A DNA stretch of 59,999 nt. Source: an uncultured Victivallales bacterium. Lineage in GTDB: Bacteria > Verrucomicrobiota > Lentisphaeria > Oligosphaerales > CAZSBQ01. The first letter of the stretch is position 1, and each line of letters opens with the position of its first letter. Under the pieces are notes generated by a model that was not told the DNA's origin, did no database searches, and saw only the letters and a program-made list of their open reading frames with translations. Shown one piece after another: positions 1 to 59,999 of the stretch. The position numbers and the translations under genes are program-made. The stretch is taken from positions 1 through 59,999 of the forward strand of contig CAZSBQ010000001.1 of NCBI GenBank assembly GCA_964604795.1. The letters run 5' to 3'.

Positions 1-188
1 TCAGCCCGAAGGCAATTCGGTACCACCGAATCTTCCGCGAGATCAAGAGTTCTGAGGTTGAACCGCCAAAAACGTTGATCGATTCGTGCCGAATCGACAT
101 AGTGCGCCGACTCTGACGAGCTCGGCGCACCTACTTCGCCAAGTGCCATACCTTTCCGGACAGGGGCCAGGTACTACGTGATCTCCCC

Positions 189-330
189 TATGTCCACAGA
201 ATTTGCTTGGATGCCTTAAGCAAGGCGGTCGTTTCGGCCGCCATAACAGCTCGTGCGGGCCGGGAAACCCGATTTGCTACGAGTTTGCGGATAACCTGTA
301 CGTGAAATCCAAGCAATTTCTTTGGACACA
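189..330. repeat. MITE-like inverted-repeat element, copy A (142 bp)
   Basis: Arms 189-212 TATGTCCACAGAATTTGCTTGGAT and 307-330 ATCCAAGCAATTTCTTTGGACACA are reverse complements (21 of 24). The arm sequence is nearly the same as in the element at 29255-29400. Confidence 0.55.
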
Positions 331-855
331 GTGCCAACCCCTCCTCTATTCGTTGGACCTGATTCGTGCGTGCAAATGGGAAAAAGTGCGGGAATCCCGA
401 TTTTTTAATTCTCCCCACATCGGACGCTAACCGAATCCCAACACTGGGCGTGGATAGTGATGGCTCATACCAACCGGGGCCAGTGACTGCCCTGAAAGCC
501 GACGAATTGTGCCCGTAGACGAATGTCCCCCAAAAAAATCACCCGACGGCGACGATTTAGCCGAACCTGAAAAATTCCCTAACCAGTCGCTCACAAACAG
601 GCGCGATAGTGTCCCGTGTAAAGCAAAACAGCGAAGAATCCGCGGAGAGGGCCTTCGCGGAGAGCGCAAAGACGGCGCGCACGTGCCGCAGGCGTTCACC
701 GACAAGGTCCAAGTGAATGGTGCCACCCATAACAAAGGAGGTCGAATGGCGCAACACGAAGAAGGGCGAAGAGAGACGTGGCGGCAACAGCCGCTAAAAA
801 CTGCATGCAGACTGCAACGATCAAGAAAAACGAAACAAGGAGTAAAATCGTGAAC

Positions 856-1866
856 ATGATTACAAGAACAATGGGAGCAGCCGCACTGCTGGCACTGGCC
901 ATACCCATGGCACAGGCGCAGGAAGCTGTGGGCTACAACAAGATTGTTGTGCCGGCGGAAACGGACGCATTGGTATCCGTTCCGTTTACGAAGCAACCCG
1001 CCGGAACGTTTACCGTCAGTTCCGCTGACGATGAGCTTGGCGGGGTCATTATCCAGGAAGCCTTCGACGAAGTGGGCATGTATGCGAACACGCATTATGT
1101 AAAGTTCACCTCCGGCGACGGCACCGGGTATTGGAGCACCATCACTAGCAACAGCGTGTCCGAAATGATTCTGGAGAATCCGGTCGGTCTCGCGGACGTC
1201 GGCAACGGCGACACCGTTGTGGTCTACGAGCATCAAACCCTGGCCTCGTTGTTTCCCCAGGAATACGAAGGGGTAACCTTCATTTCCTCCGGCGACACCG
1301 GAACGGAAACAGGTTCGACAGTGGTGTTGGTTCCGGACACCAATACCGGAATCAACAAATCCTCCGGAAAGGTTTGCCAGCATTTCGGCCAGTATGGTTG
1401 GTTTGACGGGGATTTCAACAATGCGGATGATATCGTGATCCCGCCAGCGACCTTTGTGAAGGTACGCAACCGGGATACCACCGATTTGCCCGTAATTGTC
1501 TCCGGTGAAGTTACAAGCACCCCGATCATTACTGCGCTGTCGAAAGTGACGCAGGACAACGACCTCTATCTTGCGAATCCGTACCCCGTACCTGTCAACA
1601 TCAGTGAAATGGGCTTGGATTCATGGGCATCCTCCAATGACGGGGCAACCTTCAATGGACAGGTTCTCGTCTTCAACAACGATGCCGCAGGCATCAACAA
1701 GTCCTCCACCAAGATTTGCTTCTTCTTCACCGGAGACGGCAATTGGTATGATGGCGGATTCAATGTGGTCACTGATCTGAATGTCCCGGCTGGAATGGGC
1801 GTTGTTCTGCGCGAGCAATCCGACAGTTCCAGCACTGATGTTTGGTCGGCGCCAAAACCCTATTAG
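856..1866 (+). CDS. secreted protein of unknown function with internal duplication
   Basis: Part of ORF 778-1866. AAGGAG at 837-842 precedes GTG 850 and ATG 856. MITRTMGAAALLALAIPMAQAQE looks like a signal peptide. Two related segments each carry GINKSSxKxC...W.DG.FN. No catalytic motif recognised. Confidence 0.7.
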   Translation: MITRTMGAAALLALAIPMAQAQEAVGYNKIVVPAETDALVSVPFTKQPAGTFTVSSADDELGGVIIQEAFDEVGMYANTHYVKFTSGDGTGYWSTITSNSVSEMILENPVGLADVGNGDTVVVYEHQTLASLFPQEYEGVTFISSGDTGTETGSTVVLVPDTNTGINKSSGKVCQHFGQYGWFDGDFNNADDIVIPPATFVKVRNRDTTDLPVIVSGEVTSTPIITALSKVTQDNDLYLANPYPVPVNISEMGLDSWASSNDGATFNGQVLVFNNDAAGINKSSTKICFFFTGDGNWYDGGFNVVTDLNVPAGMGVVLREQSDSSSTDVWSAPKPY

Positions 1867-1912
1867 TCCTACTTTTCCCAATACACCAACGCACCTTATT
1901 TGAAGGAGATTT

Positions 1913-2506
1913 ATGATGAAGATTCGACATCTTGCCGCTTCGTTGCTTTTTGTCTCAATGGCCGCGCAGGCAACAGTGGGAATCGCCCCCACAATTGCCT
2001 ACATGTATGAGAAGGATGGCGTCACAAAGTTCGAAGGCGGCCAACTGTATTTGCTTGTGGCAGATACTGACCGCAACGGATTTGGCGCGGATGGCATGGG
2101 CTCAATCGGGGTGGACTATGAGTTGGGCGGAGATGACCAAGTTCTGAAGGCTTGGAACTCCCCGAGTTCTCCCGTCTTCGCCGTGGGACAATGCAAGCCC
2201 AACGCTCTTGGGCTGACACTGGAAGGGGACGACCCAGGCCAGTTCGGAGCAGGTGACCCGTTTGGAGTTTACTTCTTCGACAACATCAGCACCACCGAAT
2301 ACGACAGTGGAACACTGGCACCCGGTACGGACTACGGCTTTTTCACGGATAGTGAGTTTGTAACTCCGGCTGATGGCGGTGACTTCACTGGCTCGTATAC
2401 TGAAACTGTCCTACTGGACCAGACAGTTGTTCCCGAACCCTCGAGCCTGCTGCTGGGCATCCTGGCCATGGCCGCTGTGCTTCGTCGTCGTCGGATCAAC
2501 CGCTAA
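1913..2506 (+). CDS. PEP-CTERM sorting-domain protein
   Basis: AAGGAG 1903-1908 lies before ATG 1913. There is an N-terminal signal peptide. The C-terminus VPEPSSLLLGILAMAAVLRRRRINR has the PEP motif, a TM helix and an Arg cluster. The body is paralogous to aa 38-192 of the 15333-17795 product. Confidence 0.85.
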   Translation: MMKIRHLAASLLFVSMAAQATVGIAPTIAYMYEKDGVTKFEGGQLYLLVADTDRNGFGADGMGSIGVDYELGGDDQVLKAWNSPSSPVFAVGQCKPNALGLTLEGDDPGQFGAGDPFGVYFFDNISTTEYDSGTLAPGTDYGFFTDSEFVTPADGGDFTGSYTETVLLDQTVVPEPSSLLLGILAMAAVLRRRRINR

Positions 2507-2557
2507 CCCTAAACCCAACCGTTCTGAAACACAGACCCAATTAGGAGAAAACGAACG

Positions 2558-4282
2558 ATGAAAAAGACTGCTATTCTCGGACTTGCAAGCCTCTTCGCCG
2601 CCGGTGCTCTGCACGCGGCCGACGTGGACGTAACCAGCGACATCACAACCTCCACCCAGTGGAGCGCGGACAATGTGTACCACCTGCGCGACGCAATCAA
2701 CGTCAACGCAGGCGCCACACTGTCGATCGAAGCCGGAACACGCATCATCGGCTACACCGATGACGAGCTGAGCGACTGGTCGGGTGAAACTCGCTCGGAT
2801 TCCTCGGTGCTGATCATTCGCCGCGGCGCGAAAATCATGGCCGAAGGCACAAAGGACGAGCCGATCGTCTTCACCTCCAGCCATGACGACGGCAGCTGGC
2901 GCCCGACCAACTCGGAATGGGGCAACCTGACCATGCTCGGCGACGCCATCATCGCCGATGGAACCGTCAGCGGCGGAGTTCAGGACGGCACCTGCGAGGA
3001 CCACATGGAAGGGCTGCCGGTCGACGACAACTCGTTGTACGGCGGTACGAACGACGACGACGACAGCGGCGTGCTCCGCTATGTCTCGCTTCGTTTCGGC
3101 GGCTCCGTTCTTGGCGCGGCCAACGAACTGAACGGCCTGTCCATGGGCGGCATCGGGCGCGAAACCGTGCTCGAGCACATCGAGATCATGAACAACGTCG
3201 ACGACGGCATCGAAATCTGGGGCGGCACACCTCAGCTCAAGTATGTTTCGATCTGGAACATCGGCGACGACAGCTTCGACCTCGATGAAGGCTTCCGCGG
3301 CAAGGCCCAGTTCGGCCTGATCGTGCAGGGATACGGTGAAGGCACACAAGGCTCCGGCGTTGGCGACAACTGTCTTGAAATGGACGGTGGTGAAAACCCG
3401 AACGGGATGCAGCCGTACGCCAATCCGCAACTCTACAACTTCACAGTGATCGGACAGCCGGGCGCTGGAGACAACGGAATGTCCATGCGCGACAACATGC
3501 GGCTCCAAGTCGGCAACTCCATCTTCATGGATGTCGGCGAACGGTTGATTTCCTTCGACGAATCCAACCACAACCAGGAAATGTACGACGCGTTCCATAC
3601 CGCGCACGACACCTACGACAACTCGGGTGTTGATTTCAGCGGACTGCCCTACAGCACCATGGCCGAGTTCTACAGCGATTCGCGCTCCGGCAACTGGTCG
3701 TGGGTGAAGGACACCGTGTTCTACAACATCAGCGACGACAGTGACATCAACTGGAGCGGCACCACCCCGGCAACCGCGACGACTGCGGAGCTTGGTCTTT
3801 GGGACGCCGGCATGAACAACGTGCGCAATGCTGCGGACATGCCCATCGTGGACCTGGTCCGCAACACGACGGGCGGCCAGCCCGGCGGCATGCAGCTGGT
3901 GACCTCCCTGGACCCCCGTCCGGCGAACGACGCGCTCGTTTCGGTCGGGACCGCTCCGGCGGACGGCTTCTTCACCCCGGCCCCGTACCGAGGCGCCTTC
4001 AGTCCGAACAACAACTGGCTGGAAGGCTGGACCGCCGCCGACGAATTCGGCATGCTGGCCAACACCGGCAGCAATCCGAGCGATCCGGAAGACGCCGCCA
4101 TCGAGATGACCGCCACCACGTTCTTCTCGACCGAAAGCGGTGTGCTTTACACCGTCGAGGAATCCAGCGACATGAAGAGCTGGACTCCGTTGGCCACCGT
4201 CGAGGGTGACGGCAGCATCATGAACGTGACGGACCTGGACGGATTCGACTCCGCCAAGTTCTATCGCGTGATTGCCCAGTAA
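2558..4282 (+). CDS. secreted protein, probable parallel beta-helix-like fold, unknown function
   Basis: AGGAG lies about 11 nt upstream. Signal peptide MKKTAILGLASLFAAGALHAAD. Repetitive G/D/N-rich turns are present (IEIWGGTPQL, IGDDSFDLDEGF, GDNCLEMDGG). The gene sits upstream of a TonB-dependent receptor. Confidence 0.7.
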   Translation: MKKTAILGLASLFAAGALHAADVDVTSDITTSTQWSADNVYHLRDAINVNAGATLSIEAGTRIIGYTDDELSDWSGETRSDSSVLIIRRGAKIMAEGTKDEPIVFTSSHDDGSWRPTNSEWGNLTMLGDAIIADGTVSGGVQDGTCEDHMEGLPVDDNSLYGGTNDDDDSGVLRYVSLRFGGSVLGAANELNGLSMGGIGRETVLEHIEIMNNVDDGIEIWGGTPQLKYVSIWNIGDDSFDLDEGFRGKAQFGLIVQGYGEGTQGSGVGDNCLEMDGGENPNGMQPYANPQLYNFTVIGQPGAGDNGMSMRDNMRLQVGNSIFMDVGERLISFDESNHNQEMYDAFHTAHDTYDNSGVDFSGLPYSTMAEFYSDSRSGNWSWVKDTVFYNISDDSDINWSGTTPATATTAELGLWDAGMNNVRNAADMPIVDLVRNTTGGQPGGMQLVTSLDPRPANDALVSVGTAPADGFFTPAPYRGAFSPNNNWLEGWTAADEFGMLANTGSNPSDPEDAAIEMTATTFFSTESGVLYTVEESSDMKSWTPLATVEGDGSIMNVTDLDGFDSAKFYRVIAQ

Positions 4283-4309
4283 GCAACGCGAAGCCACTGA
4301 CAACCAAGG

Positions 4310-4336
4310 CCAGGCGGCGGGGTTCCCGCCGCCTGG
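4310..4336 (+). terminator. GC hairpin after the 2558-4282 gene (weak intrinsic terminator)
   Basis: CCAGGCGGCGG (4310-4320) pairs with CCGCCGCCTGG (4326-4336), loop GGTTC, followed by TTCT. The T-tract is poor. Confidence 0.4.
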
Positions 4337-4363
4337 TTCTCCCACGTTCTGGATACAACACTT

Positions 4364-5611
4364 ATGAAGTCGACAATCGCTCAATTCGCCATTCTGATTC
4401 TTCTGTCTGCGGCCACGTCCGGCTGTTTGGCCGGTTCCGCGGCCTCCGCAGCGCCTCAAAACGCATTGAAACGCACATCCGCATCCGCCGAGCAAACGCC
4501 GACCCAACTTCACGACTTTCAAATCAAGCTGCTCGAAACTGCCTTCGAGGTTGCCACCGCCATTCCCCTCAAGCCCCACATAAAAAGCCGGTCACTCGCA
4601 CAGCGTCGGGTCGTGCAGACACTTCTCGAGCTGGAAAACCCGGACAGGGCCATCCGCCTGACCGAGCAGATCAAAAACTGGCATCGCGGCGCTGCGCACG
4701 CCGAAGTGGCTGCATTTCTTGCCAAGCGAGGAGACCGCCATGCCGCCATGGAGCAACTCGCTCATGCCGAAAAAATTACGCGGGCGATCGACACCTGGCA
4801 CAAGAACCGGATTCTGGCTCACATGGCGCAGGCGCTCGAGCACATGGAAACGCCGACGGGCATGGAGGACCTGACCGAGGGCATCGCCGAGCACGAAGCC
4901 GCCAAAATCCACCGCACTCGGTCAAAGGTGACGAAATCCGAACAGTATGAGGCACAATTGACCTCGCTGAACGAGCTGCTGGGCGAAACCGATTTCGACG
5001 TCAAGCGGCAAGGTCTGCTGGGCGCCTCCGCCCTTTTCGACACCTTCTACGCGAATCCGGAACGGCGGGCCGAAATCGAAAAAAGCATCCGCACTGCCGC
5101 AAAGGAACTGCCCCCCACCCTGAAAATCGAGCTGTTTCTGGAACTGGCGAATGCGGCTGTCGAGCATGGTGACGAGACCGCCGCCGTCCGACTTGTCCGC
5201 GAGTGCCGGGAGTTGTTCGAGAATTCCGCTTGGCGTCCTCGCTTCGGCATCCCCGTTTCGGCCCGCATTGCGAAGGTCGCTCATCGTTCGGGCGACGAGG
5301 AAACGGCCGCATTGCTGATCGAACAAGCGCAAACCGGATACGAGCGCAGGGGCGATGAAATTGTCAACATCTATCGTGCCGAGGCGCTGCTTCCCCTTGC
5401 TGAAGCGGTGCGGACAGCGGACGGCCCCAAAGCGGCGCTCGCTGTCTATCGACAGGCCATGGACGCCGCGTTTGTGAATCCGAACTCACGCCCAAGAGCG
5501 GAAGATCTGTCCGCCATTTGCCTCTCGATGGCGAAAGCCGGCGTCAAGCCGCCGGAATCTATGTGGAAGCGCCTGGGCGAGCTGCGGACTCGCCTGGGCA
5601 ATCCCTGGTGA
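4364..5611 (+). CDS. lipoprotein, alpha-helical/TPR-like, unknown function
   Basis: The N-terminus MKSTIAQFAILILLSAATSGC has a lipobox-like SGC. The remainder is Ala/Leu/Glu-rich and helical. Confidence 0.65.
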   Translation: MKSTIAQFAILILLSAATSGCLAGSAASAAPQNALKRTSASAEQTPTQLHDFQIKLLETAFEVATAIPLKPHIKSRSLAQRRVVQTLLELENPDRAIRLTEQIKNWHRGAAHAEVAAFLAKRGDRHAAMEQLAHAEKITRAIDTWHKNRILAHMAQALEHMETPTGMEDLTEGIAEHEAAKIHRTRSKVTKSEQYEAQLTSLNELLGETDFDVKRQGLLGASALFDTFYANPERRAEIEKSIRTAAKELPPTLKIELFLELANAAVEHGDETAAVRLVRECRELFENSAWRPRFGIPVSARIAKVAHRSGDEETAALLIEQAQTGYERRGDEIVNIYRAEALLPLAEAVRTADGPKAALAVYRQAMDAAFVNPNSRPRAEDLSAICLSMAKAGVKPPESMWKRLGELRTRLGNPW

Positions 5612-5694
5612 GCGACGCGCGCGGATAAATCCGCAACGCCATCGAAATCAGCAAGCGAAATCGATCCACTCCGCAGCCAAGAGAAAATACTCTG

Positions 5695-8600
5695 TTGAAC
5701 ATGCCCCACTGCAACATCTGCAAACCACGGCTTCCCAGGCGGCCCATCCCTGCGCTTCCCGCAACTCTGCGTCGATTCGTCCAGGGCCTGACAGCGACCG
5801 TCTGCTGCCTGGTACTGACCTCGTTCCAGGCGCTCGCGCAGCAGGAGGGAGGAGGGGCGATTCGCGGGGTCGTCTACGACAAGGATTTCGAGGCGCCGCT
5901 GCCCAACGCGGACATCGCAATCCTGGAGCGCGACCAAAAGGTCTCCTCCACGGACGAGGGCAACTATCTGCTCTCCGACATTCCGCCCGGCACGTACACG
6001 CTTGTGTTTTCAAAGCAGGGGTTTGCGCGCAAAGTGAAGTCCGATGTGCTGGTTTCCGCCGGTCGAATGACCGAAGTGGATGCCTGGCTGAGCGGCGACT
6101 TTACCGACATGCAGGAGTTCATCGTCCAGGACTTCGTGCTGGGCGGCAGCACGGAGATCGGGCTGCTCAACCTGCGCATGGAGATGCCCGCCATGTTGGA
6201 CTCCATCGGCGCGGAACTGATCAGCCAGGCGGGCGCGGGCGACGCAGCCAGCGCCCTGCGCCTGGTTGCCGGCGCCACGGTGCAGGACGGCAAGTACGCG
6301 GTGGTGCGCGGCCTGCCCGACCGCTATGTGAACTCTCAAATGAACGGAGTTCGTCTGCCGAGTGCGGATCCGGACAAGCGCGCCGTACAACTCGACCAAT
6401 TCCCATCCGCCTTGATCGACAACATCCAAGTGTCCAAAACATTCACACCGGACCAGCAGGGAGACGCCTCCGGCGGCGCCGTGAACGTCGTGCTGAAATC
6501 CATCCCCGACGAACCCGTCCTGAGTCTCAAGCTGGGCACAGGGCATAATTTTCAGACCAGCGGCGGCGATTCATTCCTGTCCTACAAGGGCGGCGGTGTC
6601 AATTACTCCGGCAAAGACGACGGAGGCAGAAGCCTGCCCTTTTCCGTCACTGAAGCCTTCGACGACACCGAATCCGCCATCCGCGACGACTACACCGACT
6701 TCTTCGGCAATCCGCGGGACGGTGATCCCCCGCCGAGCGCCGAGGACCTGGCCAGGTACAAGCAACGCGAGGCGCACGCGAATTCCTTCTCCCCCGTCAT
6801 GGGAGTATCAGAAAAAAATGTTCCGTTCGACCACAATTGGCAAATTACCGCAGGCAACAGTTGGGACGTCAAATCCATGAAGCTCGGGGCGTTGAGCACC
6901 TTTTTCTACAAAAACGAATTCGACGGATACAACGACGGCAAAAACATGAAGCGCACCGGCCTGCCGCAAGATGACAAGTACGGGTACGACGGCACGGACA
7001 CCGGCGACCGATACGAGCTCTACGAGGTGGACAAGAGCCAGGAGTCCGTTCTCTGGGGGGGGCTGCTGGCACTCGGCGCAAAAAATGAAAACAACGAGCT
7101 GGGCCTGATATACATGCACACGCACAGCGCGCAGGATTCCGCCATGCGGATGGACGACACCCTGGCATTCGAACTCGGCCTTGCCAGCGAGTATTTCCGC
7201 AATGAGACGCTCAGGTACTCGGAGCGGACAGCCACCACCTTGCAGCTGCGGGGAAAGCATGTCATCCCAGCCCCGAACATTGAGTTGGGAAATGTTGTCA
7301 AAACGCTCAATCCCGAGGTCAAGTGGGTGGCTTCAGACAACTCATCCACTCTGTGGGAGCCGGACCTGCGCTCCATCCTCGCCATGTGGAAGCCCGACGA
7401 TCCGAATGATCCGAACGGCAACGGAACCTGGAAAACCGTGCCGATAGACAATGTCGACTTCGCAGGAACTCGAATGTGGCGGGACGTCGAGGAAACCAGC
7501 AGACAATTCCAAATCGACGGCAAACTCCCTTTCAAACAATGGACGGACACCGAAGGTTCGCTCAAAGCGGGGCTGTTTGTGGACAGGGTCGAGAGAAGCT
7601 ACCAGCAGGACAGCTTCAAATATGAACATGGACCGGGATATACCCCCTGGAAGGAGGAATATTCCGGGGGGTTCTTTGATTCCTCCTTCTCCAACATTTT
7701 CGGACTGGATGAAGCCACCGGATATGATGGCATCAACTACGACGACGCACACCTCTTTCCCCTGCAAAACGAAATGCCCTGGCAGATTCTCAAAAGCGGA
7801 GAGGACGCCAGCTACGACGGCAAGCAGGACATCGACGCCTGGTACTGGATGGCGGATATCCCCATCCGGGAAAACCTCAACCTGGTTGGCGGAACGCGGG
7901 TTGAAAAAACCCACATGTCCACCCAGTACCGTGCTTCGGACGGCGAGTCGCTGTTTTTCTTCAAGTGGGACGACGGAAAACTGACCGGCGATACGGTCGG
8001 TCCGGACGGCTGGTCGGAGGCGGACGCCTCCATCGACCGCACCGATGTGCTGCCCGCCCTCTCGCTCGAATATAGTCCGAGAGAGGATTTGACCCTGCGA
8101 GGCGCGTACAGCCAAACCGTAGCTCGGCCAACATTCAAGGAAATCTCCCCCATCCTGCAGCTCGAATACCTGGGGAGCGACCAATTCGTCGGCAACAACA
8201 ACCTCGTGATGAGTGAGCTTGTCAACTACGACCTGCGCATTGAATACATCCCCAGGGAAGGAAGCTTTTTCAGCGCCTCCTGGTTTTACAAGGACATCAC
8301 CGATCCCATCGAGTACGCCAAGGTCGTCATCGCGCAGTCGCCGTACATTCAGCCGTTCAACTTTCCCGACGGCTGGTTACAAGGCGTCGAACTCGAGGCG
8401 AGGCAATCGATGGGGGATATGCTCCCGGTTCTGAAGGGGCTGAAGCTTCGGCTCAACGCCACCGTCATCGATTCGGAAGTAACCGTTCCCGAGCAGTTCC
8501 CCGGCACCAATCGCGGCCTGGCGGGGAGGCCGATCGACTCGGGACTGCCGGGGCAGGTCATCGCATCCTCGCGGGATATGCGAGGGGCACCAGAATACTT

Positions 8601-8925
8601 GTTCAACGGCAGCCTGTCCTACACCATCGAACCCACCGGCACGCAACTGAATCTGTTCTACACCCAAAAGGGTGACACCCTGATCGCCGGCGAAGCGTCC
8701 CTCGACGGATACGCCCCCAACGTGTACGCAAAGGAGCACGGCGAACTGAATTTCGGCGTATCCCACCCGATCGGCGAGAAGTACAAATTGAGCTTCATGG
8801 TCAAAAACCTCCTCAACCCCAACATCGATACCGTCTATCGGTCGCAACACATCTCGTCCGATGCCGTGAAAACATCCTACTCAAAGGGAAGAAGTTTTTC
8901 CCTCAGCCTGACGGGTACATTCTGA
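5695..8925 (+). CDS. TonB-dependent outer-membrane receptor with N-terminal carboxypeptidase-regulatory-like domain
   Basis: Signal peptide. CarboxypepD_reg-like segment IRGVVYD...GTYTLVFSKQGF. Plug-like segment DAASALRLVAGATVQDGKYAVVRGL...DNIQVSKTFTPDQ. Long beta-barrel region ending in a terminal aromatic (SLSLTGTF). The start may be TTG 5695 or ATG 5701. Confidence 0.9.
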   Translation: MNMPHCNICKPRLPRRPIPALPATLRRFVQGLTATVCCLVLTSFQALAQQEGGGAIRGVVYDKDFEAPLPNADIAILERDQKVSSTDEGNYLLSDIPPGTYTLVFSKQGFARKVKSDVLVSAGRMTEVDAWLSGDFTDMQEFIVQDFVLGGSTEIGLLNLRMEMPAMLDSIGAELISQAGAGDAASALRLVAGATVQDGKYAVVRGLPDRYVNSQMNGVRLPSADPDKRAVQLDQFPSALIDNIQVSKTFTPDQQGDASGGAVNVVLKSIPDEPVLSLKLGTGHNFQTSGGDSFLSYKGGGVNYSGKDDGGRSLPFSVTEAFDDTESAIRDDYTDFFGNPRDGDPPPSAEDLARYKQREAHANSFSPVMGVSEKNVPFDHNWQITAGNSWDVKSMKLGALSTFFYKNEFDGYNDGKNMKRTGLPQDDKYGYDGTDTGDRYELYEVDKSQESVLWGGLLALGAKNENNELGLIYMHTHSAQDSAMRMDDTLAFELGLASEYFRNETLRYSERTATTLQLRGKHVIPAPNIELGNVVKTLNPEVKWVASDNSSTLWEPDLRSILAMWKPDDPNDPNGNGTWKTVPIDNVDFAGTRMWRDVEETSRQFQIDGKLPFKQWTDTEGSLKAGLFVDRVERSYQQDSFKYEHGPGYTPWKEEYSGGFFDSSFSNIFGLDEATGYDGINYDDAHLFPLQNEMPWQILKSGEDASYDGKQDIDAWYWMADIPIRENLNLVGGTRVEKTHMSTQYRASDGESLFFFKWDDGKLTGDTVGPDGWSEADASIDRTDVLPALSLEYSPREDLTLRGAYSQTVARPTFKEISPILQLEYLGSDQFVGNNNLVMSELVNYDLRIEYIPREGSFFSASWFYKDITDPIEYAKVVIAQSPYIQPFNFPDGWLQGVELEARQSMGDMLPVLKGLKLRLNATVIDSEVTVPEQFPGTNRGLAGRPIDSGLPGQVIASSRDMRGAPEYLFNGSLSYTIEPTGTQLNLFYTQKGDTLIAGEASLDGYAPNVYAKEHGELNFGVSHPIGEKYKLSFMVKNLLNPNIDTVYRSQHISSDAVKTSYSKGRSFSLSLTGTF

Positions 8926-9028
8926 CAGATTGGAATTTGCGGGCTGAACGTCCGCACCAATGGACATTTTCCGGAGCAACAACGGATGCTTCACGGGTTC
9001 AACCATCGCAAACAGCAGGAGTTCGACT

Positions 9029-9853
9029 ATGACAACTGGTTTGAAAAAGACAATCCGCACATCCGCGGGCTTTGCCCGTGTATGCTCGCTTCTTATGCTC
9101 GGCCTGCTTGCCCGCGCACAGGGCGCCCAGGACACCCAGGACGTACAAGGGCAGATCGACAATGCCCGCATGACAATGGAGAAATGGATCGAGACGCGAC
9201 GTGCGATTTCGGAGGAAAAGCAGGACTGGAAGCTGGCCGAGGAGATGCTCACCGAACGCATTCGGCTGGTGCGGCAGGAGATCGACTCGCTCAGGGAAAA
9301 GAACGCCTCCGCCGAGGAAAGCATCGGCGAAGCCGACAAAAAACGTGCGGACCTGGTGGCCGAAAACGAGGCGCTCAAGGAAGCGTCCGACACACTGGAC
9401 GATGCGGTCACCGCTTTTGAACGGCGCACACTTTCCGTGCTGAAGCGCATCCCCGCCCCCATCCGCAAACAGGTCAAGCCCCTGAGTCAACGGATTCCCG
9501 AGAATCCGGAAAAAACCAAGCTGTCTCTTGGTGAACGGTTCCAGAACATCGTCGGCATCCTCAACGAAATCAACAAATTCAACGGCGTGATCACGGTCAC
9601 CAGCGAAGTGCGCGATCTCGGCGATGAGTCCGCCGAGGTAACCGCGATGTATGTCGGACTCGGACACGCCTACTACGCCAATACAGGCGGCGAGAACACC
9701 GGGCGCGACATCGCGGGCTACGGGTTTGCCGCGGAGGACGGTTGGACGTGGACGGCCGCCAACGATGCCGCTCCCCGCATTCGCCGGGCCATCGCCATTT
9801 TCAAAAACGAAGAGGTGGCCGCTTTTGTCCGGCTGCCTGTGAACATCAAATAG
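9029..9853 (+). CDS. DUF3450-like periplasmic coiled-coil protein (TtpB-like TonB-system accessory)
   Basis: AGGAG 9017-9021 lies before ATG 9029 inside ORF 8960-9853. Signal peptide, then a coiled-coil region. The C-terminal pattern LSLGERFQNIVGILNEINKFNG...VGLGHAYY...AAFVRLPVNI is typical of DUF3450. The gene lies directly upstream of a long MotA/ExbB gene. Confidence 0.75.
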   Translation: MTTGLKKTIRTSAGFARVCSLLMLGLLARAQGAQDTQDVQGQIDNARMTMEKWIETRRAISEEKQDWKLAEEMLTERIRLVRQEIDSLREKNASAEESIGEADKKRADLVAENEALKEASDTLDDAVTAFERRTLSVLKRIPAPIRKQVKPLSQRIPENPEKTKLSLGERFQNIVGILNEINKFNGVITVTSEVRDLGDESAEVTAMYVGLGHAYYANTGGENTGRDIAGYGFAAEDGWTWTAANDAAPRIRRAIAIFKNEEVAAFVRLPVNIK

Positions 9854-9874
9854 CAAGCGGGAGCGCATGCACCA

Positions 9875-11635
9875 ATGAGCATTCAACACACCAATATCCC
9901 GAGAACCTGCATGAACAGTGCCGCCAGACACCATTCCGACAACACCGGAGCGGGCGCGTCCGCCAAGCGCCCCTGCGAAGTCCGCACGCACGCATCCGTG
10001 ATCTGGTCGAACCCCCCGTCTGTCACCCCGGCAATGGTGGAGCGAGTCGACGAGGAATTTGCCGACATGCCGGCTGGTGCGAGGCCCCCAATCCCAGGTC
10101 CAAACACACCGTCGCTAGCAGCCCTGCTGCTGATTTTGAGCCTGCTTGTGCCGTTTTCAGGCAGCCGCGCTCGGGCGAACGAAGACGCCGAGCAAACGGG
10201 CAATTTCAAGAATGCCTCGACCTCGGCAAGCCAACAGCTGCAGGACAGCCTCAAGGAACTTTCGGAGCTGCGTGAGACCATCGCAGACAAAAAGGTTCCG
10301 CTGAACCGCAGACTCAATGAGTTGGAGGCCGAACTGGTGGCCGTCCGGCGCGAGTATCAGGAAACCTCCCGCACGCTGGACAACCGAACGTTGAACCTCA
10401 GCAATTTGCGCTCGGAGATCAAGGCGAGAGAACAGGAGAAAACCTACCTGTCCAACCTGCTGGGCGAATATATCCGCACCTTTGAAACCCGCCTGCACGT
10501 CGCCGAATTGCAGCGCTATGAGGATATCCTCGAAAAAGCGACGCTGGCGCCGGAAAGCGAGACCCTCACCGATCAGCAGGTCTATGAGCGGCAAAACGCC
10601 CTGGTCGCCGCCTCCATCGACCGCCTGGAAGCCGCGCTCGGCGGCGACCGCTTCGAGGGCGACGCCGTGGACGAAACCGGCCTGGTCACCCGCGGCACCT
10701 TCGCCCTGCTGGGCCCTGCGGCGTTCTTTCGCTCCGACGACGGGGCGAAGATCGGCACGGCCGAGCAGCGTCTCGGTTCCGTGGCCCCGGCCATCCTGGC
10801 CTTCGACGCTCCCGAGGACCAGGCCGCAGCCGCCACCGTCATCGAAACCGGCTCGGGCGATCTGCCCTTCGATCCCACCCTCGGCAACGCCCACAAGGTT
10901 GAAGCCACGCAGGAGACCCTGCTCGAACACATTTCCAAGGGCGGCGTGGTCATGTACCCGATCCTCGGGCTTGCCGGCGCGGCCCTGCTTGTGGCGCTGT
11001 TCAAATGGGTTGGGCTGCTGCTCACGCGCAACCCGTCGCAAAAGCGCATCCGTCAGCTGCTGTCCGCCGTGGCCGAGGGCAAGTGGGAAGTTGCGAAAGA
11101 GCGGGTGGCCAAGGTCGGCGGCCCGACGGGCAAGATGCTGTCCGACGGGGTGGAGCACCTGAACGAGCCCCGCGAGCTGATCGAGGAAGTCATGTACGAG
11201 CGCGTCCTGGCCACGCGCCTCAAGCTGCAGCGCCTGCTGCCGTTCATTGCGATCTGCGCGGCTTCGGCGCCCCTGCTCGGGCTGCTGGGTACTGTGACCG
11301 GCATCATCAACACGTTCAAGCTGATCACCGTGTTCGGGTCCGGCGACGTCAAAACCCTCTCCGGCGGCATTTCCGAGGCACTGATCACCACGGAATTCGG
11401 CCTGATCGTCGCCATTCCCTCGCTGCTGCTGCATGCCTTTCTGTCCCGCAAGGCCCGCGGCGTGGTCGACGGCATGGAAAAGGCCGCCGTCTCCTTCATC
11501 AATCAGATCGCCAAGCGAAAAACCTCCGGCTGTGACGGCTCGAACGGCACACAGTGCGGGGAACACGAAACCACCGGCGGAGAGTGGACTCTCGAACACC
11601 ACGAGGAAAAAGTGCCCCAGAAACAAACAACATAA
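9875..11635 (+). CDS. MotA/TolQ/ExbB proton-channel protein with long N-terminal coiled-coil extension (TtpC-like)
   Basis: The C-terminal third carries APLLGLLGTVTGIINTF and EALITTEFGLIVAIPSLL, which are ExbB/TolQ signatures. The N-terminal ~300 aa are coiled-coil. The true start may be ATG 10067 (MPAGARPPIPGPNTPSLAALLLILSLL, signal-like). Confidence 0.85.
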   Translation: MSIQHTNIPRTCMNSAARHHSDNTGAGASAKRPCEVRTHASVIWSNPPSVTPAMVERVDEEFADMPAGARPPIPGPNTPSLAALLLILSLLVPFSGSRARANEDAEQTGNFKNASTSASQQLQDSLKELSELRETIADKKVPLNRRLNELEAELVAVRREYQETSRTLDNRTLNLSNLRSEIKAREQEKTYLSNLLGEYIRTFETRLHVAELQRYEDILEKATLAPESETLTDQQVYERQNALVAASIDRLEAALGGDRFEGDAVDETGLVTRGTFALLGPAAFFRSDDGAKIGTAEQRLGSVAPAILAFDAPEDQAAAATVIETGSGDLPFDPTLGNAHKVEATQETLLEHISKGGVVMYPILGLAGAALLVALFKWVGLLLTRNPSQKRIRQLLSAVAEGKWEVAKERVAKVGGPTGKMLSDGVEHLNEPRELIEEVMYERVLATRLKLQRLLPFIAICAASAPLLGLLGTVTGIINTFKLITVFGSGDVKTLSGGISEALITTEFGLIVAIPSLLLHAFLSRKARGVVDGMEKAAVSFINQIAKRKTSGCDGSNGTQCGEHETTGGEWTLEHHEEKVPQKQTT

Positions 11636-11646
11636 CCGCAGCGTGA

Positions 11647-11952
11647 AAAGTACAGGGCACGGCCCCCGCGCCCGACCCCCCGCAGGCCGTCGGGGCGCCG
11701 GCCCCTACAAAGTACAGGGCGCGGCCCCCGCACCCGGCCGTCGGGGCGCCGGCCCCTACAAAGTACAGGGCGCGGCCCCCGCGCCCGACTCCCCGCAGGC
11801 CGTCGGGGCGCCGGCCCCTACAAAGTACAGGGCGCGGCCCCCGCGCCCGACCCCCCGCAGGCCGTCGGGGCGCCGGCCCCTACAAAGTACCGGGCGCGGC
11901 CCCCGCGCCCCCGACCAACCGAAAAAGTACAGGGCGCGGCCTCCGCGCCCGT
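11647..11952. repeat. tandem array of ~62-bp GC-rich hairpin (REP-like) repeats, about 5.5 copies
   Basis: Units start at 11647, 11709, 11760, 11822, 11884 and 11923 (unit lengths 62, 51, 62, 62, then truncated). Each unit has AAAGTACAGGGCGCGGCCCCCGCGCCC, containing the perfect hairpin GGGCGCGG-CCC-CCGCGCCC. A second hairpin GGGGC-GCCG-GCCCC follows. Confidence 0.9.
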
Positions 11953-11961
11953 GAGCTCCCA

Positions 11962-12591
11962 ATGACAGAACCGATAGAACAACTTACAACCCTCTGGACC
12001 GAGGCGCAGTCCATATGGATGTCCGGCGGCTGGGCCATGCTCGCCATCGCCGTCAACGCGTTCATCATGTTCGCCATCGGCACCCATGTCCACCTGAAGC
12101 TGCGCGCCAAGGGCTTTCAGTCCGTCTCCGAGAAGAAATGGCGCCGATGGCTCGAGCATCCCGAGCAGCGAAAGGGTAGAGTCGGCGAACTGCTGGACTT
12201 CGTCGGGGGCGGCACCTCGCTCGAGGACATCGCCGTCTTCTTCAAGGAATTGCGCACCCGCGAACTGCATCCCTTCGACCGCGATCTGCGGGTCATGAAG
12301 AAATGCGTCGGGGTAGCCCCCCTGCTGGGGTTGCTGGGCACGGTGACCGGCATGCTGGCCACCTTCGGCGCCCTGGCCGCCGGCGCAGGCGGCGAAAAAA
12401 CCATGAGCATGGTCGCATCCGGAATCTCCGAAGCCCTCGTCACCACCGAAACCGGGCTGGTCATCGCCATCCCCGGTTTGTTCTTTCAGTATCATCTCAG
12501 CAGGCAGCACGAACGCTACAAGGCATTTCTGGCGCATCTGGAAACCGTCTGCACCCAGCGGCTGCACTGGCAACTGCAGAAGCAAAACTAA
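11962..12591 (+). CDS. exbB: ExbB/TolQ-family proton channel
   Basis: Motifs PLLGLLGTVTGMLATF and EALVTTETGLVIAIPGLFF. Three TM segments. Followed by exbD and tonB. Confidence 0.9.
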   Translation: MTEPIEQLTTLWTEAQSIWMSGGWAMLAIAVNAFIMFAIGTHVHLKLRAKGFQSVSEKKWRRWLEHPEQRKGRVGELLDFVGGGTSLEDIAVFFKELRTRELHPFDRDLRVMKKCVGVAPLLGLLGTVTGMLATFGALAAGAGGEKTMSMVASGISEALVTTETGLVIAIPGLFFQYHLSRQHERYKAFLAHLETVCTQRLHWQLQKQN

Positions 12592-12627
12592 CGGCCAAGC
12601 ACAAACCACAAACCACCGAGGTGTCCC

Positions 12628-13041
12628 ATGGGACGTTTTCGTGAAATGGACATGGACGACAGCGGCGAGGCGGGCATTGACATTTCCCCGCTCATTGACT
12701 GCGTATTCATTCTGCTCATCTTTTTCATTGTGACCACCACCTTTGTGGAGGAAACCGGCGTTGAAGTCGACAAGCCCCAGGCCGCATCCTCCTCCATGCT
12801 CGAAAAAACCAGCATCCTGATCGCGCTCACCGCCAAGGGCGAAGTCGTCTACGGCGGCAACGAAATCGGCATCGGCGGCATCCGCCCCCTAGTGCGGCGC
12901 GAGCTGCAGAAGGAGGATGTGCCCGTCATCATTCAGGCCGATTCCGCCGCCAAATCCGGGCTGCTGGTGCGCGTCATCGACGAAGCCAAACTGGCCGGCG
13001 CCAAAAAAGTCAGCCTGGCCACCCTCAAACCCTCGAACTGA
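12628..13041 (+). CDS. exbD: ExbD/TolR-family biopolymer transport protein
   Basis: N-terminal motif IDISPLIDCVFILLIFFIV is typical of ExbD. Length 137 aa. Confidence 0.9.
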   Translation: MGRFREMDMDDSGEAGIDISPLIDCVFILLIFFIVTTTFVEETGVEVDKPQAASSSMLEKTSILIALTAKGEVVYGGNEIGIGGIRPLVRRELQKEDVPVIIQADSAAKSGLLVRVIDEAKLAGAKKVSLATLKPSN

Positions 13042-13050
13042 GTCTGATCC

Positions 13051-13713
13051 GTGAAGGCGATTCTAAACATATTCAAGCGATTTTTCCATGCGCTTTGCGT
13101 GCTTGTCGGCGCGACAGCGCTGACTCTGTCGTTTTTCCTGGTACTCCCGGTCATGCAGGCGATCAACCAATCACGGGATACCGACGTGGTTGTGCGCACG
13201 GTAAGCACTGCCGAAGTAGAACCGCCACCGCCGCCGCCGGAGGAACCCGAGCCCCCGGAAGAGCCCGAGCCCGAGGAAAAACCGCCCGAGCTGACCGAAG
13301 AAAGCCAGCCCCTCGATCTCTCCCAGCTCGAGATGGCGCTCAACCCCGGCATGGGCAACGGCGGACTGAGCGGTGACTTCGCCGCGAACCTGAAAACCGT
13401 AGCCGCATCGGGCGAGGACCTGGACGCGGTCTTCGGACTCTCCGACCTGGACCAACGACCGCGCGTGATCTATCAACCCGGTCCGACCCTGACCCGCGAA
13501 GTTCGCAAAAAGGCACCCGGCAAAGTCTATATCCTGTTCCTGGTCAACCGCGAGGGACGCGTCGAAAATGCCAAGGTGCAGAAATCAAGCCACCCCGTGT
13601 TTGAACAGCCCGCTCTGAAGGCCGTCAAGCGCTGGAAATTCGAACCCGGCAAAAAAAGCGGCCAGGCCGTCCGCTTCCGCATGCGCGTGCCCATAAAATT
13701 CCCCAAAGGATAA
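13051..13713 (+). CDS. tonB: TonB energy transducer
   Basis: N-terminal TM anchor. Pro/Glu-rich spacer EPPPPPPEEPEPPEEPEPEEKPPE. C-terminal TonB domain (PALKAVKRWKFEPGKKSGQAVRFRMRVPIKF). GTG start. Confidence 0.85.
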   Translation: MKAILNIFKRFFHALCVLVGATALTLSFFLVLPVMQAINQSRDTDVVVRTVSTAEVEPPPPPPEEPEPPEEPEPEEKPPELTEESQPLDLSQLEMALNPGMGNGGLSGDFAANLKTVAASGEDLDAVFGLSDLDQRPRVIYQPGPTLTREVRKKAPGKVYILFLVNREGRVENAKVQKSSHPVFEQPALKAVKRWKFEPGKKSGQAVRFRMRVPIKFPKG

Positions 13714-13717
13714 AAGA

Positions 13718-15163
13718 ATGCAGAAAACAGCAATGGCAGCTCATCTTCGTCCCGTTTCATCACTTGCATCCCGGATTCCGCGCGCCCGGTTGTTGTGCGC
13801 CCTCTTTCTTTGTTCGGCCGTGTCCGCGTCCGCAAACAGCGAATCCATTCCCGTCCGTCCTCGGTCCATGACCCAGGCCGAGCTGAACCTGTGGAACGAT
13901 CCCGCATTCCAGAAGCAATTCACCCAGAGCTACATCGCCGAAACCGAGATCGAGCCGCGGATATCCGAGGACGAGCGCGAAACCATGCAGAAGATCATGC
14001 TGCACATCGCCGATGAAAAACTCGAAGAAGCCGCCGCGCTGCTGCGCAAACACTTGGACGAGACAAGCAGCGCGGTGTTCGACTTCACGCTGGGCAACCT
14101 CCATTTTCAGCGGGACAATCTCGACCAGGCCGTCCCACACTACGAAACCGCCGTCGACAAATATCCCAAATTCCGTCGTGCCTGGAAGAATCTTGCCCTC
14201 ATTCACGTCCGCAAGGCCAACTATGCCGACGCGCTGCCCGCTCTCACCAAGACCATCGAATTGGGTGGGGGCGATTCCCTCATCTACGGCCTGCTCGGCT
14301 ACTCCTACTCCTCGGTCGAGAACCACCTCGCCGCGGAGTCCGCATACCGCATGGCGATCCTCCTCGATCCCGAAACCATGGACTGGAAAATGGGCCTGGC
14401 CCGCAGCCTGTTCAGGCAGGAGTCCTACGCGCGGGCCGCCGAGCTGTGCGCCAATCTGCTCGCCAAAAACCCCGAGCGCGCCGATCTCTGGATGCTCCAG
14501 GCAAACGCGTACATCGGACTCGAAAAACCCCTCGAAGCCGCCAAAAACTACGAGTTCATCGACCAACTCGGCAAATCCAGCGCCGCCACGCTCAACATGC
14601 TCGGCGACATCTACATCAACGAAAAACTCTTCGACATGGCCGTGCATTCCTACGTGCGCGCCATGAAAAAGGGCGATGATGCATCCCCCGCCCGCCCCGT
14701 CCGGGCCGCCAAGGTTCTGGCCGCCCGCAGCGCCTTCGAGCAAACGCAGACCCTGATTGCCGAGATCAAATCACGCTACGCCGAGAGCCTGGCCGACGAC
14801 GTCAAAAAAGACCTGCTCAAACTCGAGGCGCGCATCGCCGTAGCGCGCGGTGCCGGAGACGAGGAAGCACGCGTTCTGGAGGAAATCGTCGAACTCGATC
14901 CGCTCGACGGCGAAGCCCTCATCCTCCTCGGCCAATACCATCGCCGTCAGGGAAACCCCGAAAAAGCCGTCTTCTATTTCGAACGAGCCGCCTCCGTCGA
15001 AGACTATGAGGCCGACGCAAATCTCCGCCATGCACAATTGCTCGTTTCCCAGGAAAAATACGAGGAAGCCCTCCCGCTCCTCCGCAGCGCACAGCAAATC
15101 AACCCCCGAGAGGATGTCCAAAAATATCTGGAGCAAGTCGAACGAGTCGCAAAGGGACGGTGA
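13718..15163 (+). CDS. secreted TPR-repeat protein (TtpD-like TonB-cluster accessory)
   Basis: Signal peptide, then repeated TPR-like helices (LGNLHFQRDNLDQAVPHYETAVDKYPKF..., ANAYIGLEKPLEAAKNYE...). It occupies the last position of the exbBD-tonB cluster. Confidence 0.8.
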   Translation: MQKTAMAAHLRPVSSLASRIPRARLLCALFLCSAVSASANSESIPVRPRSMTQAELNLWNDPAFQKQFTQSYIAETEIEPRISEDERETMQKIMLHIADEKLEEAAALLRKHLDETSSAVFDFTLGNLHFQRDNLDQAVPHYETAVDKYPKFRRAWKNLALIHVRKANYADALPALTKTIELGGGDSLIYGLLGYSYSSVENHLAAESAYRMAILLDPETMDWKMGLARSLFRQESYARAAELCANLLAKNPERADLWMLQANAYIGLEKPLEAAKNYEFIDQLGKSSAATLNMLGDIYINEKLFDMAVHSYVRAMKKGDDASPARPVRAAKVLAARSAFEQTQTLIAEIKSRYAESLADDVKKDLLKLEARIAVARGAGDEEARVLEEIVELDPLDGEALILLGQYHRRQGNPEKAVFYFERAASVEDYEADANLRHAQLLVSQEKYEEALPLLRSAQQINPREDVQKYLEQVERVAKGR

Positions 15164-15332
15164 AAATGGATATCGAAATCAATTCCAAACATCAACCAAA
15201 CAAACTTCTAACTAATGCAGCATTTATAAAAAAACAGAGAGAGTATAGTTATGCACTGATCATGGAAACGATCAATTTTAGGTTTCAAAAAAAACAGCAG
15301 ACAATGTCAAATCCAACAAAAGGAGAATAAAA

Positions 15333-17795
15333 ATGCTGAAAACAATCAAGATCGACTGGTACCGCAAAACTCGTAAACACAAGGCTTGCCTATGCGCCCT
15401 TGCGTTCTTGGCAACCTGCGCGGGCATACTGCGAGCGGAAGACTTGGGAACTGTGGGCATAGCACCGACAATTGCCTATGTATATGAATCGGAAGCCAAA
15501 GAAACAAAATTTCAAGGGGGGCAACTTTATTTGTTGGTGGCTGACATTGATCGCGACGGCTTTGGGGTGGACAACATGGGAAAAATCGGGGAGCAGTTCG
15601 AGCTGGGTGAAGATGATCGTGTCATCAAGGCCTGGGAGTCTCCTTCAACGCCGCCATTTGCGCTTGGGCAATGCAAGCCCAATGCATTGGGCTTGTCCGT
15701 CGAAGGGAATGAAGCGGGCGTGTTCAGCCCCGGAACACCATTTGCCGTGTATTTCTTCAGTGACGTCAACCTGAGCGACTATACCGAAGGGACATTGGCA
15801 ACCGGCACTTCCTACGGTTTTTTTACCAAGAGCACTTTCGAGGTGCCTTCTCCGGGCGGTGACTTTACCGGAGAAGTTATAGCGGAATTGTTTCCCGACC
15901 AACAAGTCGGCGGCGGGGGCGGCACGAATGACGCGCCCGTGCTGGAGGCCATCGGCGACCAATCGGTCGACGAAGGCGGCAAACTGGCGTTCACCATTAA
16001 CGCATCCGACGCCGACGATGATGACATGACCCTGAGCGTGACTGGTCTCCCCGACGGCGAATTCTTCAGTGCGGACCCCAAAGCCTCGCCCGCCACCTGG
16101 AGCTTTTCATGGACTCCCCAGGAAGACGAAAGCGGCGTATATGAATCCGTGGAATTCACGGTCAGCGACGGCAGCCTGTCCGACAGCGAAACGATCTCGA
16201 TCACGGTCGACGAAGTCAACAGCGCGCCGGTCCTCGAGTCCATCGGCGACAAAACCGTGACGGCGGGCGAGACGCTGACTTTTGACATCTCGGCAACCGA
16301 TGCGGACGTTCCCGCCAACATCCTTGCCTTTTCGGCCACCAACGTGCCCGACGGAGCGGATTTCGACGGAACGACGTTCACTTGGACTCCAAGCGATGAG
16401 CAGGCGGGCAGCAACTTCAATATCACCTTTACCGTCACCGACGACGGCGATCCGCAGAAGGAAGACAGCGAAACGATCACCGTCACGGTCAACGAGCGCG
16501 TAAACCACGCGCCCATCGCAGAAGCACCGCAGGGGATGATCGTCGAAGCAGGCGGCACGCTGACCATTCCCCTGGTCGCGGCTGACGAAGACGGAGACGA
16601 GGTCCAGCTGAGCATTGTCGACGCTCCCGCCAACGGTTCGCTCGGTACCATCGATCAGGAAACCCAGACGGTTCAGTACACCGCCGATGCTACGTTCGCT
16701 GGCGAAGACCACTTCTCCTTCCAGGCAAGCGACGGCGAGCTTAATTCCGATGTCGTCAAGGTCTTCGTGCTGGTGCGCAGCGAGGAAGGATGGATGGTCA
16801 ATCTCAATCTGGACGGTGCGGACTTCGCAACTCTGACCATCGGCGCGGACCCGGAAGCGACCGACGGTCACGAGGACAGCTTCGACGAGCTTGTGCCGCC
16901 AGCAGCCACGTCGAGCCGCTCGGTGGAAGGCAATTTCGCCGGCCTGTATCGCCCCCCGTTTGCCGAACCGCAACAGTACTTCCGGCGCGATATTCGAGCC
17001 TTGGACGGTGACTACCGGTGGATTCTCGAACTCGAAGTCCAGGACGGCAACGATCCCCTGACCGTGTCCTGGGATGCCGAAACGTTGCCGGACGACATCG
17101 CTCTGGCGCTGTCCGAATGCGACGCGGACGGCACTCCGCTTGAGCAGAACGATGTCGGAACGCTGATGGCGAATCAGACGGAAATCACCGTGACGGACCA
17201 GGACGGGGTCGTCCGCTACTGCATCCAGCCCTTTGAAGGTGAGATCGAGTTCGCGTTGAGCTTGAACGGCGGTGCCTGGAATCTGATTTCTCTGCCGCTG
17301 ACGCCGAACAACCCGGCCGTGGAGGATGTCTTCTCCGACACCAATCTGACTGTCGGCGGAGAACAGCGCACCCTGCGCGATTCTCGACGCGGCGCGCTCC
17401 ACAGCGGCGCTGTATGGGACTGGGACGAGGCAGCGCAGCAATATGTCGCCGCCGAGCAGATCGAAGCCTATCAGGGATATTGGGTGTACATCCCCGAAGG
17501 ACAAGGCGGCACGCTCAACATCACGGGTATCCCGGCCGCCCCTCCGACCACCCTCCACAAGCACTGGAACCTCGTCGGCGGCGACTCCGAGCCGACAAGC
17601 GCGGACAACACACGGGGCTTGACTATCTACCAAGTCGGCGGTGACTCAGAAATGACAAACACGAACATTGCTTGGGCTTCCATCTGGAAGTGGGTCAATG
17701 GTCAATACGCCAAAGCCACGACCCTCGAACGCGGCCTGGGCTACTGGATATATTCCTTCGTGGACGATGCTTCTCTGCAGCAAAGCAGTCGATAG
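15333..17795 (+). CDS. secreted cadherin-like repeat protein: N-terminal paralog of the PEP-CTERM protein body plus a shared uncharacterised C-terminal module
   Basis: AAGGAG lies before ATG 15333. Residues 38-192 are roughly 60% identical by eye to the 1913-2506 product. Residues ~198-482 form three cadherin/Ig-like repeats (NDAPVLEAIGDQSVDEGG..., NSAPVLESIGDKTVTAGE..., NHAPIAEAPQGMIVEAGG...). Residues ~484-820 resemble the C-terminus of the 48394-57675 product. Confidence 0.85.
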   Translation: MLKTIKIDWYRKTRKHKACLCALAFLATCAGILRAEDLGTVGIAPTIAYVYESEAKETKFQGGQLYLLVADIDRDGFGVDNMGKIGEQFELGEDDRVIKAWESPSTPPFALGQCKPNALGLSVEGNEAGVFSPGTPFAVYFFSDVNLSDYTEGTLATGTSYGFFTKSTFEVPSPGGDFTGEVIAELFPDQQVGGGGGTNDAPVLEAIGDQSVDEGGKLAFTINASDADDDDMTLSVTGLPDGEFFSADPKASPATWSFSWTPQEDESGVYESVEFTVSDGSLSDSETISITVDEVNSAPVLESIGDKTVTAGETLTFDISATDADVPANILAFSATNVPDGADFDGTTFTWTPSDEQAGSNFNITFTVTDDGDPQKEDSETITVTVNERVNHAPIAEAPQGMIVEAGGTLTIPLVAADEDGDEVQLSIVDAPANGSLGTIDQETQTVQYTADATFAGEDHFSFQASDGELNSDVVKVFVLVRSEEGWMVNLNLDGADFATLTIGADPEATDGHEDSFDELVPPAATSSRSVEGNFAGLYRPPFAEPQQYFRRDIRALDGDYRWILELEVQDGNDPLTVSWDAETLPDDIALALSECDADGTPLEQNDVGTLMANQTEITVTDQDGVVRYCIQPFEGEIEFALSLNGGAWNLISLPLTPNNPAVEDVFSDTNLTVGGEQRTLRDSRRGALHSGAVWDWDEAAQQYVAAEQIEAYQGYWVYIPEGQGGTLNITGIPAAPPTTLHKHWNLVGGDSEPTSADNTRGLTIYQVGGDSEMTNTNIAWASIWKWVNGQYAKATTLERGLGYWIYSFVDDASLQQSSR

Positions 17796-17817
17796 TCATT
17801 GAGAGGAAGAGCTGATC

Positions 17818-20800
17818 ATGCCGAGCGCCAAACCGTCGAAAACCCAATCTTCCTCGCGTCGGAGCAGCGGCGGTCACCGCAAGGGGCGGCGGTCGCGCGG
17901 CAGCCGCCGTCGACGCAGGCGCATGCTTCTGATTGTCGCGGCATGCGCCGTGATCGGCGGCGTTTTGCTTGCCGGAGTCGGTTTTTTCGTCGTCCGCAAG
18001 GTGCTGCGGAATCCGCAACGGTACGAGCGTCTGAGCCACGAACTGTTGAACGAAGGGCGCTTGGACGATGCCGTGCAGCAGTTTCGCCGCGGTCTGGCCT
18101 ATGCCCGCAACGAACGCCAACGGGTAGCGATGCTCACGTCGATGGCGGACCGGATCGAAGCCACGGTGGTGCCGGTCGAGGAAGCGGCCGAGCGTTGGTT
18201 TGCCGCCGCGGGACTGCGGGTGACCGCCGCTCGGCAGACGCCGGAAGCGGCCGGCGAGCTGCCGGTCGAGAAGTGGTACTGGTACGCGCGGCTCAGCCAT
18301 CATCCGAGGATGTGGCAACTGTGCCATCGCGGTATTCGCGCCCGTGTTCACCAGGGAGTCGCTCGTCCGGGCGATGAATTTCGCGAAGCAGTGTGCCGCA
18401 TCGAATTGTCGCTTCTGGGCGGGGGCAAGCCGCCGAACGGCTGGCAGGCGGCGCGCGAGGCGCTCGGCGATCCACGCGGAACGCGCCGGAAGGAGGTGTT
18501 GGCAATGCAAGCGCTCTGCGATGCGGCTCTCGCCAATGAGGTGGAACAATCGAACCCCCAACAGGGAAGAATGCTGCGCCGGCAGGCCGTTGCAACCGCG
18601 CATGACCTTCTCCAGGCGCCCGAAAACGATGGGCTGCTGACGCGCACCGTCGCCTTGCGGACATTGCAGACGCTGCATGGCCCCAAAACCTGGCAGCTGC
18701 TGAGTTCCGATCCGGGTGTCGACTATATTTTTCAGTTGTTGGAGCAGCCACCGCCGTTGAACGAGCGGAGTCGCCGGCTCGAGGAAGCCGCCGTCATACG
18801 ATATCTGCTGCGCTGCTTCACGCCGCCGCCCGGAGTTGAGCGAAATCAAGAGACTGAAGAGCGAATGAGTCAATTGCGCGAGCGCGCTCAGTCCCTGGTC
18901 GAGGCTGAACCCGAGTCTGCGCTGGTGCGCGCCGCCCTTGCGGAGTCCGCAACCGCACAGGGGCAACTCGAAGAGGCGGATTCGCACTTCGCCCGGATGC
19001 TGGAACGCGAGACGCTTGAAGCCCACGTGGAGTCGGTGTTTCTGGCGTTGCTCAGGCGACAAGCGCTGACTGAACGGGTGATCGCGGCCATGGACCAATT
19101 GGACGGGGAGAAGCCTGAGCATCGGCAGAAGAACTTGACACTTCTGCGAGCGCGGGTCAAGGAGGCGAAAGCCGGTCTGAACGAGAAGGCGCCTGCTCGG
19201 CGCCTGCTCGGGCATTGGTTGGCATTTTACGAGGGGAGGCCTGTGCAGTGCCTCGCTCGCATCCTGCAGGACCGAATGACGCTTTCCCCGCAGCTGATGA
19301 ACCGAAACCAACTTGTGCTGGCCCGCGCGCTGACAGCTGTCGACGAGTGGGGCGGAGCGGCGGAACTGCTGCATCGAATCCACAGAACGAATGGTCGAGG
19401 GTTGACGACGGGCGCCTATTGGAGCGCTGAACAATTGCGTGCCGAAGCGTTGCTGCAGCTGAGGCGCCCCGAGGAAGCGCTTGAGGCGTTGAACCGCTTG
19501 AGTGAGCAGTTCAGCGATGAATCACCGGCGACCGAGCATTGGCTCGCTGCGGCCAGAGCCCGTGTCCGCGCCGCGGACTCCACCGAAAAACTGGCCGATG
19601 CGGCAAGCGGCATCAAAGAAAAAATCCAACAGCTTCCCGCGGAGGACCGCACGGAAGCGGTCCTGCTTCTTTGCGAAGTCCGCGACAGAATGGGCCACCG
19701 GGAACAGGGACACGCTGATCTGGAGCAATTCCGGATGCGGACGCCGGGCACCGGACGTGTCGGAGCTACGCTTCTGCGGCGCTTGACTCAGGATGGAGAA
19801 ACCGAGCGAGCCAAACGCTTGGCCGAGGACCTGCTTGCGGTTTTGCCCGATGGGGCGATCAAAGCCGAGTTGAGCGAAAGGCAAGACGATGCCTCGTGGA
19901 ATCCGGAGCACCTTGCTCTGCTTGCGTCCGCGCTCGGGGAACCGCAGCAAAAAACCGCGGTTTGGCTTCGATATTTGGCCGAACGCAAGCGCTGGAGCGA
20001 TTTCGGCACGGCGTTGGACACGGCTCTAAACGGAAGGGATGAGGCTGAAGCCCCCGGATTGTTGTTTCTTGAAGCTGTGAGCCGAAGCGAACAAGCGAAG
20101 GCGCTGACAATCCTGGCCGACCAACTCGAACGCAGGGAGCACTGGCACTGGTTGGCGACGCTTGCGCGCGCCCGACAAAACCTCCTGAGCGAACAACCCC
20201 AAAGGGCCTTTGAGCTGGTGGAATCTCTGACCGCGAAATGGGGCTTCCTCTCCGCAGTGGCGAAGACGCGGGGGGCCGCCGCCATGGCATTGAATCGATA
20301 TGATGATGCGCGCGAAAGTCTTCGGGTGGTTACGCATTCCAATCCCGGCGATGTGGCCGCCCATCTTGCCCTGGCCCGCTGCGATCACCAGCTGAGTCGG
20401 CATGCGGACGCACTGAACAGCCTGGGCAAAGCCTGGCGATGGAGTCGGGATGCCGGTGTGCGCGAACGGTTTCTGAACTACGCGGCACGGTACGGGGATG
20501 CCCGGCGCGTGATTGCGGTCCGCAAGCAGATCGCCAACCTCGAACCGGAAAACCTCCAAAACCGAGTGCTCCTGGCCGACTTGCTCTACACCAATGAAAA
20601 CGAAAATGAAGCGCGCACGTTGGCGAATGAGCTGCGGCGGGAAGGTGTGGAATCGCTGCGGCTGGCGCACCTGCTGGCCCGTATGCACTTGGGTGCGGAT
20701 GAACGCGAACATGCTATTACGCTTCTGCGCGATGCATGCCGAAAGCATTTGGCGGAAAACAAGAAGAATGCCGGCCCCTTATTCTCCGTACTCTCGCTTT

Positions 20801-22494
20801 TGCGACGGATGGGAGAAGCGGAGTTCTCCAATTCGCTGATCGAATCTCGACTGCAATCACTGTCCGGTGACGAGCGCGAACCCTGGGTTCGAGCACGAGC
20901 GTTGCTTTTGTATCGCGAGGGCGACTTTGCCGGAACGCTCGATGTCCTCCAGGCGGAAAATCCCGAAGTGCAAAGCCCGGGCACAGTGGCGCTTCAGGTG
21001 CGTTGCCTCACTAAAATGAACCGCTTGGAGGAGGCCGAACGAAAATTGACCTCAATCCCCTCGGAGGTCGAGGATCCGGAAATTGAACTGGCGGAAGCCG
21101 AACTGGCCGCGGCAAAACACCAGTGGGGGCGCGCACGCCGAATCTGCGGCATCTTGCTGAACCGGAACCCCGAGCGCCTGCAGGCGCGGATCATTCGCAT
21201 GCAGGCCGCCCTTGCCGGCAACCTCAAGGATGCCGAGGAAGTCCTGAGTCAGGACATGAAAGCTGTCGCTCGACTGCGACCGGACCATCCAGTGCTCTAC
21301 CGGATATTGACCATTCAAGCTCTTGAAAAGGGGAATGTGCAGGGCGCTGCCGAGGCGGCAAATCGGCTCTTGGAGCAGGATGCCGCAGACCCGAAACTGC
21401 TTGCCGCAGTGGGCGAAGCGTGGCGACGACAGTCCCAGTTCGATGAGCTGAAGAACGCCCTCGACAGCTGGCTTGACCGGTTTCCGGACAGTCCCGAACT
21501 CCTGATTCTGCAGGCCGCCGCCCATGCCCATGCGGAGGACGCGGTGGAGCGCATGAACACGCTGAAGCGCGCATACGAGCAAGCCCCCACCCCCGAAATT
21601 GCCCGCCACTACGCCCTGGCTTTACTGGAAAACAGCCGGTGGGACCGTGCGCACGCTCTCTTCGAAAACGCACCATTCACAGTGAAAAACAACGCCCGGC
21701 TACTGCTGCTCCGCAGCTGGAGTCGTGCTCGGGCGGGTGAGCCGAAGAAAGCTGCCGGCGACGCCCTGAACGCTATGCTTCACCGTGCCGACCAGCCCGA
21801 TGCCCTAAAGGCCATGGTCGCCGAAGCCTCCAACTTTCTCGGCAATGACACGCTGCAACGCGCGCTGGCGAAGCAGATGGAAATCGGGGACCCCAAAAAG
21901 GCGTGCGCATTCGCCCTGCATCATATTCGCCTGAAAACTCCCGACTTCCCGGCGGTAGCCGAAGCTGAAGCCTTTGCCGACAAGCTGCCCGAAGGACATC
22001 CCCTGCATCAGGCGACTCTAAGCATGATCGCCGACGGATGGCTGCGCATCAAGCATTCGGAAAAAGCGCTGCCGATCTACAAGGCGCTGCTTGAAAACGA
22101 CACGAGCTCCGCCCACACGCTCAACAATGCCGCGTACGCCGCCGCTCAACTGGAAACCGATCTGCCCAAAGCGGTCAAATGGGCTCAATCCGCCGTTGAC
22201 GCAGTGGCCGACAGCCCCCTCCGCCGGGCAAATTACCTCGACACCCTCGGACAAGCGCAGTGGAAAAATGGCCAAACTCAAGATGCCGAGCAATCCTTCC
22301 TCAGGAGCATTCGCTACAGCAAAAACGCTGAAGTGCGTCTTTCCCTAGCCCGCCTGCTGGCTGATCAGGGCCAGTTTGAAGAAGCGGAGAAGCACCTTTC
22401 ACTGGCGGAAAAAATGGCCCGCAACTCGGAAAACACCGAGTTGCTACAAGCCGCCGCCTCGCTGCGCACGGCGCATCTGCCGCTCTCCCGCTAA
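17818..22494 (+). CDS. 1558-aa membrane-anchored TPR/helical-repeat protein with polybasic N-terminus
   Basis: The N-terminus SSSRRSSGGHRKGRRSRGSRRRRRRM is followed by the TM helix LLIVAACAVIGGVLLAGVGFFVV. The rest is Ala/Leu/Arg/Glu-rich with TPR-like periodicity throughout. Confidence 0.8.
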   Translation: MPSAKPSKTQSSSRRSSGGHRKGRRSRGSRRRRRRMLLIVAACAVIGGVLLAGVGFFVVRKVLRNPQRYERLSHELLNEGRLDDAVQQFRRGLAYARNERQRVAMLTSMADRIEATVVPVEEAAERWFAAAGLRVTAARQTPEAAGELPVEKWYWYARLSHHPRMWQLCHRGIRARVHQGVARPGDEFREAVCRIELSLLGGGKPPNGWQAAREALGDPRGTRRKEVLAMQALCDAALANEVEQSNPQQGRMLRRQAVATAHDLLQAPENDGLLTRTVALRTLQTLHGPKTWQLLSSDPGVDYIFQLLEQPPPLNERSRRLEEAAVIRYLLRCFTPPPGVERNQETEERMSQLRERAQSLVEAEPESALVRAALAESATAQGQLEEADSHFARMLERETLEAHVESVFLALLRRQALTERVIAAMDQLDGEKPEHRQKNLTLLRARVKEAKAGLNEKAPARRLLGHWLAFYEGRPVQCLARILQDRMTLSPQLMNRNQLVLARALTAVDEWGGAAELLHRIHRTNGRGLTTGAYWSAEQLRAEALLQLRRPEEALEALNRLSEQFSDESPATEHWLAAARARVRAADSTEKLADAASGIKEKIQQLPAEDRTEAVLLLCEVRDRMGHREQGHADLEQFRMRTPGTGRVGATLLRRLTQDGETERAKRLAEDLLAVLPDGAIKAELSERQDDASWNPEHLALLASALGEPQQKTAVWLRYLAERKRWSDFGTALDTALNGRDEAEAPGLLFLEAVSRSEQAKALTILADQLERREHWHWLATLARARQNLLSEQPQRAFELVESLTAKWGFLSAVAKTRGAAAMALNRYDDARESLRVVTHSNPGDVAAHLALARCDHQLSRHADALNSLGKAWRWSRDAGVRERFLNYAARYGDARRVIAVRKQIANLEPENLQNRVLLADLLYTNENENEARTLANELRREGVESLRLAHLLARMHLGADEREHAITLLRDACRKHLAENKKNAGPLFSVLSLLRRMGEAEFSNSLIESRLQSLSGDEREPWVRARALLLYREGDFAGTLDVLQAENPEVQSPGTVALQVRCLTKMNRLEEAERKLTSIPSEVEDPEIELAEAELAAAKHQWGRARRICGILLNRNPERLQARIIRMQAALAGNLKDAEEVLSQDMKAVARLRPDHPVLYRILTIQALEKGNVQGAAEAANRLLEQDAADPKLLAAVGEAWRRQSQFDELKNALDSWLDRFPDSPELLILQAAAHAHAEDAVERMNTLKRAYEQAPTPEIARHYALALLENSRWDRAHALFENAPFTVKNNARLLLLRSWSRARAGEPKKAAGDALNAMLHRADQPDALKAMVAEASNFLGNDTLQRALAKQMEIGDPKKACAFALHHIRLKTPDFPAVAEAEAFADKLPEGHPLHQATLSMIADGWLRIKHSEKALPIYKALLENDTSSAHTLNNAAYAAAQLETDLPKAVKWAQSAVDAVADSPLRRANYLDTLGQAQWKNGQTQDAEQSFLRSIRYSKNAEVRLSLARLLADQGQFEEAEKHLSLAEKMARNSENTELLQAAASLRTAHLPLSR

Positions 22495-22587
22495 CCGCCG
22501 CCACTGCCGAAAAGAAATTAAGTACTGCGGTTTTCCCTGCTCATAGACCGGCCTGCTTCATTTATGCCTCATAGGCACAAAGTAAAG

Positions 22588-22643
22588 ACAGGCATCCCTG
22601 CCTGTTCGAGACCCGGGGCGAACGCCACAGGCAAGATGCCTGT
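22588..22643. repeat. pair of hairpins with identical stems (ACAGGCA/TGCCTGT)
   Basis: ACAGGCA-TCCC-TGCCTGT at 22588-22605 and ACAGGCA-AGA-TGCCTGT at 22627-22643. The 16-nt string GGCATCCCTGCCTGTT recurs inside the 29255-29400 element. Confidence 0.6.
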
Positions 22644-23120
22644 AGTACTGCCAGTTAGCACCACTGACCGATAGGACGGGCAAATCGGAGACGCGGACTG
22701 AAGCCCGCGGGTACCAGCCGGCACCACGGGTGACTCCATAGTACCACCGGCCTTTAGGCCGCGGGAACATACGGGCTCAAGCCCGTAGATGCTCTGCGTT
22801 CGGTTTCTTTCGGCTGCTGTCGTTGCCTTCGATAAATTCCGGCGCCTCTCTCCAGCAGTCCCCGCAAAACAAGTGCGGGCATCCCCGCCTGCAGGGCGAA
22901 CTCGACCCTAGCTTTTCTTCTCGGCATGCTTCTTGCCTTGCCTCAAAACTAACCCAATTCCAACACAATACTGACAGGAATCACACTGTTGCCGCCCCGC
23001 GATATAGTACGTCTGTACCGCAGTCCCCCCGTCCCGGCGGGGGTGCGGCTCGTCCGTCGGCAAAAAGCGGACCGGACAACTGCAGTGATTAACCAGTAGA
23101 AAAAGGAACAATCAAGGACC

Positions 23121-24287
23121 ATGAACAAAGTGAGAAAGTATTGTGCAATGGGTTTGTGCGGCAGTGTGCTGTGCGGGGGGCTTGCCGCCGCGCAGGATGC
23201 GGAAACCATCGACGACGCGTTCAAGATGGGGTCCTTGAAGGGAAAACTCGGCTTGTTTTATCAGCACGAGGAAGACGGCGGCGTCGATGACACTAAGCTG
23301 GTCAACGGTTTCATTGAGTTGTCCTACAAGACCGGCTACTGGAACGGACTGCAGTTGAACACCAAACTGCTCCACAATCTGGAGGCGTGGGATGACGACG
23401 ACGCCAACGACACTCATCCCGAGTACTATGGCGATGGGCTCGACGGGGCGGTCAAAGAGTTCCATGTCAAGTACAAGTTCATGAATTCCTGGGCAAAGGT
23501 CGGACGGCACAAGACAGCCAAGACTCCGCTTATGGACGGCGACTCTCATGAGGGCCTGACCCTCGGCGTCGGCGAATGGGAAGATGCAGGCGTCAGCGTC
23601 TCCGCGGCAGTCCTGAACCGCTGGATCAACGATCTGGCCTGGGACGACGGTGTGGACGAGTGGGAGGATATCAACGAGCCGGGCGGCGCCTTCGCGGACG
23701 GCGCCTCACTGCTCTACTTGCTGCAGGCCGATGTGGATGTCGCTCCCGGAGTCCTGAGTGTGAATCCCTACCTGATGCATCAATCCGATGCGGCCACGGT
23801 CGTCGGCATCCAGGGCATCGCCCGTCATGAGCTGGAAGAAGGTTCGGTCCACGGGACGCTGGACTACTACAAGATATGGAACAAACTGGACGGCGCGAAC
23901 CAGGCGGATTCCCAGGCTTGGAAAGCCTATCTCGGCGGCGAGATGGCAGGGCTCTCCGCCGGCGCCGGATATCTTCACTACAGTGATATTGATCCCGGCG
24001 AAAGCCAATTGGCAAGCGAAGAGTGGCTCGATGACCTCAAGGGATTCGAGGAGGGAGGCATGAAGGGCGACAACGCCAATGTCTGGTGGCTCGACCTGGG
24101 ACACAAATGGGATGCGTTCAAGGGTAGCCTTCAGTACGGCGAAAAGCAGGAGGACAACAAAGACGACTATGAGGAGTGGAGCGTCAAACTCGGGTACGAC
24201 ATCGGCAAAAACCTGGCGGCCAATTTCCTGTACGTGGATATGGATGGCGACGATTTGATCCAAATCTCCACCATCTACAAGTTCTAG
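23121..24287 (+). CDS. outer-membrane beta-barrel porin (family uncertain)
   Basis: Signal peptide MNKVRKYCAMGLCGSVLCGGLAAAQD. Alternating amphipathic beta-strand pattern. C-terminal IQISTIYKF ends in the Phe typical of OM barrels. Located directly upstream of pstS. Confidence 0.6.
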   Translation: MNKVRKYCAMGLCGSVLCGGLAAAQDAETIDDAFKMGSLKGKLGLFYQHEEDGGVDDTKLVNGFIELSYKTGYWNGLQLNTKLLHNLEAWDDDDANDTHPEYYGDGLDGAVKEFHVKYKFMNSWAKVGRHKTAKTPLMDGDSHEGLTLGVGEWEDAGVSVSAAVLNRWINDLAWDDGVDEWEDINEPGGAFADGASLLYLLQADVDVAPGVLSVNPYLMHQSDAATVVGIQGIARHELEEGSVHGTLDYYKIWNKLDGANQADSQAWKAYLGGEMAGLSAGAGYLHYSDIDPGESQLASEEWLDDLKGFEEGGMKGDNANVWWLDLGHKWDAFKGSLQYGEKQEDNKDDYEEWSVKLGYDIGKNLAANFLYVDMDGDDLIQISTIYKF

Positions 24288-24683
24288 CCGGAATTGCACG
24301 ATTTGGACTTGAGTCGGAGCGTATTCGGCAAAGGGAGCTGCATGTTCATCCCCCTGCCTTTTGCCTGACTTCGAGGACAAACCGCAGCTGCGCCCGAGCG
24401 GTCTAACGGAATTCTAACAGACGCGCGACAACTTACGAAAGAATGTGATATATACTGCGTTCGTGTCAGGAGCTGGAACACGGTTGACGAAAGCAGGCAT
24501 CCGACGACTTGAACCCAGGAGCAGGAACGCGTGGCCTTGGGATTCCCCGAAGCGCGAAACCACCAACAAAGGAGGTCCATCCCACTAGAGTCAACAGCCA
24601 AAAACAACCGAATCCAGAAACACTGCCCAACAACCCGAAAAACGAATCAGCATCAGCAACAAAAACAGCTAAGGAGAGAAGAA

Positions 24684-25523
24684 ATGTTGAGACTTATCAC
24701 CAAACTCCCCCTCGTTTTGGCCGTGATGGCCGGTTTCATCGCCCAAGGCCAAGCCCAAGCCCAACAGGATAGCATTGTCCTGGACGGTTCGACCACGGTC
24801 GGCCCCATCGCCAAGGCCTTTGCGGAATACTACATGAAACACAACCCCGACGTCAACGTAACCGTCGGCGAATCCGGCAGCGGCAACGGGGCCAAAAGCC
24901 TCATCAACGGCACTGCCGACGTCGGCTGCATGTCCCGCTTCATGAAAGACGGCGAATTCAAAGCCGCCATCGATGCGGGCAGAACGCCTGTCGCGCATGC
25001 CGTCGCCCTGGACGGTCTGCCGATCCTGGTTCACCCGTCCAATCCGGCCAAGGACCTTACGCTGGATCAAGTTCGGGACATCTACACGGGCAAGATCACC
25101 AACTGGAAACAACTCGGCGGCCCGGACAAGACGATCATCTCGATCAGTCGCGACACCAACAGCGGCACCTACGAGACGTTCAAAAAGCTGGTCATGCGCA
25201 ACGCCAAGATCGGCGAAGGCACAGAGTACGTGGGCAGCAACGGGGCCGTCCGCCAACGCGTGCAGTCCACCCCGGCCGCCATCGGTTATGCCGGACTCGG
25301 CTTCGTGGACGAAACCGTGAAGGCGCTCAAGATCAACGGTATCGCTCCTTCACCCGCCACAGTGAAGACCGGCGAGTACCCGATCGCCCGGCCGCTTTAC
25401 ATGTTCACCAACGGCTATCCCAAGCTGGGCAGCCATCTGTACAAGTTCACGACGCTCCACCTCAGTGAAGACGGTTTCTACATGATTGAGGAAATCGGCT
25501 TCATCCCTGTGACGGCCTACTAA
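24684..25523 (+). CDS. pstS: phosphate ABC transporter substrate-binding protein PstS
   Basis: AAGGAG 24671-24676 lies before ATG 24684, inside the longer ORF 24531-25523. Signal peptide. Motifs DGSTTVGP and GESGSGNG are typical of the PstS family. Followed by pstCAB. Confidence 0.9.
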   Translation: MLRLITKLPLVLAVMAGFIAQGQAQAQQDSIVLDGSTTVGPIAKAFAEYYMKHNPDVNVTVGESGSGNGAKSLINGTADVGCMSRFMKDGEFKAAIDAGRTPVAHAVALDGLPILVHPSNPAKDLTLDQVRDIYTGKITNWKQLGGPDKTIISISRDTNSGTYETFKKLVMRNAKIGEGTEYVGSNGAVRQRVQSTPAAIGYAGLGFVDETVKALKINGIAPSPATVKTGEYPIARPLYMFTNGYPKLGSHLYKFTTLHLSEDGFYMIEEIGFIPVTAY

Positions 25524-25630
25524 AAAACCGGGGGTGGAAAAACACCAGCCGCGGCTGCCGGACAACGCCGCCGCGGTTCTCCACTACTTCCGGGACAGCA
25601 CCAAAAACGTCTGAAAACGAGCCAACACCC

Positions 25631-26809
25631 ATGCCCTCGCCGAACCAAGCCGCAGCCCCCAGTCGAAGCCTGCTGATGAGCGCGAGCGCCAGTCGCTGGC
25701 GACGAGCCTCGGAATACCTCGGCCGGTCATTTCTCTTCACCATCACATCGCTTTCATCCATCGCCGTTCTTTTCATTTTCATTTTCATCGCCAAAGATGC
25801 CGTCCCCTTCTTCTTCAACATTGACGGCAGCGGCCTGAACCTGAGCAACATCAAGCAGTTTTTCACGCAAACCGCCTGGTACCCCTCCGCGACGCCCGGC
25901 AGCTTCGGCGCCGTCAGTTTGTTTTACGGCACCGCCATGGTGACGGTTGGGGCCATCATTGTCGCGGTTCCTCTCGGAGTCGTCGCCGCAGTCTGCCTCA
26001 GCGACATCCTGCCGTTCAAAGCCCGCCAGGTCGCCAAACCCATCATTGAAATCCTCGCCGCCATCCCCTCGGTTGCCTACGGATTCTTCGCCTTGGTCGT
26101 ATTTGCTCCGCTGTTGCAGGAACGCGGAGGACACCTGCTCTCGGCCGGATTCTGGATCATCACAACCCCCATTTTTGCACTTGCGGTGCTGATCGCGGGC
26201 GACACCGTGGCGGAGAAATCGCCCGAACACCGACAGGATCGGACCAGAAACACCGCTTGGCTTCTCCTCGGCGCAGGCGCCTTGGCCGTTCTATACTCGG
26301 GAGGACAAGTCATCGCGGGACTGGAGGTGAGCAGCGGCGCCAACGCCTTCAATGTATCCATCATCCTGGGTTTGATGGCGCTGCCCACCATCGTCAGTGT
26401 CTCGGAGGACGCGCTGCAAGCCACCGGTCGCGAACTGCGCGAGGGGAGCTACGCGCTCGGCGCCACCCGTGCTGAAACCATCGTCAAAACCATCATCCCG
26501 GCTGCGGTAAGCGGCATCATGGCGGCCATCATACTCGGCATCATGCGCGCAGTCGGCGAGACCATGGTTGTCTGGATGGCGTCCGGAAACGCCGCGCAGG
26601 TGCCCGAGCCCTTCTACAACTTTATGGCGCCGGTGCGCACGCTGACCGCCACCATCGCCGGCGACATGGGCGAAGCCGACCACGTCACCGGTTCGGACCG
26701 CTATCATGTCCTCTTTGCCCTGGCCATCTGCCTGTTGACTTTTTCATTCATCATGAACCTCGTCAGCGAGCACATCGTGCGCCGCTCGCGCAAAAAACTG
26801 GGAAACTAA
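25631..26809 (+). CDS. pstC: phosphate ABC transporter permease PstC
   Basis: Multi-TM permease with a conserved EAA-like loop region (SEDALQATGRELREGSYALGATRAETI). Position between pstS and pstA. An alternative start is ATG 25676. Confidence 0.9.
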   Translation: MPSPNQAAAPSRSLLMSASASRWRRASEYLGRSFLFTITSLSSIAVLFIFIFIAKDAVPFFFNIDGSGLNLSNIKQFFTQTAWYPSATPGSFGAVSLFYGTAMVTVGAIIVAVPLGVVAAVCLSDILPFKARQVAKPIIEILAAIPSVAYGFFALVVFAPLLQERGGHLLSAGFWIITTPIFALAVLIAGDTVAEKSPEHRQDRTRNTAWLLLGAGALAVLYSGGQVIAGLEVSSGANAFNVSIILGLMALPTIVSVSEDALQATGRELREGSYALGATRAETIVKTIIPAAVSGIMAAIILGIMRAVGETMVVWMASGNAAQVPEPFYNFMAPVRTLTATIAGDMGEADHVTGSDRYHVLFALAICLLTFSFIMNLVSEHIVRRSRKKLGN

Positions 26810-26818
26810 CCCTGCACT

Positions 26819-28372
26819 ATGCGACTGCACACCCGAAAGATACTTGACCGTTGCTTTTCCTCCATCGGCATCTTCGCCATCATACTCATGGCGGCGGCAC
26901 TGATGGTCATACTGTTCCCGATCATATACCGCGGCAGCAAGGCCTACGTATTCAAGGCCACCGTTGAGCACCGCACAGTCATGATGGAACAATTCGAGCA
27001 GGGCAACCCCGAGCGCCTGGAGCAGGAGACCGAGCAGATCGCACGGGCCAGAGCGCCCATCTTCAATATGCTCGTCGATTTTGAAGCCGATATCAAGGCG
27101 GAGTTGGAGGCCATTCTTCCCGACGTGCGCAAGCTCATCGAAACTGACGACAACCGCAGGCTCACACGCTCTCTTGCCCGCCGCCTGCGGCGATTGAGCG
27201 AGGACGCAACCATGGGGGAACTCATCAACACACTGACACGCATCCGGGACAAGCTGGAACGACAACTCAATGCACAGGACTACAGCGAACTGATCACCAG
27301 AATCGACACCAAGCTCAGTGAGATCAAAACCTTCAGCACCAAGGTGGCCGAACTCAAAAAGTCGTTGCGCCATCTGCTCGGTCCCCTGCCCGGCGACAAG
27401 CCGCCCGAAATGCTGCGCAACCAATACGGGCAAACACGCTGGGGCAAGGCGAAAGAAGCACTCGACCACGTGCTTCACCGCTACGAATGGGACTACAGCG
27501 ATCCGTCGCAGAGCGGCACGCAAGTCCGGACGCCGCGCATCGACGAATTTCGCGGCACCAATCTGGAACCGCTGTTCCCCTACCTGGAAAACAACATTGA
27601 AGACATCATGAACCCACGCCTCACCTTCTATTGGCGATTCCTCACCAACACCTCCCGAGACGCCCACTTTTTCGGCGGCATCTGGCCCGAGGTTCTGGGC
27701 ACGTTCTATCTGACGATCGGCGCCATGATCTTCGCCATCCCCATTGGCGTCATCTCCGCCATCTACCTGTGCGAATACGCCAAGCCGACCCGCACCATCA
27801 GCCTCTTGAGGAGCTGCATCAGCACTCTCGCGGGAGTACCCAGCATCGTGTTCGGACTTTTCGGCTTGGCCTTCTTCCTGAACACCATCCAAGTGTCCGA
27901 CTCCAAAAGCGTGCTCGCGGGCGCACTGACGCTGTCGCTGATGATCCTGCCCACGGTCATACGCGCATCCGAAGAAGCCATACTCGCAGTTCCCCTCGCC
28001 TACAAGGAAGCCGCTTTGGGAGTTGGTGCCGGACGCTGGCACACGGTGCTTACCGTGGTGCTTCCCGCCGCGCTGCCCGGCATTCTGACCGGCATTGTGA
28101 TCAGCATGGGCCGCGCCGCGGGAGAAACCGCGCCGATCATCTTCACCGCCGCCGTCAGCGTCGGGCAGCCACTCGGACTCAGCGAGGTGTTCAGCAACCC
28201 CACACCGGCACTGCCGTGGAACATCTACAACCTGGCCACCGAACACGAAGCCGTCGACGAAATCCGCCATGTCCAATACGGCATGGTCTTCACCTTGGTG
28301 GGGATGGTCCTCCTCCTTAACATCGCCGCCATCGCCATACGAGCCCGCATCTCCAAAAAACTGAGAGGATAA
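26819..28372 (+). CDS. pstA: phosphate ABC transporter permease PstA, long form with ~245-aa insertion after TM1
   Basis: The C-terminal ~230 aa form a typical PstA core (RASEEAILAVPLAYKEAALGVGAGRWHTV). Residues ~40-285 are a charged helical insert between TM1 and TM2. Confidence 0.9.
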   Translation: MRLHTRKILDRCFSSIGIFAIILMAAALMVILFPIIYRGSKAYVFKATVEHRTVMMEQFEQGNPERLEQETEQIARARAPIFNMLVDFEADIKAELEAILPDVRKLIETDDNRRLTRSLARRLRRLSEDATMGELINTLTRIRDKLERQLNAQDYSELITRIDTKLSEIKTFSTKVAELKKSLRHLLGPLPGDKPPEMLRNQYGQTRWGKAKEALDHVLHRYEWDYSDPSQSGTQVRTPRIDEFRGTNLEPLFPYLENNIEDIMNPRLTFYWRFLTNTSRDAHFFGGIWPEVLGTFYLTIGAMIFAIPIGVISAIYLCEYAKPTRTISLLRSCISTLAGVPSIVFGLFGLAFFLNTIQVSDSKSVLAGALTLSLMILPTVIRASEEAILAVPLAYKEAALGVGAGRWHTVLTVVLPAALPGILTGIVISMGRAAGETAPIIFTAAVSVGQPLGLSEVFSNPTPALPWNIYNLATEHEAVDEIRHVQYGMVFTLVGMVLLLNIAAIAIRARISKKLRG

Positions 28373-28381
28373 TACAGATCC

Positions 28382-29254
28382 ATGACTGACTCCCTCCTTG
28401 ACAAGCCCGAAGCCGCGGACGAGAACAAAGGCGCGATCCGCATGCAGCAGGCCGGCAAATTCAACGCCGAAGCACTCGGGGAAGACCAAGTCAACACCCT
28501 GGAAACGCATGTTGAATCCAGAGATTTCTCCGTGTTCTACGGCGACAACGAAGCTGTCAAAAGCCTGTCGGCCAAAATCCCGGCCAAACACGTAACCGCC
28601 ATCATAGGACCAAGCGGCTGCGGCAAAAGCACCTACCTTAGAGCCATTAACAGGATGAACGATCTCATCCCCATTTGCCATACGCGCGGCGAAGTGCTTT
28701 TCGACGGCGAAAACATCTACGATCCACGCATCGACGTGGTGCAGCTGCGGCAACGCGTCGGCATGGTCTTCCAGAAACCCAATCCGTTTCCGAAAACGAT
28801 CTTCGACAACATCGCCTACGGCCCCCGCCTGCAAGGGATCAAAAACAAGAACAGACTGGCTCAACTCGTGGAAGAAAGCCTGACCAGAGCCGCCCTCTGG
28901 AATGAAGTCAAAGACCGCCTCAACCATAATGCGGTGGGACTCTCCGGCGGCCAGCAACAACGGCTGTGCCTCGCGCGCGCATTGGCGGTCAAACCCGAAA
29001 TCCTGCTCATGGACGAGCCTACTTCCGCTCTGGACCCTCAGGCGACTTCCCGCATTGAAGACCTTATTGGCGAATTGCGCGGCGAGTACACAATCATCAT
29101 TGTCACCCACAACATGCAGCAGGCGGCGCGCGTCTCCGACCTGACCATGTTCCTGTACGAAGGCGCTCTCGTCGAATTCGGAGTCACGCGCCAACTGTTT
29201 ACAAACCCCAAACAAAAACAGACAGAAGACTACATCACCGGGCGCTTCGGATAA
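28382..29254 (+). CDS. pstB: phosphate ABC transporter ATP-binding protein PstB
   Basis: Walker [10 protein letters not shown], signature LSGGQQQRL, Walker [13 protein letters not shown]-terminal [10 protein letters not shown] is typical of PstB. Confidence 0.95.
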
Positions 29255-29400
29255 GCTATGTCCACAGAACTTGGTTGGATCCGGTCAGTTGAGTTCGCAA
29301 TGGCTTTAGTATCAACGGGCATCCCTGCCTGTTGTGAAGTTCTCTGCACCCAGGATGGCCGCAGTACGTAAGCAATCCAACCAAATTCTGTGGACATAGC
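29255..29400. repeat. MITE-like inverted-repeat element, copy B (146 bp), between pstB and phoU
   Basis: Arms 29255-29280 GCTATGTCCACAGAACTTGGTTGGAT and 29375-29400 ATCCAACCAAATTCTGTGGACATAGC are reverse complements (25 of 26). The element begins 1 nt after the pstB stop. Confidence 0.75.
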
Positions 29401-29484
29401 GGATAAGTCCCGCCATCCGAAAAGCGAAGCCCCCCTGAAGCCGCAAATGCTTCACAATCACACCCACTCACGGAGAAACACGTC

Positions 29485-30144
29485 ATGTCGGTGCATCTGC
29501 AAAAAGAACTGAAGCGACTGGAGCGGCAGCTGCTCAGCATTAGCGCTTTGGCGCAGGAAAACATTCAAAAGGCCGTGCAGGCATTCGAGCAAAGAGACAC
29601 GCAACTGGCGCAACAGGTGATGGACGCCGATGACGAAATTGATGCCATGGAAGTGGACATCGAGGAGGAATGCCTGAAGATGCTGGCCCTCTATCAGCCG
29701 GTGGCAGTCGACCTGCGCTTCATCGTCGCGGCACTCAAAATCAACAACGACCTTGAACGGGTCGGAGACCTGGCTAAAAACATCGCCAAACGCGTCGATA
29801 TCCTAGCTCGGAACCCCCAGGTCCAAATCCCGTTCGATTTCAAACCCATCGGAGAATACACGCTCGAACTCCTGCGCAAAACCTTGGACGCCTTCGTCCA
29901 TCTTGACCTCGAACAGGCCTACAGAATCGGCAAAATGGACAAACGCATCGACGAGGAACTCGGCAATGCCGAAAATGCCGTCATACGCGCCATTCAGCTC
30001 AGCCCCGAAGATGACCGCTGCCTGCTGCAAACCCTGTGGGTCTCCCGCAACCTCGAACGCGTCGGCGACCACGCTACAAACATTGCCGAAGACATCATCT
30101 ATATCCTCGAAGGTGAAATCGTGCGTCACAGCGGCAAGGAGTGA
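29485..30144 (+). CDS. phoU: phosphate signalling complex protein PhoU
   Basis: 219 aa with a duplicated PhoU fold and two E/DxxxD-type metal-binding motifs (INNDLERVGD and VSRNLERVGD). Position after pstB. Confidence 0.95.
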   Translation: MSVHLQKELKRLERQLLSISALAQENIQKAVQAFEQRDTQLAQQVMDADDEIDAMEVDIEEECLKMLALYQPVAVDLRFIVAALKINNDLERVGDLAKNIAKRVDILARNPQVQIPFDFKPIGEYTLELLRKTLDAFVHLDLEQAYRIGKMDKRIDEELGNAENAVIRAIQLSPEDDRCLLQTLWVSRNLERVGDHATNIAEDIIYILEGEIVRHSGKE

Positions 30145-30190
30145 GCCTCCCCCTGGGGCCTATTGTGGTCAGACACGGCGACGGAAGGAA

Positions 30191-30916
30191 TCACGATTCC
30201 GGCTCTGCGTGTCCGTCGACCAATCGGATGACTCGGTCGGCATGATGAGCGAGATCGACATCGTGCGTGACCATGACGATGGTTTTCTGCTGGTCGCGAT
30301 GCAGCTTGCGGAGGATGTCGACAATGTGGGCGCTGGCCTCCTCGTCCAAGTTCCCCGTAGGTTCGTCGGCCAGAAGGATGGCGGGATCATTGATGAGCGC
30401 GCGGGCCATGGCGACCCGCTGCTGTTCGCCGCCGGAGAGTTCCTGGGGCCGATGGTTGAGGCGGTTGCCGAGGCCGAAGGACTCGAGCAGCTCAACTCCC
30501 CGACGGCGGAACACCTGCTTGTTCACGCCCCGACGCAGAGCGGGCAGAACGACGTTCTCGATAGCGGAAAGCTCGGGCAGCAGGTGATAGGCTTGGAAAA
30601 CCATGCCAATGGCATTGCGCCGCAAAGCCGCAACCCGCATCCCGGACAGCCGGTTCAGGTTCCGTCCGTGGCACCGAACCGAACCTTCCGTTGGTCGGTC
30701 CAGAGCACCGAGGATATGCAGGAGCGTGCTTTTGCCGCAGCCGGAGGGGCCGACCAGCGCGATCCACTCGCCGAAGCGAACATTCAGGGAGATCCCCTTG
30801 AGCACGGGGATAACGTGCCCCTCGATGCGGAACCGGCGCTCGACTTTTTCCAGCTCGAACGCGAATTCGGCCGGGATCGCCTGGGTCTTGGTGAACGGAT
30901 CAGCGGTGGTGTGCAT
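30191..30916 (-). CDS. lolD: LolD-like ABC transporter ATP-binding protein
   Basis: Walker [10 protein letters not shown], signature LSGGEQQRV, Walker B ILLADEPTGNLD. Located 3 nt downstream of a LolC/E-type permease gene. Confidence 0.85.
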   Translation of the reverse strand: MHTTADPFTKTQAIPAEFAFELEKVERRFRIEGHVIPVLKGISLNVRFGEWIALVGPSGCGKSTLLHILGALDRPTEGSVRCHGRNLNRLSGMRVAALRRNAIGMVFQAYHLLPELSAIENVVLPALRRGVNKQVFRRRGVELLESFGLGNRLNHRPQELSGGEQQRVAMARALINDPAILLADEPTGNLDEEASAHIVDILRKLHRDQQKTIVMVTHDVDLAHHADRVIRLVDGHAEPES

Positions 30917-30919
30917 AGC

Positions 30920-32224
30920 TTACAGATTATCCTCCCGGAGGGCGTCGGCCGGGCTCAACAGCGACGCGTAGCCGGCGGGAACCAAGGCCGCCAGCATGCA
31001 GAGCAGCAAGGCGCTGACGGCAATCACCGCCACGTCCGTCGGCAGAACCTGCGCCGGAATCTCGGTGAAATGATACAACTCGGGCGGAAATATCTCCACG
31101 CCCAGAAAACGGGCGAGAAAGGCGGCTATGGCGGACCGATAGTGCAGCACCAGCAGGCCGGCGCTGACGCCCAGAGACGTTCCAATGGCGCCGATGATCG
31201 CTCCCTGATAGAGGAAAATGCGCGCGACGTCCAGCGGGCCGAAGCCAACGGCTTTGAGCACGCCGATCTCGCGAGTTTTCTGCACCGCAACGGTAACCAG
31301 CGTCGTGGATATCCCGAAGGCCGCCACCAGCACAATAAAGGTCAGCAGAAAAAACATCATGTTCTTCTCCACACGCAGCGCATCGAAATACTGCTTGTTG
31401 GCCTCTTGCCAGGTAACGATCCGCAGAAAGGGGAAGTCTTCCTGCAGAGTGTCGACAATCGGCGTGACGCGGAAGGGATTGGGGACCTTGGCGTGGATCG
31501 TCGTGGCCGCTCCCCAAGGCAGTCCGAACAGGTCGGCCGCCTGGTCGAGGTGCAGGATCACCAGCGTGGAATCATACTCGTAGATGCCCATGGAGAGAAT
31601 GCCGACCACCTCCACCTCTTCGGGCAGATACACCTCGGCCCGGTCGCGGCTCTGAATCTGCCCGCTTTCATCCCAGTCGAAGTTGGCAGTCAGGTTGGCG
31701 GGAGAATGAATCAGCAGATTGTCGCCCAGTTGGATGCCGAGTTCGGCGGCCAATTGCGCGCCGATGACGGCCTCGCCCTCCTCGACGTCGAAGCGTCCGC
31801 GCACCTTGTCGGCGAAATCGGTCACCTGCCGCTCCTGTTCCGGCAGGATGCCGCGCACGAATTTGCCGGCCGCCTGATTGCGCACCTGCAGCAGCACCGG
31901 CCCCTCAACAATAGGGGCAGCCTCGCAATCCAAAGCCTGGAGACGACTCACGATGCGCTCGGGATTGGACAGAACCGCCACCGAATCCTCGGAATTGCGG
32001 GCCGAGGGCGTAACCTGCACATGCGACTGCATACTCAGAATGCCCTGCTTCAGCTGACGATCGAAGCCGCTCATCACCGCAATGACGATGACCAGCAGCC
32101 CCACCCCCAGGACAGGACCGAGAACCGACAGCAAGGTGACAAAGGAAATGAACGTCCGCTTGGGACGCAAATACCGCAGAGCCAGTAATATGTCTGCATT
32201 TAGCAACATTGAATCCGAAAACAC
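30920..32224 (-). CDS. lolC: LolC/E-family (FtsX-like) lipoprotein-release permease
   Basis: The N-terminus LALRYLRPKRTFISFVTLLSVLGPVLGV is typical of LolC/E. Large periplasmic domain, then a C-terminal FtsX 3-TM bundle. An alternative start is ATG 32209. Confidence 0.85.
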   Translation of the reverse strand: MFSDSMLLNADILLALRYLRPKRTFISFVTLLSVLGPVLGVGLLVIVIAVMSGFDRQLKQGILSMQSHVQVTPSARNSEDSVAVLSNPERIVSRLQALDCEAAPIVEGPVLLQVRNQAAGKFVRGILPEQERQVTDFADKVRGRFDVEEGEAVIGAQLAAELGIQLGDNLLIHSPANLTANFDWDESGQIQSRDRAEVYLPEEVEVVGILSMGIYEYDSTLVILHLDQAADLFGLPWGAATTIHAKVPNPFRVTPIVDTLQEDFPFLRIVTWQEANKQYFDALRVEKNMMFFLLTFIVLVAAFGISTTLVTVAVQKTREIGVLKAVGFGPLDVARIFLYQGAIIGAIGTSLGVSAGLLVLHYRSAIAAFLARFLGVEIFPPELYHFTEIPAQVLPTDVAVIAVSALLLCMLAALVPAGYASLLSPADALREDNL

Positions 32225-32227
32225 CTC

Positions 32228-32500
32228 TCACTTGTTCCGCTTGCGAAAGAAACTGCTGAACGGCAGCGCAGGCAAACAAAGCAGCGCCGCCCCGACACCA
32301 GTAGCAAAACTGCCCGCCGAAACCGTCGCCCAAGTGTGCCATTCACCCGAGATGATCATGTGGATCACAAAACCGCATGCCGACAATGCGATCAGAAAAA
32401 TCAGCAAATCCGCAGCCACTCGAACCAGACTGAACGCCACCGCCATACCCACCAGGGTGAACAGCGCGGCAGCTAGACAAAATTGAACGGTCAGCGTCAT
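32228..32500 (-). CDS. 90-aa three-TM membrane protein, unknown function
   Basis: Three hydrophobic helices and a basic C-terminus FFRKRNK. Its ATG overlaps the upstream MoxR stop as ATGA (32500-32497). It ends 3 nt before the lolC/E start. Confidence 0.55.
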   Translation of the reverse strand: MTLTVQFCLAAALFTLVGMAVAFSLVRVAADLLIFLIALSACGFVIHMIISGEWHTWATVSAGSFATGVGAALLCLPALPFSSFFRKRNK

Positions 32501-33903
32501 TTCCCGTACTCTCCCGGCGACGGTTCGCGGACAGACTCGAGCAGTTTCCGAACCAGAATATCGGAGGTGACGCCCTCGGAATCAGCAGTGAAATTGGTGT
32601 ACACCCGGTGACGAAGCACCGGCAGCGCCAGGGCGCGCACGTCGTCGCAGCTCACATTGACGCGCCCCTGCACCACCGCCCGGGCCTTGGCGCCCAGAAT
32701 CAGAAACTGCGCGGCCCGCGGTCCCGCCCCGCAGAACACATTCTGCCGGATGAAGTCCGGCGCACGCTCCTCGGCCGGCCGACTCGAGCGCACCAACCGC
32801 GTGGCATACTTGACCACGTGGGAGCTGACCGGCAGGCTCCGCACCACCTTCTGCAGCTCCAGAACCTGCTCCGCGGACAGAAGCGGGCTGACGTCTGCGG
32901 TCTCATTGCCGGTAGTGCTGCTGACGATGGTCTCCTCCTCCGCCTCGTCGGGGTACTCCACGATAATGTTGAACATGAAGCGGTCGAGCTGCGCCTCGGG
33001 CAGCGGATATGTCCCCTCCTGCTCCAGCGGGTTCTGAGTAGCCAGCACAAAAAACGGCGGCGACAGCGGGAAAACATGGTTGGACACAGTCACCTGCCGC
33101 TCCTGCATGCACTCCAGCAGGGCGGCCTGCGTCTTCGGCGGTGTCCGGTTGATCTCGTCGGCCAGCAGCAGATTCGTGAAAATGGGACCGGGCATGAATC
33201 GGAAGCTGCGGTTACCGGTCGTTTCGTCGGTCTCCAGCACGTCCGTACCCAGAATATCGGAGGGCATCAAGTCCGGCGTGAACTGAATCCGACGAAAATG
33301 CAGTTGCAGAATGTCCGCCAGGGTGCGCACCATCAGGGTTTTGGCCAGGCCTGGCAGGCCGACCATCAGGCAATGACCGTTCGCGGCCAGGGCCGTCAAA
33401 AGCTGTTCCAAGACCTTTCGCTGACCAACGATCGCATGCCCGAACTCCTCCTCGACACGGGGAAATATCTCACGCATGCGCTCCACGCTTTTCAGCATGT
33501 CTGCGTCCCCGGCCAACGATCCGCTTCCCGCGGCGCTCTTCGGGGCCTGCGCGGTTTCATGGGCTGAAGGCGTTGCGGACTCCGCAGGTTCCGCAGTCTT
33601 TTTGCCGTCGCCCCCGTCCTCACGCCGGAAGAGCACCCGGACGGTTCCGAATTTGATTTCGGTATCCTCGCACAGCTCGTGCTCGGCAACCCGTTGGCTG
33701 TCGACAAAAGTGCCGTTATTGCTGTCCAAATCGCGCAGCGTCCACTGTCCGCCGCGCCCCTCCAACACGGCATGTTTCCGGGACACGCTGTCGTCCACAA
33801 TCGAGATGTCCGCCTCGTGACCGCGCCCCACCGTCCAGGTTCCGGGGCTCAAATCATGCACGTGCCCCGCATGCTTCCCTTCCAGAATTTCGAGTTGTGC
33901 CAT
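32497..33903 (-). CDS. FHA-domain / MoxR-family AAA+ ATPase fusion
   Basis: The start is taken at ATG 33903 (MAQLEILEG). FHA signature GRGHEADISIVDDSVSRKHAVLE...LRDLDSNNGTFVD. MoxR core has Walker A GLPGLAKT, Walker B LLLADEINR and PPKTQAALLECMQERQVTV. Confidence 0.85.
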   Translation of the reverse strand: MAQLEILEGKHAGHVHDLSPGTWTVGRGHEADISIVDDSVSRKHAVLEGRGGQWTLRDLDSNNGTFVDSQRVAEHELCEDTEIKFGTVRVLFRREDGGDGKKTAEPAESATPSAHETAQAPKSAAGSGSLAGDADMLKSVERMREIFPRVEEEFGHAIVGQRKVLEQLLTALAANGHCLMVGLPGLAKTLMVRTLADILQLHFRRIQFTPDLMPSDILGTDVLETDETTGNRSFRFMPGPIFTNLLLADEINRTPPKTQAALLECMQERQVTVSNHVFPLSPPFFVLATQNPLEQEGTYPLPEAQLDRFMFNIIVEYPDEAEEETIVSSTTGNETADVSPLLSAEQVLELQKVVRSLPVSSHVVKYATRLVRSSRPAEERAPDFIRQNVFCGAGPRAAQFLILGAKARAVVQGRVNVSCDDVRALALPVLRHRVYTNFTADSEGVTSDILVRKLLESVREPSPGEYGK

Positions 33904-34163
33904 GAGAACTGCCTCCGGACTGATTGCTGAATCCGCAAGCGTACAATGTAAAGAGTGCTCGATGGAAGTCAACAACTGAAAACTCCGGGATTCGAAGAAT
34001 GCGGATTGGCGAAAGCCCGAGCAGTGCCCGACCGGCAACCCTTGTGATCTTGCGCATTAAATTGGTCGCGATATGTTAAAGTATGATTTACCACCGTCGT
34101 CTGCATCCGCCCCCGGAAACTCTCTCGGAGAATCACAGCCATCACGTGGCACAGACTGCAGCA

Positions 34164-35216
34164 ATGCGTTTTTTTCAGCTCAACTTTGTCGGAGCGCACA
34201 TATCGCTCGCCTGTGTCCTTCTTTCCCTGCTTCTGCTTTCCGGATGCGGAAACCGCGAGGACGTGCAGTACGACAACACCCGAACGCAGCTTCTTCGACG
34301 CCTGTTCGACAACCTGACACGCGGCGAAAGCGACCAGGCGCTGCGCGACATCGAGCGCCTGCGGACCCTCACCGATCCCACCCCTTTTTACCGTCAAGTC
34401 GAGGAACACGAGCGCATCCGCAAACAACTCGCTGGAGCCGCTCAAGCCATCCGCACCGGCAACCCCGACGAAGCCCTGCCCATCCTTCGACGGCTGGACC
34501 AGCGATTCCCCGACACTGAAGCCGTCCAAAAAGCCCGCCTCAACTGCCGGGCGCTGAACGCCCTGCAAAACACCGTCCGCGACCTCCCCGCATCCTGGGC
34601 CGAACAGCAGCAGGCCGCCCTCGCCAAGCTCAAACCCTACCGTGACACCCTCGCCGAAATCAACGTCTTTCAAAAATGGCACGACAAACAGCAAAAACGC
34701 CTGGCTCAAATGAAGCAGCGCGAACACGCCGAAGCTCGACGCCAATTGAGCAACGAACTGGATTTCGCCCTCGTTTCACATCGGACGGCGGCCCCCTTTG
34801 TGCTCGCACAGCTGGCCGCAGTGAACGCCGACTTCCGCACAGCCCTCGAAAAACGCGCCCAGCACAGCAGCCCCGTATCCACACCGGGCACCATAGTCCC
34901 GTTGGAGACGGTGCTTGCCCTGCTGGGAAGCGGGAACCCTGCGGATGCATCCGAGTCTAAACCATCGCGTGCTCGAAGCGCATGGCGCTCACAGCAACTG
35001 CTGGAAGCCCTGAATTCGGCGCGGCGCGGACACTGGAGTCCCGCTTTTCGGCAACTCAGCGAAATCCACCTTGAGTCGCCGCTTGACAGGCACTACAGTA
35101 CCGCGATGCTGACATCTTTTATGCCGGACGATGCCAAGGGGGATGGGCCTCCGCAGGTTCCCCCCTGCCCGTCGGTGCCAGAGATACTTCAGCTCATCGC
35201 GGATGTCGCGCAGTAG
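34164..35216 (+). CDS. lipoprotein, helical, unknown function
   Basis: ATG 34164 lies within ORF 34083-35216. MRFFQLNFVGAHISLACVLLSLLLLSGC has a lipobox (LLSGC). No motif recognised. Confidence 0.6.
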   Translation: MRFFQLNFVGAHISLACVLLSLLLLSGCGNREDVQYDNTRTQLLRRLFDNLTRGESDQALRDIERLRTLTDPTPFYRQVEEHERIRKQLAGAAQAIRTGNPDEALPILRRLDQRFPDTEAVQKARLNCRALNALQNTVRDLPASWAEQQQAALAKLKPYRDTLAEINVFQKWHDKQQKRLAQMKQREHAEARRQLSNELDFALVSHRTAAPFVLAQLAAVNADFRTALEKRAQHSSPVSTPGTIVPLETVLALLGSGNPADASESKPSRARSAWRSQQLLEALNSARRGHWSPAFRQLSEIHLESPLDRHYSTAMLTSFMPDDAKGDGPPQVPPCPSVPEILQLIADVAQ

Positions 35217-35341
35217 CCGCGACACAATCAAAAACCACAAACAAAACACCTGAATCCGCCGCAGCGGACCCGCCGCTGCGCTCCGACACAAAACCAGGAA
35301 CCCGAAAACAAGCAACCCACGTGCCAAGGAGAACCCACAGA

Positions 35342-36484
35342 ATGTCAACCAACCTCAAAATCGTCATCATGCTCACCGTCAGCGTCGTGCTGGCCTGGAG
35401 CGCCGCCAACCTCACCGCTCAAGACACCGATGCGGACAAGCAAAAGGATGTGCCGCCTGCCGCCGCGCCCGAAGCCGGAAACGGAGAAACGGTGGACGAG
35501 GCCTTCGACTTCATGCCCGAAGTCGTGGCCAAGTCCGAAAACTTCACCGTCACCGCCGAGGAAGTGCAGCAGGCCATCACGCGTCGTCTATCCCAAAGTC
35601 AGATGCCCGTCAGCAATTTGGGCAATCTCCCCCCCAACGTTCTCAAAAACCTGGCGTACTCCGCCACGCAGCAGCTGATCGACCAGCACCTGATCGCGGC
35701 CAAAGCCGAGGACGAAGGCTACGTCCCCGCCGCCGAGGACGCCAAAAAGCAGCTCGAGCAATGGGAAGAGCAGGCCGGCAAGGAAAAACTGGAGGAAAGT
35801 CTGGCGCAAAACGGCATTACCCGCGAGGAACTCCTCGAGGACCTCGGCCGTGAGCTGGGCGTGCGTCAATGGCTCCAGGAGGAAGTCATGAGCAATGTCA
35901 CCGTCGACGAGGAAGCCGTGCGCGAGTTCTACGAGAACAACCCCCAGGCATTCAACACCGACGAGCAGAAAAAAGCCTCCCACATCCTCGTCTCCGCGGA
36001 CCAGAGCGCCTCCGAAAAAGAGCGGGAAAAGGCCAAAAGCAAAGCGGAAAACCTGCGCAAACAGCTGGACGAGGGCGCGGACTTCGCCGAACTCGCCGAA
36101 GCCGAAAGCGACTGCCCCAGTTCCAAGCAGGGCGGCGACCTCGGCTTCTTCGGCAAAGGGCAGATGGCCCCCGCCTTCGAGGAAGCCGCGTTTGCCCTCG
36201 AGGAAGGCGAACTCAGCGACGTTGTCGAAACCCGCTTCGGCTATCATGTCATTCAGGGCGGCGCCGACAAGGAAGCAGGCACAGTCCCCTTCGAGGAAGC
36301 AAAACCCCAAATCATGCAGCACCTCCAGCAGCAGGAAGGACAACAGGCCCTGCAAAAGGTCGTGAACGTTCTCAAAGAGCAAACCGACGTAGAAGTGCTC
36401 ATCGAAGAACCCCCGGCACCGCAAGCCCCTCCCCAAGGTCAAGGTCAACCGCCCGCGCCGCCGACACCTCCCCAGGGAGAATAA
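35342..36484 (+). CDS. parvulin-type peptidyl-prolyl isomerase (SurA/PrsA-like)
   Basis: AAGGAG 35326-35331 lies before ATG 35342. Signal peptide. Rotamase domain ASHILV...DCPSSKQGGDLGFFGKGQMAPAFEEAAF...VETRFGYHVI. Pro/Gln-rich tail. Confidence 0.85.
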   Translation: MSTNLKIVIMLTVSVVLAWSAANLTAQDTDADKQKDVPPAAAPEAGNGETVDEAFDFMPEVVAKSENFTVTAEEVQQAITRRLSQSQMPVSNLGNLPPNVLKNLAYSATQQLIDQHLIAAKAEDEGYVPAAEDAKKQLEQWEEQAGKEKLEESLAQNGITREELLEDLGRELGVRQWLQEEVMSNVTVDEEAVREFYENNPQAFNTDEQKKASHILVSADQSASEKEREKAKSKAENLRKQLDEGADFAELAEAESDCPSSKQGGDLGFFGKGQMAPAFEEAAFALEEGELSDVVETRFGYHVIQGGADKEAGTVPFEEAKPQIMQHLQQQEGQQALQKVVNVLKEQTDVEVLIEEPPAPQAPPQGQGQPPAPPTPPQGE

Positions 36485-36521
36485 ACCGCGCCCTGCAGAC
36501 ACCATCCCCTACCCCCCCCAG

Positions 36522-36550
36522 CCCGGCGGCACCTCGCCGCCGGGTCTTTT
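36522..36550 (+). terminator. intrinsic terminator after the PPIase gene
   Basis: CCCGGCGGC (36522-36530) pairs with GCCGCCGGG (36536-36544), loop ACCTC, followed by TCTTTT. Confidence 0.7.
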
Positions 36551-36563
36551 ATATCACCCCCCC

Positions 36564-36628
36564 CACAACCTACAACCCACAACCCACAACTGACGACACT
36601 GATTACCGATCACCGATCACCGATTACC
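36564..36628. repeat. two adjacent heptanucleotide microsatellites
   Basis: (C/T)ACAACC repeats 4 times at 36564-36591. (T/C)ACCGAT repeats about 3.6 times at 36601-36628. Both lie in the gap between the terminator and the next gene. Confidence 0.8.
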
Positions 36629-36668
36629 TAAAAACCTGAAACAGCCAGCCTCACAGGAGTACACCTCA

Positions 36669-37997
36669 ATGCTGACCGACCAAATCGATCAACTCGCATG
36701 TCCGTTCTGCGACAGTTCGCTTGACTTGGTTCACGGCCTCGAGGATGACGGGGGCGTTGTAGTCCACGGGATCGTGGAGTGTTCCTGCTCTCAGTATCCG
36801 GCGACGCACAACATAGTCAACTTCGGCGGCAAGCACCGATTCCGGCTGGCATCCGCCGTGCGCCACCTGCAGGCTGGCGATGTGGACCAGGCCATCGCCG
36901 CACAGCTGGAGATGGAGACCCTGCCGCAGACGCTGCCGGGCAAGGCAATGCGCAAGCTGGCTCTGGCCGGCGTGGCGGGCGATCTGCCGGTCGCCCTCTG
37001 GCGCCGGCTCACGGCCCCGCCCATTAACAACATCCGCAGTTTTGCTCAAGGGGCAAAGCGACTCAATGATCAAGGATTCGGACAATACCTGGTGGACCGC
37101 TATGCTTTGCCCTCCTTTCATGCCGCTCTGCCGGTCTGCACCATGCTGCAAGCTGCTTCGCCGCACTCAATCCTGGACCTGGGCTGCGGTGCCGGGCACT
37201 ACACCACCGCACTGAAAAGGCTGTTTCCGGGGGCAGGCTACATCGGTGTCGACCAATTCTATGCGAATCTTCTGCTCGGGCAGCTCTTTCTGAACCCGGA
37301 TCGCGATCTGTACGTCTGCACCAACCTAAAGCATCCACCGTGCGTCAAAAGCAGCTTCGACCTGATTTTTGCCTCCGACATCCTCTACACGCTCTCGGTC
37401 GGCGAAGACGCCATGATGCGGTATCTTGAACAGACGTCAGATCAAGGTGTTGTCTACATCCCGCGCTTCGATCACTGCTGGGACAAGTCCTACGTGCATC
37501 CGCCGGCGAATTGCCCCGACCTGCTGCCCGAAATGACGCGCTATATTTTCGACGAAGATGCCACGATCAAAACCATCCATGAAGACGGCGGCATGACCAT
37601 GCAGCAAGGGACGGAGCAGAACCGAGAGTTGAGTGGGTGCCGCGCATACGGCGCATTGTACACGGCGAACCCCGAAGCGGCGGACTGGCAAGTGACCGAT
37701 TATCATTCCCTCGTCGCCCGCATGTTTGCGGACCTGTGGCGCGTCAGCCGCTGGTGCCACGCCGAGTCGGAATCGGACACGCGGGTCCGCCTGAAATCGA
37801 ATCCTAACATCGCCATCGCCAATCAGGCCGAATGGCGGCAAACCATCGCTCCGCATTTGCCGAATGAACTCTCCCTGCCCGCCAACTGCCTGAGCGCCGA
37901 AGATGCCGTCGATCCGCACTGCGCTGAACTGCCAAGGCTCATCCGCGATTTCGCAGTTACCCTGACACCGGAGAACTACTGCACATGGACCTCCTGA
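36669..37997 (+). CDS. class I SAM-dependent methyltransferase with N-terminal Trm112-like zinc ribbon
   Basis: AGGAG lies before the ATG. CPFC...CSC...YPATHNIVNF resembles a Trm112/UPF0434 ribbon. ILDLGCGAGHYT is SAM-binding motif I. Confidence 0.7.
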   Translation: MLTDQIDQLACPFCDSSLDLVHGLEDDGGVVVHGIVECSCSQYPATHNIVNFGGKHRFRLASAVRHLQAGDVDQAIAAQLEMETLPQTLPGKAMRKLALAGVAGDLPVALWRRLTAPPINNIRSFAQGAKRLNDQGFGQYLVDRYALPSFHAALPVCTMLQAASPHSILDLGCGAGHYTTALKRLFPGAGYIGVDQFYANLLLGQLFLNPDRDLYVCTNLKHPPCVKSSFDLIFASDILYTLSVGEDAMMRYLEQTSDQGVVYIPRFDHCWDKSYVHPPANCPDLLPEMTRYIFDEDATIKTIHEDGGMTMQQGTEQNRELSGCRAYGALYTANPEAADWQVTDYHSLVARMFADLWRVSRWCHAESESDTRVRLKSNPNIAIANQAEWRQTIAPHLPNELSLPANCLSAEDAVDPHCAELPRLIRDFAVTLTPENYCTWTS

Positions 37998-38767
37998 AGA
38001 TTCTCTTTTTATCCGTACTGCAGGGCGTCACCGAATTTTTGCCCGTCAGCAGCAGCGGTCACCTGGTGTTGGCGGGACACTTCGTCAACGTGGATGAACC
38101 CGGTGTTTTGCTCGAGGTGGTGCTGCACACCGGCACGCTGATTTCGATCCTGGTCTACTTTCACAAGGATTTGTGGTCGCTGGTCAGGCGCGGTCTGGCC
38201 TTTGAAGCGGATGCCTGGAAATTTGCCGGTCTGCTCGTGTTGGCCAGCCTTCCCGCCATTGCTGTTTACATGGGCATCGGGGACCTGATCGAAGAGCAAT
38301 TCGCTCAACCGCTGGTCGCTTCGGCCATGCTTTGCGTCACCGGTCTGCTGTTGATCGCGGTTCACTATGTGCCCGAGGGCCGGGCGGATATCGGCTGGTG
38401 GCGTTCGCTGTTGATCGGCGTGGCCCAGGCCTTCGCCATGTTGCCGGGGATCAGCCGCGCGGGCTCGACGATTTCGGTCGCCAAATTCTCGGGGGTTGGC
38501 AGCAAGGACGCCGCTCACTTCTCGTTCATGATGGCCATTCCGATCCTGGCGGGCGGCGCGCTGCTGCAGCTGCTGAAGGTGTTCAACGGCGACTATGCCG
38601 GCCAAGTGAACTTCGCGCACCTCGGCGCGGGGTTTGCGATGTCCGCACTGTCCGGCGTGCTGGCCATCGGCATTCTTATGCGGCTGCTCGTCAAAAAACG
38701 CTTTTGGCTGTTCGGCATCTACTGCCTGCTGGCCGGCTTGATCAGCGCGGCGGTCATCCTGCTTTGA
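37985..38767 (+). CDS. uppP: undecaprenyl-diphosphate phosphatase
   Basis: VTEFLPVSSSGHLVL signature, a PGISRAGSTI motif, and about 8 TM segments. Confidence 0.95.
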   Translation: MDLLKILFLSVLQGVTEFLPVSSSGHLVLAGHFVNVDEPGVLLEVVLHTGTLISILVYFHKDLWSLVRRGLAFEADAWKFAGLLVLASLPAIAVYMGIGDLIEEQFAQPLVASAMLCVTGLLLIAVHYVPEGRADIGWWRSLLIGVAQAFAMLPGISRAGSTISVAKFSGVGSKDAAHFSFMMAIPILAGGALLQLLKVFNGDYAGQVNFAHLGAGFAMSALSGVLAIGILMRLLVKKRFWLFGIYCLLAGLISAAVILL

Positions 38768-38787
38768 AACCAACCAGGACAAGCACA

Positions 38788-39912
38788 GTGGGACTGTTTC
38801 AATCCAACCGAGTGCTCTACGTCGCCAACTCGCTCGTCGTGAACGGCGGGGTCGAGCGACGCAACCTAGACCAAATCCTGCATTTGCGCGAACAGGACTT
38901 GGAGGTTCATGTCTGTGTTCTGCGCGCGGTCGGCGACATCGCCGAGGTCTATCGCAGCCACGGCATCCCCGTGTTCCACTTTCACGCCTACGACACCGGC
39001 GAAAACCGTCCCCTGCAGATTCACGTTCCCGCCCTTCTGCGGTTCTGGTGGTTTGTGCTGCGCGGACGCTACGGCGTCATCGTCGGCAGCCAGTTCCCGT
39101 CCCACTACCTCGCGCGCCTGGCCTGCCTGCCGCCCCTCGGGCGCCGCGTGTTCGCCATGGAACGCGGCATCACCGCCAACCGCAAGGCCAAGTATCGGCG
39201 CCTCGACCGGCTGTGCGCTCTCTGGACCCGCCGCGTCATCTGCATCAGCGGCGCCGTTGCCGACCAGCTGCACAAAGCCAGCCGCGTGCCGCAAAGAAAA
39301 CTCCAAGTCATTGAGGAAGGCTACGCGCCGCTGCCTGCCATCCCGCCTCCGCCGCCCGAGCTGCGGGAAACCCTGCACGGAACCACCCTCATCGGCTGCG
39401 TCGGCAACTTCACCCCGCTCAAGCGCCAGGAAACCCTGGTCCGCGCCTTTGCTCGGGTGCACCGGCACCGCCCCAACACCCGGCTGATCCTGGTCGGCGA
39501 CGGCGACCGACGCGAAGACGTCGAGCAGGTCGCCGAGCATCTCGACATCCGGCACGCCGTGATTTTCACCGGCGCGGTCGACAACGCCCACGCCTACTAC
39601 CCGCTCTTCGACCTGTTCGCGTTTCCCTCGGTCTCGGAAGGGCTGGGCGGCGTTTTCGTCGAAGCACGGCTGCACAAGCTGCCCGTGATCTGCGCGGACG
39701 TCCGGCCCATGTCTGACTACATCCGTCACGGTGTCGACGGACTTTTGTTCGCGTCCGACGACGCCGACGACCTGGACCGGCAGATCAACGTGCTGCTTGA
39801 CAATCCCGAATTAAGCCGTAGAATCTCTGCTGAGGGTTGCGAGCAGGCAAAACGAGTATTCGACAACGAACGTCAAATGGCGCGCCTGCACGCCCTGCTG
39901 ACAGAGTCCTGA
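38788..39912 (+). CDS. GT4-family glycosyltransferase
   Basis: GTG 38788 lies within ORF 38332-39912; the upstream part of that ORF overlaps uppP in another frame. The N-terminus VLYVANSLVVNGGVER and the C-terminal EGLGGVFVEARLHKLPVICADV...DGLLF are typical of GT-B/GT4. Confidence 0.85.
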   Translation: MGLFQSNRVLYVANSLVVNGGVERRNLDQILHLREQDLEVHVCVLRAVGDIAEVYRSHGIPVFHFHAYDTGENRPLQIHVPALLRFWWFVLRGRYGVIVGSQFPSHYLARLACLPPLGRRVFAMERGITANRKAKYRRLDRLCALWTRRVICISGAVADQLHKASRVPQRKLQVIEEGYAPLPAIPPPPPELRETLHGTTLIGCVGNFTPLKRQETLVRAFARVHRHRPNTRLILVGDGDRREDVEQVAEHLDIRHAVIFTGAVDNAHAYYPLFDLFAFPSVSEGLGGVFVEARLHKLPVICADVRPMSDYIRHGVDGLLFASDDADDLDRQINVLLDNPELSRRISAEGCEQAKRVFDNERQMARLHALLTES

Positions 39913-39945
39913 ACCCGAAAGACCGTCCCCGTGCCTGGAGAGAGC

Positions 39946-41121
39946 ATGGCCATCGCAGTATTCATTGCTTCCGTAACGATTCTGGCCACAGTCCTGGGCC
40001 TGTATCCGCTGCTCCTGCGGCTGTGCGCACCGTTTCTGCGACACGAGCATCCCTTGGGACCGCCCAATCCACCGGATGCCGAGCTGCCGACGGTCACGTG
40101 CATTGTCGCCGCGCGCAACGCCGAACTGCTGATCGAAGCCAAAGTGCGCAACACCCTGGAAATCGACTACCCAGAGGACAAGCTGGACGCCATCTTCTGC
40201 TCGGACGGATCGACCGACCGCACGGCGGAAATCCTGCGCGATCTGGCCGCCAAACACCCCCGCATCCTCATTCTCGAGTCGGAAGCGCACGAGGGCAAAA
40301 TCGCCGCTCTCAACCAAGCCGTCCCCAAAACCGAAGCCGAACTGCTGCTCTTCACCGACGCGGATGCCAGACTGTCCCCAGACTGTCTGCGCGCCCTCGT
40401 GCGGCACTATGCCGATCCCGCCATCGGCGGCGTCTGCGGACGCCGCACCATCGGCGAAGAGTCCGACACGCTGCACTCCGCTCAAAACCGCCATTTCCGT
40501 TTTCATGCATGCATCCAGCAGATCGAATCCGAAATCAGCAGCATCACCGCCAATGAAGGCAAACTGTACACCATGCGCAGAGCACTCTACCAAGGGATCG
40601 CCCCGGCCGTGACCGACGACCTCTTCACCTGCTTGTCGGTTGCCGCTCAGGGATACCGGTTCATCTACGAACCCCAGGCTGTCGCGCATGTTCCTCTGCC
40701 CTCCCGATCGCTGTCGCACGAGGTCACCCGCCGTCGCCGCATCGTCTCCACCAGCCTGCGCGGCATTTGGCTGCACCGCAGCCTGCTCAACCCGTTCCGA
40801 CACGGAGTCTTCGCCGCGGGATTGTTCATCAACAAAATTCTGCGCCGACTCCTGGCGGTCTTCCTGCTGCTGCTGCTGGTCAGCACCTGTTTCCTGGCGG
40901 ACCGCCCCCTCTTCCTTGCTCTGCTGTTCGCCCAAGCCGCCTTCTATGCCGCAGTCCCGACGCATCTGCTCTGCCGCCGCCTCAACCTCCATCCGCCACT
41001 GCTCGGCAAGGTATTGTCGACCGTCACCTACTTCTGCATCGGCGTGTTCGGCAGCCTGCTCGGATTCCTGGACTTCCTGCGCGGCAAAGCCGTCGGCCGA
41101 TGGGACCCCGTCAAAGTTTGA
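39946..41121 (+). CDS. GT2-family membrane glycosyltransferase
   Basis: PTVTCIVAARNAE...SDGSTDRT...FTDADARL (DxD). C-terminal TM helices. An alternative GTG start is at 39931. Confidence 0.85.
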   Translation: MAIAVFIASVTILATVLGLYPLLLRLCAPFLRHEHPLGPPNPPDAELPTVTCIVAARNAELLIEAKVRNTLEIDYPEDKLDAIFCSDGSTDRTAEILRDLAAKHPRILILESEAHEGKIAALNQAVPKTEAELLLFTDADARLSPDCLRALVRHYADPAIGGVCGRRTIGEESDTLHSAQNRHFRFHACIQQIESEISSITANEGKLYTMRRALYQGIAPAVTDDLFTCLSVAAQGYRFIYEPQAVAHVPLPSRSLSHEVTRRRRIVSTSLRGIWLHRSLLNPFRHGVFAAGLFINKILRRLLAVFLLLLLVSTCFLADRPLFLALLFAQAAFYAAVPTHLLCRRLNLHPPLLGKVLSTVTYFCIGVFGSLLGFLDFLRGKAVGRWDPVKV

Positions 41122-41237
41122 CAGAGATATACAACAGCAATAAGGTACAGGACCTGATTGGTTTGAGCATCCTTGCATCGGGATGAGAAGGCGTTAGAAA
41201 GAATTGTTGCCTGCTCGTGAAGGCCAGGTGTTATACC

Positions 41238-42494
41238 ATGAATACAACCGTAAACACTCAGGCCTCGCAGAGAAGTCATGTGCCACTCTGGAAACGAACA
41301 GTCAGTGCTGCTGCCGTCAATCTGCTGATTCTGCTGGTGTTGTTGGGCCTGTTTGAGGCAGCCGGATTTCTGCTTCCGCGCCAGACGGTGGCCAATCTTT
41401 TCCCCTACCGCAGCGGTTCGAACAGCCATCCTCGGCCCCCAAACATTCAACAACCAAAGCCCTTGCGCGGGTACCCCCGCGAGTATTACAGTGCACATCC
41501 GCACCGAGGATTCTCCATCGCACGCAACACAACTCCGCAACTTGACTGGGTGGACGGCGTGAGCTACAAAATTTGGGGGAATCGCTTCGGCTGCTTTGAC
41601 AGCGACGACGAGATCGTCGAGCCCTACATCTATTTGACGGGCGACAGCTATGCTTGGGGCTACACCCCCTTCAAGCACAAGTTCGGCACTGTGCTTGAGC
41701 AGAACATGGGCAGGCGAGTTGTAAAAGCGGGGGTCTCCCACAGCGGCCAACTCCATCAACTTGACAAAATGAACGAGCTGACCGAAGAATTCGGCATCTC
41801 GCCAAAGACAATAGTGGTTTCCTTCTACGAGAATGACGTGGCAAACGATTTTGCCTACCCGCATTCAGCAGTGATGGAAGGATACCAAGTCGATGTCAAG
41901 CACATTGTCAAAACCGAAGACGGCTATGAAATTTCCCGCGAGGACGAAGATATCCTTCGCGCGAAAGTGCGCAGAGTTGTAGAGACAACCAAAAAGCAGC
42001 CTCCGGACCGGCTTGCTGCCTTTCGATTCCGAGCAAAAAAGTACTCTCTGACTTTTACCTTGCTGGACCGTGCCAAAGATTTCCTGGGGGCCGCCTCTTC
42101 GAACTCGCAACACCAAAGGGGCATTTACTCCCGCCCGAAGATTTTTCGGCGAAATGATCGCTTTTGGTATGCCGACAACCCCCATGCCGAGAATAACCGA
42201 ACCGCCATCCTGCAGTTTCGCAAAGCGGCGGAACACCATGGGGCACGCCTTCTTTTCCTCCTTGTTCCACCGATGTTCGAGCATCTCAACGATGACTACT
42301 ACGCCCAACTTAAAAATTTTCTGCACTCCAATGATGTCAATTTCGTCGATCTGGCCTCCGCCTTTCCCCAGGATTCTTTTCCCTGTGACTTCTACTGGCC
42401 GAATGACGGGCATTTGAACATCCGCGGCAACGCCTTTGCCGCCAATATCCTTGAGCGAAGCTTGAAGGAACGATCCAGCAACCATTCGGAATAG
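41238..42494 (+). CDS. membrane-anchored SGNH/GDSL-like hydrolase or acyltransferase-associated protein
   Basis: N-terminal TM helix. YLTGDSYAWGY looks like block I GDS and WPNDGHLNIRGN like block V DxxH. The assignment is tentative. Confidence 0.55.
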   Translation: MNTTVNTQASQRSHVPLWKRTVSAAAVNLLILLVLLGLFEAAGFLLPRQTVANLFPYRSGSNSHPRPPNIQQPKPLRGYPREYYSAHPHRGFSIARNTTPQLDWVDGVSYKIWGNRFGCFDSDDEIVEPYIYLTGDSYAWGYTPFKHKFGTVLEQNMGRRVVKAGVSHSGQLHQLDKMNELTEEFGISPKTIVVSFYENDVANDFAYPHSAVMEGYQVDVKHIVKTEDGYEISREDEDILRAKVRRVVETTKKQPPDRLAAFRFRAKKYSLTFTLLDRAKDFLGAASSNSQHQRGIYSRPKIFRRNDRFWYADNPHAENNRTAILQFRKAAEHHGARLLFLLVPPMFEHLNDDYYAQLKNFLHSNDVNFVDLASAFPQDSFPCDFYWPNDGHLNIRGNAFAANILERSLKERSSNHSE

Positions 42495-42522
42495 CATCGC
42501 GTGAAAGGATGCGGAGACCACT

Positions 42523-44397
42523 GTGGCAAAACCAAAAACAATCCTCGGAATTTCTGCCTTCTATCACGATTCCGCCGCAGCCTTGACGGCGGACGATGAG
42601 ATCGTGGCCGCAGCGCAGGAGGAGCGCTTCACACGAAAAAAACACACAGCCGACTTTCCCAAGCAGGCCATCCGCTACTGCCTGGATGAAGGGGGGTATA
42701 CTCTGGATGAATTGGACGCCGTTGTCTTCTACGACAAACCTCTTCTTAAATTCGAACGCCTTTTGGAAACCTACTACGCCTTCGCTCCCCGCGGCTTGCT
42801 GTCCTTTCTCGCGGCCATCCCGATTTGGGTTCAGGACAAGCTGTTTCTGAAACGAGTTCTGCACCAGTCTCTGGCGGAATTGGAGAAATACGACAAAAAG
42901 ACACTGCGCCTTCTCTTCTCCTCTCACCATCTCTCCCATGCCGCCAGTGCCTTTTATCCCTCGCCCTTTCAGGAGGCCGCCATTCTGACCATCGACGGCG
43001 TCGGCGAATGGGCCACCGCATCGATAAGCCGAGGACGCGGCAAGGACATTGAGCTGATCAAGGAATTGCACTTCCCTCATTCTGTGGGGCTCTTGTACTC
43101 CGCTTTCACCTACTACCTCGGCTTCCGTGTTAATTCCGGAGAATACAAGCTTATGGGATTGGCCCCCTACGGCAACCCCGAAGGAAAAAGCACCCAACGC
43201 TTCATCGACGATATACGCAATACCATCGTCCAGATCAAAAACGACGGATCGATTTGCCTGAACCAAAAGTACTTCGCATATGCTACCGGATTGCGAATGG
43301 TACGAGATCGCAAATGGGAAAAACTTTTTGGCTTTCCAAGACTTCGGCCAGGCGAAGAGATTGGGCAGGAGCACTGTGACTTAGCCTATGCGATTCAGAA
43401 AGTGACGGAAGACATCGTTCTCCGGATGGCCGAAGACTCCCTGCGCAGCACAGGCATGCGCAATCTCTGCCTCGCCGGAGGAGTTGCTTTGAATTGTGTC
43501 GCGAACGGACGAATTCTGAGGGAATCCGACTGCGACAAACTGTTTATCCAACCTGCCGCAGGCGATGCGGGCGGCGCGTTGGGAGCGGCGCTCGGCGCCT
43601 ACCATCTTCACTTCGATCAAGAACGCCGGACACCTGCCTCAGGGGACCGAATGAAAGGCGCCTACCTGGGCCCCTATTTCTCAGAGAAGGAAATTATCCG
43701 CACGTTTCGCCTGTACAAAGCACCCTATCAACGCGTGGATGACCAAACTCAACTCTACCGACAAGTCGCCAGCCACATAGCGGAAGGACACGTAGTGGGG
43801 TGGTTTCAGGGACGCATGGAGTATGGTCCCCGCGCCCTTGGCAATCGGAGCATCCTGGCCGATGCGAGAGACCGAGACATCCAGAAAAAGCTGAATTTGA
43901 AGATCAAGTATCGCGAAAGCTTTCGTCCTTTCGCCCCCGCCGTTCTGGCGGAGGATGCTGCCGACTATTTCGACTTGGATACGGATTCGCCCTATATGCT
44001 CTTGACGGCGCCGGTAACCGCATCCATTCGCGCCGATCTTCCGGATGACTACCACGACTGGGCACTCTGGGACAAGCTCTATTACACACGCAGCACTGTA
44101 CCCGCCATCACGCATCTGGATTTCTCCGCTCGAATTCAAACGGTCCACTCGGAAACAAATGCCAAATTCCATGGCCTTCTTCAAGCGGTGAAGCAACGAA
44201 CCGGCTACGGCGTTGTCGTGAACACCAGCTTCAACGTCCGCGGCGAACCGATCGTGTGCACTCCGGAAGACGCCTACCGCTGCTTCATGCGCACCGAAAT
44301 GGACATACTTGTGGTCAATGACTGCATTCTTGAAAAGACGGAACAGCCGGACTGGCGGAATCGCGAACGCTGGCGGGAAACGTTCGCCCCAGATTGA
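42523..44397 (+). CDS. carbamoyltransferase (NodU/CmcH family)
   Basis: ILGISAFYHDSAAAL...AAQEERFTRKKH is an N-terminal family signature. Length 624 aa. The C-terminal domain carries VNTSFNVRGEPIVCTPEDAY. GTG start with GGAG upstream. Confidence 0.9.
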   Translation: MAKPKTILGISAFYHDSAAALTADDEIVAAAQEERFTRKKHTADFPKQAIRYCLDEGGYTLDELDAVVFYDKPLLKFERLLETYYAFAPRGLLSFLAAIPIWVQDKLFLKRVLHQSLAELEKYDKKTLRLLFSSHHLSHAASAFYPSPFQEAAILTIDGVGEWATASISRGRGKDIELIKELHFPHSVGLLYSAFTYYLGFRVNSGEYKLMGLAPYGNPEGKSTQRFIDDIRNTIVQIKNDGSICLNQKYFAYATGLRMVRDRKWEKLFGFPRLRPGEEIGQEHCDLAYAIQKVTEDIVLRMAEDSLRSTGMRNLCLAGGVALNCVANGRILRESDCDKLFIQPAAGDAGGALGAALGAYHLHFDQERRTPASGDRMKGAYLGPYFSEKEIIRTFRLYKAPYQRVDDQTQLYRQVASHIAEGHVVGWFQGRMEYGPRALGNRSILADARDRDIQKKLNLKIKYRESFRPFAPAVLAEDAADYFDLDTDSPYMLLTAPVTASIRADLPDDYHDWALWDKLYYTRSTVPAITHLDFSARIQTVHSETNAKFHGLLQAVKQRTGYGVVVNTSFNVRGEPIVCTPEDAYRCFMRTEMDILVVNDCILEKTEQPDWRNRERWRETFAPD

Positions 44398-44474
44398 GAT
44401 TGTGTTTTTCGAGGATGTTCGACGAAAGGCGGAAAACAAGCGACACAAACCCAAAGAATATGCGAGGCTAAAGT

Positions 44475-44625
44475 ATGGGTTGTCTTGGCGACATCTGGAA
44501 CTTTATGAAGGAACGCAAAAAAATTCTGGCTGGCCCCCGTGGTTATTGTCCTGCTACTGCTGGGCAGCATTCTAATCTTTGGTGCCAGCAGCGCGGTTGC
44601 CCCTTTCATCTACACACTTTTCTGA
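44475..44625 (+). pseudogene. DUF5989-like small membrane protein gene with apparent +1 frameshift in an A7 run
   Basis: GAGG lies before ATG 44475. Frame 0 reads MGCLGDIWNFMKERKK up to the A7 run at 44517-44523. The +1 frame continues FWLAPVVIVLLLLGSILIFGASSAVAPFIYTLF* (stop 44623-44625), a clean TM helix with a family-typical end. Frame 0 continues into non-hydrophobic sequence. Confidence 0.55.
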
Positions 44626-44638
44626 GCAAGGTGCCGAC

Positions 44639-45010
44639 ATGAGGAATCCGTCCGAATCCCCCTATCAAACTGCACTTGTCGTAAGCACGGGATTTCTGGT
44701 CCTTGCGCTTCTCTTTAGCTGGCAATGGGCAATCTGGGTCGCCTTGGCTGTCGGCTTGGGCAGCAGCTTGTCCTTGAAGCTGACCCGTATAGTCCACCGC
44801 TTGTGGATGGGACTGGCCCACCTGCTCGGCCGGATCATCCCGAACCTCGTCTGGACAATTGTCTTCTACCTGATCCTGACCCCGATAGCCCTTGTCTACC
44901 GCCTGTGCAACCGAGACCCCCTGCATTGCCGAGGACAGCAGAACTCCATGTTCCACGCATACACCGGAGACCAGCCCGCCCAAAAGGACTTTTTCGACAA
45001 AACATGGTAG
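44639..45010 (+). CDS. SxtJ-like small membrane protein
   Basis: ATG 44639 lies within ORF 44579-45010. Length 123 aa with about 3 TM segments. It holds the usual position after a carbamoyltransferase and a DUF5989 gene. Confidence 0.55.
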   Translation: MRNPSESPYQTALVVSTGFLVLALLFSWQWAIWVALAVGLGSSLSLKLTRIVHRLWMGLAHLLGRIIPNLVWTIVFYLILTPIALVYRLCNRDPLHCRGQQNSMFHAYTGDQPAQKDFFDKTW

Positions 45011-45059
45011 ATTGATGGTGCACAGATCATGCTCGCTCCAGACGGAAGAACAAAGTCAC

Positions 45060-46016
45060 ATGACAACAAATAGCGTCATCATCCCCACCTACAATCGGCC
45101 GGACGATCTCGACCGATGTCTGGCCTCCATTACCGAGCAAACTCTGCTTCCCGACGAAGTGCTGGTCATCGACGACGGGGACCTGCCCGGGCTGCCCCAC
45201 CGGGAACGCCTCGAGCAACTCGGCGTGCGCTGCGAACTGCGCAAAAAACCGCAAAATGAAAAAGGCCTGACACGCTCCCGCAATCTCGGCGTCGAGCTGG
45301 CCAGCGGCGAGCATATTCTCTTCTTTGACGACGATGTGGAACTGGCGCCCGACTACGTTGAGCAGATTCAGGTGGCGTACGACAACACCGACGACCCCAA
45401 GCTCGGCGGTGTCGGCGGTTTCGACCTGCTTACGCCTTCGCCCACACCATTGACCTATTGCGAGTATTTTTACAACAGGCTGTTTTTGATCTCGCCCCGG
45501 CGTCCGTACACCATCAGCCCCTCCGGATTCACCGAGCTGTTGCCCGCGCTGCGCTGCTTTCCTCCGAGGCAGCTGTCCCCTGCCGATATGCTGTTCGGAT
45601 ATTCGTTCTCCTTTCACCGCCGGGTTTTCGAAAAGTGCCGGTTTGCCGAACACTATACGCACGGATACTGTCAGGGAGAGGACAAGGAATTCACGCTGCG
45701 TGTATCCGCCGACTTCAATCTCTATTTTCAGCCCTCGGCCCGCCTGCGGCACTTCCACTCCCCCGCCGAGCGCGTCGACAAGTATCGGCGTGGCAGGGAT
45801 TATGTTCTGGCGGCGCACGGTCTTGCCACCACCGGCCGGGGGCGCACTGCCCTCTTCTTCTACTCGTGGGTGGGGCACTTCCTGAAACGGCTCGCAACGG
45901 CGTGCGTGAAACACGACCGCGATGAATTCCTGAGGGTCAGAGGAATCCTGGATGCCGCAGTCATGGTGCTGCGGGGTGAGGACCATGCATACAAACCGAA
46001 ATCACAGGCGCCGTGA
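45060..46016 (+). CDS. GT2-family glycosyltransferase
   Basis: ATG 45060 lies within ORF 44892-46016. VIIPTYNRPDDLDRCLASITEQT and FFDDDVEL (DxD). Confidence 0.85.
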   Translation: MTTNSVIIPTYNRPDDLDRCLASITEQTLLPDEVLVIDDGDLPGLPHRERLEQLGVRCELRKKPQNEKGLTRSRNLGVELASGEHILFFDDDVELAPDYVEQIQVAYDNTDDPKLGGVGGFDLLTPSPTPLTYCEYFYNRLFLISPRRPYTISPSGFTELLPALRCFPPRQLSPADMLFGYSFSFHRRVFEKCRFAEHYTHGYCQGEDKEFTLRVSADFNLYFQPSARLRHFHSPAERVDKYRRGRDYVLAAHGLATTGRGRTALFFYSWVGHFLKRLATACVKHDRDEFLRVRGILDAAVMVLRGEDHAYKPKSQAP

Positions 46017-46148
46017 GCAACACATGGACGTTCACCGTCTTTTCGGGAAGCCATACGAAGTCCGTGATCGGAAGGGTTCATCGGCAGCAAGAAACTTTGT
46101 TGGCCAGACCCTTTGCCAACCCAGGCTGATTCTTCAAACGGTACCGGG

Positions 46149-46176
46149 TTGACATCCGACTGTGCAATCGTATAAT
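46149..46176 (+). promoter_or_regulatory. near-consensus sigma70-type promoter
   Basis: TTGACA (46149-46154), a 16-nt spacer, then TATAAT (46171-46176). It sits 52 nt upstream of ATG 46228 in a 200-bp gap. Confidence 0.45.
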
Positions 46177-46227
46177 CGTCAACAACGATGAAGTGGATGA
46201 GAGCTTGAGAAACTGGTCTTGGCACCA

Positions 46228-47469
46228 ATGCGCATAGGTATCCTTATAAATTGCTTGGAGGTCGGTGGCGCGGAGCGCATGGCGTTGCGCCTGCTTGATC
46301 TACTGGACAGCCAGGGGCACGATGTCCTTTTGTTCACAACCGACGGAACGCGGGCCATGCCACTTCACACGGATGCGCGCAGAGCGGCGGAACTGGAGGA
46401 CTGTCTCGTTCAACTCAGCCAGCTCAGCGTCGAGGCCCCAACCTGGCGCAAAGTCTTGGCGACGCCTCGGCAACTCCTTAGACTCAGACACCACCTGAGG
46501 GCCTTCGACATTCAAACACTGGTCAGCTTCGAGGACCGCGCCAACATCGTCAGCATGACGGTGCCTGCCCGGATTCGTCGCATTCTCTCGATCCGACATC
46601 CCATGGTGTCCGTGCTGTTTTTCAAGACTCCCCTGAAGCGCTGGCTGATCGATGCCGCATTCCGCCTTTTTCTCCGCGGGGTGGATATCGTCACGTTCAA
46701 TTCCACCGAGTCCATGACCGAATTCCGCGACCACTTCGGCGTGCCGTCCGCACGTCTGGCTGTGATCCCCAACTTCTGCGACCACGAGGAACTCAAGGAG
46801 GAAGCTGGGCAACACGTCGTTCCTGCGGAATATGCCGAGGTATTTCACCACCCCACCGCGGTCGCCTGCGGCCGGTTCAAACCCGTCAAGGGCTTCGAGC
46901 AGCTGATCCGCGCCTTCAGCCGCGTTCACGAACAGCTTCCGGATGCCCGCCTCGTCATTCTTGGCGACGGCCCGCTGATGCCGGCGCTACGCGATCTGGC
47001 GCACCGCCTGGACCTCGGCAATCGGGTAGTCCTGCCGGGCTTCACCAACCATCCCCCCGCATGGCTGTCCAGGGCGGATGTCTTCGTGCTCAGTTCGCTG
47101 TCGGAGGGGTTTCCCAACGTTCTGCTGGAATCGCTCGCACTCGGCACTCCGGCCATTGCCGCCGACTGTGTTTCGGGGCCGCGCGAAATTCTGGCGCCGG
47201 CCACGGATGTCACCCAAAAGGCTGCGGAGGTGGAACTGGCCGAATTCGGCATTCTTACCCCTTCCTTGCCGCACGTCGTTCCCACAGCCGACACCCCGCT
47301 CAACGAGGCGGAATCCGCCCTGGTCGAGGGCTTGCTGCGCATCCTTCGGGATGACACTCTCCGGTCGCGCTACGCCGAACTCGGACATCGACGCTCCCTG
47401 GATTTCGGTGTGGATAAAATTCGTGAACGATGGCTGAACCTTCTGGGAGAATCGAACTCAAATGCTTAG
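46228..47469 (+). CDS. GT4-family glycosyltransferase
   Basis: MRIGILINCLEVGGAERMALRL at the N-terminus. EGFPNVLLESLALGTPAIAADCVSGPREIL is a GT-B motif. Confidence 0.85.
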   Translation: MRIGILINCLEVGGAERMALRLLDLLDSQGHDVLLFTTDGTRAMPLHTDARRAAELEDCLVQLSQLSVEAPTWRKVLATPRQLLRLRHHLRAFDIQTLVSFEDRANIVSMTVPARIRRILSIRHPMVSVLFFKTPLKRWLIDAAFRLFLRGVDIVTFNSTESMTEFRDHFGVPSARLAVIPNFCDHEELKEEAGQHVVPAEYAEVFHHPTAVACGRFKPVKGFEQLIRAFSRVHEQLPDARLVILGDGPLMPALRDLAHRLDLGNRVVLPGFTNHPPAWLSRADVFVLSSLSEGFPNVLLESLALGTPAIAADCVSGPREILAPATDVTQKAAEVELAEFGILTPSLPHVVPTADTPLNEAESALVEGLLRILRDDTLRSRYAELGHRRSLDFGVDKIRERWLNLLGESNSNA

Positions 47470-48322
47470 TCCCTTGCTGTCAATAGCTTCTCCCTGCGCG
47501 TGCCGGTTCGGGCATGTCGGCGTCATCATCAACAATCATCTGCAGGGTCGCAGGGAGATCCGCGCCCAGGTGGACACGCTGGCGCGGGACTTCGACTTCA
47601 TCGGTCTCGACGAGCTGAAGTCAGCGATCAAACAACGGCGGAAGCGACCGTTCTGTCTGCTCACCTTCGACGACGGCAAGCAGATTCAGGTCGAGGCGAC
47701 GGAGGAACTGGAGCGGCTCGGGATTCCGGCGGCAATCTACGTGGTGACCGCATCCATGGATTCGCCCGAGCCACTTTGGTTCGACAAGCTGCGCGCCCTG
47801 CGCGAAGCGGGTGTTCCTCTCCCCGACGACCTGCAACAGTCCCACATCAAAAAGCATCCCCTTGCCGATATCCAACCCCGGGTCGACGAGGCCTGCCGCC
47901 GCTTCGGTGTTGATGCCGAAGCCGAGGATCCGCGAAGCCAGGCCTTCGCGTGGGAAACCGCCCGCGATTTGGACCGTCGCGGATTCACCATCGGCGCCCA
48001 CACTGTGGACCACGCCATCCTGACCAATGAGACGTTCAGCAAAGCTGAACGCCAAATTCGCGCGTCCATTGAGGCGGTTTCCGAGGCGCTCGGCAAGCCC
48101 TGCACCACATTCGCCTTTCCCCGCGGCAGATATACAGACGATCTGCTGCGGATGGCGCAAGCTGCCGGTGCCGAAGACACAATGACAACCGAACCCGTTT
48201 GGTTTCGACGCGACACTCCTCTCATCCGCCTCCCTCGTGTGCAGCTCAGTGAGCGAGCCTCGCCCGACAAATGCCGTGCCAAACTCGTGGCTGCTTTGCC
48301 CGGCTTCATTTTGAAAAAATAA
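47462..48322 (+). CDS. polysaccharide deacetylase (NodB homology domain)
   Basis: LLTFDDGK is NodB motif 1. GAHTVDHAIL is the H-x-x-x-H motif 2. Confidence 0.8.
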   Translation: MLSPLLSIASPCACRFGHVGVIINNHLQGRREIRAQVDTLARDFDFIGLDELKSAIKQRRKRPFCLLTFDDGKQIQVEATEELERLGIPAAIYVVTASMDSPEPLWFDKLRALREAGVPLPDDLQQSHIKKHPLADIQPRVDEACRRFGVDAEAEDPRSQAFAWETARDLDRRGFTIGAHTVDHAILTNETFSKAERQIRASIEAVSEALGKPCTTFAFPRGRYTDDLLRMAQAAGAEDTMTTEPVWFRRDTPLIRLPRVQLSERASPDKCRAKLVAALPGFILKK

Positions 48323-48393
48323 CCATTCCAGCGTGGGGTTTGTTTTCAATCAACAGATGATATATGTTTGCAGCTTTTAGGGGATATGACAAC

Positions 48394-51300
48394 ATGATGA
48401 GTTTTCGCCGTCGAGCGTTTGCGTGCAGCCGAAGCTGGTGGATGTTGGCGGCGTTTGCGAGTGGTTTTTCGGGGATATTGGCGGGCTCGGCCTCCGCCGG
48501 CGTGTTCGATGGCATGACTCCGAAGCAGCGGCGGTATCTTGAGTCGCGCATCTTTGTGGTTTCCACCGCGCCGCAGCGCGCCGAATTGCCGTCCTCGGTG
48601 ATCAACACCAAGCATTTGCCGGCGGTGACTTCGCAGGGGCAGGCGGGAACGTGCGGTGCGTATGGGATCACCTACTACTACAAGACCTGGCAGGAGGCGC
48701 GCGAACGCGGGTGGACACGTCCGAACCCGGCCGTGAATCCGGAACGATGCGCGAGTCCGGCGTACAGCTACGATTTGCTGAGGCACGGACCTCAGTCCGG
48801 CGCGTCTCCCCTAGAAGTGGCGCAGCACATGGTGGATTTCGGAGCGTGCAATTGGCAGGACATGCCTTATGACGACACGTCCGTGGGATCGCGCAACTGG
48901 CCGCCTGCGGACAAGTGGCGGGCGGCCATGCCCTGGCGTGCGCAGGCGGCCGGCATCATCCCGAAGTTGGACCAGAAAGCGGGGCGGCGCGCTCTCAAGG
49001 CGCACCTGGCCGGCGGAGATTTGGCATCCACCGCGATGACAGCTTCGCAGAATCTGCACGACTACCCCGAGGGCAAATTGACATCCAACAACGTGATCTA
49101 CGCCTGCGACACCGACGGCGGAGTAATTGACCACGCCCTGACCATCATCGGCTACGACGACAACCGAGAATATCTGGATGAGGAAGCGGGAATCCTCCGG
49201 CGCGGCGCGTTTCTCGCGGTCAACAGTTGGGGGACGGGCTGGGGTATCAGAGAGCCCACCGTCGGCACGCGCGGGTTCTGCTGGCTGGCGTATCAGTTGT
49301 TCGACAATGGCGGCGGCTGGCCCGAGGCAGTCGTGATGCGCGACCGCAGGACCTATAATCCGGAATTTGTGGTCGAACTGGGAGTCGCCCACACGGAGGC
49401 CAAACTTTTTGGAACGCTGACCACCAGCGGACGCGGCGACCACGGCATCCAACTTTTTCCGGGACTGAATATGGCCCCGCACCCCACAGACCAATCCATC
49501 TGGATTGATGTCTCCGATCTGCTCGACTACGGACGCGCCGGATTCACCCTCGATATCCGGGACTTCAGCGAGGAAGCCGGCACGCTTGATCCCTTGAGAA
49601 TTGAAAGCTGGGACGGCACGCATGCCCTGGCTTCCCTGTCCGCGCCCGTACCAACCGTGGACAACAACACGGACCCCAGTCCCGTCACGCTCTATGTCGG
49701 ACGTTATCAGCAACGGTTGGACATGGGTGCGGCGGACGATTTGCGCCAGGGGAGCGCGGCGTGGGCTGACGCCGACGGGGACGGGGATTTGGACCTGCTG
49801 ATTGCCGGCGGTTTCGGCGGCGAGTCGTTCGAGAGGAAGACGCTGTACGCGCGCAACGACGGCGAAGCCGGGTTCACGGTTCTTGATCCGGGCATGATTG
49901 CAGGAGATTCCGCCGCCTGGATCGACATCGACAATGACGGGGATGTCGACGCCATCGTCAGCGCATCCGACCGAATCCCGGACAGTGCCAACCAGACGGT
50001 CGTGTATCGCAACGACGGCGGCGCGACCTTCACCGCCCTTGCGCAAACGCTTCCCGCGGCCAACGCCGGAGCACTCGCCGTCGGCGACTTCGACAACGAC
50101 GGACGCATGGACCTTTGCATCGGCAACGACGGCGAAACGGCCGTCTGGCTGAACCGCGGCGGCGGCAGCTTCTCGAAGCGGACGGCGGGGTTGCCCGCGC
50201 TGGGCGCTTACGCCGACGGGTATGCCATCCGCGCGGCCGATCTTAACGGCGACCACCGCCTGGACCTGGTTCTCTCCGGCATCGGCGACGACGAAGCGAC
50301 GCGGGCGTACCTAAATCAGGGGGTACCCCTGCGATTTTCTCCCGCGCCAGGCACGCTGCCCGACGTGCGGTTCCCCGCATTGGCCTTGGCGGACGCCGAT
50401 CTCGACGGGGATCTCGACCTGGTAATGAGCGGTTGCCGGGGAGACCGCCAGATGCAGCTGTTTCGCAATGACGGAGCGGGTGGTTTTAGGGCAACGGAGA
50501 CCTCGCTGCCGCAGCTTCGGGCCGGCAATCTCGCCTGGGCCGACGTCAATGCCGACGGCCGCCCCGATCTGCTCGCCACCGGGCGCGAAGAAGAGGTGTG
50601 GGGCGCGTATCCCGACCGCTACTACAAAAACGACACCCTGGTGCTGACCCAAAATGCCGACGGCGACTTCGAGCAATTCGGCCCGCCGCTGCCGGACGTT
50701 TCCCGGGGCGTTGCGAACTTCGCGGACGTCAACGGCGACGGCAACCCGGACATCCTCGTCGGCGGCACGCTGGCGCAGATTTATGAAGTCGCGAGTGACA
50801 AGCTCACCCTCGGTGTCTATCTGCACGGCGACACCAAGCCTGGGTGGTTTGACGGCAATACCGCACCGAATGCGCCGACTTCGTTGAACGCGGAGCATGA
50901 CGGACACGGACGCGTCACGTTCACCTGGAGCGGTGCCGCAGATGCCGAGACGCCCGAGGCAGGCTTACGCTACCAGTTGCGCTGCGGCACGACCAGCGGG
51001 GGGCACGACGTGTTCAGCGGCGTTCATCTGCCCGGTACCCCGGCAGCGTTTCAGCGCTCGGGCCACTTCCTTGACCATGTTCCCGTGGGAACCCTGTATT
51101 GGCAGGTGCGCACCGTGGATTCGGCAGGCATCTGTTCGTCCTGGTCGGCCGAGGAGCAGGCTGCCGTGGACACCTACACGCACCCCCAGTACCTGGCGGT
51201 CGACGGGAATGCGGCGTACGAAGGTGCCGTCGATCCCGCACCCGGCACTTACCCGCACGACCGGGGCGATGTCGTCTCGCTCACCGCTACGCCCGCCGCC

Positions 51301-54300
51301 GGCTACGCGTTCAGCGAATGGCAGGGCGACATCGACGGCGTGGCCGATCCCGCAGCCGCCAATACCACGGTGACGCTCGACGCCGACCGACAGTTGACCG
51401 CGGTATTCAGGCGAATTGCGGACCCCGCACGCCCGGCCTGGACGCTCGCGGCGGATGGCGTTTCCGGCTACTACGCGACTCAACAGCACACGCTCGAATT
51501 CTTTGACGGGTACCTCCTGCGCATGGGAGGACAAACCTCGAGCTGGGCCCTGCAAAACCTCGTCTACGCATCCAACGACGATGGCCAAACCTGGCGGCAG
51601 CTCTGGCAGGTCGCCTGGAATGACCACGAGATCGAATTTTCTGTCCCCTGGCCCGCCCGCGCCGGCCACTGCTCTGAAGTTTTCAACGGCAAACTCTGGG
51701 TCTTCGCCGGCGAGGGGGCGGAAGATTTCCTGGCCGACGTGTGGAGGGCGAGCGATGTTTTCACCTGGGAGCGAGTGACCGACGCCGCACCATGGGGCAG
51801 GAGGATAAACGCGGGCAGCGCGGTGTTCGACGACAAACTGTGGATTCTCGGCGGCGAAAAATTTGCGGGTGGCGGCAATCCCCTCGACCGCTTCAGCGAT
51901 GTCTGGTCGAGCGCGGACGGCGAAAACTGGACCCAGGTCACCGACAACGCCCCCTGGCCCGCCGGGACCGTGGAGGCGACCACCTTCAACGGCAGCCTGA
52001 TTGTGCTGGCCCGCAGCGAAGTCTGGCAGAGCGCCGACGGCGAAAATTGGAACGCCCTCACTCTCGACGCCCCGTTCGGACAGCTCCTCGACACCTGCCT
52101 GGAAGCCTTCAACGGCAAACTGGTCGTCGTGGGCGGATATGATAACACCACCTGGCAGAGAAGCGACCAGACATGGACCTCGCTCGACGGCGTCAACTGG
52201 TCGGAAATCGCGCCCGATCCCGACTCCCACTGGAGCGCGCGCAGCCACACGGCTTCCTGCGTTGAGGGCGACCGGCTCTGGCTCGTCGGCGGAAAACAGG
52301 CGGACGGCGACATCGCGGACGACGCCTGGTACCTCGGGGCGGGCGAACTGCCGGACACCATGGGACGGCTGCGCCTGTTCGTCGAACCGCTTGCCGGCGG
52401 TCGCATCAAACCGCCCGGCAACACCAGCTACGTCGACGATCTCGGTACCGACTTCTCCCTCGTTGCGAACCCTGCAATCGGCTACGCCTTCGACCACTGG
52501 GAGGGGCCGGTAGCGGACCCGGACAGCGCCGAAACCACCGTCGCGCTCGAACGCGACACCGAGGTGACCGCCCATTTCACCACCACGAACACCGCGCTGG
52601 CCATCACTTTTCAGCCGGACATCAGGGTTGGCGGCGTTTCGGTCTCGCCCGGCACCTCCGACCGGGAGTGGGACTGGGAAGCGGACACCATTACGTACAT
52701 GCATCCGCGCGGGGCGGAGCTGACCGTGCAGGCCACGCCGAAGTTCGGATACGTCTTCGACCACTGGGAAGGCGATCTGAGCGGCACCTCCGGCACGGCG
52801 GACCTCGTGCTTGACGAACCGCGAAATATCACCGCCGTGTTCGTTGAGGATCCGATACTCTCCACCGGCACCCTGGCCTGCAGCGATACGTGGGCGGCGG
52901 TGATCAAGGCGGACGGCACGGCCTGGGCGGCCGGCACCAATGACAACCGCCAGCAGGGACATGCGCTCGCGCCGGACCAGCCCGGCGAATTCTGGCCGGT
53001 CGCCATCGCCTCGAACGTGCGCCAGCTTTTTCTCGCCAAAAACGGCGGCCTCGGCATCACGAGCAACGGTGACTTGCTCGGTTGGGGACCGGCCTGGGGA
53101 GGTTTGGCCGACTACGAACTTGCCGCGCATCCGGTACTGACCTCGCTGGACAGCGGAATTCGCGGGTGTGCGGGCGCGTTTGGCTTGACCACGGACCGAA
53201 ATCTGTATTTCTTTGACCGATACGGTAAACTGTTCGACAGCGTGAACCGAAGTGTGGACCTCGGATTCGACAGCGATCTGGGCGATATCGTCGCGCTCGC
53301 GGAAGGCCCGAACACCGTCTTCGCCGTAACCAGGGACGGGAAACTCTACGGCTGGGGTGAAAACGCTGTCGGCCAACTCGGGCTCGGCGATAGTTTGCCG
53401 ACGCACGAACGTCCGCAACGGGTACGCACCGGCGGCGGGGTGCGTCGCGTCGCGTGCGGACACGACCCCGTACGCGTCTTCACGCTCGCGCTGCTGGACG
53501 ATCTGACCGTGGCAAGCTGGGGAGACAACAGCAGAGGACAGCTCGGACGCACCGTCGACGAGTCAACCCCCACCGCTCTGTCCGCAGCGGTTCCGGAACT
53601 GGCGAACATCGTCAAGATTTCCGCCGGCGACGGACACGGTCTCGCTCTCGATCAAAACGGCAATCTCCACGCTTGGGGCGACAACACGTTCGCTCAGCTT
53701 GGCACCGGCGATTTCGACGACGCGGCGGCGCCCGTCCCGGTGGCGACCGACATTGCGGACATCGCCGCCGGACCGCTCTACACGCTGGTGCGCCGAACCG
53801 ACGGTGCATTCGCCTGGTGCGGCCAGGTGCCGGGACGCGACCAGCCGCTGATGACGCTGACCGAGATTCCCGGACTGGCCTACGACGATCCGAGCCTGAC
53901 ACTGGAAGTTGCCGTCGAACCGTCCGGCATCGGTGAATTCTCGCCGCGTGCCGGGCGCTCGCACATTGCGGCGAACCGCAGCATCCCTCTGCATGCCGAA
54001 GACACGGAACGCTACGAATTTGTCCATTGGTCGGAAAACGTCGACGATCCGCTGGGTGCGGACACCGCGCTGACCACGTCGACAAGCACGAGCATCAGCG
54101 TTCACTACCGCTATCAGGCAGAAGCGGCGGCCCGGCTTGCGATCGGGGCAGGCACAGGCGGCCAGGTGAATCCGGCGGACGGGACACACGAATACGAGCC
54201 GGGGACGGTTGTCACGGTACGGGCCGACGCCGATACCGGCTACCGCTTTCAGCGCTGGCAGGGGCCCGTCAGTGATCCCCGCAGTCGAACCACCACCATC

Positions 54301-57300
54301 ATCATGGACCGGGATCAGAGCGTGCTGGCTAACTTCGCCGAACTGCGCCTGGAGCCGCAACCGCAGATATCCACCGGACGCAACAATGTCATGGAATACG
54401 ACGGCTTGACACTCGACAGCGAGGGCAAGGTCTACGACTACGGCGCGACCGCTTCGGGATCGCCAATCCCTCTGAACGGCGAGGGCGATTTGTTGGAAAA
54501 CGTCGTGGCGCTGGCCGTCGGCTCCTCCCACCAGCTCGCCCTGAGCCAGGACGGCGCCGTGTGGGCTTGGGGCGACAACACACAGGGCCAGTGCGGAACC
54601 GGAGACGTGGAAACCGACAGCTGCGGGTTCCCGCAAACGGTGCTGGCGGACAATGTCGTTTTGCAGGGAATCAGCCGCATCGCCGCGGGCGCACAGTTTT
54701 CACTGGCCCTCGATCCTAACGGTTTCCTGTACAGTTGGGGCAACAACACGCGGGGGCAGCTCGGCCACAGCCCGGAAGCGGACACGGTGCCGAGCGCCAA
54801 CCCCGTCCGCGACGCCGACGGCGATGCCCTGACCGACGTGCGCGCCATTGCCTGCGGTGCGGAGTTCGCACTGGCCGCACTGGCCGACGGTACGGTGCGT
54901 GGATGGGGAAACAACGATGCCGGGCAACTGGGATTCATCGCTCGGCGAGGCGAGGCGATCCCGCAGGCTGTGCCGAGGGTACCCGCGGCCGTCAACGTGG
55001 CGGCGGGCGGCGCCTGCGCCGGGATGATCTCCGCCGAGGGTGAAGTTTGGACCTGGGGCGACAATACCTACGGCCAGCTCGGCCACGGCACGACGGGAGG
55101 CGCGGAAACGCCCGCCCGCGTCAATGGCCTGCCGCCCATCGTCTCGCTCGCCGCAGGGCCCGAACACATGCTGGCGCTTGATGAAAACGGCACAGTCTGG
55201 GCCTGGGGGCGCGGCGAAATGGGACGGCTCGGCAACGGCGCTCTCGCCGACAGCAACACACCCGTGCAGGTACTCGATCCCGCCCGCAGTGCGCCGCTCT
55301 CCGGCATTCAGGCCGTGGCTGCACATGCTCATTCGTACGCGATCAACAGCGGCGGACGCCTTTTGCAATGGGGCTATGACCGCAACTCGTTTGGAGAACC
55401 CGACCCGGTCAGCTTGCCCTGGGACCGCCTCGGGCTCGGGCAGCCCGACGGCGACGGCCTGTGCGCGCTCAGTCTCAGCAGCTTCCCGGAAGAAGGCGGC
55501 AGCGTCCATCCCAACGAGGGGCTGGTCTTCGTCAATCGCGGCACACTGGTGGAAATCCAGGCGCAACCGTCTGCGGGCTACCGTTTTCTCGGCTGGGGCG
55601 GCGACCTGTCCGGAACGTTGGCTACCGCCACCGTTCGCATGCGTGACGACCTCGCTGCCGTGGCCTACTACGAATTGGCGGGGCCGAGACTGCGTCTGGC
55701 ACCGCTGAGAATGACTCCGGGGCAGACCTCCCATCTCGAGGTGTTTCTCGACGGCGAATCCGCTCCCCTGGAAGGCGTGCAGCTGGAATTGGCCGCACCC
55801 GACGGATTCTCGTTCGGACCGGCAAGCTACGGCCTCAACAATGGTCCCAATAGCGAGCTTTCCCAGACGGTTCCCGAACCCACGCGCACAATGGCCGTGC
55901 TGGTCGACACCGATGATCAGGCAGGCCTGCTGGTGGACGGCGACCTGCCGCTGATGAGCTTTGAAATCATCGCCGAGCCCGACTGCGCCCCCGGAACTTA
56001 CACCGTCGAACTATCGGACAGAACGGCGCACACGCCGGTCGTCGCCTACGCGGACGGACACCTGTGGCAGCGGGCGGAAACCGAAGTGGCAAGCGTGACC
56101 GTTGACCCCACGCAGGGGCTTGTCCTGCGCCTGGTCGCCGCGCCTGCGGACAGCGACACGGACATTCTTACCACGCGCCCCGCCGGGCCCTCGAGCCTGC
56201 GCGCAGACCGGGACTTCAACGTGGAACTCTGGCTACAGGATCGACGCGCCAACGGGCAGCCCGTGGCCGCCGCGCAGCTTGACCTGCTTCTGCCGGCCTC
56301 CCTGACCGCAGTAGAAGTCAACGGCACCGAAGCCACGAGCGCCGTGTCCGGCGTCGTCAACGGCGGTACCGTCAGCGATTTCGGCGGCAGCTTGGCGGAG
56401 GGTGCCGTGTCGCTGGGCGACTGGACTTGCGTCGCCCGGCTCCGGGTCGCGCCCACCACCGCCGGTCAGGCAAGCCTGAGCATTGCGGACGCCGCAATCC
56501 GCTTGGACGACGACACGGTTTTGACCGAACCGGCCATCGCCCTGCAACCCGGCAACGCGCTGGACGTCACGTTTCGGGACAACGCCGCGCCCGCCGCACA
56601 GCCGGGGCCCGCCGTCTCGGTGCGCTGGGCCGGTCAGGTAAGCGGCATGCTCGGCGGTGCGGACGACAATCCCGACGATAGGCTCAGCTACACTCTTGTC
56701 GACCAGCCCGAGCACGGCGAAATCATCGCCTTCGACGCGGAGACCGGTGCGTTCACCTACCAGCCGCACCTCGCGTACAACGGCCCGGACCGCTTCTCGT
56801 ACACAGTGAGCGACGGCACCCTCACTTCCGACCCCGCCGACCAAGCGCTTTTCGTGTCTCGCGGCTGGACCGCCACGCTCCGACGCGGTGCCGGCTGGTG
56901 CGTATTCGGACAGGACGAGGAGGCGTCGGAGGACCTGGACACCGTCGATTTGTCCGCGGACTCCGCAGCCACAGTGGGCTTTGAGGCGCCCGATTCGAGC
57001 GGCCTGCTGCAGCGGGATTTGCGCGCCCGCGATGACGCCCCCGTCTGGCGCCTTCGCGCCGCTCCCGCCCCGGAAATCACGAAGCTTGAATGGGATTCGC
57101 GGGCCATTCCCGGAGGCATGCATCTGGTGCGGGTGTCGCCCAAATCGGCCGTGCCGGTGCTGGTGGACATGCGGGATCGGAGCCGTCTCGACTTGGCGCC
57201 GGGTGTTGTGCATGAATTTGACTTGGCCATGCCCGAAGGCTATGCGCTGCCGCTGGGATCGGGCTGGAACCTGATCGCTTTTCCCGGCACGCCGGTTCGC

Positions 57301-57675
57301 AACGAGGTTGCCGGCGTGTTTGCGGACAGCGCGGACGAACAGGTGCAGGTGTATGAGTGGGAAAATGGCGTGTACAACCGTCCCTCCCACCTCCGCGCAT
57401 ACCGGGGCTACTGGGTGCGCACCGAGGGCAAAACGACCCGGAACCTATCCCTCATACCGGCCTTCGTCGCCGAGTTTCAGCTCGAAAAGGGCTGGAATCT
57501 GCTCGGGGTGCCCTATCCCGCCGCATTGCCTGTTGTTTCGGGCCTGTTTCCCGCAGCCTGGCGGTTTGACGGCGAACGCTACGAACGGGCGACGCGCCTG
57601 TTGCCGGGCACCGCCTACTGGGTGTTCGCATACGAACCGGCTGCCATCACCTTTGCAGAGGAGATTTCTCAATGA
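48394..57675 (+). CDS. giant secreted multidomain protein: papain-like C1 peptidase, FG-GAP propeller, FN3, Kelch propeller, two RCC1 propellers, six B-repeat-like linkers, two cohesin-like modules, cadherin-like domain, shared C-terminal module
   Basis: ORF 48364-57675, with the likely start at ATG 48394 (MMSFRRRAFACSRSWWMLAAFASGF... signal). Candidate C1 triad: QGQAGTCGAYG (Cys codon 48652-48654), VIDHALTIIGYDDN, AVNSWGTGWG. FG-GAP loops are repeated about 7 times (ADADGDGDLDLLIAGG etc.). Kelch-like blades are repeated about 5 times (FNGKLWVFAG, FDDKLWILGG, ...). RCC1 motifs occur in two blocks (GWGENAVGQLGLGD, WGDNTQGQCGTGD, ...). Confidence 0.9.
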   Translation: MMSFRRRAFACSRSWWMLAAFASGFSGILAGSASAGVFDGMTPKQRRYLESRIFVVSTAPQRAELPSSVINTKHLPAVTSQGQAGTCGAYGITYYYKTWQEARERGWTRPNPAVNPERCASPAYSYDLLRHGPQSGASPLEVAQHMVDFGACNWQDMPYDDTSVGSRNWPPADKWRAAMPWRAQAAGIIPKLDQKAGRRALKAHLAGGDLASTAMTASQNLHDYPEGKLTSNNVIYACDTDGGVIDHALTIIGYDDNREYLDEEAGILRRGAFLAVNSWGTGWGIREPTVGTRGFCWLAYQLFDNGGGWPEAVVMRDRRTYNPEFVVELGVAHTEAKLFGTLTTSGRGDHGIQLFPGLNMAPHPTDQSIWIDVSDLLDYGRAGFTLDIRDFSEEAGTLDPLRIESWDGTHALASLSAPVPTVDNNTDPSPVTLYVGRYQQRLDMGAADDLRQGSAAWADADGDGDLDLLIAGGFGGESFERKTLYARNDGEAGFTVLDPGMIAGDSAAWIDIDNDGDVDAIVSASDRIPDSANQTVVYRNDGGATFTALAQTLPAANAGALAVGDFDNDGRMDLCIGNDGETAVWLNRGGGSFSKRTAGLPALGAYADGYAIRAADLNGDHRLDLVLSGIGDDEATRAYLNQGVPLRFSPAPGTLPDVRFPALALADADLDGDLDLVMSGCRGDRQMQLFRNDGAGGFRATETSLPQLRAGNLAWADVNADGRPDLLATGREEEVWGAYPDRYYKNDTLVLTQNADGDFEQFGPPLPDVSRGVANFADVNGDGNPDILVGGTLAQIYEVASDKLTLGVYLHGDTKPGWFDGNTAPNAPTSLNAEHDGHGRVTFTWSGAADAETPEAGLRYQLRCGTTSGGHDVFSGVHLPGTPAAFQRSGHFLDHVPVGTLYWQVRTVDSAGICSSWSAEEQAAVDTYTHPQYLAVDGNAAYEGAVDPAPGTYPHDRGDVVSLTATPAAGYAFSEWQGDIDGVADPAAANTTVTLDADRQLTAVFRRIADPARPAWTLAADGVSGYYATQQHTLEFFDGYLLRMGGQTSSWALQNLVYASNDDGQTWRQLWQVAWNDHEIEFSVPWPARAGHCSEVFNGKLWVFAGEGAEDFLADVWRASDVFTWERVTDAAPWGRRINAGSAVFDDKLWILGGEKFAGGGNPLDRFSDVWSSADGENWTQVTDNAPWPAGTVEATTFNGSLIVLARSEVWQSADGENWNALTLDAPFGQLLDTCLEAFNGKLVVVGGYDNTTWQRSDQTWTSLDGVNWSEIAPDPDSHWSARSHTASCVEGDRLWLVGGKQADGDIADDAWYLGAGELPDTMGRLRLFVEPLAGGRIKPPGNTSYVDDLGTDFSLVANPAIGYAFDHWEGPVADPDSAETTVALERDTEVTAHFTTTNTALAITFQPDIRVGGVSVSPGTSDREWDWEADTITYMHPRGAELTVQATPKFGYVFDHWEGDLSGTSGTADLVLDEPRNITAVFVEDPILSTGTLACSDTWAAVIKADGTAWAAGTNDNRQQGHALAPDQPGEFWPVAIASNVRQLFLAKNGGLGITSNGDLLGWGPAWGGLADYELAAHPVLTSLDSGIRGCAGAFGLTTDRNLYFFDRYGKLFDSVNRSVDLGFDSDLGDIVALAEGPNTVFAVTRDGKLYGWGENAVGQLGLGDSLPTHERPQRVRTGGGVRRVACGHDPVRVFTLALLDDLTVASWGDNSRGQLGRTVDESTPTALSAAVPELANIVKISAGDGHGLALDQNGNLHAWGDNTFAQLGTGDFDDAAAPVPVATDIADIAAGPLYTLVRRTDGAFAWCGQVPGRDQPLMTLTEIPGLAYDDPSLTLEVAVEPSGIGEFSPRAGRSHIAANRSIPLHAEDTERYEFVHWSENVDDPLGADTALTTSTSTSISVHYRYQAEAAARLAIGAGTGGQVNPADGTHEYEPGTVVTVRADADTGYRFQRWQGPVSDPRSRTTTIIMDRDQSVLANFAELRLEPQPQISTGRNNVMEYDGLTLDSEGKVYDYGATASGSPIPLNGEGDLLENVVALAVGSSHQLALSQDGAVWAWGDNTQGQCGTGDVETDSCGFPQTVLADNVVLQGISRIAAGAQFSLALDPNGFLYSWGNNTRGQLGHSPEADTVPSANPVRDADGDALTDVRAIACGAEFALAALADGTVRGWGNNDAGQLGFIARRGEAIPQAVPRVPAAVNVAAGGACAGMISAEGEVWTWGDNTYGQLGHGTTGGAETPARVNGLPPIVSLAAGPEHMLALDENGTVWAWGRGEMGRLGNGALADSNTPVQVLDPARSAPLSGIQAVAAHAHSYAINSGGRLLQWGYDRNSFGEPDPVSLPWDRLGLGQPDGDGLCALSLSSFPEEGGSVHPNEGLVFVNRGTLVEIQAQPSAGYRFLGWGGDLSGTLATATVRMRDDLAAVAYYELAGPRLRLAPLRMTPGQTSHLEVFLDGESAPLEGVQLELAAPDGFSFGPASYGLNNGPNSELSQTVPEPTRTMAVLVDTDDQAGLLVDGDLPLMSFEIIAEPDCAPGTYTVELSDRTAHTPVVAYADGHLWQRAETEVASVTVDPTQGLVLRLVAAPADSDTDILTTRPAGPSSLRADRDFNVELWLQDRRANGQPVAAAQLDLLLPASLTAVEVNGTEATSAVSGVVNGGTVSDFGGSLAEGAVSLGDWTCVARLRVAPTTAGQASLSIADAAIRLDDDTVLTEPAIALQPGNALDVTFRDNAAPAAQPGPAVSVRWAGQVSGMLGGADDNPDDRLSYTLVDQPEHGEIIAFDAETGAFTYQPHLAYNGPDRFSYTVSDGTLTSDPADQALFVSRGWTATLRRGAGWCVFGQDEEASEDLDTVDLSADSAATVGFEAPDSSGLLQRDLRARDDAPVWRLRAAPAPEITKLEWDSRAIPGGMHLVRVSPKSAVPVLVDMRDRSRLDLAPGVVHEFDLAMPEGYALPLGSGWNLIAFPGTPVRNEVAGVFADSADEQVQVYEWENGVYNRPSHLRAYRGYWVRTEGKTTRNLSLIPAFVAEFQLEKGWNLLGVPYPAALPVVSGLFPAAWRFDGERYERATRLLPGTAYWVFAYEPAAITFAEEISQ

Positions 57676-59999
57676 ATCATCGACACATGTTGCTCGTTTT
57701 AACGCTGAGCGGCGTTCTGGTCGCTGTGACGGGCGCAGCGGAGATCGTCGGTGACGTCAATGGCGACGGCGCCCGCAATGTCGCAGACCGTGTCCTGCTG
57801 GAGTCAATTCTCGACGGGCGCACCGCGGAGGCCGCAGCGGCGGATGTGGATGGCGACGGTGCCGTTGACTCGCGGGATGCCGAAGCGCTGATCGATCTCC
57901 TGCTCGAACGCCCCCCGTACCAGCCCGTCGGAAACTCCGAACTCCCCGCCACCGGCGGCAGCATCACTCTCGGCGCTCTCACTCTCACCGCCGACGCAGA
58001 CGATTTTGCGGAATCCGCAACCGTATACGCGGCATCGGCGGAGCGCAGCCTCGGATTCGATGACGACGCCAACTCGGTGGTGTACCGGCTGGACGGCATT
58101 CCCTACAGCGCCGACGGCGCGGAAACTGGCCTGGCCGTGGCATTGCCGGTGGCCGACAACCGCCGGTCCGTGGTAACAACGATGATCCTGGTGGGCGAGG
58201 AAGTCAACGCGCCGAGCAGTGCGGGCGTCGCGCTGGCCACGCGCCTGGTGCCCGCGCTCGTCGCCGACGGCATGGCTTCGATCGAGCTTCCCCCCATTCC
58301 AGCGCCGCCGCCCGAACTCGAAGAAGAGCTGCCGGAAACCGTCCGGCTCTACGTGCAGCGCGTGGAGGGAATGGAATCATACTCTTTCACCGTTGACGAC
58401 GACGCGCGGGGTGACGCCATATCCCCATTGGAGGGCGAGACTCCCGTCGAACCGGGTTCGTCTGAGGCGGCTCAAGAGGACTTTCGCCCTCCAGAAGGGG
58501 CGGTGCCATACACGCCGCAAGCCTCTCGTACAAGGTCACGCGCGGGGTTGCAGTTGGACTTGGTGACCCCGACCACGACGACCGCCGAGCAGAAGCAGCG
58601 GGTGGTTGATGCCATGACCAACGCCGCCGCCACCATCGCCGGACTTGGGTTCGACCTGACAAAACGCTCCGACCCCGTCAAAATCGAGGTCAAAAAGTTG
58701 AGCAAAGGCACGAGCGGATACTACCAGCCGAGCATGGTCAGCCTGAACTGGACAACGCTGGAAATCAATCAGAGCCTGGTGACGAACCCAACGAAGGAAA
58801 CCACCCTGCGGCGGACGATCATCCACGAGTACTTCCACATGATCCAGGCGCGGTACGACCCGCGCAGCGCCATTGCGCAGGCCAAGTACAACGCTCCCCA
58901 GCTCTGGATTGACGAGGCCGCGTCGGTGTGGATCGAAAAGTACGCGAGCGGCGGAACAATCAGCGATTTCATGGGCAAATACGCCGGGGAAGTGGTGAAG
59001 GGCCTGCATGTGCCGTGCTCGGGATTGAGCTGGACCAACGCGGCCGCCCGAACCAAGGCGCAAAACCACGGATACGGACTCTCCATGATGCTCGAATTCC
59101 TGTTCGGCTCGCACGGGACCGCGGAGAATCCCACGCTGGCGAATGTCTACACGAGCCTGCTCGCGGGAACGTCGGTCGAACAGTCCTTCCTCGATGCCGT
59201 GCCCAATCCGGCGAGTTGGTGGGACGATATGCTGATCGCCTACGCGCAGGGCGACATCGGCGTGCCCCCCGTGGATTTTGCGACCTCGGTCCTCAACAAA
59301 AACCGCTCACTGACCTTCAAAAAGGACCACGCACCGTCGGACACGCTGGAGCGCACGCTGCCGCGGCTCGATGAATTCGAAAGCACCGTCACGTTCGTCA
59401 ATTGGAACTGGAAGAGCCAGCCCCCCGATCACGGGAAACGACGTCTGGTCGCTGAACTCGCGGCGGACGACGACCAGTTCGCGATCATGGGGGTTCAGCC
59501 AAAAACAGGACGAAAAAGCGGCAATGTGCTGCGCGGCAAAAGCATGGCACTGGGGATTCTGGACGGGCGACACCACACGCTGTGGACGGACGAGATGACG
59601 CTGTCCGACAACGGGCAGTCGCTCATGCCCGGCCACTACCTGCTCGCGCGCCGGCTGGTCGATTCCGCCGCCGAGGCCGCGCGTCCCGTCCTGAAGGTAT
59701 GGTACGTCGACACGCGCGTGCCGCTGGAGCATGCGCAGGGAAGCATGGCCCTGCGCAAGTACACGGTCAGCGGACACATCGAATGTGATCAGATATTGAA
59801 GCTCGACAGCTACCCGCTCCCCATCTTGAACGTGGAAATGGACGGCGCGATCAACCTCCCCGTTTCCCTCGCCATCGACAGCACCGCCGATCCGGACAGC
59901 TACTACACAACCCAAAGGTATGAAATCGAGGTGACCCATTATAGCGCCGACACAACCCAGACCAGCGTCGACACCTTCGGCCCCTTCGCCGGCGAGAAC
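57672..59999 (+). CDS. secreted dockerin-domain protein with HExxH (gluzincin-like) metalloprotease motif; 3' end outside the window
   Basis: This ORF is not in the supplied track because it has no stop before the window end. My own translation in the frame of ATG 57672 found no stop through 59999. The ATG overlaps the upstream TGA as ATGA (57672-57675). Signal peptide MNHRHMLLVLTLSGVLVAVTGAAE. Dockerin-like duplicated Ca loops DVNGDGARNVAD and DVDGDGAVDSRD lie at 57747-57911. HEYFH is at 58824-58838, followed by LWIDEAASVW. Confidence 0.8.
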   Translation, partial: MNHRHMLLVLTLSGVLVAVTGAAEIVGDVNGDGARNVADRVLLESILDGRTAEAAAADVDGDGAVDSRDAEALIDLLLERPPYQPVGNSELPATGGSITLGALTLTADADDFAESATVYAASAERSLGFDDDANSVVYRLDGIPYSADGAETGLAVALPVADNRRSVVTTMILVGEEVNAPSSAGVALATRLVPALVADGMASIELPPIPAPPPELEEELPETVRLYVQRVEGMESYSFTVDDDARGDAISPLEGETPVEPGSSEAAQEDFRPPEGAVPYTPQASRTRSRAGLQLDLVTPTTTTAEQKQRVVDAMTNAAATIAGLGFDLTKRSDPVKIEVKKLSKGTSGYYQPSMVSLNWTTLEINQSLVTNPTKETTLRRTIIHEYFHMIQARYDPRSAIAQAKYNAPQLWIDEAASVWIEKYASGGTISDFMGKYAGEVVKGLHVPCSGLSWTNAAARTKAQNHGYGLSMMLEFLFGSHGTAENPTLANVYTSLLAGTSVEQSFLDAVPNPASWWDDMLIAYAQGDIGVPPVDFATSVLNKNRSLTFKKDHAPSDTLERTLPRLDEFESTVTFVNWNWKSQPPDHGKRRLVAELAADDDQFAIMGVQPKTGRKSGNVLRGKSMALGILDGRHHTLWTDEMTLSDNGQSLMPGHYLLARRLVDSAAEAARPVLKVWYVDTRVPLEHAQGSMALRKYTVSGHIECDQILKLDSYPLPILNVEMDGAINLPVSLAIDSTADPDSYYTTQRYEIEVTHYSADTTQTSVDTFGPFAGEN

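What the first reader, a model, noticed from the sequence alone, without database searches (positions are those of the whole stretch)
48394..57675. Roughly 3100-aa secreted protein fusing a papain-like peptidase to four beta-propellers of three different families
Seen in sequence (aa numbering from ORF start 48364):
- Signal peptide.
- C1-peptidase-like domain at aa ~75-315 with a candidate Cys97/His257/Asn287 triad.
- About 7 FG-GAP/VCBS Ca-loop blades at aa ~455-815 (nt 49726-50808).
- FN3-like domain at aa ~833-935.
- About 5 Kelch-like blades at aa ~1025-1325 (nt 51436-52338).
- RCC1 block 1 at aa ~1500-1830 (nt 52861-53853).
- RCC1 block 2 at aa ~2000-2345 (nt 54361-55398).
- Six ~70-aa repeats with the pattern G..V.P..G......G..V.L.A.P..GY.F..W.G......A.TTV.+..D..+TA.F. 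They sit at aa 942-1015, 1335-1405, 1410-1493, 1845-1915, 1922-1991 and 2366-2436. They resemble InlB B-repeat / Listeria-Bacteroides repeat domains and act as spacers between the propellers.

Each domain family is established individually. I do not recognise this combination with an N-terminal cysteine protease and C-terminal cohesin-like modules as a described architecture.

Inference: a surface-displayed multivalent binding platform carrying its own protease. The gene lies immediately after an exopolysaccharide locus.
Basis: partly seen in the sequence, partly recalled or inferred. Interest (0 to 1): 0.7.

Follow-up and report, generated by a model that had tools for sequence, protein, structure and literature searches.

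The report
Giant protease scaffold with docking partner
A 3,100-residue secreted protein carries a papain-like protease, four beta-propellers and a cohesin module, and it is translationally coupled to a previously unnoticed dockerin-bearing zinc protease gene; the pair is a split version of a widespread, uncharacterised two-protease protein.

Summary
ORF 48364-57675 (likely start 48394) is real, and independent assemblies contain full-length orthologs at 30-70% identity.

**Confirmed domains**
- A Sec-type signal peptide.
- A C1 peptidase whose Gln91, Cys97, His257, Asn287 and Trp289 are invariant in 52 homologs.
- A 7-blade FG-GAP propeller, an FN3-like domain, a Kelch propeller (6 blades by my count, not about 5) and two 7-blade RCC1 propellers.
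- Six InlB-type B-repeats.

**C-terminus**
- Only one cohesin module is supported (aa 2437-2560).
- It is followed by an unassigned beta-sandwich, a Big_9 domain and a recurrent, unassigned C-terminal domain.

- A gene starts at 57672, and its ATG overlaps the giant gene's TGA. It encodes a signal peptide, a type I dockerin and an HExxH...E zinc protease.
- This partner lies directly beside the giant gene in 12 related loci.
- In a roughly 1,700-aa family it is fused in one chain directly after the C1/FG-GAP/FN3 module. Five related loci (four with the fused gene, one with a long form) then carry a small separate cohesin gene alongside.

**Interpretation**
- Most likely this is a cohesin-dockerin-assembled dual-protease complex on a multi-propeller binding scaffold, in a Victivallales-like (PVC) bacterium.
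- The link to the exopolysaccharide locus is not conserved.
- I found no description in the literature, and database names are generic.

The parts
48364..57675 (+). Giant gene (3103-aa ORF). The likely translation start is 48394, giving 3093 aa.
48394..48498 (+). Sec-type signal peptide: MMSFRRRAFACSRSWWMLAAFASGFSGILAGSASA, cleaved before G.
   Evidence: Read from the sequence. Orthologs have comparable N-terminal hydrophobic leaders, and the RRR motif is not conserved.
48550..49353 (+). Papain-like (C1) cysteine peptidase domain, aa about 63-330. Key codons: Gln91 48634-48636, Cys97 48652-48654, His257 49132-49134, Asn287 49222-49224.
   Evidence: Pfam PF00112 scores 25.2 bits against a cutoff of 20.7. 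The catalytic residues are invariant in 52 homologs. AlphaFold2 pLDDT is above 90. Foldseek matches procathepsin L 3qt4 at E 2e-7. PDB sequence hits are Lpg2622 and Cwp84.
49366..49722 (+). Beta-sandwich between the peptidase and the propeller, aa about 335-453.
   Evidence: Secondary structure of the AlphaFold2 model. No Pfam hit.
49726..50853 (+). Seven-bladed FG-GAP / integrin-alpha-type propeller with Ca-binding DxDxDG loops, aa about 455-830.
   Evidence: Pfam, Ca-loop motifs, Foldseek matches to CRTAC1, integrin alpha and PVL lectin.
50860..51168 (+). FN3-like beta-sandwich, aa about 833-935. This is the end of the conserved N-terminal module.
   Evidence: AlphaFold2. The region is conserved in 50 aligned homologs. 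No direct Pfam hit.
51187..51408 (+). InlB-type B-repeat 1 (Flg_new_2), aa 942-1015.
51436..52353 (+). Kelch propeller, aa about 1025-1330, six blades by my count.
   Evidence: Pfam PF24681 scores 56.6 bits against a cutoff of 50, with further Kelch_1, Kelch_4 and Kelch_6 hits. The blade count was read from the sequence.
52366..52842 (+). B-repeats 2 and 3, aa 1335-1405 and 1410-1493.
52861..53868 (+). RCC1-like propeller 1, aa about 1500-1835. Seven blades; the N-terminal blades are degenerate.
53896..54336 (+). B-repeats 4 and 5, aa 1845-1915 and 1922-1991.
54361..55413 (+). RCC1-like propeller 2, aa about 2000-2350, seven blades.
   Evidence: Best WD40_RLD stretch is aa 2045-2341. Hairpin motifs.
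55459..55671 (+). B-repeat 6, aa 2366-2436.
55672..56043 (+). Divergent cohesin module 'D1', aa 2437-2560, modelled with nine strands.
   Evidence: A profile search of PDB hits R. flavefaciens cohesins 5n5p (E 0.009), 5aoz and 5m2o. A profile search of 1.84 billion representatives gives 112 hits. Of 37 hits scanned, 21 carry Pfam Cohesin, on overlapping regions. hhalign gives 99.8%. The AlphaFold2 model has nine strands. Foldseek lists the cohesin dyad 3l8q and 2w1n. There is no direct Pfam hit.
56050..56580 (+). Beta-sandwich 'D2', aa 2563-2739. Family unassigned; not demonstrably a cohesin.
56581..56859 (+). Big_9 / cadherin-like Ig domain, aa 2740-2832.
56860..57240 (+). Unassigned, partly low-confidence region 'D4', aa 2833-2959.
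57241..57672 (+). Recurrent C-terminal domain 'D5', aa 2960-3103, with a tandem GWN(L/V)...GYW motif. Possibly an anchoring or sorting module.
   Evidence: The same domain sits at the extreme C-terminus of many other large secreted proteins and of window ORF 15333-17795. It has no PDB sequence relatives.
57672..59999 (+). Partner gene, which runs off the window after 776 codons; the closest homolog is 798 aa. Its ATG (57672-57674) overlaps the giant gene's TGA (57673-57675). Features: signal peptide aa 1-22; type I dockerin aa 23-78 (nt 57738-57905); gluzincin motif H385-E-Y-F-H389 (nt 58824-58838) with Glu422 (nt 58935-58937).

Best explanation
The giant protein is the scaffold subunit of a secreted two-protease complex.

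**What the sequence and comparisons show**
- After Sec export, an apparently active papain-like cysteine peptidase sits at the N-terminus. AlphaFold2 models it as rigidly packed with a beta-sandwich, a Ca-binding FG-GAP propeller and an FN3-like domain.
- A variable array follows: one Kelch and two RCC1 propellers, spaced by InlB-type B-repeats.
- The array ends in a cohesin module and further beta-sandwich domains.
- The translationally coupled downstream gene encodes a secreted zinc metalloprotease (HExxH...E) with an N-terminal type I dockerin.

**What I infer**
- The dockerin plugs into the giant protein's cohesin. This rebuilds non-covalently the cysteine-protease plus metalloprotease unit that exists as one polypeptide in the roughly 1,700-aa relatives.
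- The propellers act as lectin-like or protein-binding modules that hold the proteases on a polymeric substrate. Candidate substrates are glycoproteins or proteoglycans of detritus, or the envelope of another cell.
- The recurrent C-terminal domain tethers the complex to the producing cell.

Functional coupling of the two genes is well supported. The physical cohesin-dockerin contact, the substrate and the anchoring are all inferred.
For: **Active C1 peptidase**
- Q91, C97, H257, N287 and W289 are invariant in 52 homologs.
- Pfam scores above its cutoff.
- The AlphaFold2 model has pLDDT 91.7 and pTM 0.89.
- Foldseek matches procathepsin L.

**Partner gene**
- Its start codon overlaps the giant gene's stop codon as ATGA.
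- Dockerin: Pfam 30.9 bits against a cutoff of 22.9, plus PDB dockerin hits at E 1e-4.
- HExxH plus the downstream Glu are invariant in 16 homologs.
- The profile matches the neutral metalloprotease 7bb8 across the motif.

**Conserved linkage**
- The dockerin-metalloprotease gene lies directly downstream in the window, L001, L002, L014, L017 and L028. L028 is from the cultured Oligosphaera ethanolica.
- It lies directly upstream in L007, L008, L009, L013, L015 and L032.
- It is fused right after the FN3 domain in 11 loci.

**Cohesin**
- D1 is assigned to the cohesin family by transitive profile homology.
- The same cohesin type sits near the C-terminus of long forms in ten loci.
- It occurs as a small neighbouring ORF in L011, L012, L020, L021 and L029. 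L011, L012, L021 and L029 carry the fused gene; L020 carries a long form.

**Variable middle**
- Homologs lack the Kelch propeller or carry only one RCC1 propeller. This fits a binding array inserted between conserved ends.
Against: - No binding or structural test of the D1-dockerin pair was possible.
- Pfam's Cohesin model does not hit D1 directly, and D2 has no detectable family.
- In the fused relatives the dockerin is retained even though the proteases are already covalently joined. There the dockerin must bind something else, so in the split form it may also bind a third protein.
- Six of 11 fused loci showed no nearby cohesin.
- One long form, L032, has no detected cohesin.
- No known anchor, such as a lipobox, PEP-CTERM, T9SS CTD or SLH domain, was found.
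- The ligand specificity of every propeller is unknown.
- Protease activity is inferred from conserved residues only.
Confidence: 0.5

Rival explanations
1. Both proteins are cargo. The giant protein's cohesin and the partner's dockerin do not bind each other. Each connects to other cohesin- or dockerin-bearing proteins, such as the small cohesin-TSP3-dockerin adaptor proteins, in a larger extracellular network. The adjacency of the two genes reflects co-regulation only.
For: - The fused relatives keep the dockerin and often have a separate small cohesin gene next door.
- Many D1-type cohesin proteins are small adaptors that themselves carry dockerins.
Against: - In the long forms the cohesin has moved into the same polypeptide whose partner gene became separate. 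That is the pattern expected if the cohesin compensates for the fission.
- No other D1-type cohesin was detected in the 60-kb window.
Confidence: 0.22
2. One reading: a self-contained, surface-displayed multivalent adhesin that carries its own protease and is functionally tied to the upstream exopolysaccharide locus.
For: - The protein has a signal peptide, four propellers and Ig-like spacers.
- An exopolysaccharide-type gene set lies upstream in this window.
Against: - Orthologs at 70%, 51% and 33% identity lie in unrelated neighbourhoods.
- The only conserved neighbour is the dockerin-metalloprotease gene.
- No recognised anchor domain was found.
Confidence: 0.15
3. The C1 domain is a maturation or self-processing protease, as Cwp84 is for S-layer precursors, rather than a substrate-degrading enzyme. 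It would cleave the giant protein or the partner to activate or release them.
For: - The nearest solved sequence relatives include Cwp84, a cell-surface processing protease that is followed by a lectin-like sandwich. A sandwich likewise follows the peptidase here.
- No I29-type propeptide was detected.
Against: - No conserved cleavage site has been identified.
- The constant pairing with a second, unrelated protease across fused and split forms fits cooperative degradation of an external substrate better.
Confidence: 0.1
4. An assembly chimera or a decaying pseudogene.
For: None found.
Against: - The reading frame of 9.3 kb is uninterrupted.
- Colinear orthologs cover 98-100% of the protein in independent ENA, JGI and Logan assemblies.
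- Catalytic residues are conserved.
- GC content across the gene is 0.61-0.67, against 0.53-0.65 in the upstream 48 kb.
Confidence: 0.01

Closest known systems
Cellulosomes and non-cellulosomal cohesin-dockerin systems. Examples: clostridial and ruminococcal scaffoldins; Peer et al. 2009, seen only as a reference cited in PMC8542988; the inferred Ca. Stygibacter complex with dockerin-bearing S8 and C25 peptidases, PMC8542988.
   Same: - A secreted enzyme with a type I dockerin and a large non-cytoplasmic protein with a cohesin.
- The proposed assembly is Ca-dependent cohesin-dockerin docking.
- Binding modules on the scaffold bring enzymes to an insoluble substrate.
   Different: - Only one supported cohesin, so the stoichiometry would be 1:1 rather than a multi-enzyme scaffoldin.
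- The scaffold itself carries a catalytic domain.
- The cargo is a protease, not a glycoside hydrolase.
- The binding modules are beta-propellers rather than CBMs.
- No SLH, sortase or T9SS anchor is present.
- The producers are diderm PVC-type bacteria.
- A single-chain fused version exists.
Cwp84 of Clostridioides difficile (PDB 4d59, 4ci7) and Lpg2622 of Legionella pneumophila (PDB 6a0n)
   Same: - Secreted or surface-associated bacterial C1 peptidases.
- They are the best PDB sequence matches around the His and Asn motifs.
- In Cwp84 the peptidase is followed by a lectin-like beta-sandwich (my recollection of the published Cwp84 structure, not tested here). A sandwich occupies the same position in this protein.
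   Different: - The matches are weak, with E values from 9e-4 to 0.1.
- Neither known protein has FG-GAP, Kelch, RCC1 or cohesin modules, or a partner metalloprotease.
- Cwp84 has a propeptide and cell-wall-binding repeats (my own knowledge).
The roughly 1,700-aa family of uncharacterised C1/FG-GAP/FN3/dockerin/gluzincin proteins (for example P0043, P0047, P0064; loci L010-L012, L016, L019, L024, L029, L030, L035)
   Same: - The N-terminal 900 aa are homologous at 30-35% identity with the same catalytic residues.
- The partner protein is homologous to the C-terminal half of these proteins, including the dockerin and the HExxH...E motif.
   Different: - In this window the chain is split at the FN3/dockerin boundary.
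- About 2,150 aa are inserted: B-repeats, Kelch, two RCC1 propellers, the cohesin, Ig-like domains and the D5 domain.
Gingipains (Kgp, RgpA) of Porphyromonas gingivalis (my own knowledge, not tested here)
   Same: A secreted cysteine protease fused to large non-catalytic adhesin or binding domains on the surface of a diderm bacterium.
   Different: - Gingipains belong to family C25, not C1.
- They have haemagglutinin/adhesin domains, not propellers.
- They use a T9SS C-terminal domain.
- They have no cohesin-dockerin element.

Membership tests
Peptidase family C1 (papain-like, clan CA) | A catalytic Cys in a Q-x5-C context (oxyanion-hole Gln), together with catalytic His and Asn and the NSWG..WG motif | tested here: met
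   The motifs QGQAGTC97, DH257 and VN287SWGTGWG are present. All five key residues are invariant in 52 homologs.
Peptidase family C1 (papain-like, clan CA) | Pfam PF00112 score above the gathering threshold | tested here: met
   25.2 bits against 20.7 for aa 1-460, and 21.2 bits for the whole protein. Only profile positions 122-195 of 220 are aligned.
Peptidase family C1 (papain-like, clan CA) | Papain fold | tested here: met
   The AlphaFold2 model has pLDDT 91.7. Foldseek matches procathepsin L 3qt4 at E 2e-7 with TM-score 0.58 normalised to the target. The geometry of the triad could not be inspected.
Peptidase family C1 (papain-like, clan CA) | An I29-type inhibitory propeptide (typical of C1A, but not required for the family) | tested here: not met
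   No Pfam hit upstream of the catalytic domain. Only about 30 residues with two short helices separate the signal peptide from the domain.
Peptidase family C1 (papain-like, clan CA) | Thiol-dependent peptidase activity | not testable with these tools
   Requires an enzyme assay with a C97A control.
Cohesin (PF00963) - module D1, aa 2437-2560 | A direct match to the Pfam Cohesin model | tested here: not met
   No Cohesin hit at E up to 10 for the C-terminal segments.
Cohesin (PF00963) - module D1, aa 2437-2560 | Homology to bona fide cohesins through profiles | tested here: met
   - Three of the four PDB profile hits are R. flavefaciens cohesins, the best at E 0.009.
- Of 37 profile hits in the 1.84-billion library, 21 carry Pfam Cohesin.
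- The matched regions overlap in P0141, P0172 and P0165.
- hhalign gives 99.8%.
Cohesin (PF00963) - module D1, aa 2437-2560 | A nine-stranded beta-sandwich | tested here: inconclusive
   The AlphaFold2 model has nine strands with pLDDT about 70-89. Foldseek on the whole C-terminus lists cohesin structures 3l8q and 2w1n among many Ig-like hits. Jelly-roll topology was not verified.
Cohesin (PF00963) - module D1, aa 2437-2560 | Ca-dependent binding of a dockerin | not testable with these tools
A binding assay is needed.
Dockerin type I (PF00404) - partner aa 23-78 | A Pfam score above threshold, and two Ca-binding loop-helix repeats | tested here: met
   30.9 bits against 22.9. Two loops are present, DVNGDGARNVAD and DVDGDGAVDSRD. 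PDB dockerin hits reach E 1e-4.
Gluzincin metallopeptidase (clan MA(E)) - partner | HExxH plus a downstream Glu as the third zinc ligand | tested here: met
   H385, E386, H389 and E422 are invariant in 16 homologs. They align with HEYQH...NEA of the neutral metalloprotease 7bb8 at E 7e-5.
Gluzincin metallopeptidase (clan MA(E)) - partner | A match to a curated peptidase family model above threshold | tested here: not met
   Only sub-threshold hits were found: SprT-like and Peptidase_M9 in the partner, and Peptidase_MA_2 at 23.5 bits against 32.4 in the fused homolog P0047.
Cellulosome (scaffoldin plus dockerin-bearing enzymes) | A scaffoldin with several cohesins that recruits glycoside hydrolases, together with a cell-wall anchor | tested here: not met
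   There is one supported cohesin, the cargo is a protease, and no GH, CBM or SLH domain is present.
FG-GAP / integrin-alpha propeller | Seven FG-GAP blades with Ca-binding loops | tested here: met
   Pfam FG-GAP_3 scores 105 bits. Six DxDxDG loops are found by pattern, and one degenerate loop (DLNGDHRLD) was read in the translation. AlphaFold2 and Foldseek match CRTAC1, integrin alpha and PVL lectin.
RCC1-like propeller | Seven RCC1 repeats; Pfam WD40_RLD or RCC1 above threshold | tested here: met
   WD40_RLD scores 378 bits against 150. RCC1 gives 8 stretches and RCC1_2 gives 7. Each block shows seven hairpin motifs.
Kelch propeller | Kelch repeats above the Pfam threshold | tested here: met
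   PF24681 scores 56.6 bits against 50; Kelch_1 scores 38.9 and Kelch_4 scores 35.9.
InlB B-repeat (Flg_new_2, PF18998) | Repeats of about 70 aa above the Pfam threshold | tested here: met
   199.6 bits against 23.6, in 5 stretches. The sixth copy aligns with the others and has a weak TIGR02543 hit.

The most novel reading that the evidence does not exclude
A widespread, so far undescribed extracellular dual-protease machine built from three modules:
- a papain-like peptidase on an FG-GAP propeller;
- a dockerin-tagged gluzincin;
- a dedicated cohesin.

It occurs in Lentisphaerota, Kiritimatiellota, Verrucomicrobiota, Sumerlaeota, Omnitrophota and other phyla. The three modules occur fused, split or as three genes. 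In this lineage the cohesin-dockerin pair would have been recruited to re-join two halves of an ancestral single-chain enzyme, after about 2,000 residues of propeller-based binding array were inserted.
Probability: 0.4. Interest if true: 0.7.

Novelty: new variant of a known kind. Interest (0 to 1): 0.55.

Why it matters
- It would extend the cohesin-dockerin assembly principle from polysaccharide degradation in Firmicutes to a defined protease complex in diderm PVC-group anaerobes.
- It gives a clean natural example of gene fission compensated by a docking pair.
- It assigns a testable function to a family that matched 433 stretches in GTDB species-representative genomes and is currently labelled only 'RCC1 family', 'FG-GAP-like repeat-containing' or 'hypothetical'.
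- A homolog with the same gene pair exists in a cultured strain, Oligosphaera ethanolica DSM 24202, so experiments are feasible.
- If the propellers prove to be lectins, the system would bear on how these bacteria attack glycoproteins and proteoglycans in sediments and guts.

Tried and rejected
- **Homolog search with the C-terminal 668 aa.** The word filter was saturated by Big_9 proteins, so even the known orthologs were missed. This search slot gave nothing useful.
- **Is D2 a second cohesin?** hhalign of D1 against D2 found no relation. D2 against PDB and against the cohesin profile gave nothing. I do not call D2 a cohesin.
- **D4-D5 profile against PDB.** Nothing was found, so the fold and function remain unassigned.
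- **Tat export.** The SFRRRAF motif in the leader is not conserved in orthologs, so I treat the leader as a Sec signal.
- **Link to the exopolysaccharide locus.** Rejected as a conserved feature. L001 has a sulfatase and FtsY/NusB upstream, and L002 and the P0011 contig have other genes.
- **Literature.** Four searches for the domain combination, for giant genes or for dockerins in these phyla found no description. The giant-gene papers on Omnitrophota were not read, and from their titles and abstracts they concern far larger proteins. PMC6071333 was irrelevant.
- **Foldseek on multi-domain models.** Hits were dominated by generic propeller and Ig matches.
- **Assembly artefact.** Rejected on the basis of colinear orthologs.


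Full report
**1. The observation**

The window contains one uninterrupted + strand ORF, 48364..57675, of 3103 aa. The gene call stored in the protein collection starts at aa 11 (nt 48394, MMSFRRR...), which is the start given in the finding. After that start the sequence has a basic stretch, a hydrophobic core and an ASA/G site, typical of a Sec signal. The RRR motif is not conserved in orthologs, so I do not propose Tat export.

Pfam on the whole protein gives these scores:

| Pfam family | Bits | Cutoff | Note |
|---|---|---|---|
| WD40_RLD | 378 | 150 | |
| RCC1 | 249 | - | 8 stretches |
| RCC1_2 | 206 | - | |
| Flg_new_2 (divergent InlB B-repeat) | 200 | - | 5 stretches |
| FG-GAP_3 | 105 | - | |
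| Kelch_KLHDC2 | 56.6 | 50 | |
| Big_9 | 41 | - | |
| Cadherin_5 | 39 | - | |
| Peptidase_C1 | 21.2 | 20.7 | 25.2 bits when aa 1-460 are scanned alone |

- Six canonical DxDxDG loops are found by pattern. With one degenerate loop (DLNGDHRLD) read in the translation, they make seven FG-GAP blades.
- Each RCC1 block has seven hairpin motifs.
- I count six Kelch blades rather than about five.

**2. The protease domain**

- In an alignment of 52 homologs, Q91, C97, H257, N287 and W289 are invariant. These correspond to papain's Gln19, Cys25, His159, Asn175 and Trp177; that correspondence is established knowledge, not a test made here.
- AlphaFold2 on aa 41-940 with 49 homologs gave pLDDT 91.7 and pTM 0.89. 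Peptidase, a beta-sandwich (aa about 335-453), the propeller and the FN3-like domain are thus modelled as one rigid module.
- Foldseek matched the propeller to CRTAC1, integrin alpha and the PVL lectin. It matched the peptidase to procathepsin L 3qt4 at E 2e-7.
- By sequence, the nearest solved relatives are Lpg2622 of Legionella and Cwp84 of C. difficile, both weakly.
- No I29-type propeptide was found.

**3. Relatives**

- A search of 5.8 billion proteins found about twelve full-length relatives, P0002-P0013. They share 30-70% identity; nine of them cover at least 98% of the query and the others 76-90%; lengths run from 2870 to 3392 aa. They come from independent ENA, JGI, Logan and NCBI assemblies, which rules out an assembly artefact.
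- A second set has the C1, FG-GAP, RCC1 and B-repeat parts but no Kelch propeller.
- A third set of about 40 clusters is roughly 1,700 aa long, with C1, FG-GAP, an FN3-like domain and a dockerin.
- Source names are generic.
- A pattern scan of GTDB species genomes matched at least 599 stretches, of which 433 encode relatives.
- The whole 900-aa N-terminal module occurs in Victivallales (best, 44% and 42% identity), other Lentisphaeria, Oligosphaera ethanolica DSM 24202, Opitutales, Kiritimatiellia, Sumerlaeota, Omnitrophota, Hydrogenedentota and some Gammaproteobacteria.
- The peptidase domain alone reaches archaea.
- The window also encodes a TonB-dependent receptor and ExbB, so the organism is a diderm. 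It is most likely a Victivallales-like member of the PVC group.

**4.

- The 70%-identical ortholog and two others are each followed by a protein of about 790-840 aa with an N-terminal dockerin.
- tblastn shows the same gene in the window from about 57705 to the window end, at 67% identity to the L001 protein.
- Reading the DNA, its ATG (57672-57674) overlaps the giant gene's TGA (57673-57675) as ATGA. The same overlap occurs in L002.
- The product starts MNHRHMLLVLTLSGVLVAVTGAAE, a signal peptide.
- It continues with a type I dockerin: Pfam 30.9 bits against 22.9, with PDB cellulosomal dockerins at E 1e-4.
- Further on it has HEYFH (aa 385-389) and WIDEAAS. H385, E386, H389 and E422 are invariant in 16 diverse homologs.
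- The profile aligns across this motif with the neutral metalloprotease 7bb8 at E 7e-5.
- The closest database homolog is 87% identical and 798 aa long, so the window lacks only about 22 residues of the partner. Named homologs come from Lentisphaeria and Victivallales.

**5. Fusion, fission and the cohesin**

- The partner protein is homologous to the C-terminal half (aa about 935-1440 and beyond) of the roughly 1,700-aa family.
- HMMs for the C1 module, the metalloprotease module and D1 were run over all ORFs of 81 loci, with these results:

| Arrangement | Loci |
|---|---|
| Dockerin-metalloprotease gene directly downstream of the long gene | window, L001, L002, L014, L017, L028 |
| Dockerin-metalloprotease gene directly upstream, same strand | L007, L008, L009, L013, L015, L032 |
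| Fused in one ORF right after the FN3-like domain | L010, L011, L012, L016, L018, L019, L021, L024, L029, L030, L035 |

- D1 (aa 2437-2560) has no direct Pfam hit.
- A profile of nine orthologs hits R. flavefaciens cohesins in PDB: 5n5p at E 0.009, plus 5aoz and 5m2o.
- The same profile finds 112 proteins in a 1.84-billion-protein library, many with several tandem copies.
- Of 37 of those hits scanned, 21 carry Pfam Cohesin and 6 carry a dockerin.
- The matched regions overlap the Pfam Cohesin regions in P0141, P0172 and P0165.
- The AlphaFold2 model of D1 has nine strands.
- D2 (aa 2563-2739) is a confident sandwich but shows no relation to D1 or to cohesins.
- D1-type cohesins lie near the C-terminus of the long forms in ten loci.
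- They are also encoded by small separate ORFs next to the C1-bearing gene in L011, L012, L020, L021 and L029. Four of these loci have the fused gene; L020 has a long form.
- Three modules therefore travel together in several arrangements: C1/FG-GAP/FN3, dockerin-gluzincin and cohesin.

**6. Mechanism**

Shown:
- a secreted giant protein with an intact C1 active-site signature;
- four propellers and a cohesin;
- a translationally coupled, secreted dockerin-gluzincin;
- conserved adjacency or fusion of the two.

Inferred:
- The dockerin docks on D1 and rebuilds the two-protease unit.
- The variable propeller and B-repeat array provides reach and ligand binding.
- D5 (aa 2960-3103) anchors the complex. 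D5 recurs at the extreme C-terminus of many large secreted proteins, including window ORF 15333-17795.

The main weakness is that the fused relatives keep their dockerin and often have a separate cohesin gene. The dockerin could therefore bind a third protein here too. I put 0.5 on the docking model, 0.22 on the 'both are cargo' model, and less on the alternatives.

**7. Comparison with known systems**

- The arrangement works like a minimal cellulosome, or like the non-cellulosomal cohesin-dockerin assemblies inferred from genomes, for example in Ca. Stygibacter with dockerin-bearing peptidases (PMC8542988).
- It fails the cellulosome definition: one cohesin, no glycoside hydrolases, and a scaffold that is itself catalytic.
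- The peptidase is a member of family C1 by motif, by Pfam threshold and by fold.
- Its nearest characterised relatives, Cwp84 and Lpg2622, share none of the other modules.
- I found no paper describing the architecture or the gene pair.

**8. Verdict**

- This is a real and correctly described protein. Its individual domains are ordinary.
- Novelty: a new variant of a known kind.
- Interest: 0.55.

Noticed in passing
window 15333-17795 (+): An 820-aa protein with He_PIG and Big_9/cadherin-like domains ends in the same C-terminal D5 domain as the giant protein (hmmsearch E 9e-15). D5 may therefore be a shared sorting or anchoring module in this genome.
   Followed up: partly
window 5695-11635 (+): A TonB-dependent receptor with a CarboxypepD_reg N-terminal domain (5695-8925) and a long MotA/ExbB-family protein (9875-11635). 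These indicate a diderm organism with TonB-dependent uptake close to the protease locus.
   Followed up: no
window 17818-22494 (+) and 13718-15163 (+): A 1558-aa and a 481-aa TPR-repeat protein lie between the transporter genes and the glycan-synthesis genes. Their function is unknown.
   Followed up: no
window 32497-34038 (-): A protein that combines an FHA / Yop-YscD-like domain with a MoxR-type AAA_3 ATPase, which is an unusual fusion.
   Followed up: no
window 36669-48322 (+): A glycan-modification gene set directly upstream of the giant gene: a methyltransferase, a BacA undecaprenyl-diphosphatase, an AlgX-like SGNH protein, a carbamoyltransferase, GT2, GT4 and a polysaccharide deacetylase. 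The adjacency is not conserved in orthologous loci.
   Followed up: partly
P0011 cluster; the contig: In a more distant relative the giant protein (3392 aa) has an internal dockerin and a PGAP1-like alpha/beta-hydrolase region. It is followed by an overlapping 401-aa ORF. One cluster member is 3790 aa, as if the two ORFs were fused, which would be another fusion/fission variant.
   Followed up: no
P0153, P0155, P0158, P0171: Small proteins of about 300 aa made of a signal peptide, a D1-type cohesin, bacterial TSP3 Ca-binding repeats and often a C-terminal dockerin. They look like adaptor proteins of a non-cellulosomal cohesin-dockerin network.
   Followed up: partly
L028 9767-19673 (Oligosphaera ethanolica DSM 24202, NZ_JAUSVL010000001.1): A cultured strain carries a 2439-aa homolog (C1, FG-GAP, one RCC1 propeller, B-repeats, a D1-type cohesin and D5). 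It is followed by an 838-aa dockerin-HEFVH protein. This makes it a practical experimental model.
   Followed up: partly

Follow-up and report, generated by a model that had tools for sequence, protein, structure and literature searches.

The precedent for a cohesin-dockerin machine that degrades proteins is the "planctosome" hypothesis, according to which freshwater Planctomycetes would use such a machine to break down polypeptides (Andrei et al. 2019, ISME J, PMC6461901). Dockerins fused to peptidase-like domains are found in Limihaloglobus sulfuriphilus, a PVC bacterium (PMC11557425). The DNA analysed here, a stretch of 59,999 nucleotides referred to as the window, comes from an uncultured bacterium of the Victivallales (Lentisphaerota, PVC group), in which the protein glue of cellulosomes probably serves to build a complex that degrades proteins. 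Two adjacent genes, encoding a giant protein and a dockerin-bearing partner (Table 1), form a vertically inherited Victivallales cassette. On balance, its product is most likely a secreted proteolytic complex of two subunits that are joined by a cohesin-dockerin contact of non-cellulosomal kind. A first-pass annotation of the sequence had read the pair as a scaffold and its subunit, and this interpretation is supported as a whole.

Table 1. Features of the gene pair and their positions (nucleotides) in the window
Feature	Position	Strand	Basis
Giant ORF, 3103 aa, with N-terminal signal-peptide-like segment	48364..57675	+	ORF list and translation
Papain-like (C1) cysteine peptidase domain	48541..49353, boundaries approximate	+	Pfam Peptidase_C1 and motifs
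Four beta-propellers (FG-GAP, Kelch, two RCC1-like) with InlB B-repeat (Flg_new_2) modules between	49741..55653, boundaries approximate	+	Pfam
Module 1 (aa 2440-2582), divergent cohesin nearest Ruminococcus flavefaciens ScaB cohesins	55681..56109	+	Profile and fold
Module 2 (aa 2585-2737), cohesin-like beta-sandwich, separate unannotated domain family	56116..56574	+	Model pLDDT 86-94
Bacterial Ig/cadherin-like domain (aa 2740-2829)	56581..56850	+	Pfam Big_9 E 2.7e-10, Cadherin_5 E 5.6e-10
C-terminal 268-aa region of giant	56869..57672	+	Kept in orthologs
Coupling junction: GAGGAG (57658-57663) among the final codons of the giant, followed by ATGA, in which start 57672 and stop 57673-57675 overlap	57658..57675	+	
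Downstream ORF, cut by window end, 776 aa seen	57672..59999	+	Translation
Dockerin (aa 27-78)	57750..57905	+	Pfam PF00404, solved-dockerin matches, model helices
Acidic/proline-rich 42-aa insertion (aa 245-286)	58404..58529	+	Window's copy only
Putative zinc-metallopeptidase domain (aa 293-540)	58548..59291	+	Invariant residues, weak family matches, fold
C-terminal beta-sandwich domains (aa 546-776), cut by window end	59307..59999	+	Model strands

The giant is proposed to be both the scaffold and the first enzyme of the pair. Its N-terminal region matches Pfam Peptidase_C1 (21.2 bits, cut-off 20.7) and carries the papain-type Gln/Cys/His/Asn motifs QGQAGTCGAYG (aa 91-101, Cys97), DHALTIIGYDD (aa 256-266, His257) and VNSWGTGWG (aa 286-294, Asn287), which are kept in three related proteins. 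The best PDB sequence matches of this domain were Lpg2622, Cwp84 and cathepsin L. The propeller region matched FG-GAP_3 (E 3.7e-30), Kelch_KLHDC2 (2.9e-15), WD40_RLD (5.7e-113), RCC1 (2.5e-75) and Flg_new_2 (6.2e-60). At the level of sequence, the papain-like peptidase, the four propellers and the HExxH arrangement of the partner were confirmed as annotated. In the C-terminal 268-aa region the repeat GWNL...P...W...Y...YW occurs twice (at aa 2967 and at aa 3043), and the region has no match in Pfam, NCBIfam or PDB sequences. Placement of the complex on the cell surface, also suggested in the annotation, is without support, as the search for known sorting or anchor domains came up empty.

Module 1 is a divergent cohesin, judged from its sequence profile and its predicted fold. 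When a profile built from orthologs only was compared with 177,635 PDB sequences, the top four matches were R. flavefaciens cohesins (5n5p_A, E 4.3e-4). With the profile extended by six repeats from one other protein (P0021), 5n5p_A was reached at E 1.4e-7 and all six significant matches were cohesins. The AlphaFold2 model of the two modules (pLDDT 79.9) consists of two separate all-beta domains (giant aa ~2442-2580 and ~2586-2738), in agreement with the annotated boundaries, and the six sequence strings that had been quoted as cohesin-like all lie within them (aa 2451-2464, 2469-2484 and 2528-2552 in module 1; aa 2618-2626, 2635-2652 and 2689-2707 in module 2). The best Foldseek match of the model was the cohesin dyad 3l8q (E 1.1e-9, 376 columns), spanning both modules. 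Type I, II and III single cohesins, drawn from five or more organisms, gave a target-normalised TM of 0.74 to 0.83 and an rmsd of 2.3 to 3.0 Å, values which do not distinguish which module was matched, and integrin and adhesin Ig domains gave a TM of only about 0.1 to 0.3. Cohesins were the best fold match in the PDB and were also reached by the module-1 ortholog profile, two results that run against a refutation of the annotation for want of a significant HMM or fold match. Identity between the model and solved cohesins is 6 to 16%. Pfam Cohesin (PF00963) detected neither module, the only one of the annotation's suggested checks run here that failed.

Module 2 may also be a cohesin, less securely than module 1, as its weak link to cohesins is at the level of predicted fold. 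It had no sequence match among PDB entries, solved cohesins included. Its family occurs in 19 other proteins, with two to five copies in each (one in P0033), and seven of the 19 have full or weak dockerin matches. Pfam Cohesin was weakly matched by three of 35 family members, and hhalign placed the module-2 and module-1 families in register (E 0.0013).

The N-terminal dockerin of the downstream protein is judged genuine from a signature far beyond chance. It comprises two Ca loops, DVNGDGARNVAD (aa 28-39, D28-D39) and DVDGDGAVDSRD (aa 58-69, D58-D69), each followed by a helix (37-47 and 67-77 in the AlphaFold2 model), and the Ca-ligand positions are invariant across an alignment of 14 sequences. 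Pfam PF00404 (Dockerin_1) was significant on the whole protein (30.9 bits, cut-off 22.9; E 3.2e-7) and above the gathering score on a 93-aa fragment (35.6 bits, E 1e-8), whereas EF-hand and FG-GAP models were only sub-threshold on that fragment. Solved dockerins in the PDB were matched at E 1e-4 by the single sequence and 4e-7 by the family profile. Both loops lie where the annotation had placed them, as do HEYFH (nt 58824-58838) and WIDEAAS (nt 58905-58925).

The downstream protein (AlphaFold2 pLDDT 73; 14 homologs of 783 to 872 aa in the alignment) is laid out as signal peptide, dockerin, beta-sandwich, HExxH domain and C-terminal beta-sandwiches. H385, E386, H389, D414 and E422 (nt 58935-58937) are invariant in the 14 sequences, position 415 is E or D (D414/E415, nt 58911-58916), and the distant partner at locus L012 retains HELMH...LWLDEA...GE. 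None of the curated peptidase families (Pfam/NCBIfam-type models) scored above threshold, the weak matches below it being MXAN_6640_HExxH (E 1.4e-4), SprT-like and Peptidase_M9. The best Foldseek matches were M1 aminopeptidases (E 2e-4 to 2e-3). The domain, a putative zinc metallopeptidase, is weakly M1-aminopeptidase-like in fold, and model confidence is only moderate at aa 400-530. The C-terminal beta-sandwiches resemble the C-terminal domain of Clostridium perfringens enterotoxin and the ColG collagen-binding domain (Foldseek, target-normalised TM about 0.5). None of the 13 aligned homologs has the 42-aa insertion (pLDDT about 28-29), not even the closest, which is 87% identical to the window's protein by BLASTP and 92% in the alignment.

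The pair is inherited together. Giant and dockerin genes were adjacent in 12 of the 12 distinct loci examined, in line with the synteny that the annotation had asked for, and in the most distant pair the partner is 26% identical across the HExxH domain and 43% across the dockerin. Collinear orthologs of the giant (3015-3106 aa) are present in eight loci. Every locus for which there is DNA carries a single dockerin, module 1 and module 2 occur once each wherever the contig reaches them, and the flanking genes vary among loci. In the window the second gene opens within the ATGA overlap and runs to the window end, as annotated. GGAGGA or GAGGAG lies 7 to 9 nt before an abutting or overlapping start in six further loci, and in L012 the genes overlap by 8 nt. 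L001 has a 230-nt gap between the genes, so coupling is not universal.

We propose that the giant combines enzyme and scaffold, with the cysteine peptidase at its N-terminus, two tandem cohesin-type modules near its C-terminus, and between them four propellers that probably capture substrate or ligand. The downstream protein would be exported by its own signal peptide, and its Ca2+-loaded dockerin would plug into one of the two modules, module 1 being the more cohesin-like candidate. Through this contact the giant would hold the zinc-metallopeptidase-like enzyme together with that enzyme's beta-sandwich binding domains. The start/stop overlap and the Shine-Dalgarno-like sequence inside the giant gene would help to co-ordinate the synthesis of the two proteins.

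With two cohesin-type modules to one dockerin, at least one of the modules is left with a different partner or with no partner. The same imbalance would also fit a reading in which modules and dockerin are real and yet not mutual partners, the giant recruiting dockerin proteins encoded elsewhere, the HExxH protein docking on a different cohesin (for example, an outer-membrane anchor) and adjacency reflecting only a shared pathway or regulon. A wider interaction network is suggested by the presence of the module-2 family in many unrelated proteins with their own dockerins, and many dockerin fusions are possible in PVC genomes (PMC11557425). We nevertheless regard this as unlikely, since the pair comes with one dockerin and no more in each of the 12 distinct loci despite changing flanks, the start/stop overlap is frequent, and no further dockerin or cohesin-type module was found in the 60-kb window or the 10-kb flanks of the fetched loci, which are the sequences covered by these counts.

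It is also conceivable that the modules act only as passive beta-sandwich spacers, and that the dockerin-like segment does no more than bind glycans or form an element stabilised by Ca2+, with an enzymatic reason for adjacency: the HExxH protein might mature or process the giant, or both might act separately on the same substrate. The negative Pfam Cohesin result and the low identity to solved cohesins are consistent with spacers, and for many dockerin-like modules outside cellulosomes no partner is known (Peer et al. 2009, as cited in PMC10066038). However, the top fold matches are specifically cohesins, at a target-normalised TM of about 0.8 and far above generic Ig-like domains; the module-1 profile reaches cohesins at sequence level; and both Ca loops and both helices of the dockerin are strongly conserved, making passive spacers quite improbable. 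We favour a direct contact between giant and partner, which may depend on Ca2+.

Among known systems, the partner recalls the gluzincins (M1 aminopeptidases and M9 collagenases): its HExxH is followed by an acidic ligand on the long helix that comes next, its domains run in the order beta-sandwich, catalytic domain, beta-sandwich, and its C-terminal domains resemble the ColG collagen-binding domain. Unlike them, the partner falls below every curated family threshold, its global TM is low (about 0.2), and 25 residues separate HExxH from E415 and 32 from E422.

Module 1 resembles the type III cohesins of R. flavefaciens ScaB (5n5p, 5m2o, 5aoz) by profile and fold (5n5p_A, target-normalised TM 0.80), the tandem arrangement of the modules recalls the cohesin dyad 3l8q, and the dockerin has the duplicated Ca-loop/helix segments of cellulosomal dockerins. 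In contrast to cellulosomal pairs, the cargo is peptidase-like and not a CAZyme, no CBM was detected, and the scaffold combines its role with that of a cysteine-peptidase/propeller protein. The pair also differs in belonging to a Gram-negative PVC bacterium, in having its dockerin at the N-terminus and in having cohesins so divergent that PF00963 misses them. The cohesins of C. perfringens GH84C (2w1n) and Archaeoglobus fulgidus (2xdh) were among the best fold matches and, like the Ruminococcus bromii amylosome (PMC4611034) and the scaffoldin-like protein of L. sulfuriphilus (PMC11557425), place the same module pair beyond cellulose degradation. In none of these four is the giant's architecture present, nor a conserved gene pair in which scaffold and cargo are translationally coupled.

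The planctosome (PMC6461901) shares several features with the Victivallales pair: both are placed in the PVC superphylum, cohesins sit on a large secreted protein, and the cargo tethered by dockerins consists of Zn peptidases. In the planctosome's adaptor protein, too, the dockerin comes directly after the N-terminal signal peptide. Both models are hypothetical. The planctosome model relies on peptidases of families M12B and M14, anchors itself by a lamin tail, and includes P-domains and an adaptor as a protein of its own, whereas the Victivallales pair consists of two proteins only, with a papain-like peptidase, four propellers, an HExxH enzyme that is unassigned to a family and genes that are strictly adjacent.

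The open reading frame directly downstream of the giant protease/propeller gene (hereafter the partner) encodes an N-terminal dockerin, as the first-pass annotation had proposed. Pfam Dockerin_1 (PF00404) matched it above the gathering cut-off of 22.9 both in the whole protein (30.9 bits, E 3.2e-7) and in its first 93 residues (35.6 bits, E 1e-8). A dockerin was taken to comprise two segments, each with a helix after a 12-residue Ca loop in which positions 1, 3, 5, 9 and 12 carry an acidic or amide residue. The partner has D28, N30, D32, N36 and D39 as ligands in loop 1 and D58, D60, D62, D66 and D69 in loop 2, with helices at residues 37-47 and 67-77 in the AlphaFold2 model. Across 14 homologs the ligand positions of both loops are mostly invariant, otherwise showing conservative swaps. 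Solved dockerins were recovered from PDB with the partner sequence alone (E 9.6e-5) and with a 14-sequence family profile (E 4.1e-7), 25 of the best matches to the latter being dockerins or dockerin-bearing enzymes. EF-hand, FG-GAP or thrombospondin-type Ca loops were rejected, reaching only sub-threshold values (E 0.03-0.7) where Dockerin_1 reaches E 1e-8. As the usual recognition positions differ between the two segments (V37-A38 in the first, S67-R68 in the second), this dockerin may have a single binding mode.

The partner ATG shares bases with the TGA of the giant gene (ATGA), which is the overlap described previously, and all of the peptide strings quoted in the first-pass annotation were found where it had placed them. 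Homologs of the partner are 783-872 aa long; therefore, only its final tens of residues are absent from the window.

Features of the giant-partner region and neighbouring genes
Feature	Window position (nt)	Residues (aa)	Strand	Remarks
TonB-dependent receptor region	5695-22494			
Glycan-modification cluster	42523-48322			directly upstream of giant
Giant ORF	48364..57675	1-3103	+	3103 aa
Long antisense ORFs	48811-57390		-	up to 832 aa
Giant, module 1	55681-56109	2440-2582	+	
Giant, module 2	56116-56574	2585-2737	+	
Giant, C-terminal region	56869-57672	2836-3103	+	268 aa
GAGGAG motif	57658-57663		+	upstream of partner start
Partner ORF	ATG 57672 to window end		+	776 codons visible
Partner, Dockerin_1 match		27-78	+	
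Partner, beta-sandwich		84-241	+	after dockerin; AlphaFold2 model
Partner, window-specific disordered insert	58404-58529	245-286	+	42 aa, in-frame; pLDDT ~28
Partner, alpha/beta domain		293-540	+	HEYFH on helix 373-395; AlphaFold2 model
Partner, beta-sandwiches		C-terminus	+	AlphaFold2 model

A GGAGG-type motif in the final codons of the giant gene, together with overlap or abutment of stop and start, was found in the window and at the related loci L003, L004, L006, L007, L008 and L011, and at the distant locus L012 the two genes overlap by 8 nt. At L001, which carries a 67%-identical ortholog pair, they are separated by a gap of about 230 nt without overlap (9771-10001), so translational coupling is not family-wide. 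The numerous long open reading frames antisense to the giant gene most likely reflect the 60% G+C composition and are not genes.

The arrangement of the two genes is conserved. Relatives of the partner (14, at 33-87% identity) come from sources named as Lentisphaeria and Victivallales, and in every contig long enough a collinear giant of 3015-3106 aa lies directly upstream (contigs judged: L001/L002, L003, L004/L005, L006, L007, L008 and one contig without DNA). An identical arrangement was present at three loci from species-representative MAGs (L009, L010 and L011). Even beside the distant giant P0023, whose module region is only 26-28% identical to that of the window, the next gene (locus L012) encodes an 804-aa protein with an N-terminal dockerin (38.4 bits) and a HELMH...LWLDEA...GE core. 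The pair is thus adjacent in all relatives judged, which bears out the synteny expected from the first reading, and because the flanking genes vary between loci it constitutes a conserved unit. The glycan-modification cluster next to it in the window (carbamoyltransferase, GT2, GT4 and polysaccharide deacetylase) is not conserved at the other loci. Further upstream are genes for a TonB-dependent receptor with a CarboxypepD_reg domain, an ExbB-like protein, TPR proteins (481 and 1558 aa) and an 820-aa Big_9/He_PIG/cadherin-like protein, which point to a Gram-negative envelope context.

The first-pass annotation had also described two cohesin-like modules in the giant. An AlphaFold2 model of residues 2430-2745, built from a five-row alignment of the window and matches from the representative search (mean pLDDT 79.9), contains two all-beta domains at the proposed module boundaries. 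The cohesin fold with which it was compared is a nine-stranded jelly-roll beta-sandwich. Its best Foldseek match in PDB was 3l8q, a dyad of type II cohesins from Acetivibrio cellulolyticus ScaA (E 1.1e-9), and since the alignment covers 376 columns, both modules are included in it. With the two-module model as query, a target-normalised TM of 0.74-0.83 and rmsd of 2.3-3.0 Å were obtained for single cohesins (types I, II and III, and two that are non-cellulosomal), for example 4uyq_A and, at 0.78-0.83, 6kge_A, 5nrm_A, 2xdh and 5n5p_A. For the integrin and adhesin Ig-like domains in the same list, TM was only 0.1-0.3.

Even at E up to 10, Pfam Cohesin (PF00963), proposed earlier as a check on the modules, failed to match the giant, either module or the same region in six to seven orthologs. 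Weak matches were found in 2 of 16 related family members (best E 4e-4) and in 3 of 35 members of the module-2 family (best E 0.006). Searching 177,635 PDB sequences with a profile of module 1 from ten orthologous giants placed four Ruminococcus flavefaciens cohesins at the top, the best being 5n5p_A (E 4.3e-4), and a shallower seven-sequence profile of the two-module region also ranked three cohesins first (E 0.1-1.2). When six repeats of the protein P0021 were added to the module-1 profile, 5n5p_A was matched over the full length at E 1.4e-7, and all six significant PDB matches were cohesins. From these profile matches and the predicted fold, module 1 is a divergent cohesin, despite the failure of PF00963. 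NPCBM_assoc, the sole Pfam match in module 1, was rejected as its identity (40 residues, below threshold). A word-indexed homolog search with the module region or the seven-ortholog profile gave no matches; the giants are apparently not indexed there.

Module 2 is a less secure case. Its predicted fold is cohesin-like, and PDB profile searches gave no sequence match to solved cohesins. The earlier description holds by sequence and fold for module 1 and, less securely, at the level of the predicted fold for module 2, with PF00963 supporting neither. At the sequence level the two modules were rejected as duplicates of each other (hhalign probability 0.2%, shallow profiles). Deeper profiles of the module-2 family and of module 1 with cohesins aligned in register (hhalign E 0.0013, probability 18%). 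In our reading, module 2 belongs to a separate, unannotated family with a cohesin-like fold and is probably a remote homolog.

An exhaustive search of a representative library yielded relatives of module 2 (P0018-P0037), a domain of about 120 aa with the consensus ...LPxS...YyVEvW..D...G..g.VD..F...hG..F...sGT...G.vD.lGG...W.RlG... It is present in 19 other multidomain proteins in two to five copies each (one in P0033), and these proteins also have Big_9/cadherin, Laminin_G_3, beta-helix and PD40 domains. Dockerins, as full or weak matches, occur in 7 of the 19, often at the C-terminus. All are named 'hypothetical' or are unnamed in their sources, one of which is candidate division Zixibacteria. 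The domain is a candidate new cohesin-like family. P0021 (915 aa, from a Logan contig), retrieved by exhaustive search with the module region of the window (E 5.6e-10), has six cohesin-type repeats in tandem, each about 139 aa long, followed by a C-terminal dockerin (45 bits), its sole Pfam annotation; because of these repeats and the dockerin, its architecture is scaffoldin-like.

The N-terminus of the giant carries the papain-family motifs QGQAGTC97, DH257ALTIIGY and VN287SWG, and the Pfam C1 family (PF00112) gave a marginal, partial match (21.2 bits, cut-off 20.7). The best PDB sequence matches of this region were Lpg2622, Cwp84 and cathepsin L, and the catalytic Gln/Cys/His/Asn motifs are kept in the distant orthologs P0016, P0017 and P0023. 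The peptidase is followed by four propellers (one FG-GAP, one Kelch and two RCC1-like) that are separated by InlB B-repeats, in agreement with the papain-like peptidase and four propellers recognized in the first reading. Following the modules are a Big_9/cadherin-like domain and a conserved, internally duplicated region (GWNLIAFPGTPV...YRGYWV and GWNLLGVPYPA...GTAYWVF), which may serve for anchoring or for binding. As this region had no match in Pfam, NCBIfam or PDB sequences, no anchor was assigned to the giant; the cell-surface location suggested earlier is unsupported, no anchoring signal having been found.

In the AlphaFold2 model of the partner (pLDDT 73), the HEYFH motif lies within the alpha/beta domain. 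All 14 aligned sequences share H385, E386 and H389, and the L012 protein has HELMH. The candidates for the third zinc ligand are the invariant D414 and E422 and residue 415, which is E or D; all three are on the model helix 409-426. Foldseek ranked the M1 aminopeptidases ERAP1, PepN and IRAP at the top (E 2e-4 to 2e-3), with alignments of about 650-690 columns, though global TM was low (about 0.2). Similarity of the C-terminal domains was to the C-terminal domain of C. perfringens enterotoxin and to the collagen-binding domain of ColG. No curated Pfam or NCBIfam peptidase family matched the partner at threshold; below it were MXAN_6640_HExxH (21.7 bits, cut-off 140), Peptidase_M9 (E 0.2) and SprT-like (E 0.037). 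Of the gluzincin-like arrangement (clan MA(E), M1/M9-like) suggested earlier, HExxH stands as an invariant motif, and the acidic residues on a downstream helix supply candidates for the third ligand. We call the partner a putative gluzincin-like HExxH protein outside the curated families, and we infer that it would be catalytic. The insert in the window protein is acidic and proline-rich (ARGDAISPLEGETPVEPGSSEAAQEDFRPPEGAVPYTPQASR) and is missing from 13 of 13 aligned homologs, including the closest, P0001 (87% identical by BLASTP, 92% in the family alignment).

The interpretation that these genes encode a complex is supported, to the limits of sequence and structure prediction. We regard it as fairly probable that both proteins are exported, that the Ca2+-loaded dockerin of the partner would dock on one cohesin-type module of the giant, module 1 being favoured, and that this would give a two-peptidase complex in which propellers and beta-sandwiches hold the substrate. 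Modules and dockerin might both be genuine and find their partners elsewhere in the genome, or the modules might be passive spacers and the adjacency of the genes reflect an enzymatic rather than a physical link. Six-frame HMM scans of the window and L001-L011 found exactly one dockerin per locus, and a single copy each of module 1 and module 2 wherever the contig reaches (the incomplete L011 contig has part of module 2 only); at L012 the modules came from a scan of P0023 and the dockerin from a separate search. Strict co-inheritance of these modules with one dockerin is accounted for less naturally by either alternative, and we consider partners encoded elsewhere unlikely and passive spacers decidedly unlikely.

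In a bolder reading, giant and partner would form a proteolytic holoenzyme of Lentisphaerota that is complete in itself, with 1:1 cohesin-dockerin pairing and two cohesin families missed by current domain libraries, module 2 being the founder of a new dockerin-receptor family. This we put forward tentatively, as possible rather than probable. If true, the module-2 domain, repeated two to five times in most of 19 unrelated, unannotated proteins that often end in dockerins, would point to a large hidden layer of non-cellulosomal cohesin-dockerin assemblies across uncultured bacteria.

Cohesin-dockerin pairing is well known as the high-affinity device by which cellulosomes assemble; to our knowledge, its role beyond plant-fibre degradation is mostly unknown. 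In cellulosomes, dockerin-bearing carbohydrate-active enzymes sit on a CBM-bearing scaffoldin, whereas here the cargo is peptidase-like, and Pfam detected no CAZyme or CBM domains in giant or partner. The C. perfringens toxin-complex cohesin and the Archaeoglobus cohesin, both among the fold matches of the modules, are non-cellulosomal. The amylosome of Ruminococcus bromii is counted as another such system (PMC4611034). The PVC bacterium Limihaloglobus sulfuriphilus has a scaffoldin-like protein and dockerins fused to peptidase-like domains (PMC11557425), and the 'planctosome' of freshwater Planctomycetes is a hypothetical cohesin-dockerin machine degrading polypeptides (PMC6461901). A literature search found no paper linking Victivallales to a cohesin-dockerin system.

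With one scaffold and one cargo co-inherited in about 12 lineages, the cassette is a compact test case suitable for recombinant expression. It bears on whether PVC bacteria build protein-degrading machines with cohesin and dockerin, the 'planctosome' being so far only a hypothesis. Because Pfam misses these cohesins, surveys based on PF00963 undercount such systems, and a profile made from the module-2 family could reveal others. Compared with the known non-cellulosomal systems, the Victivallales cassette is in a different phylum and involves two proteins only. Its cohesins escape Pfam, its HExxH cargo is in no assigned family, its scaffold is itself a predicted cysteine peptidase with four propellers, and its genes are strictly adjacent.
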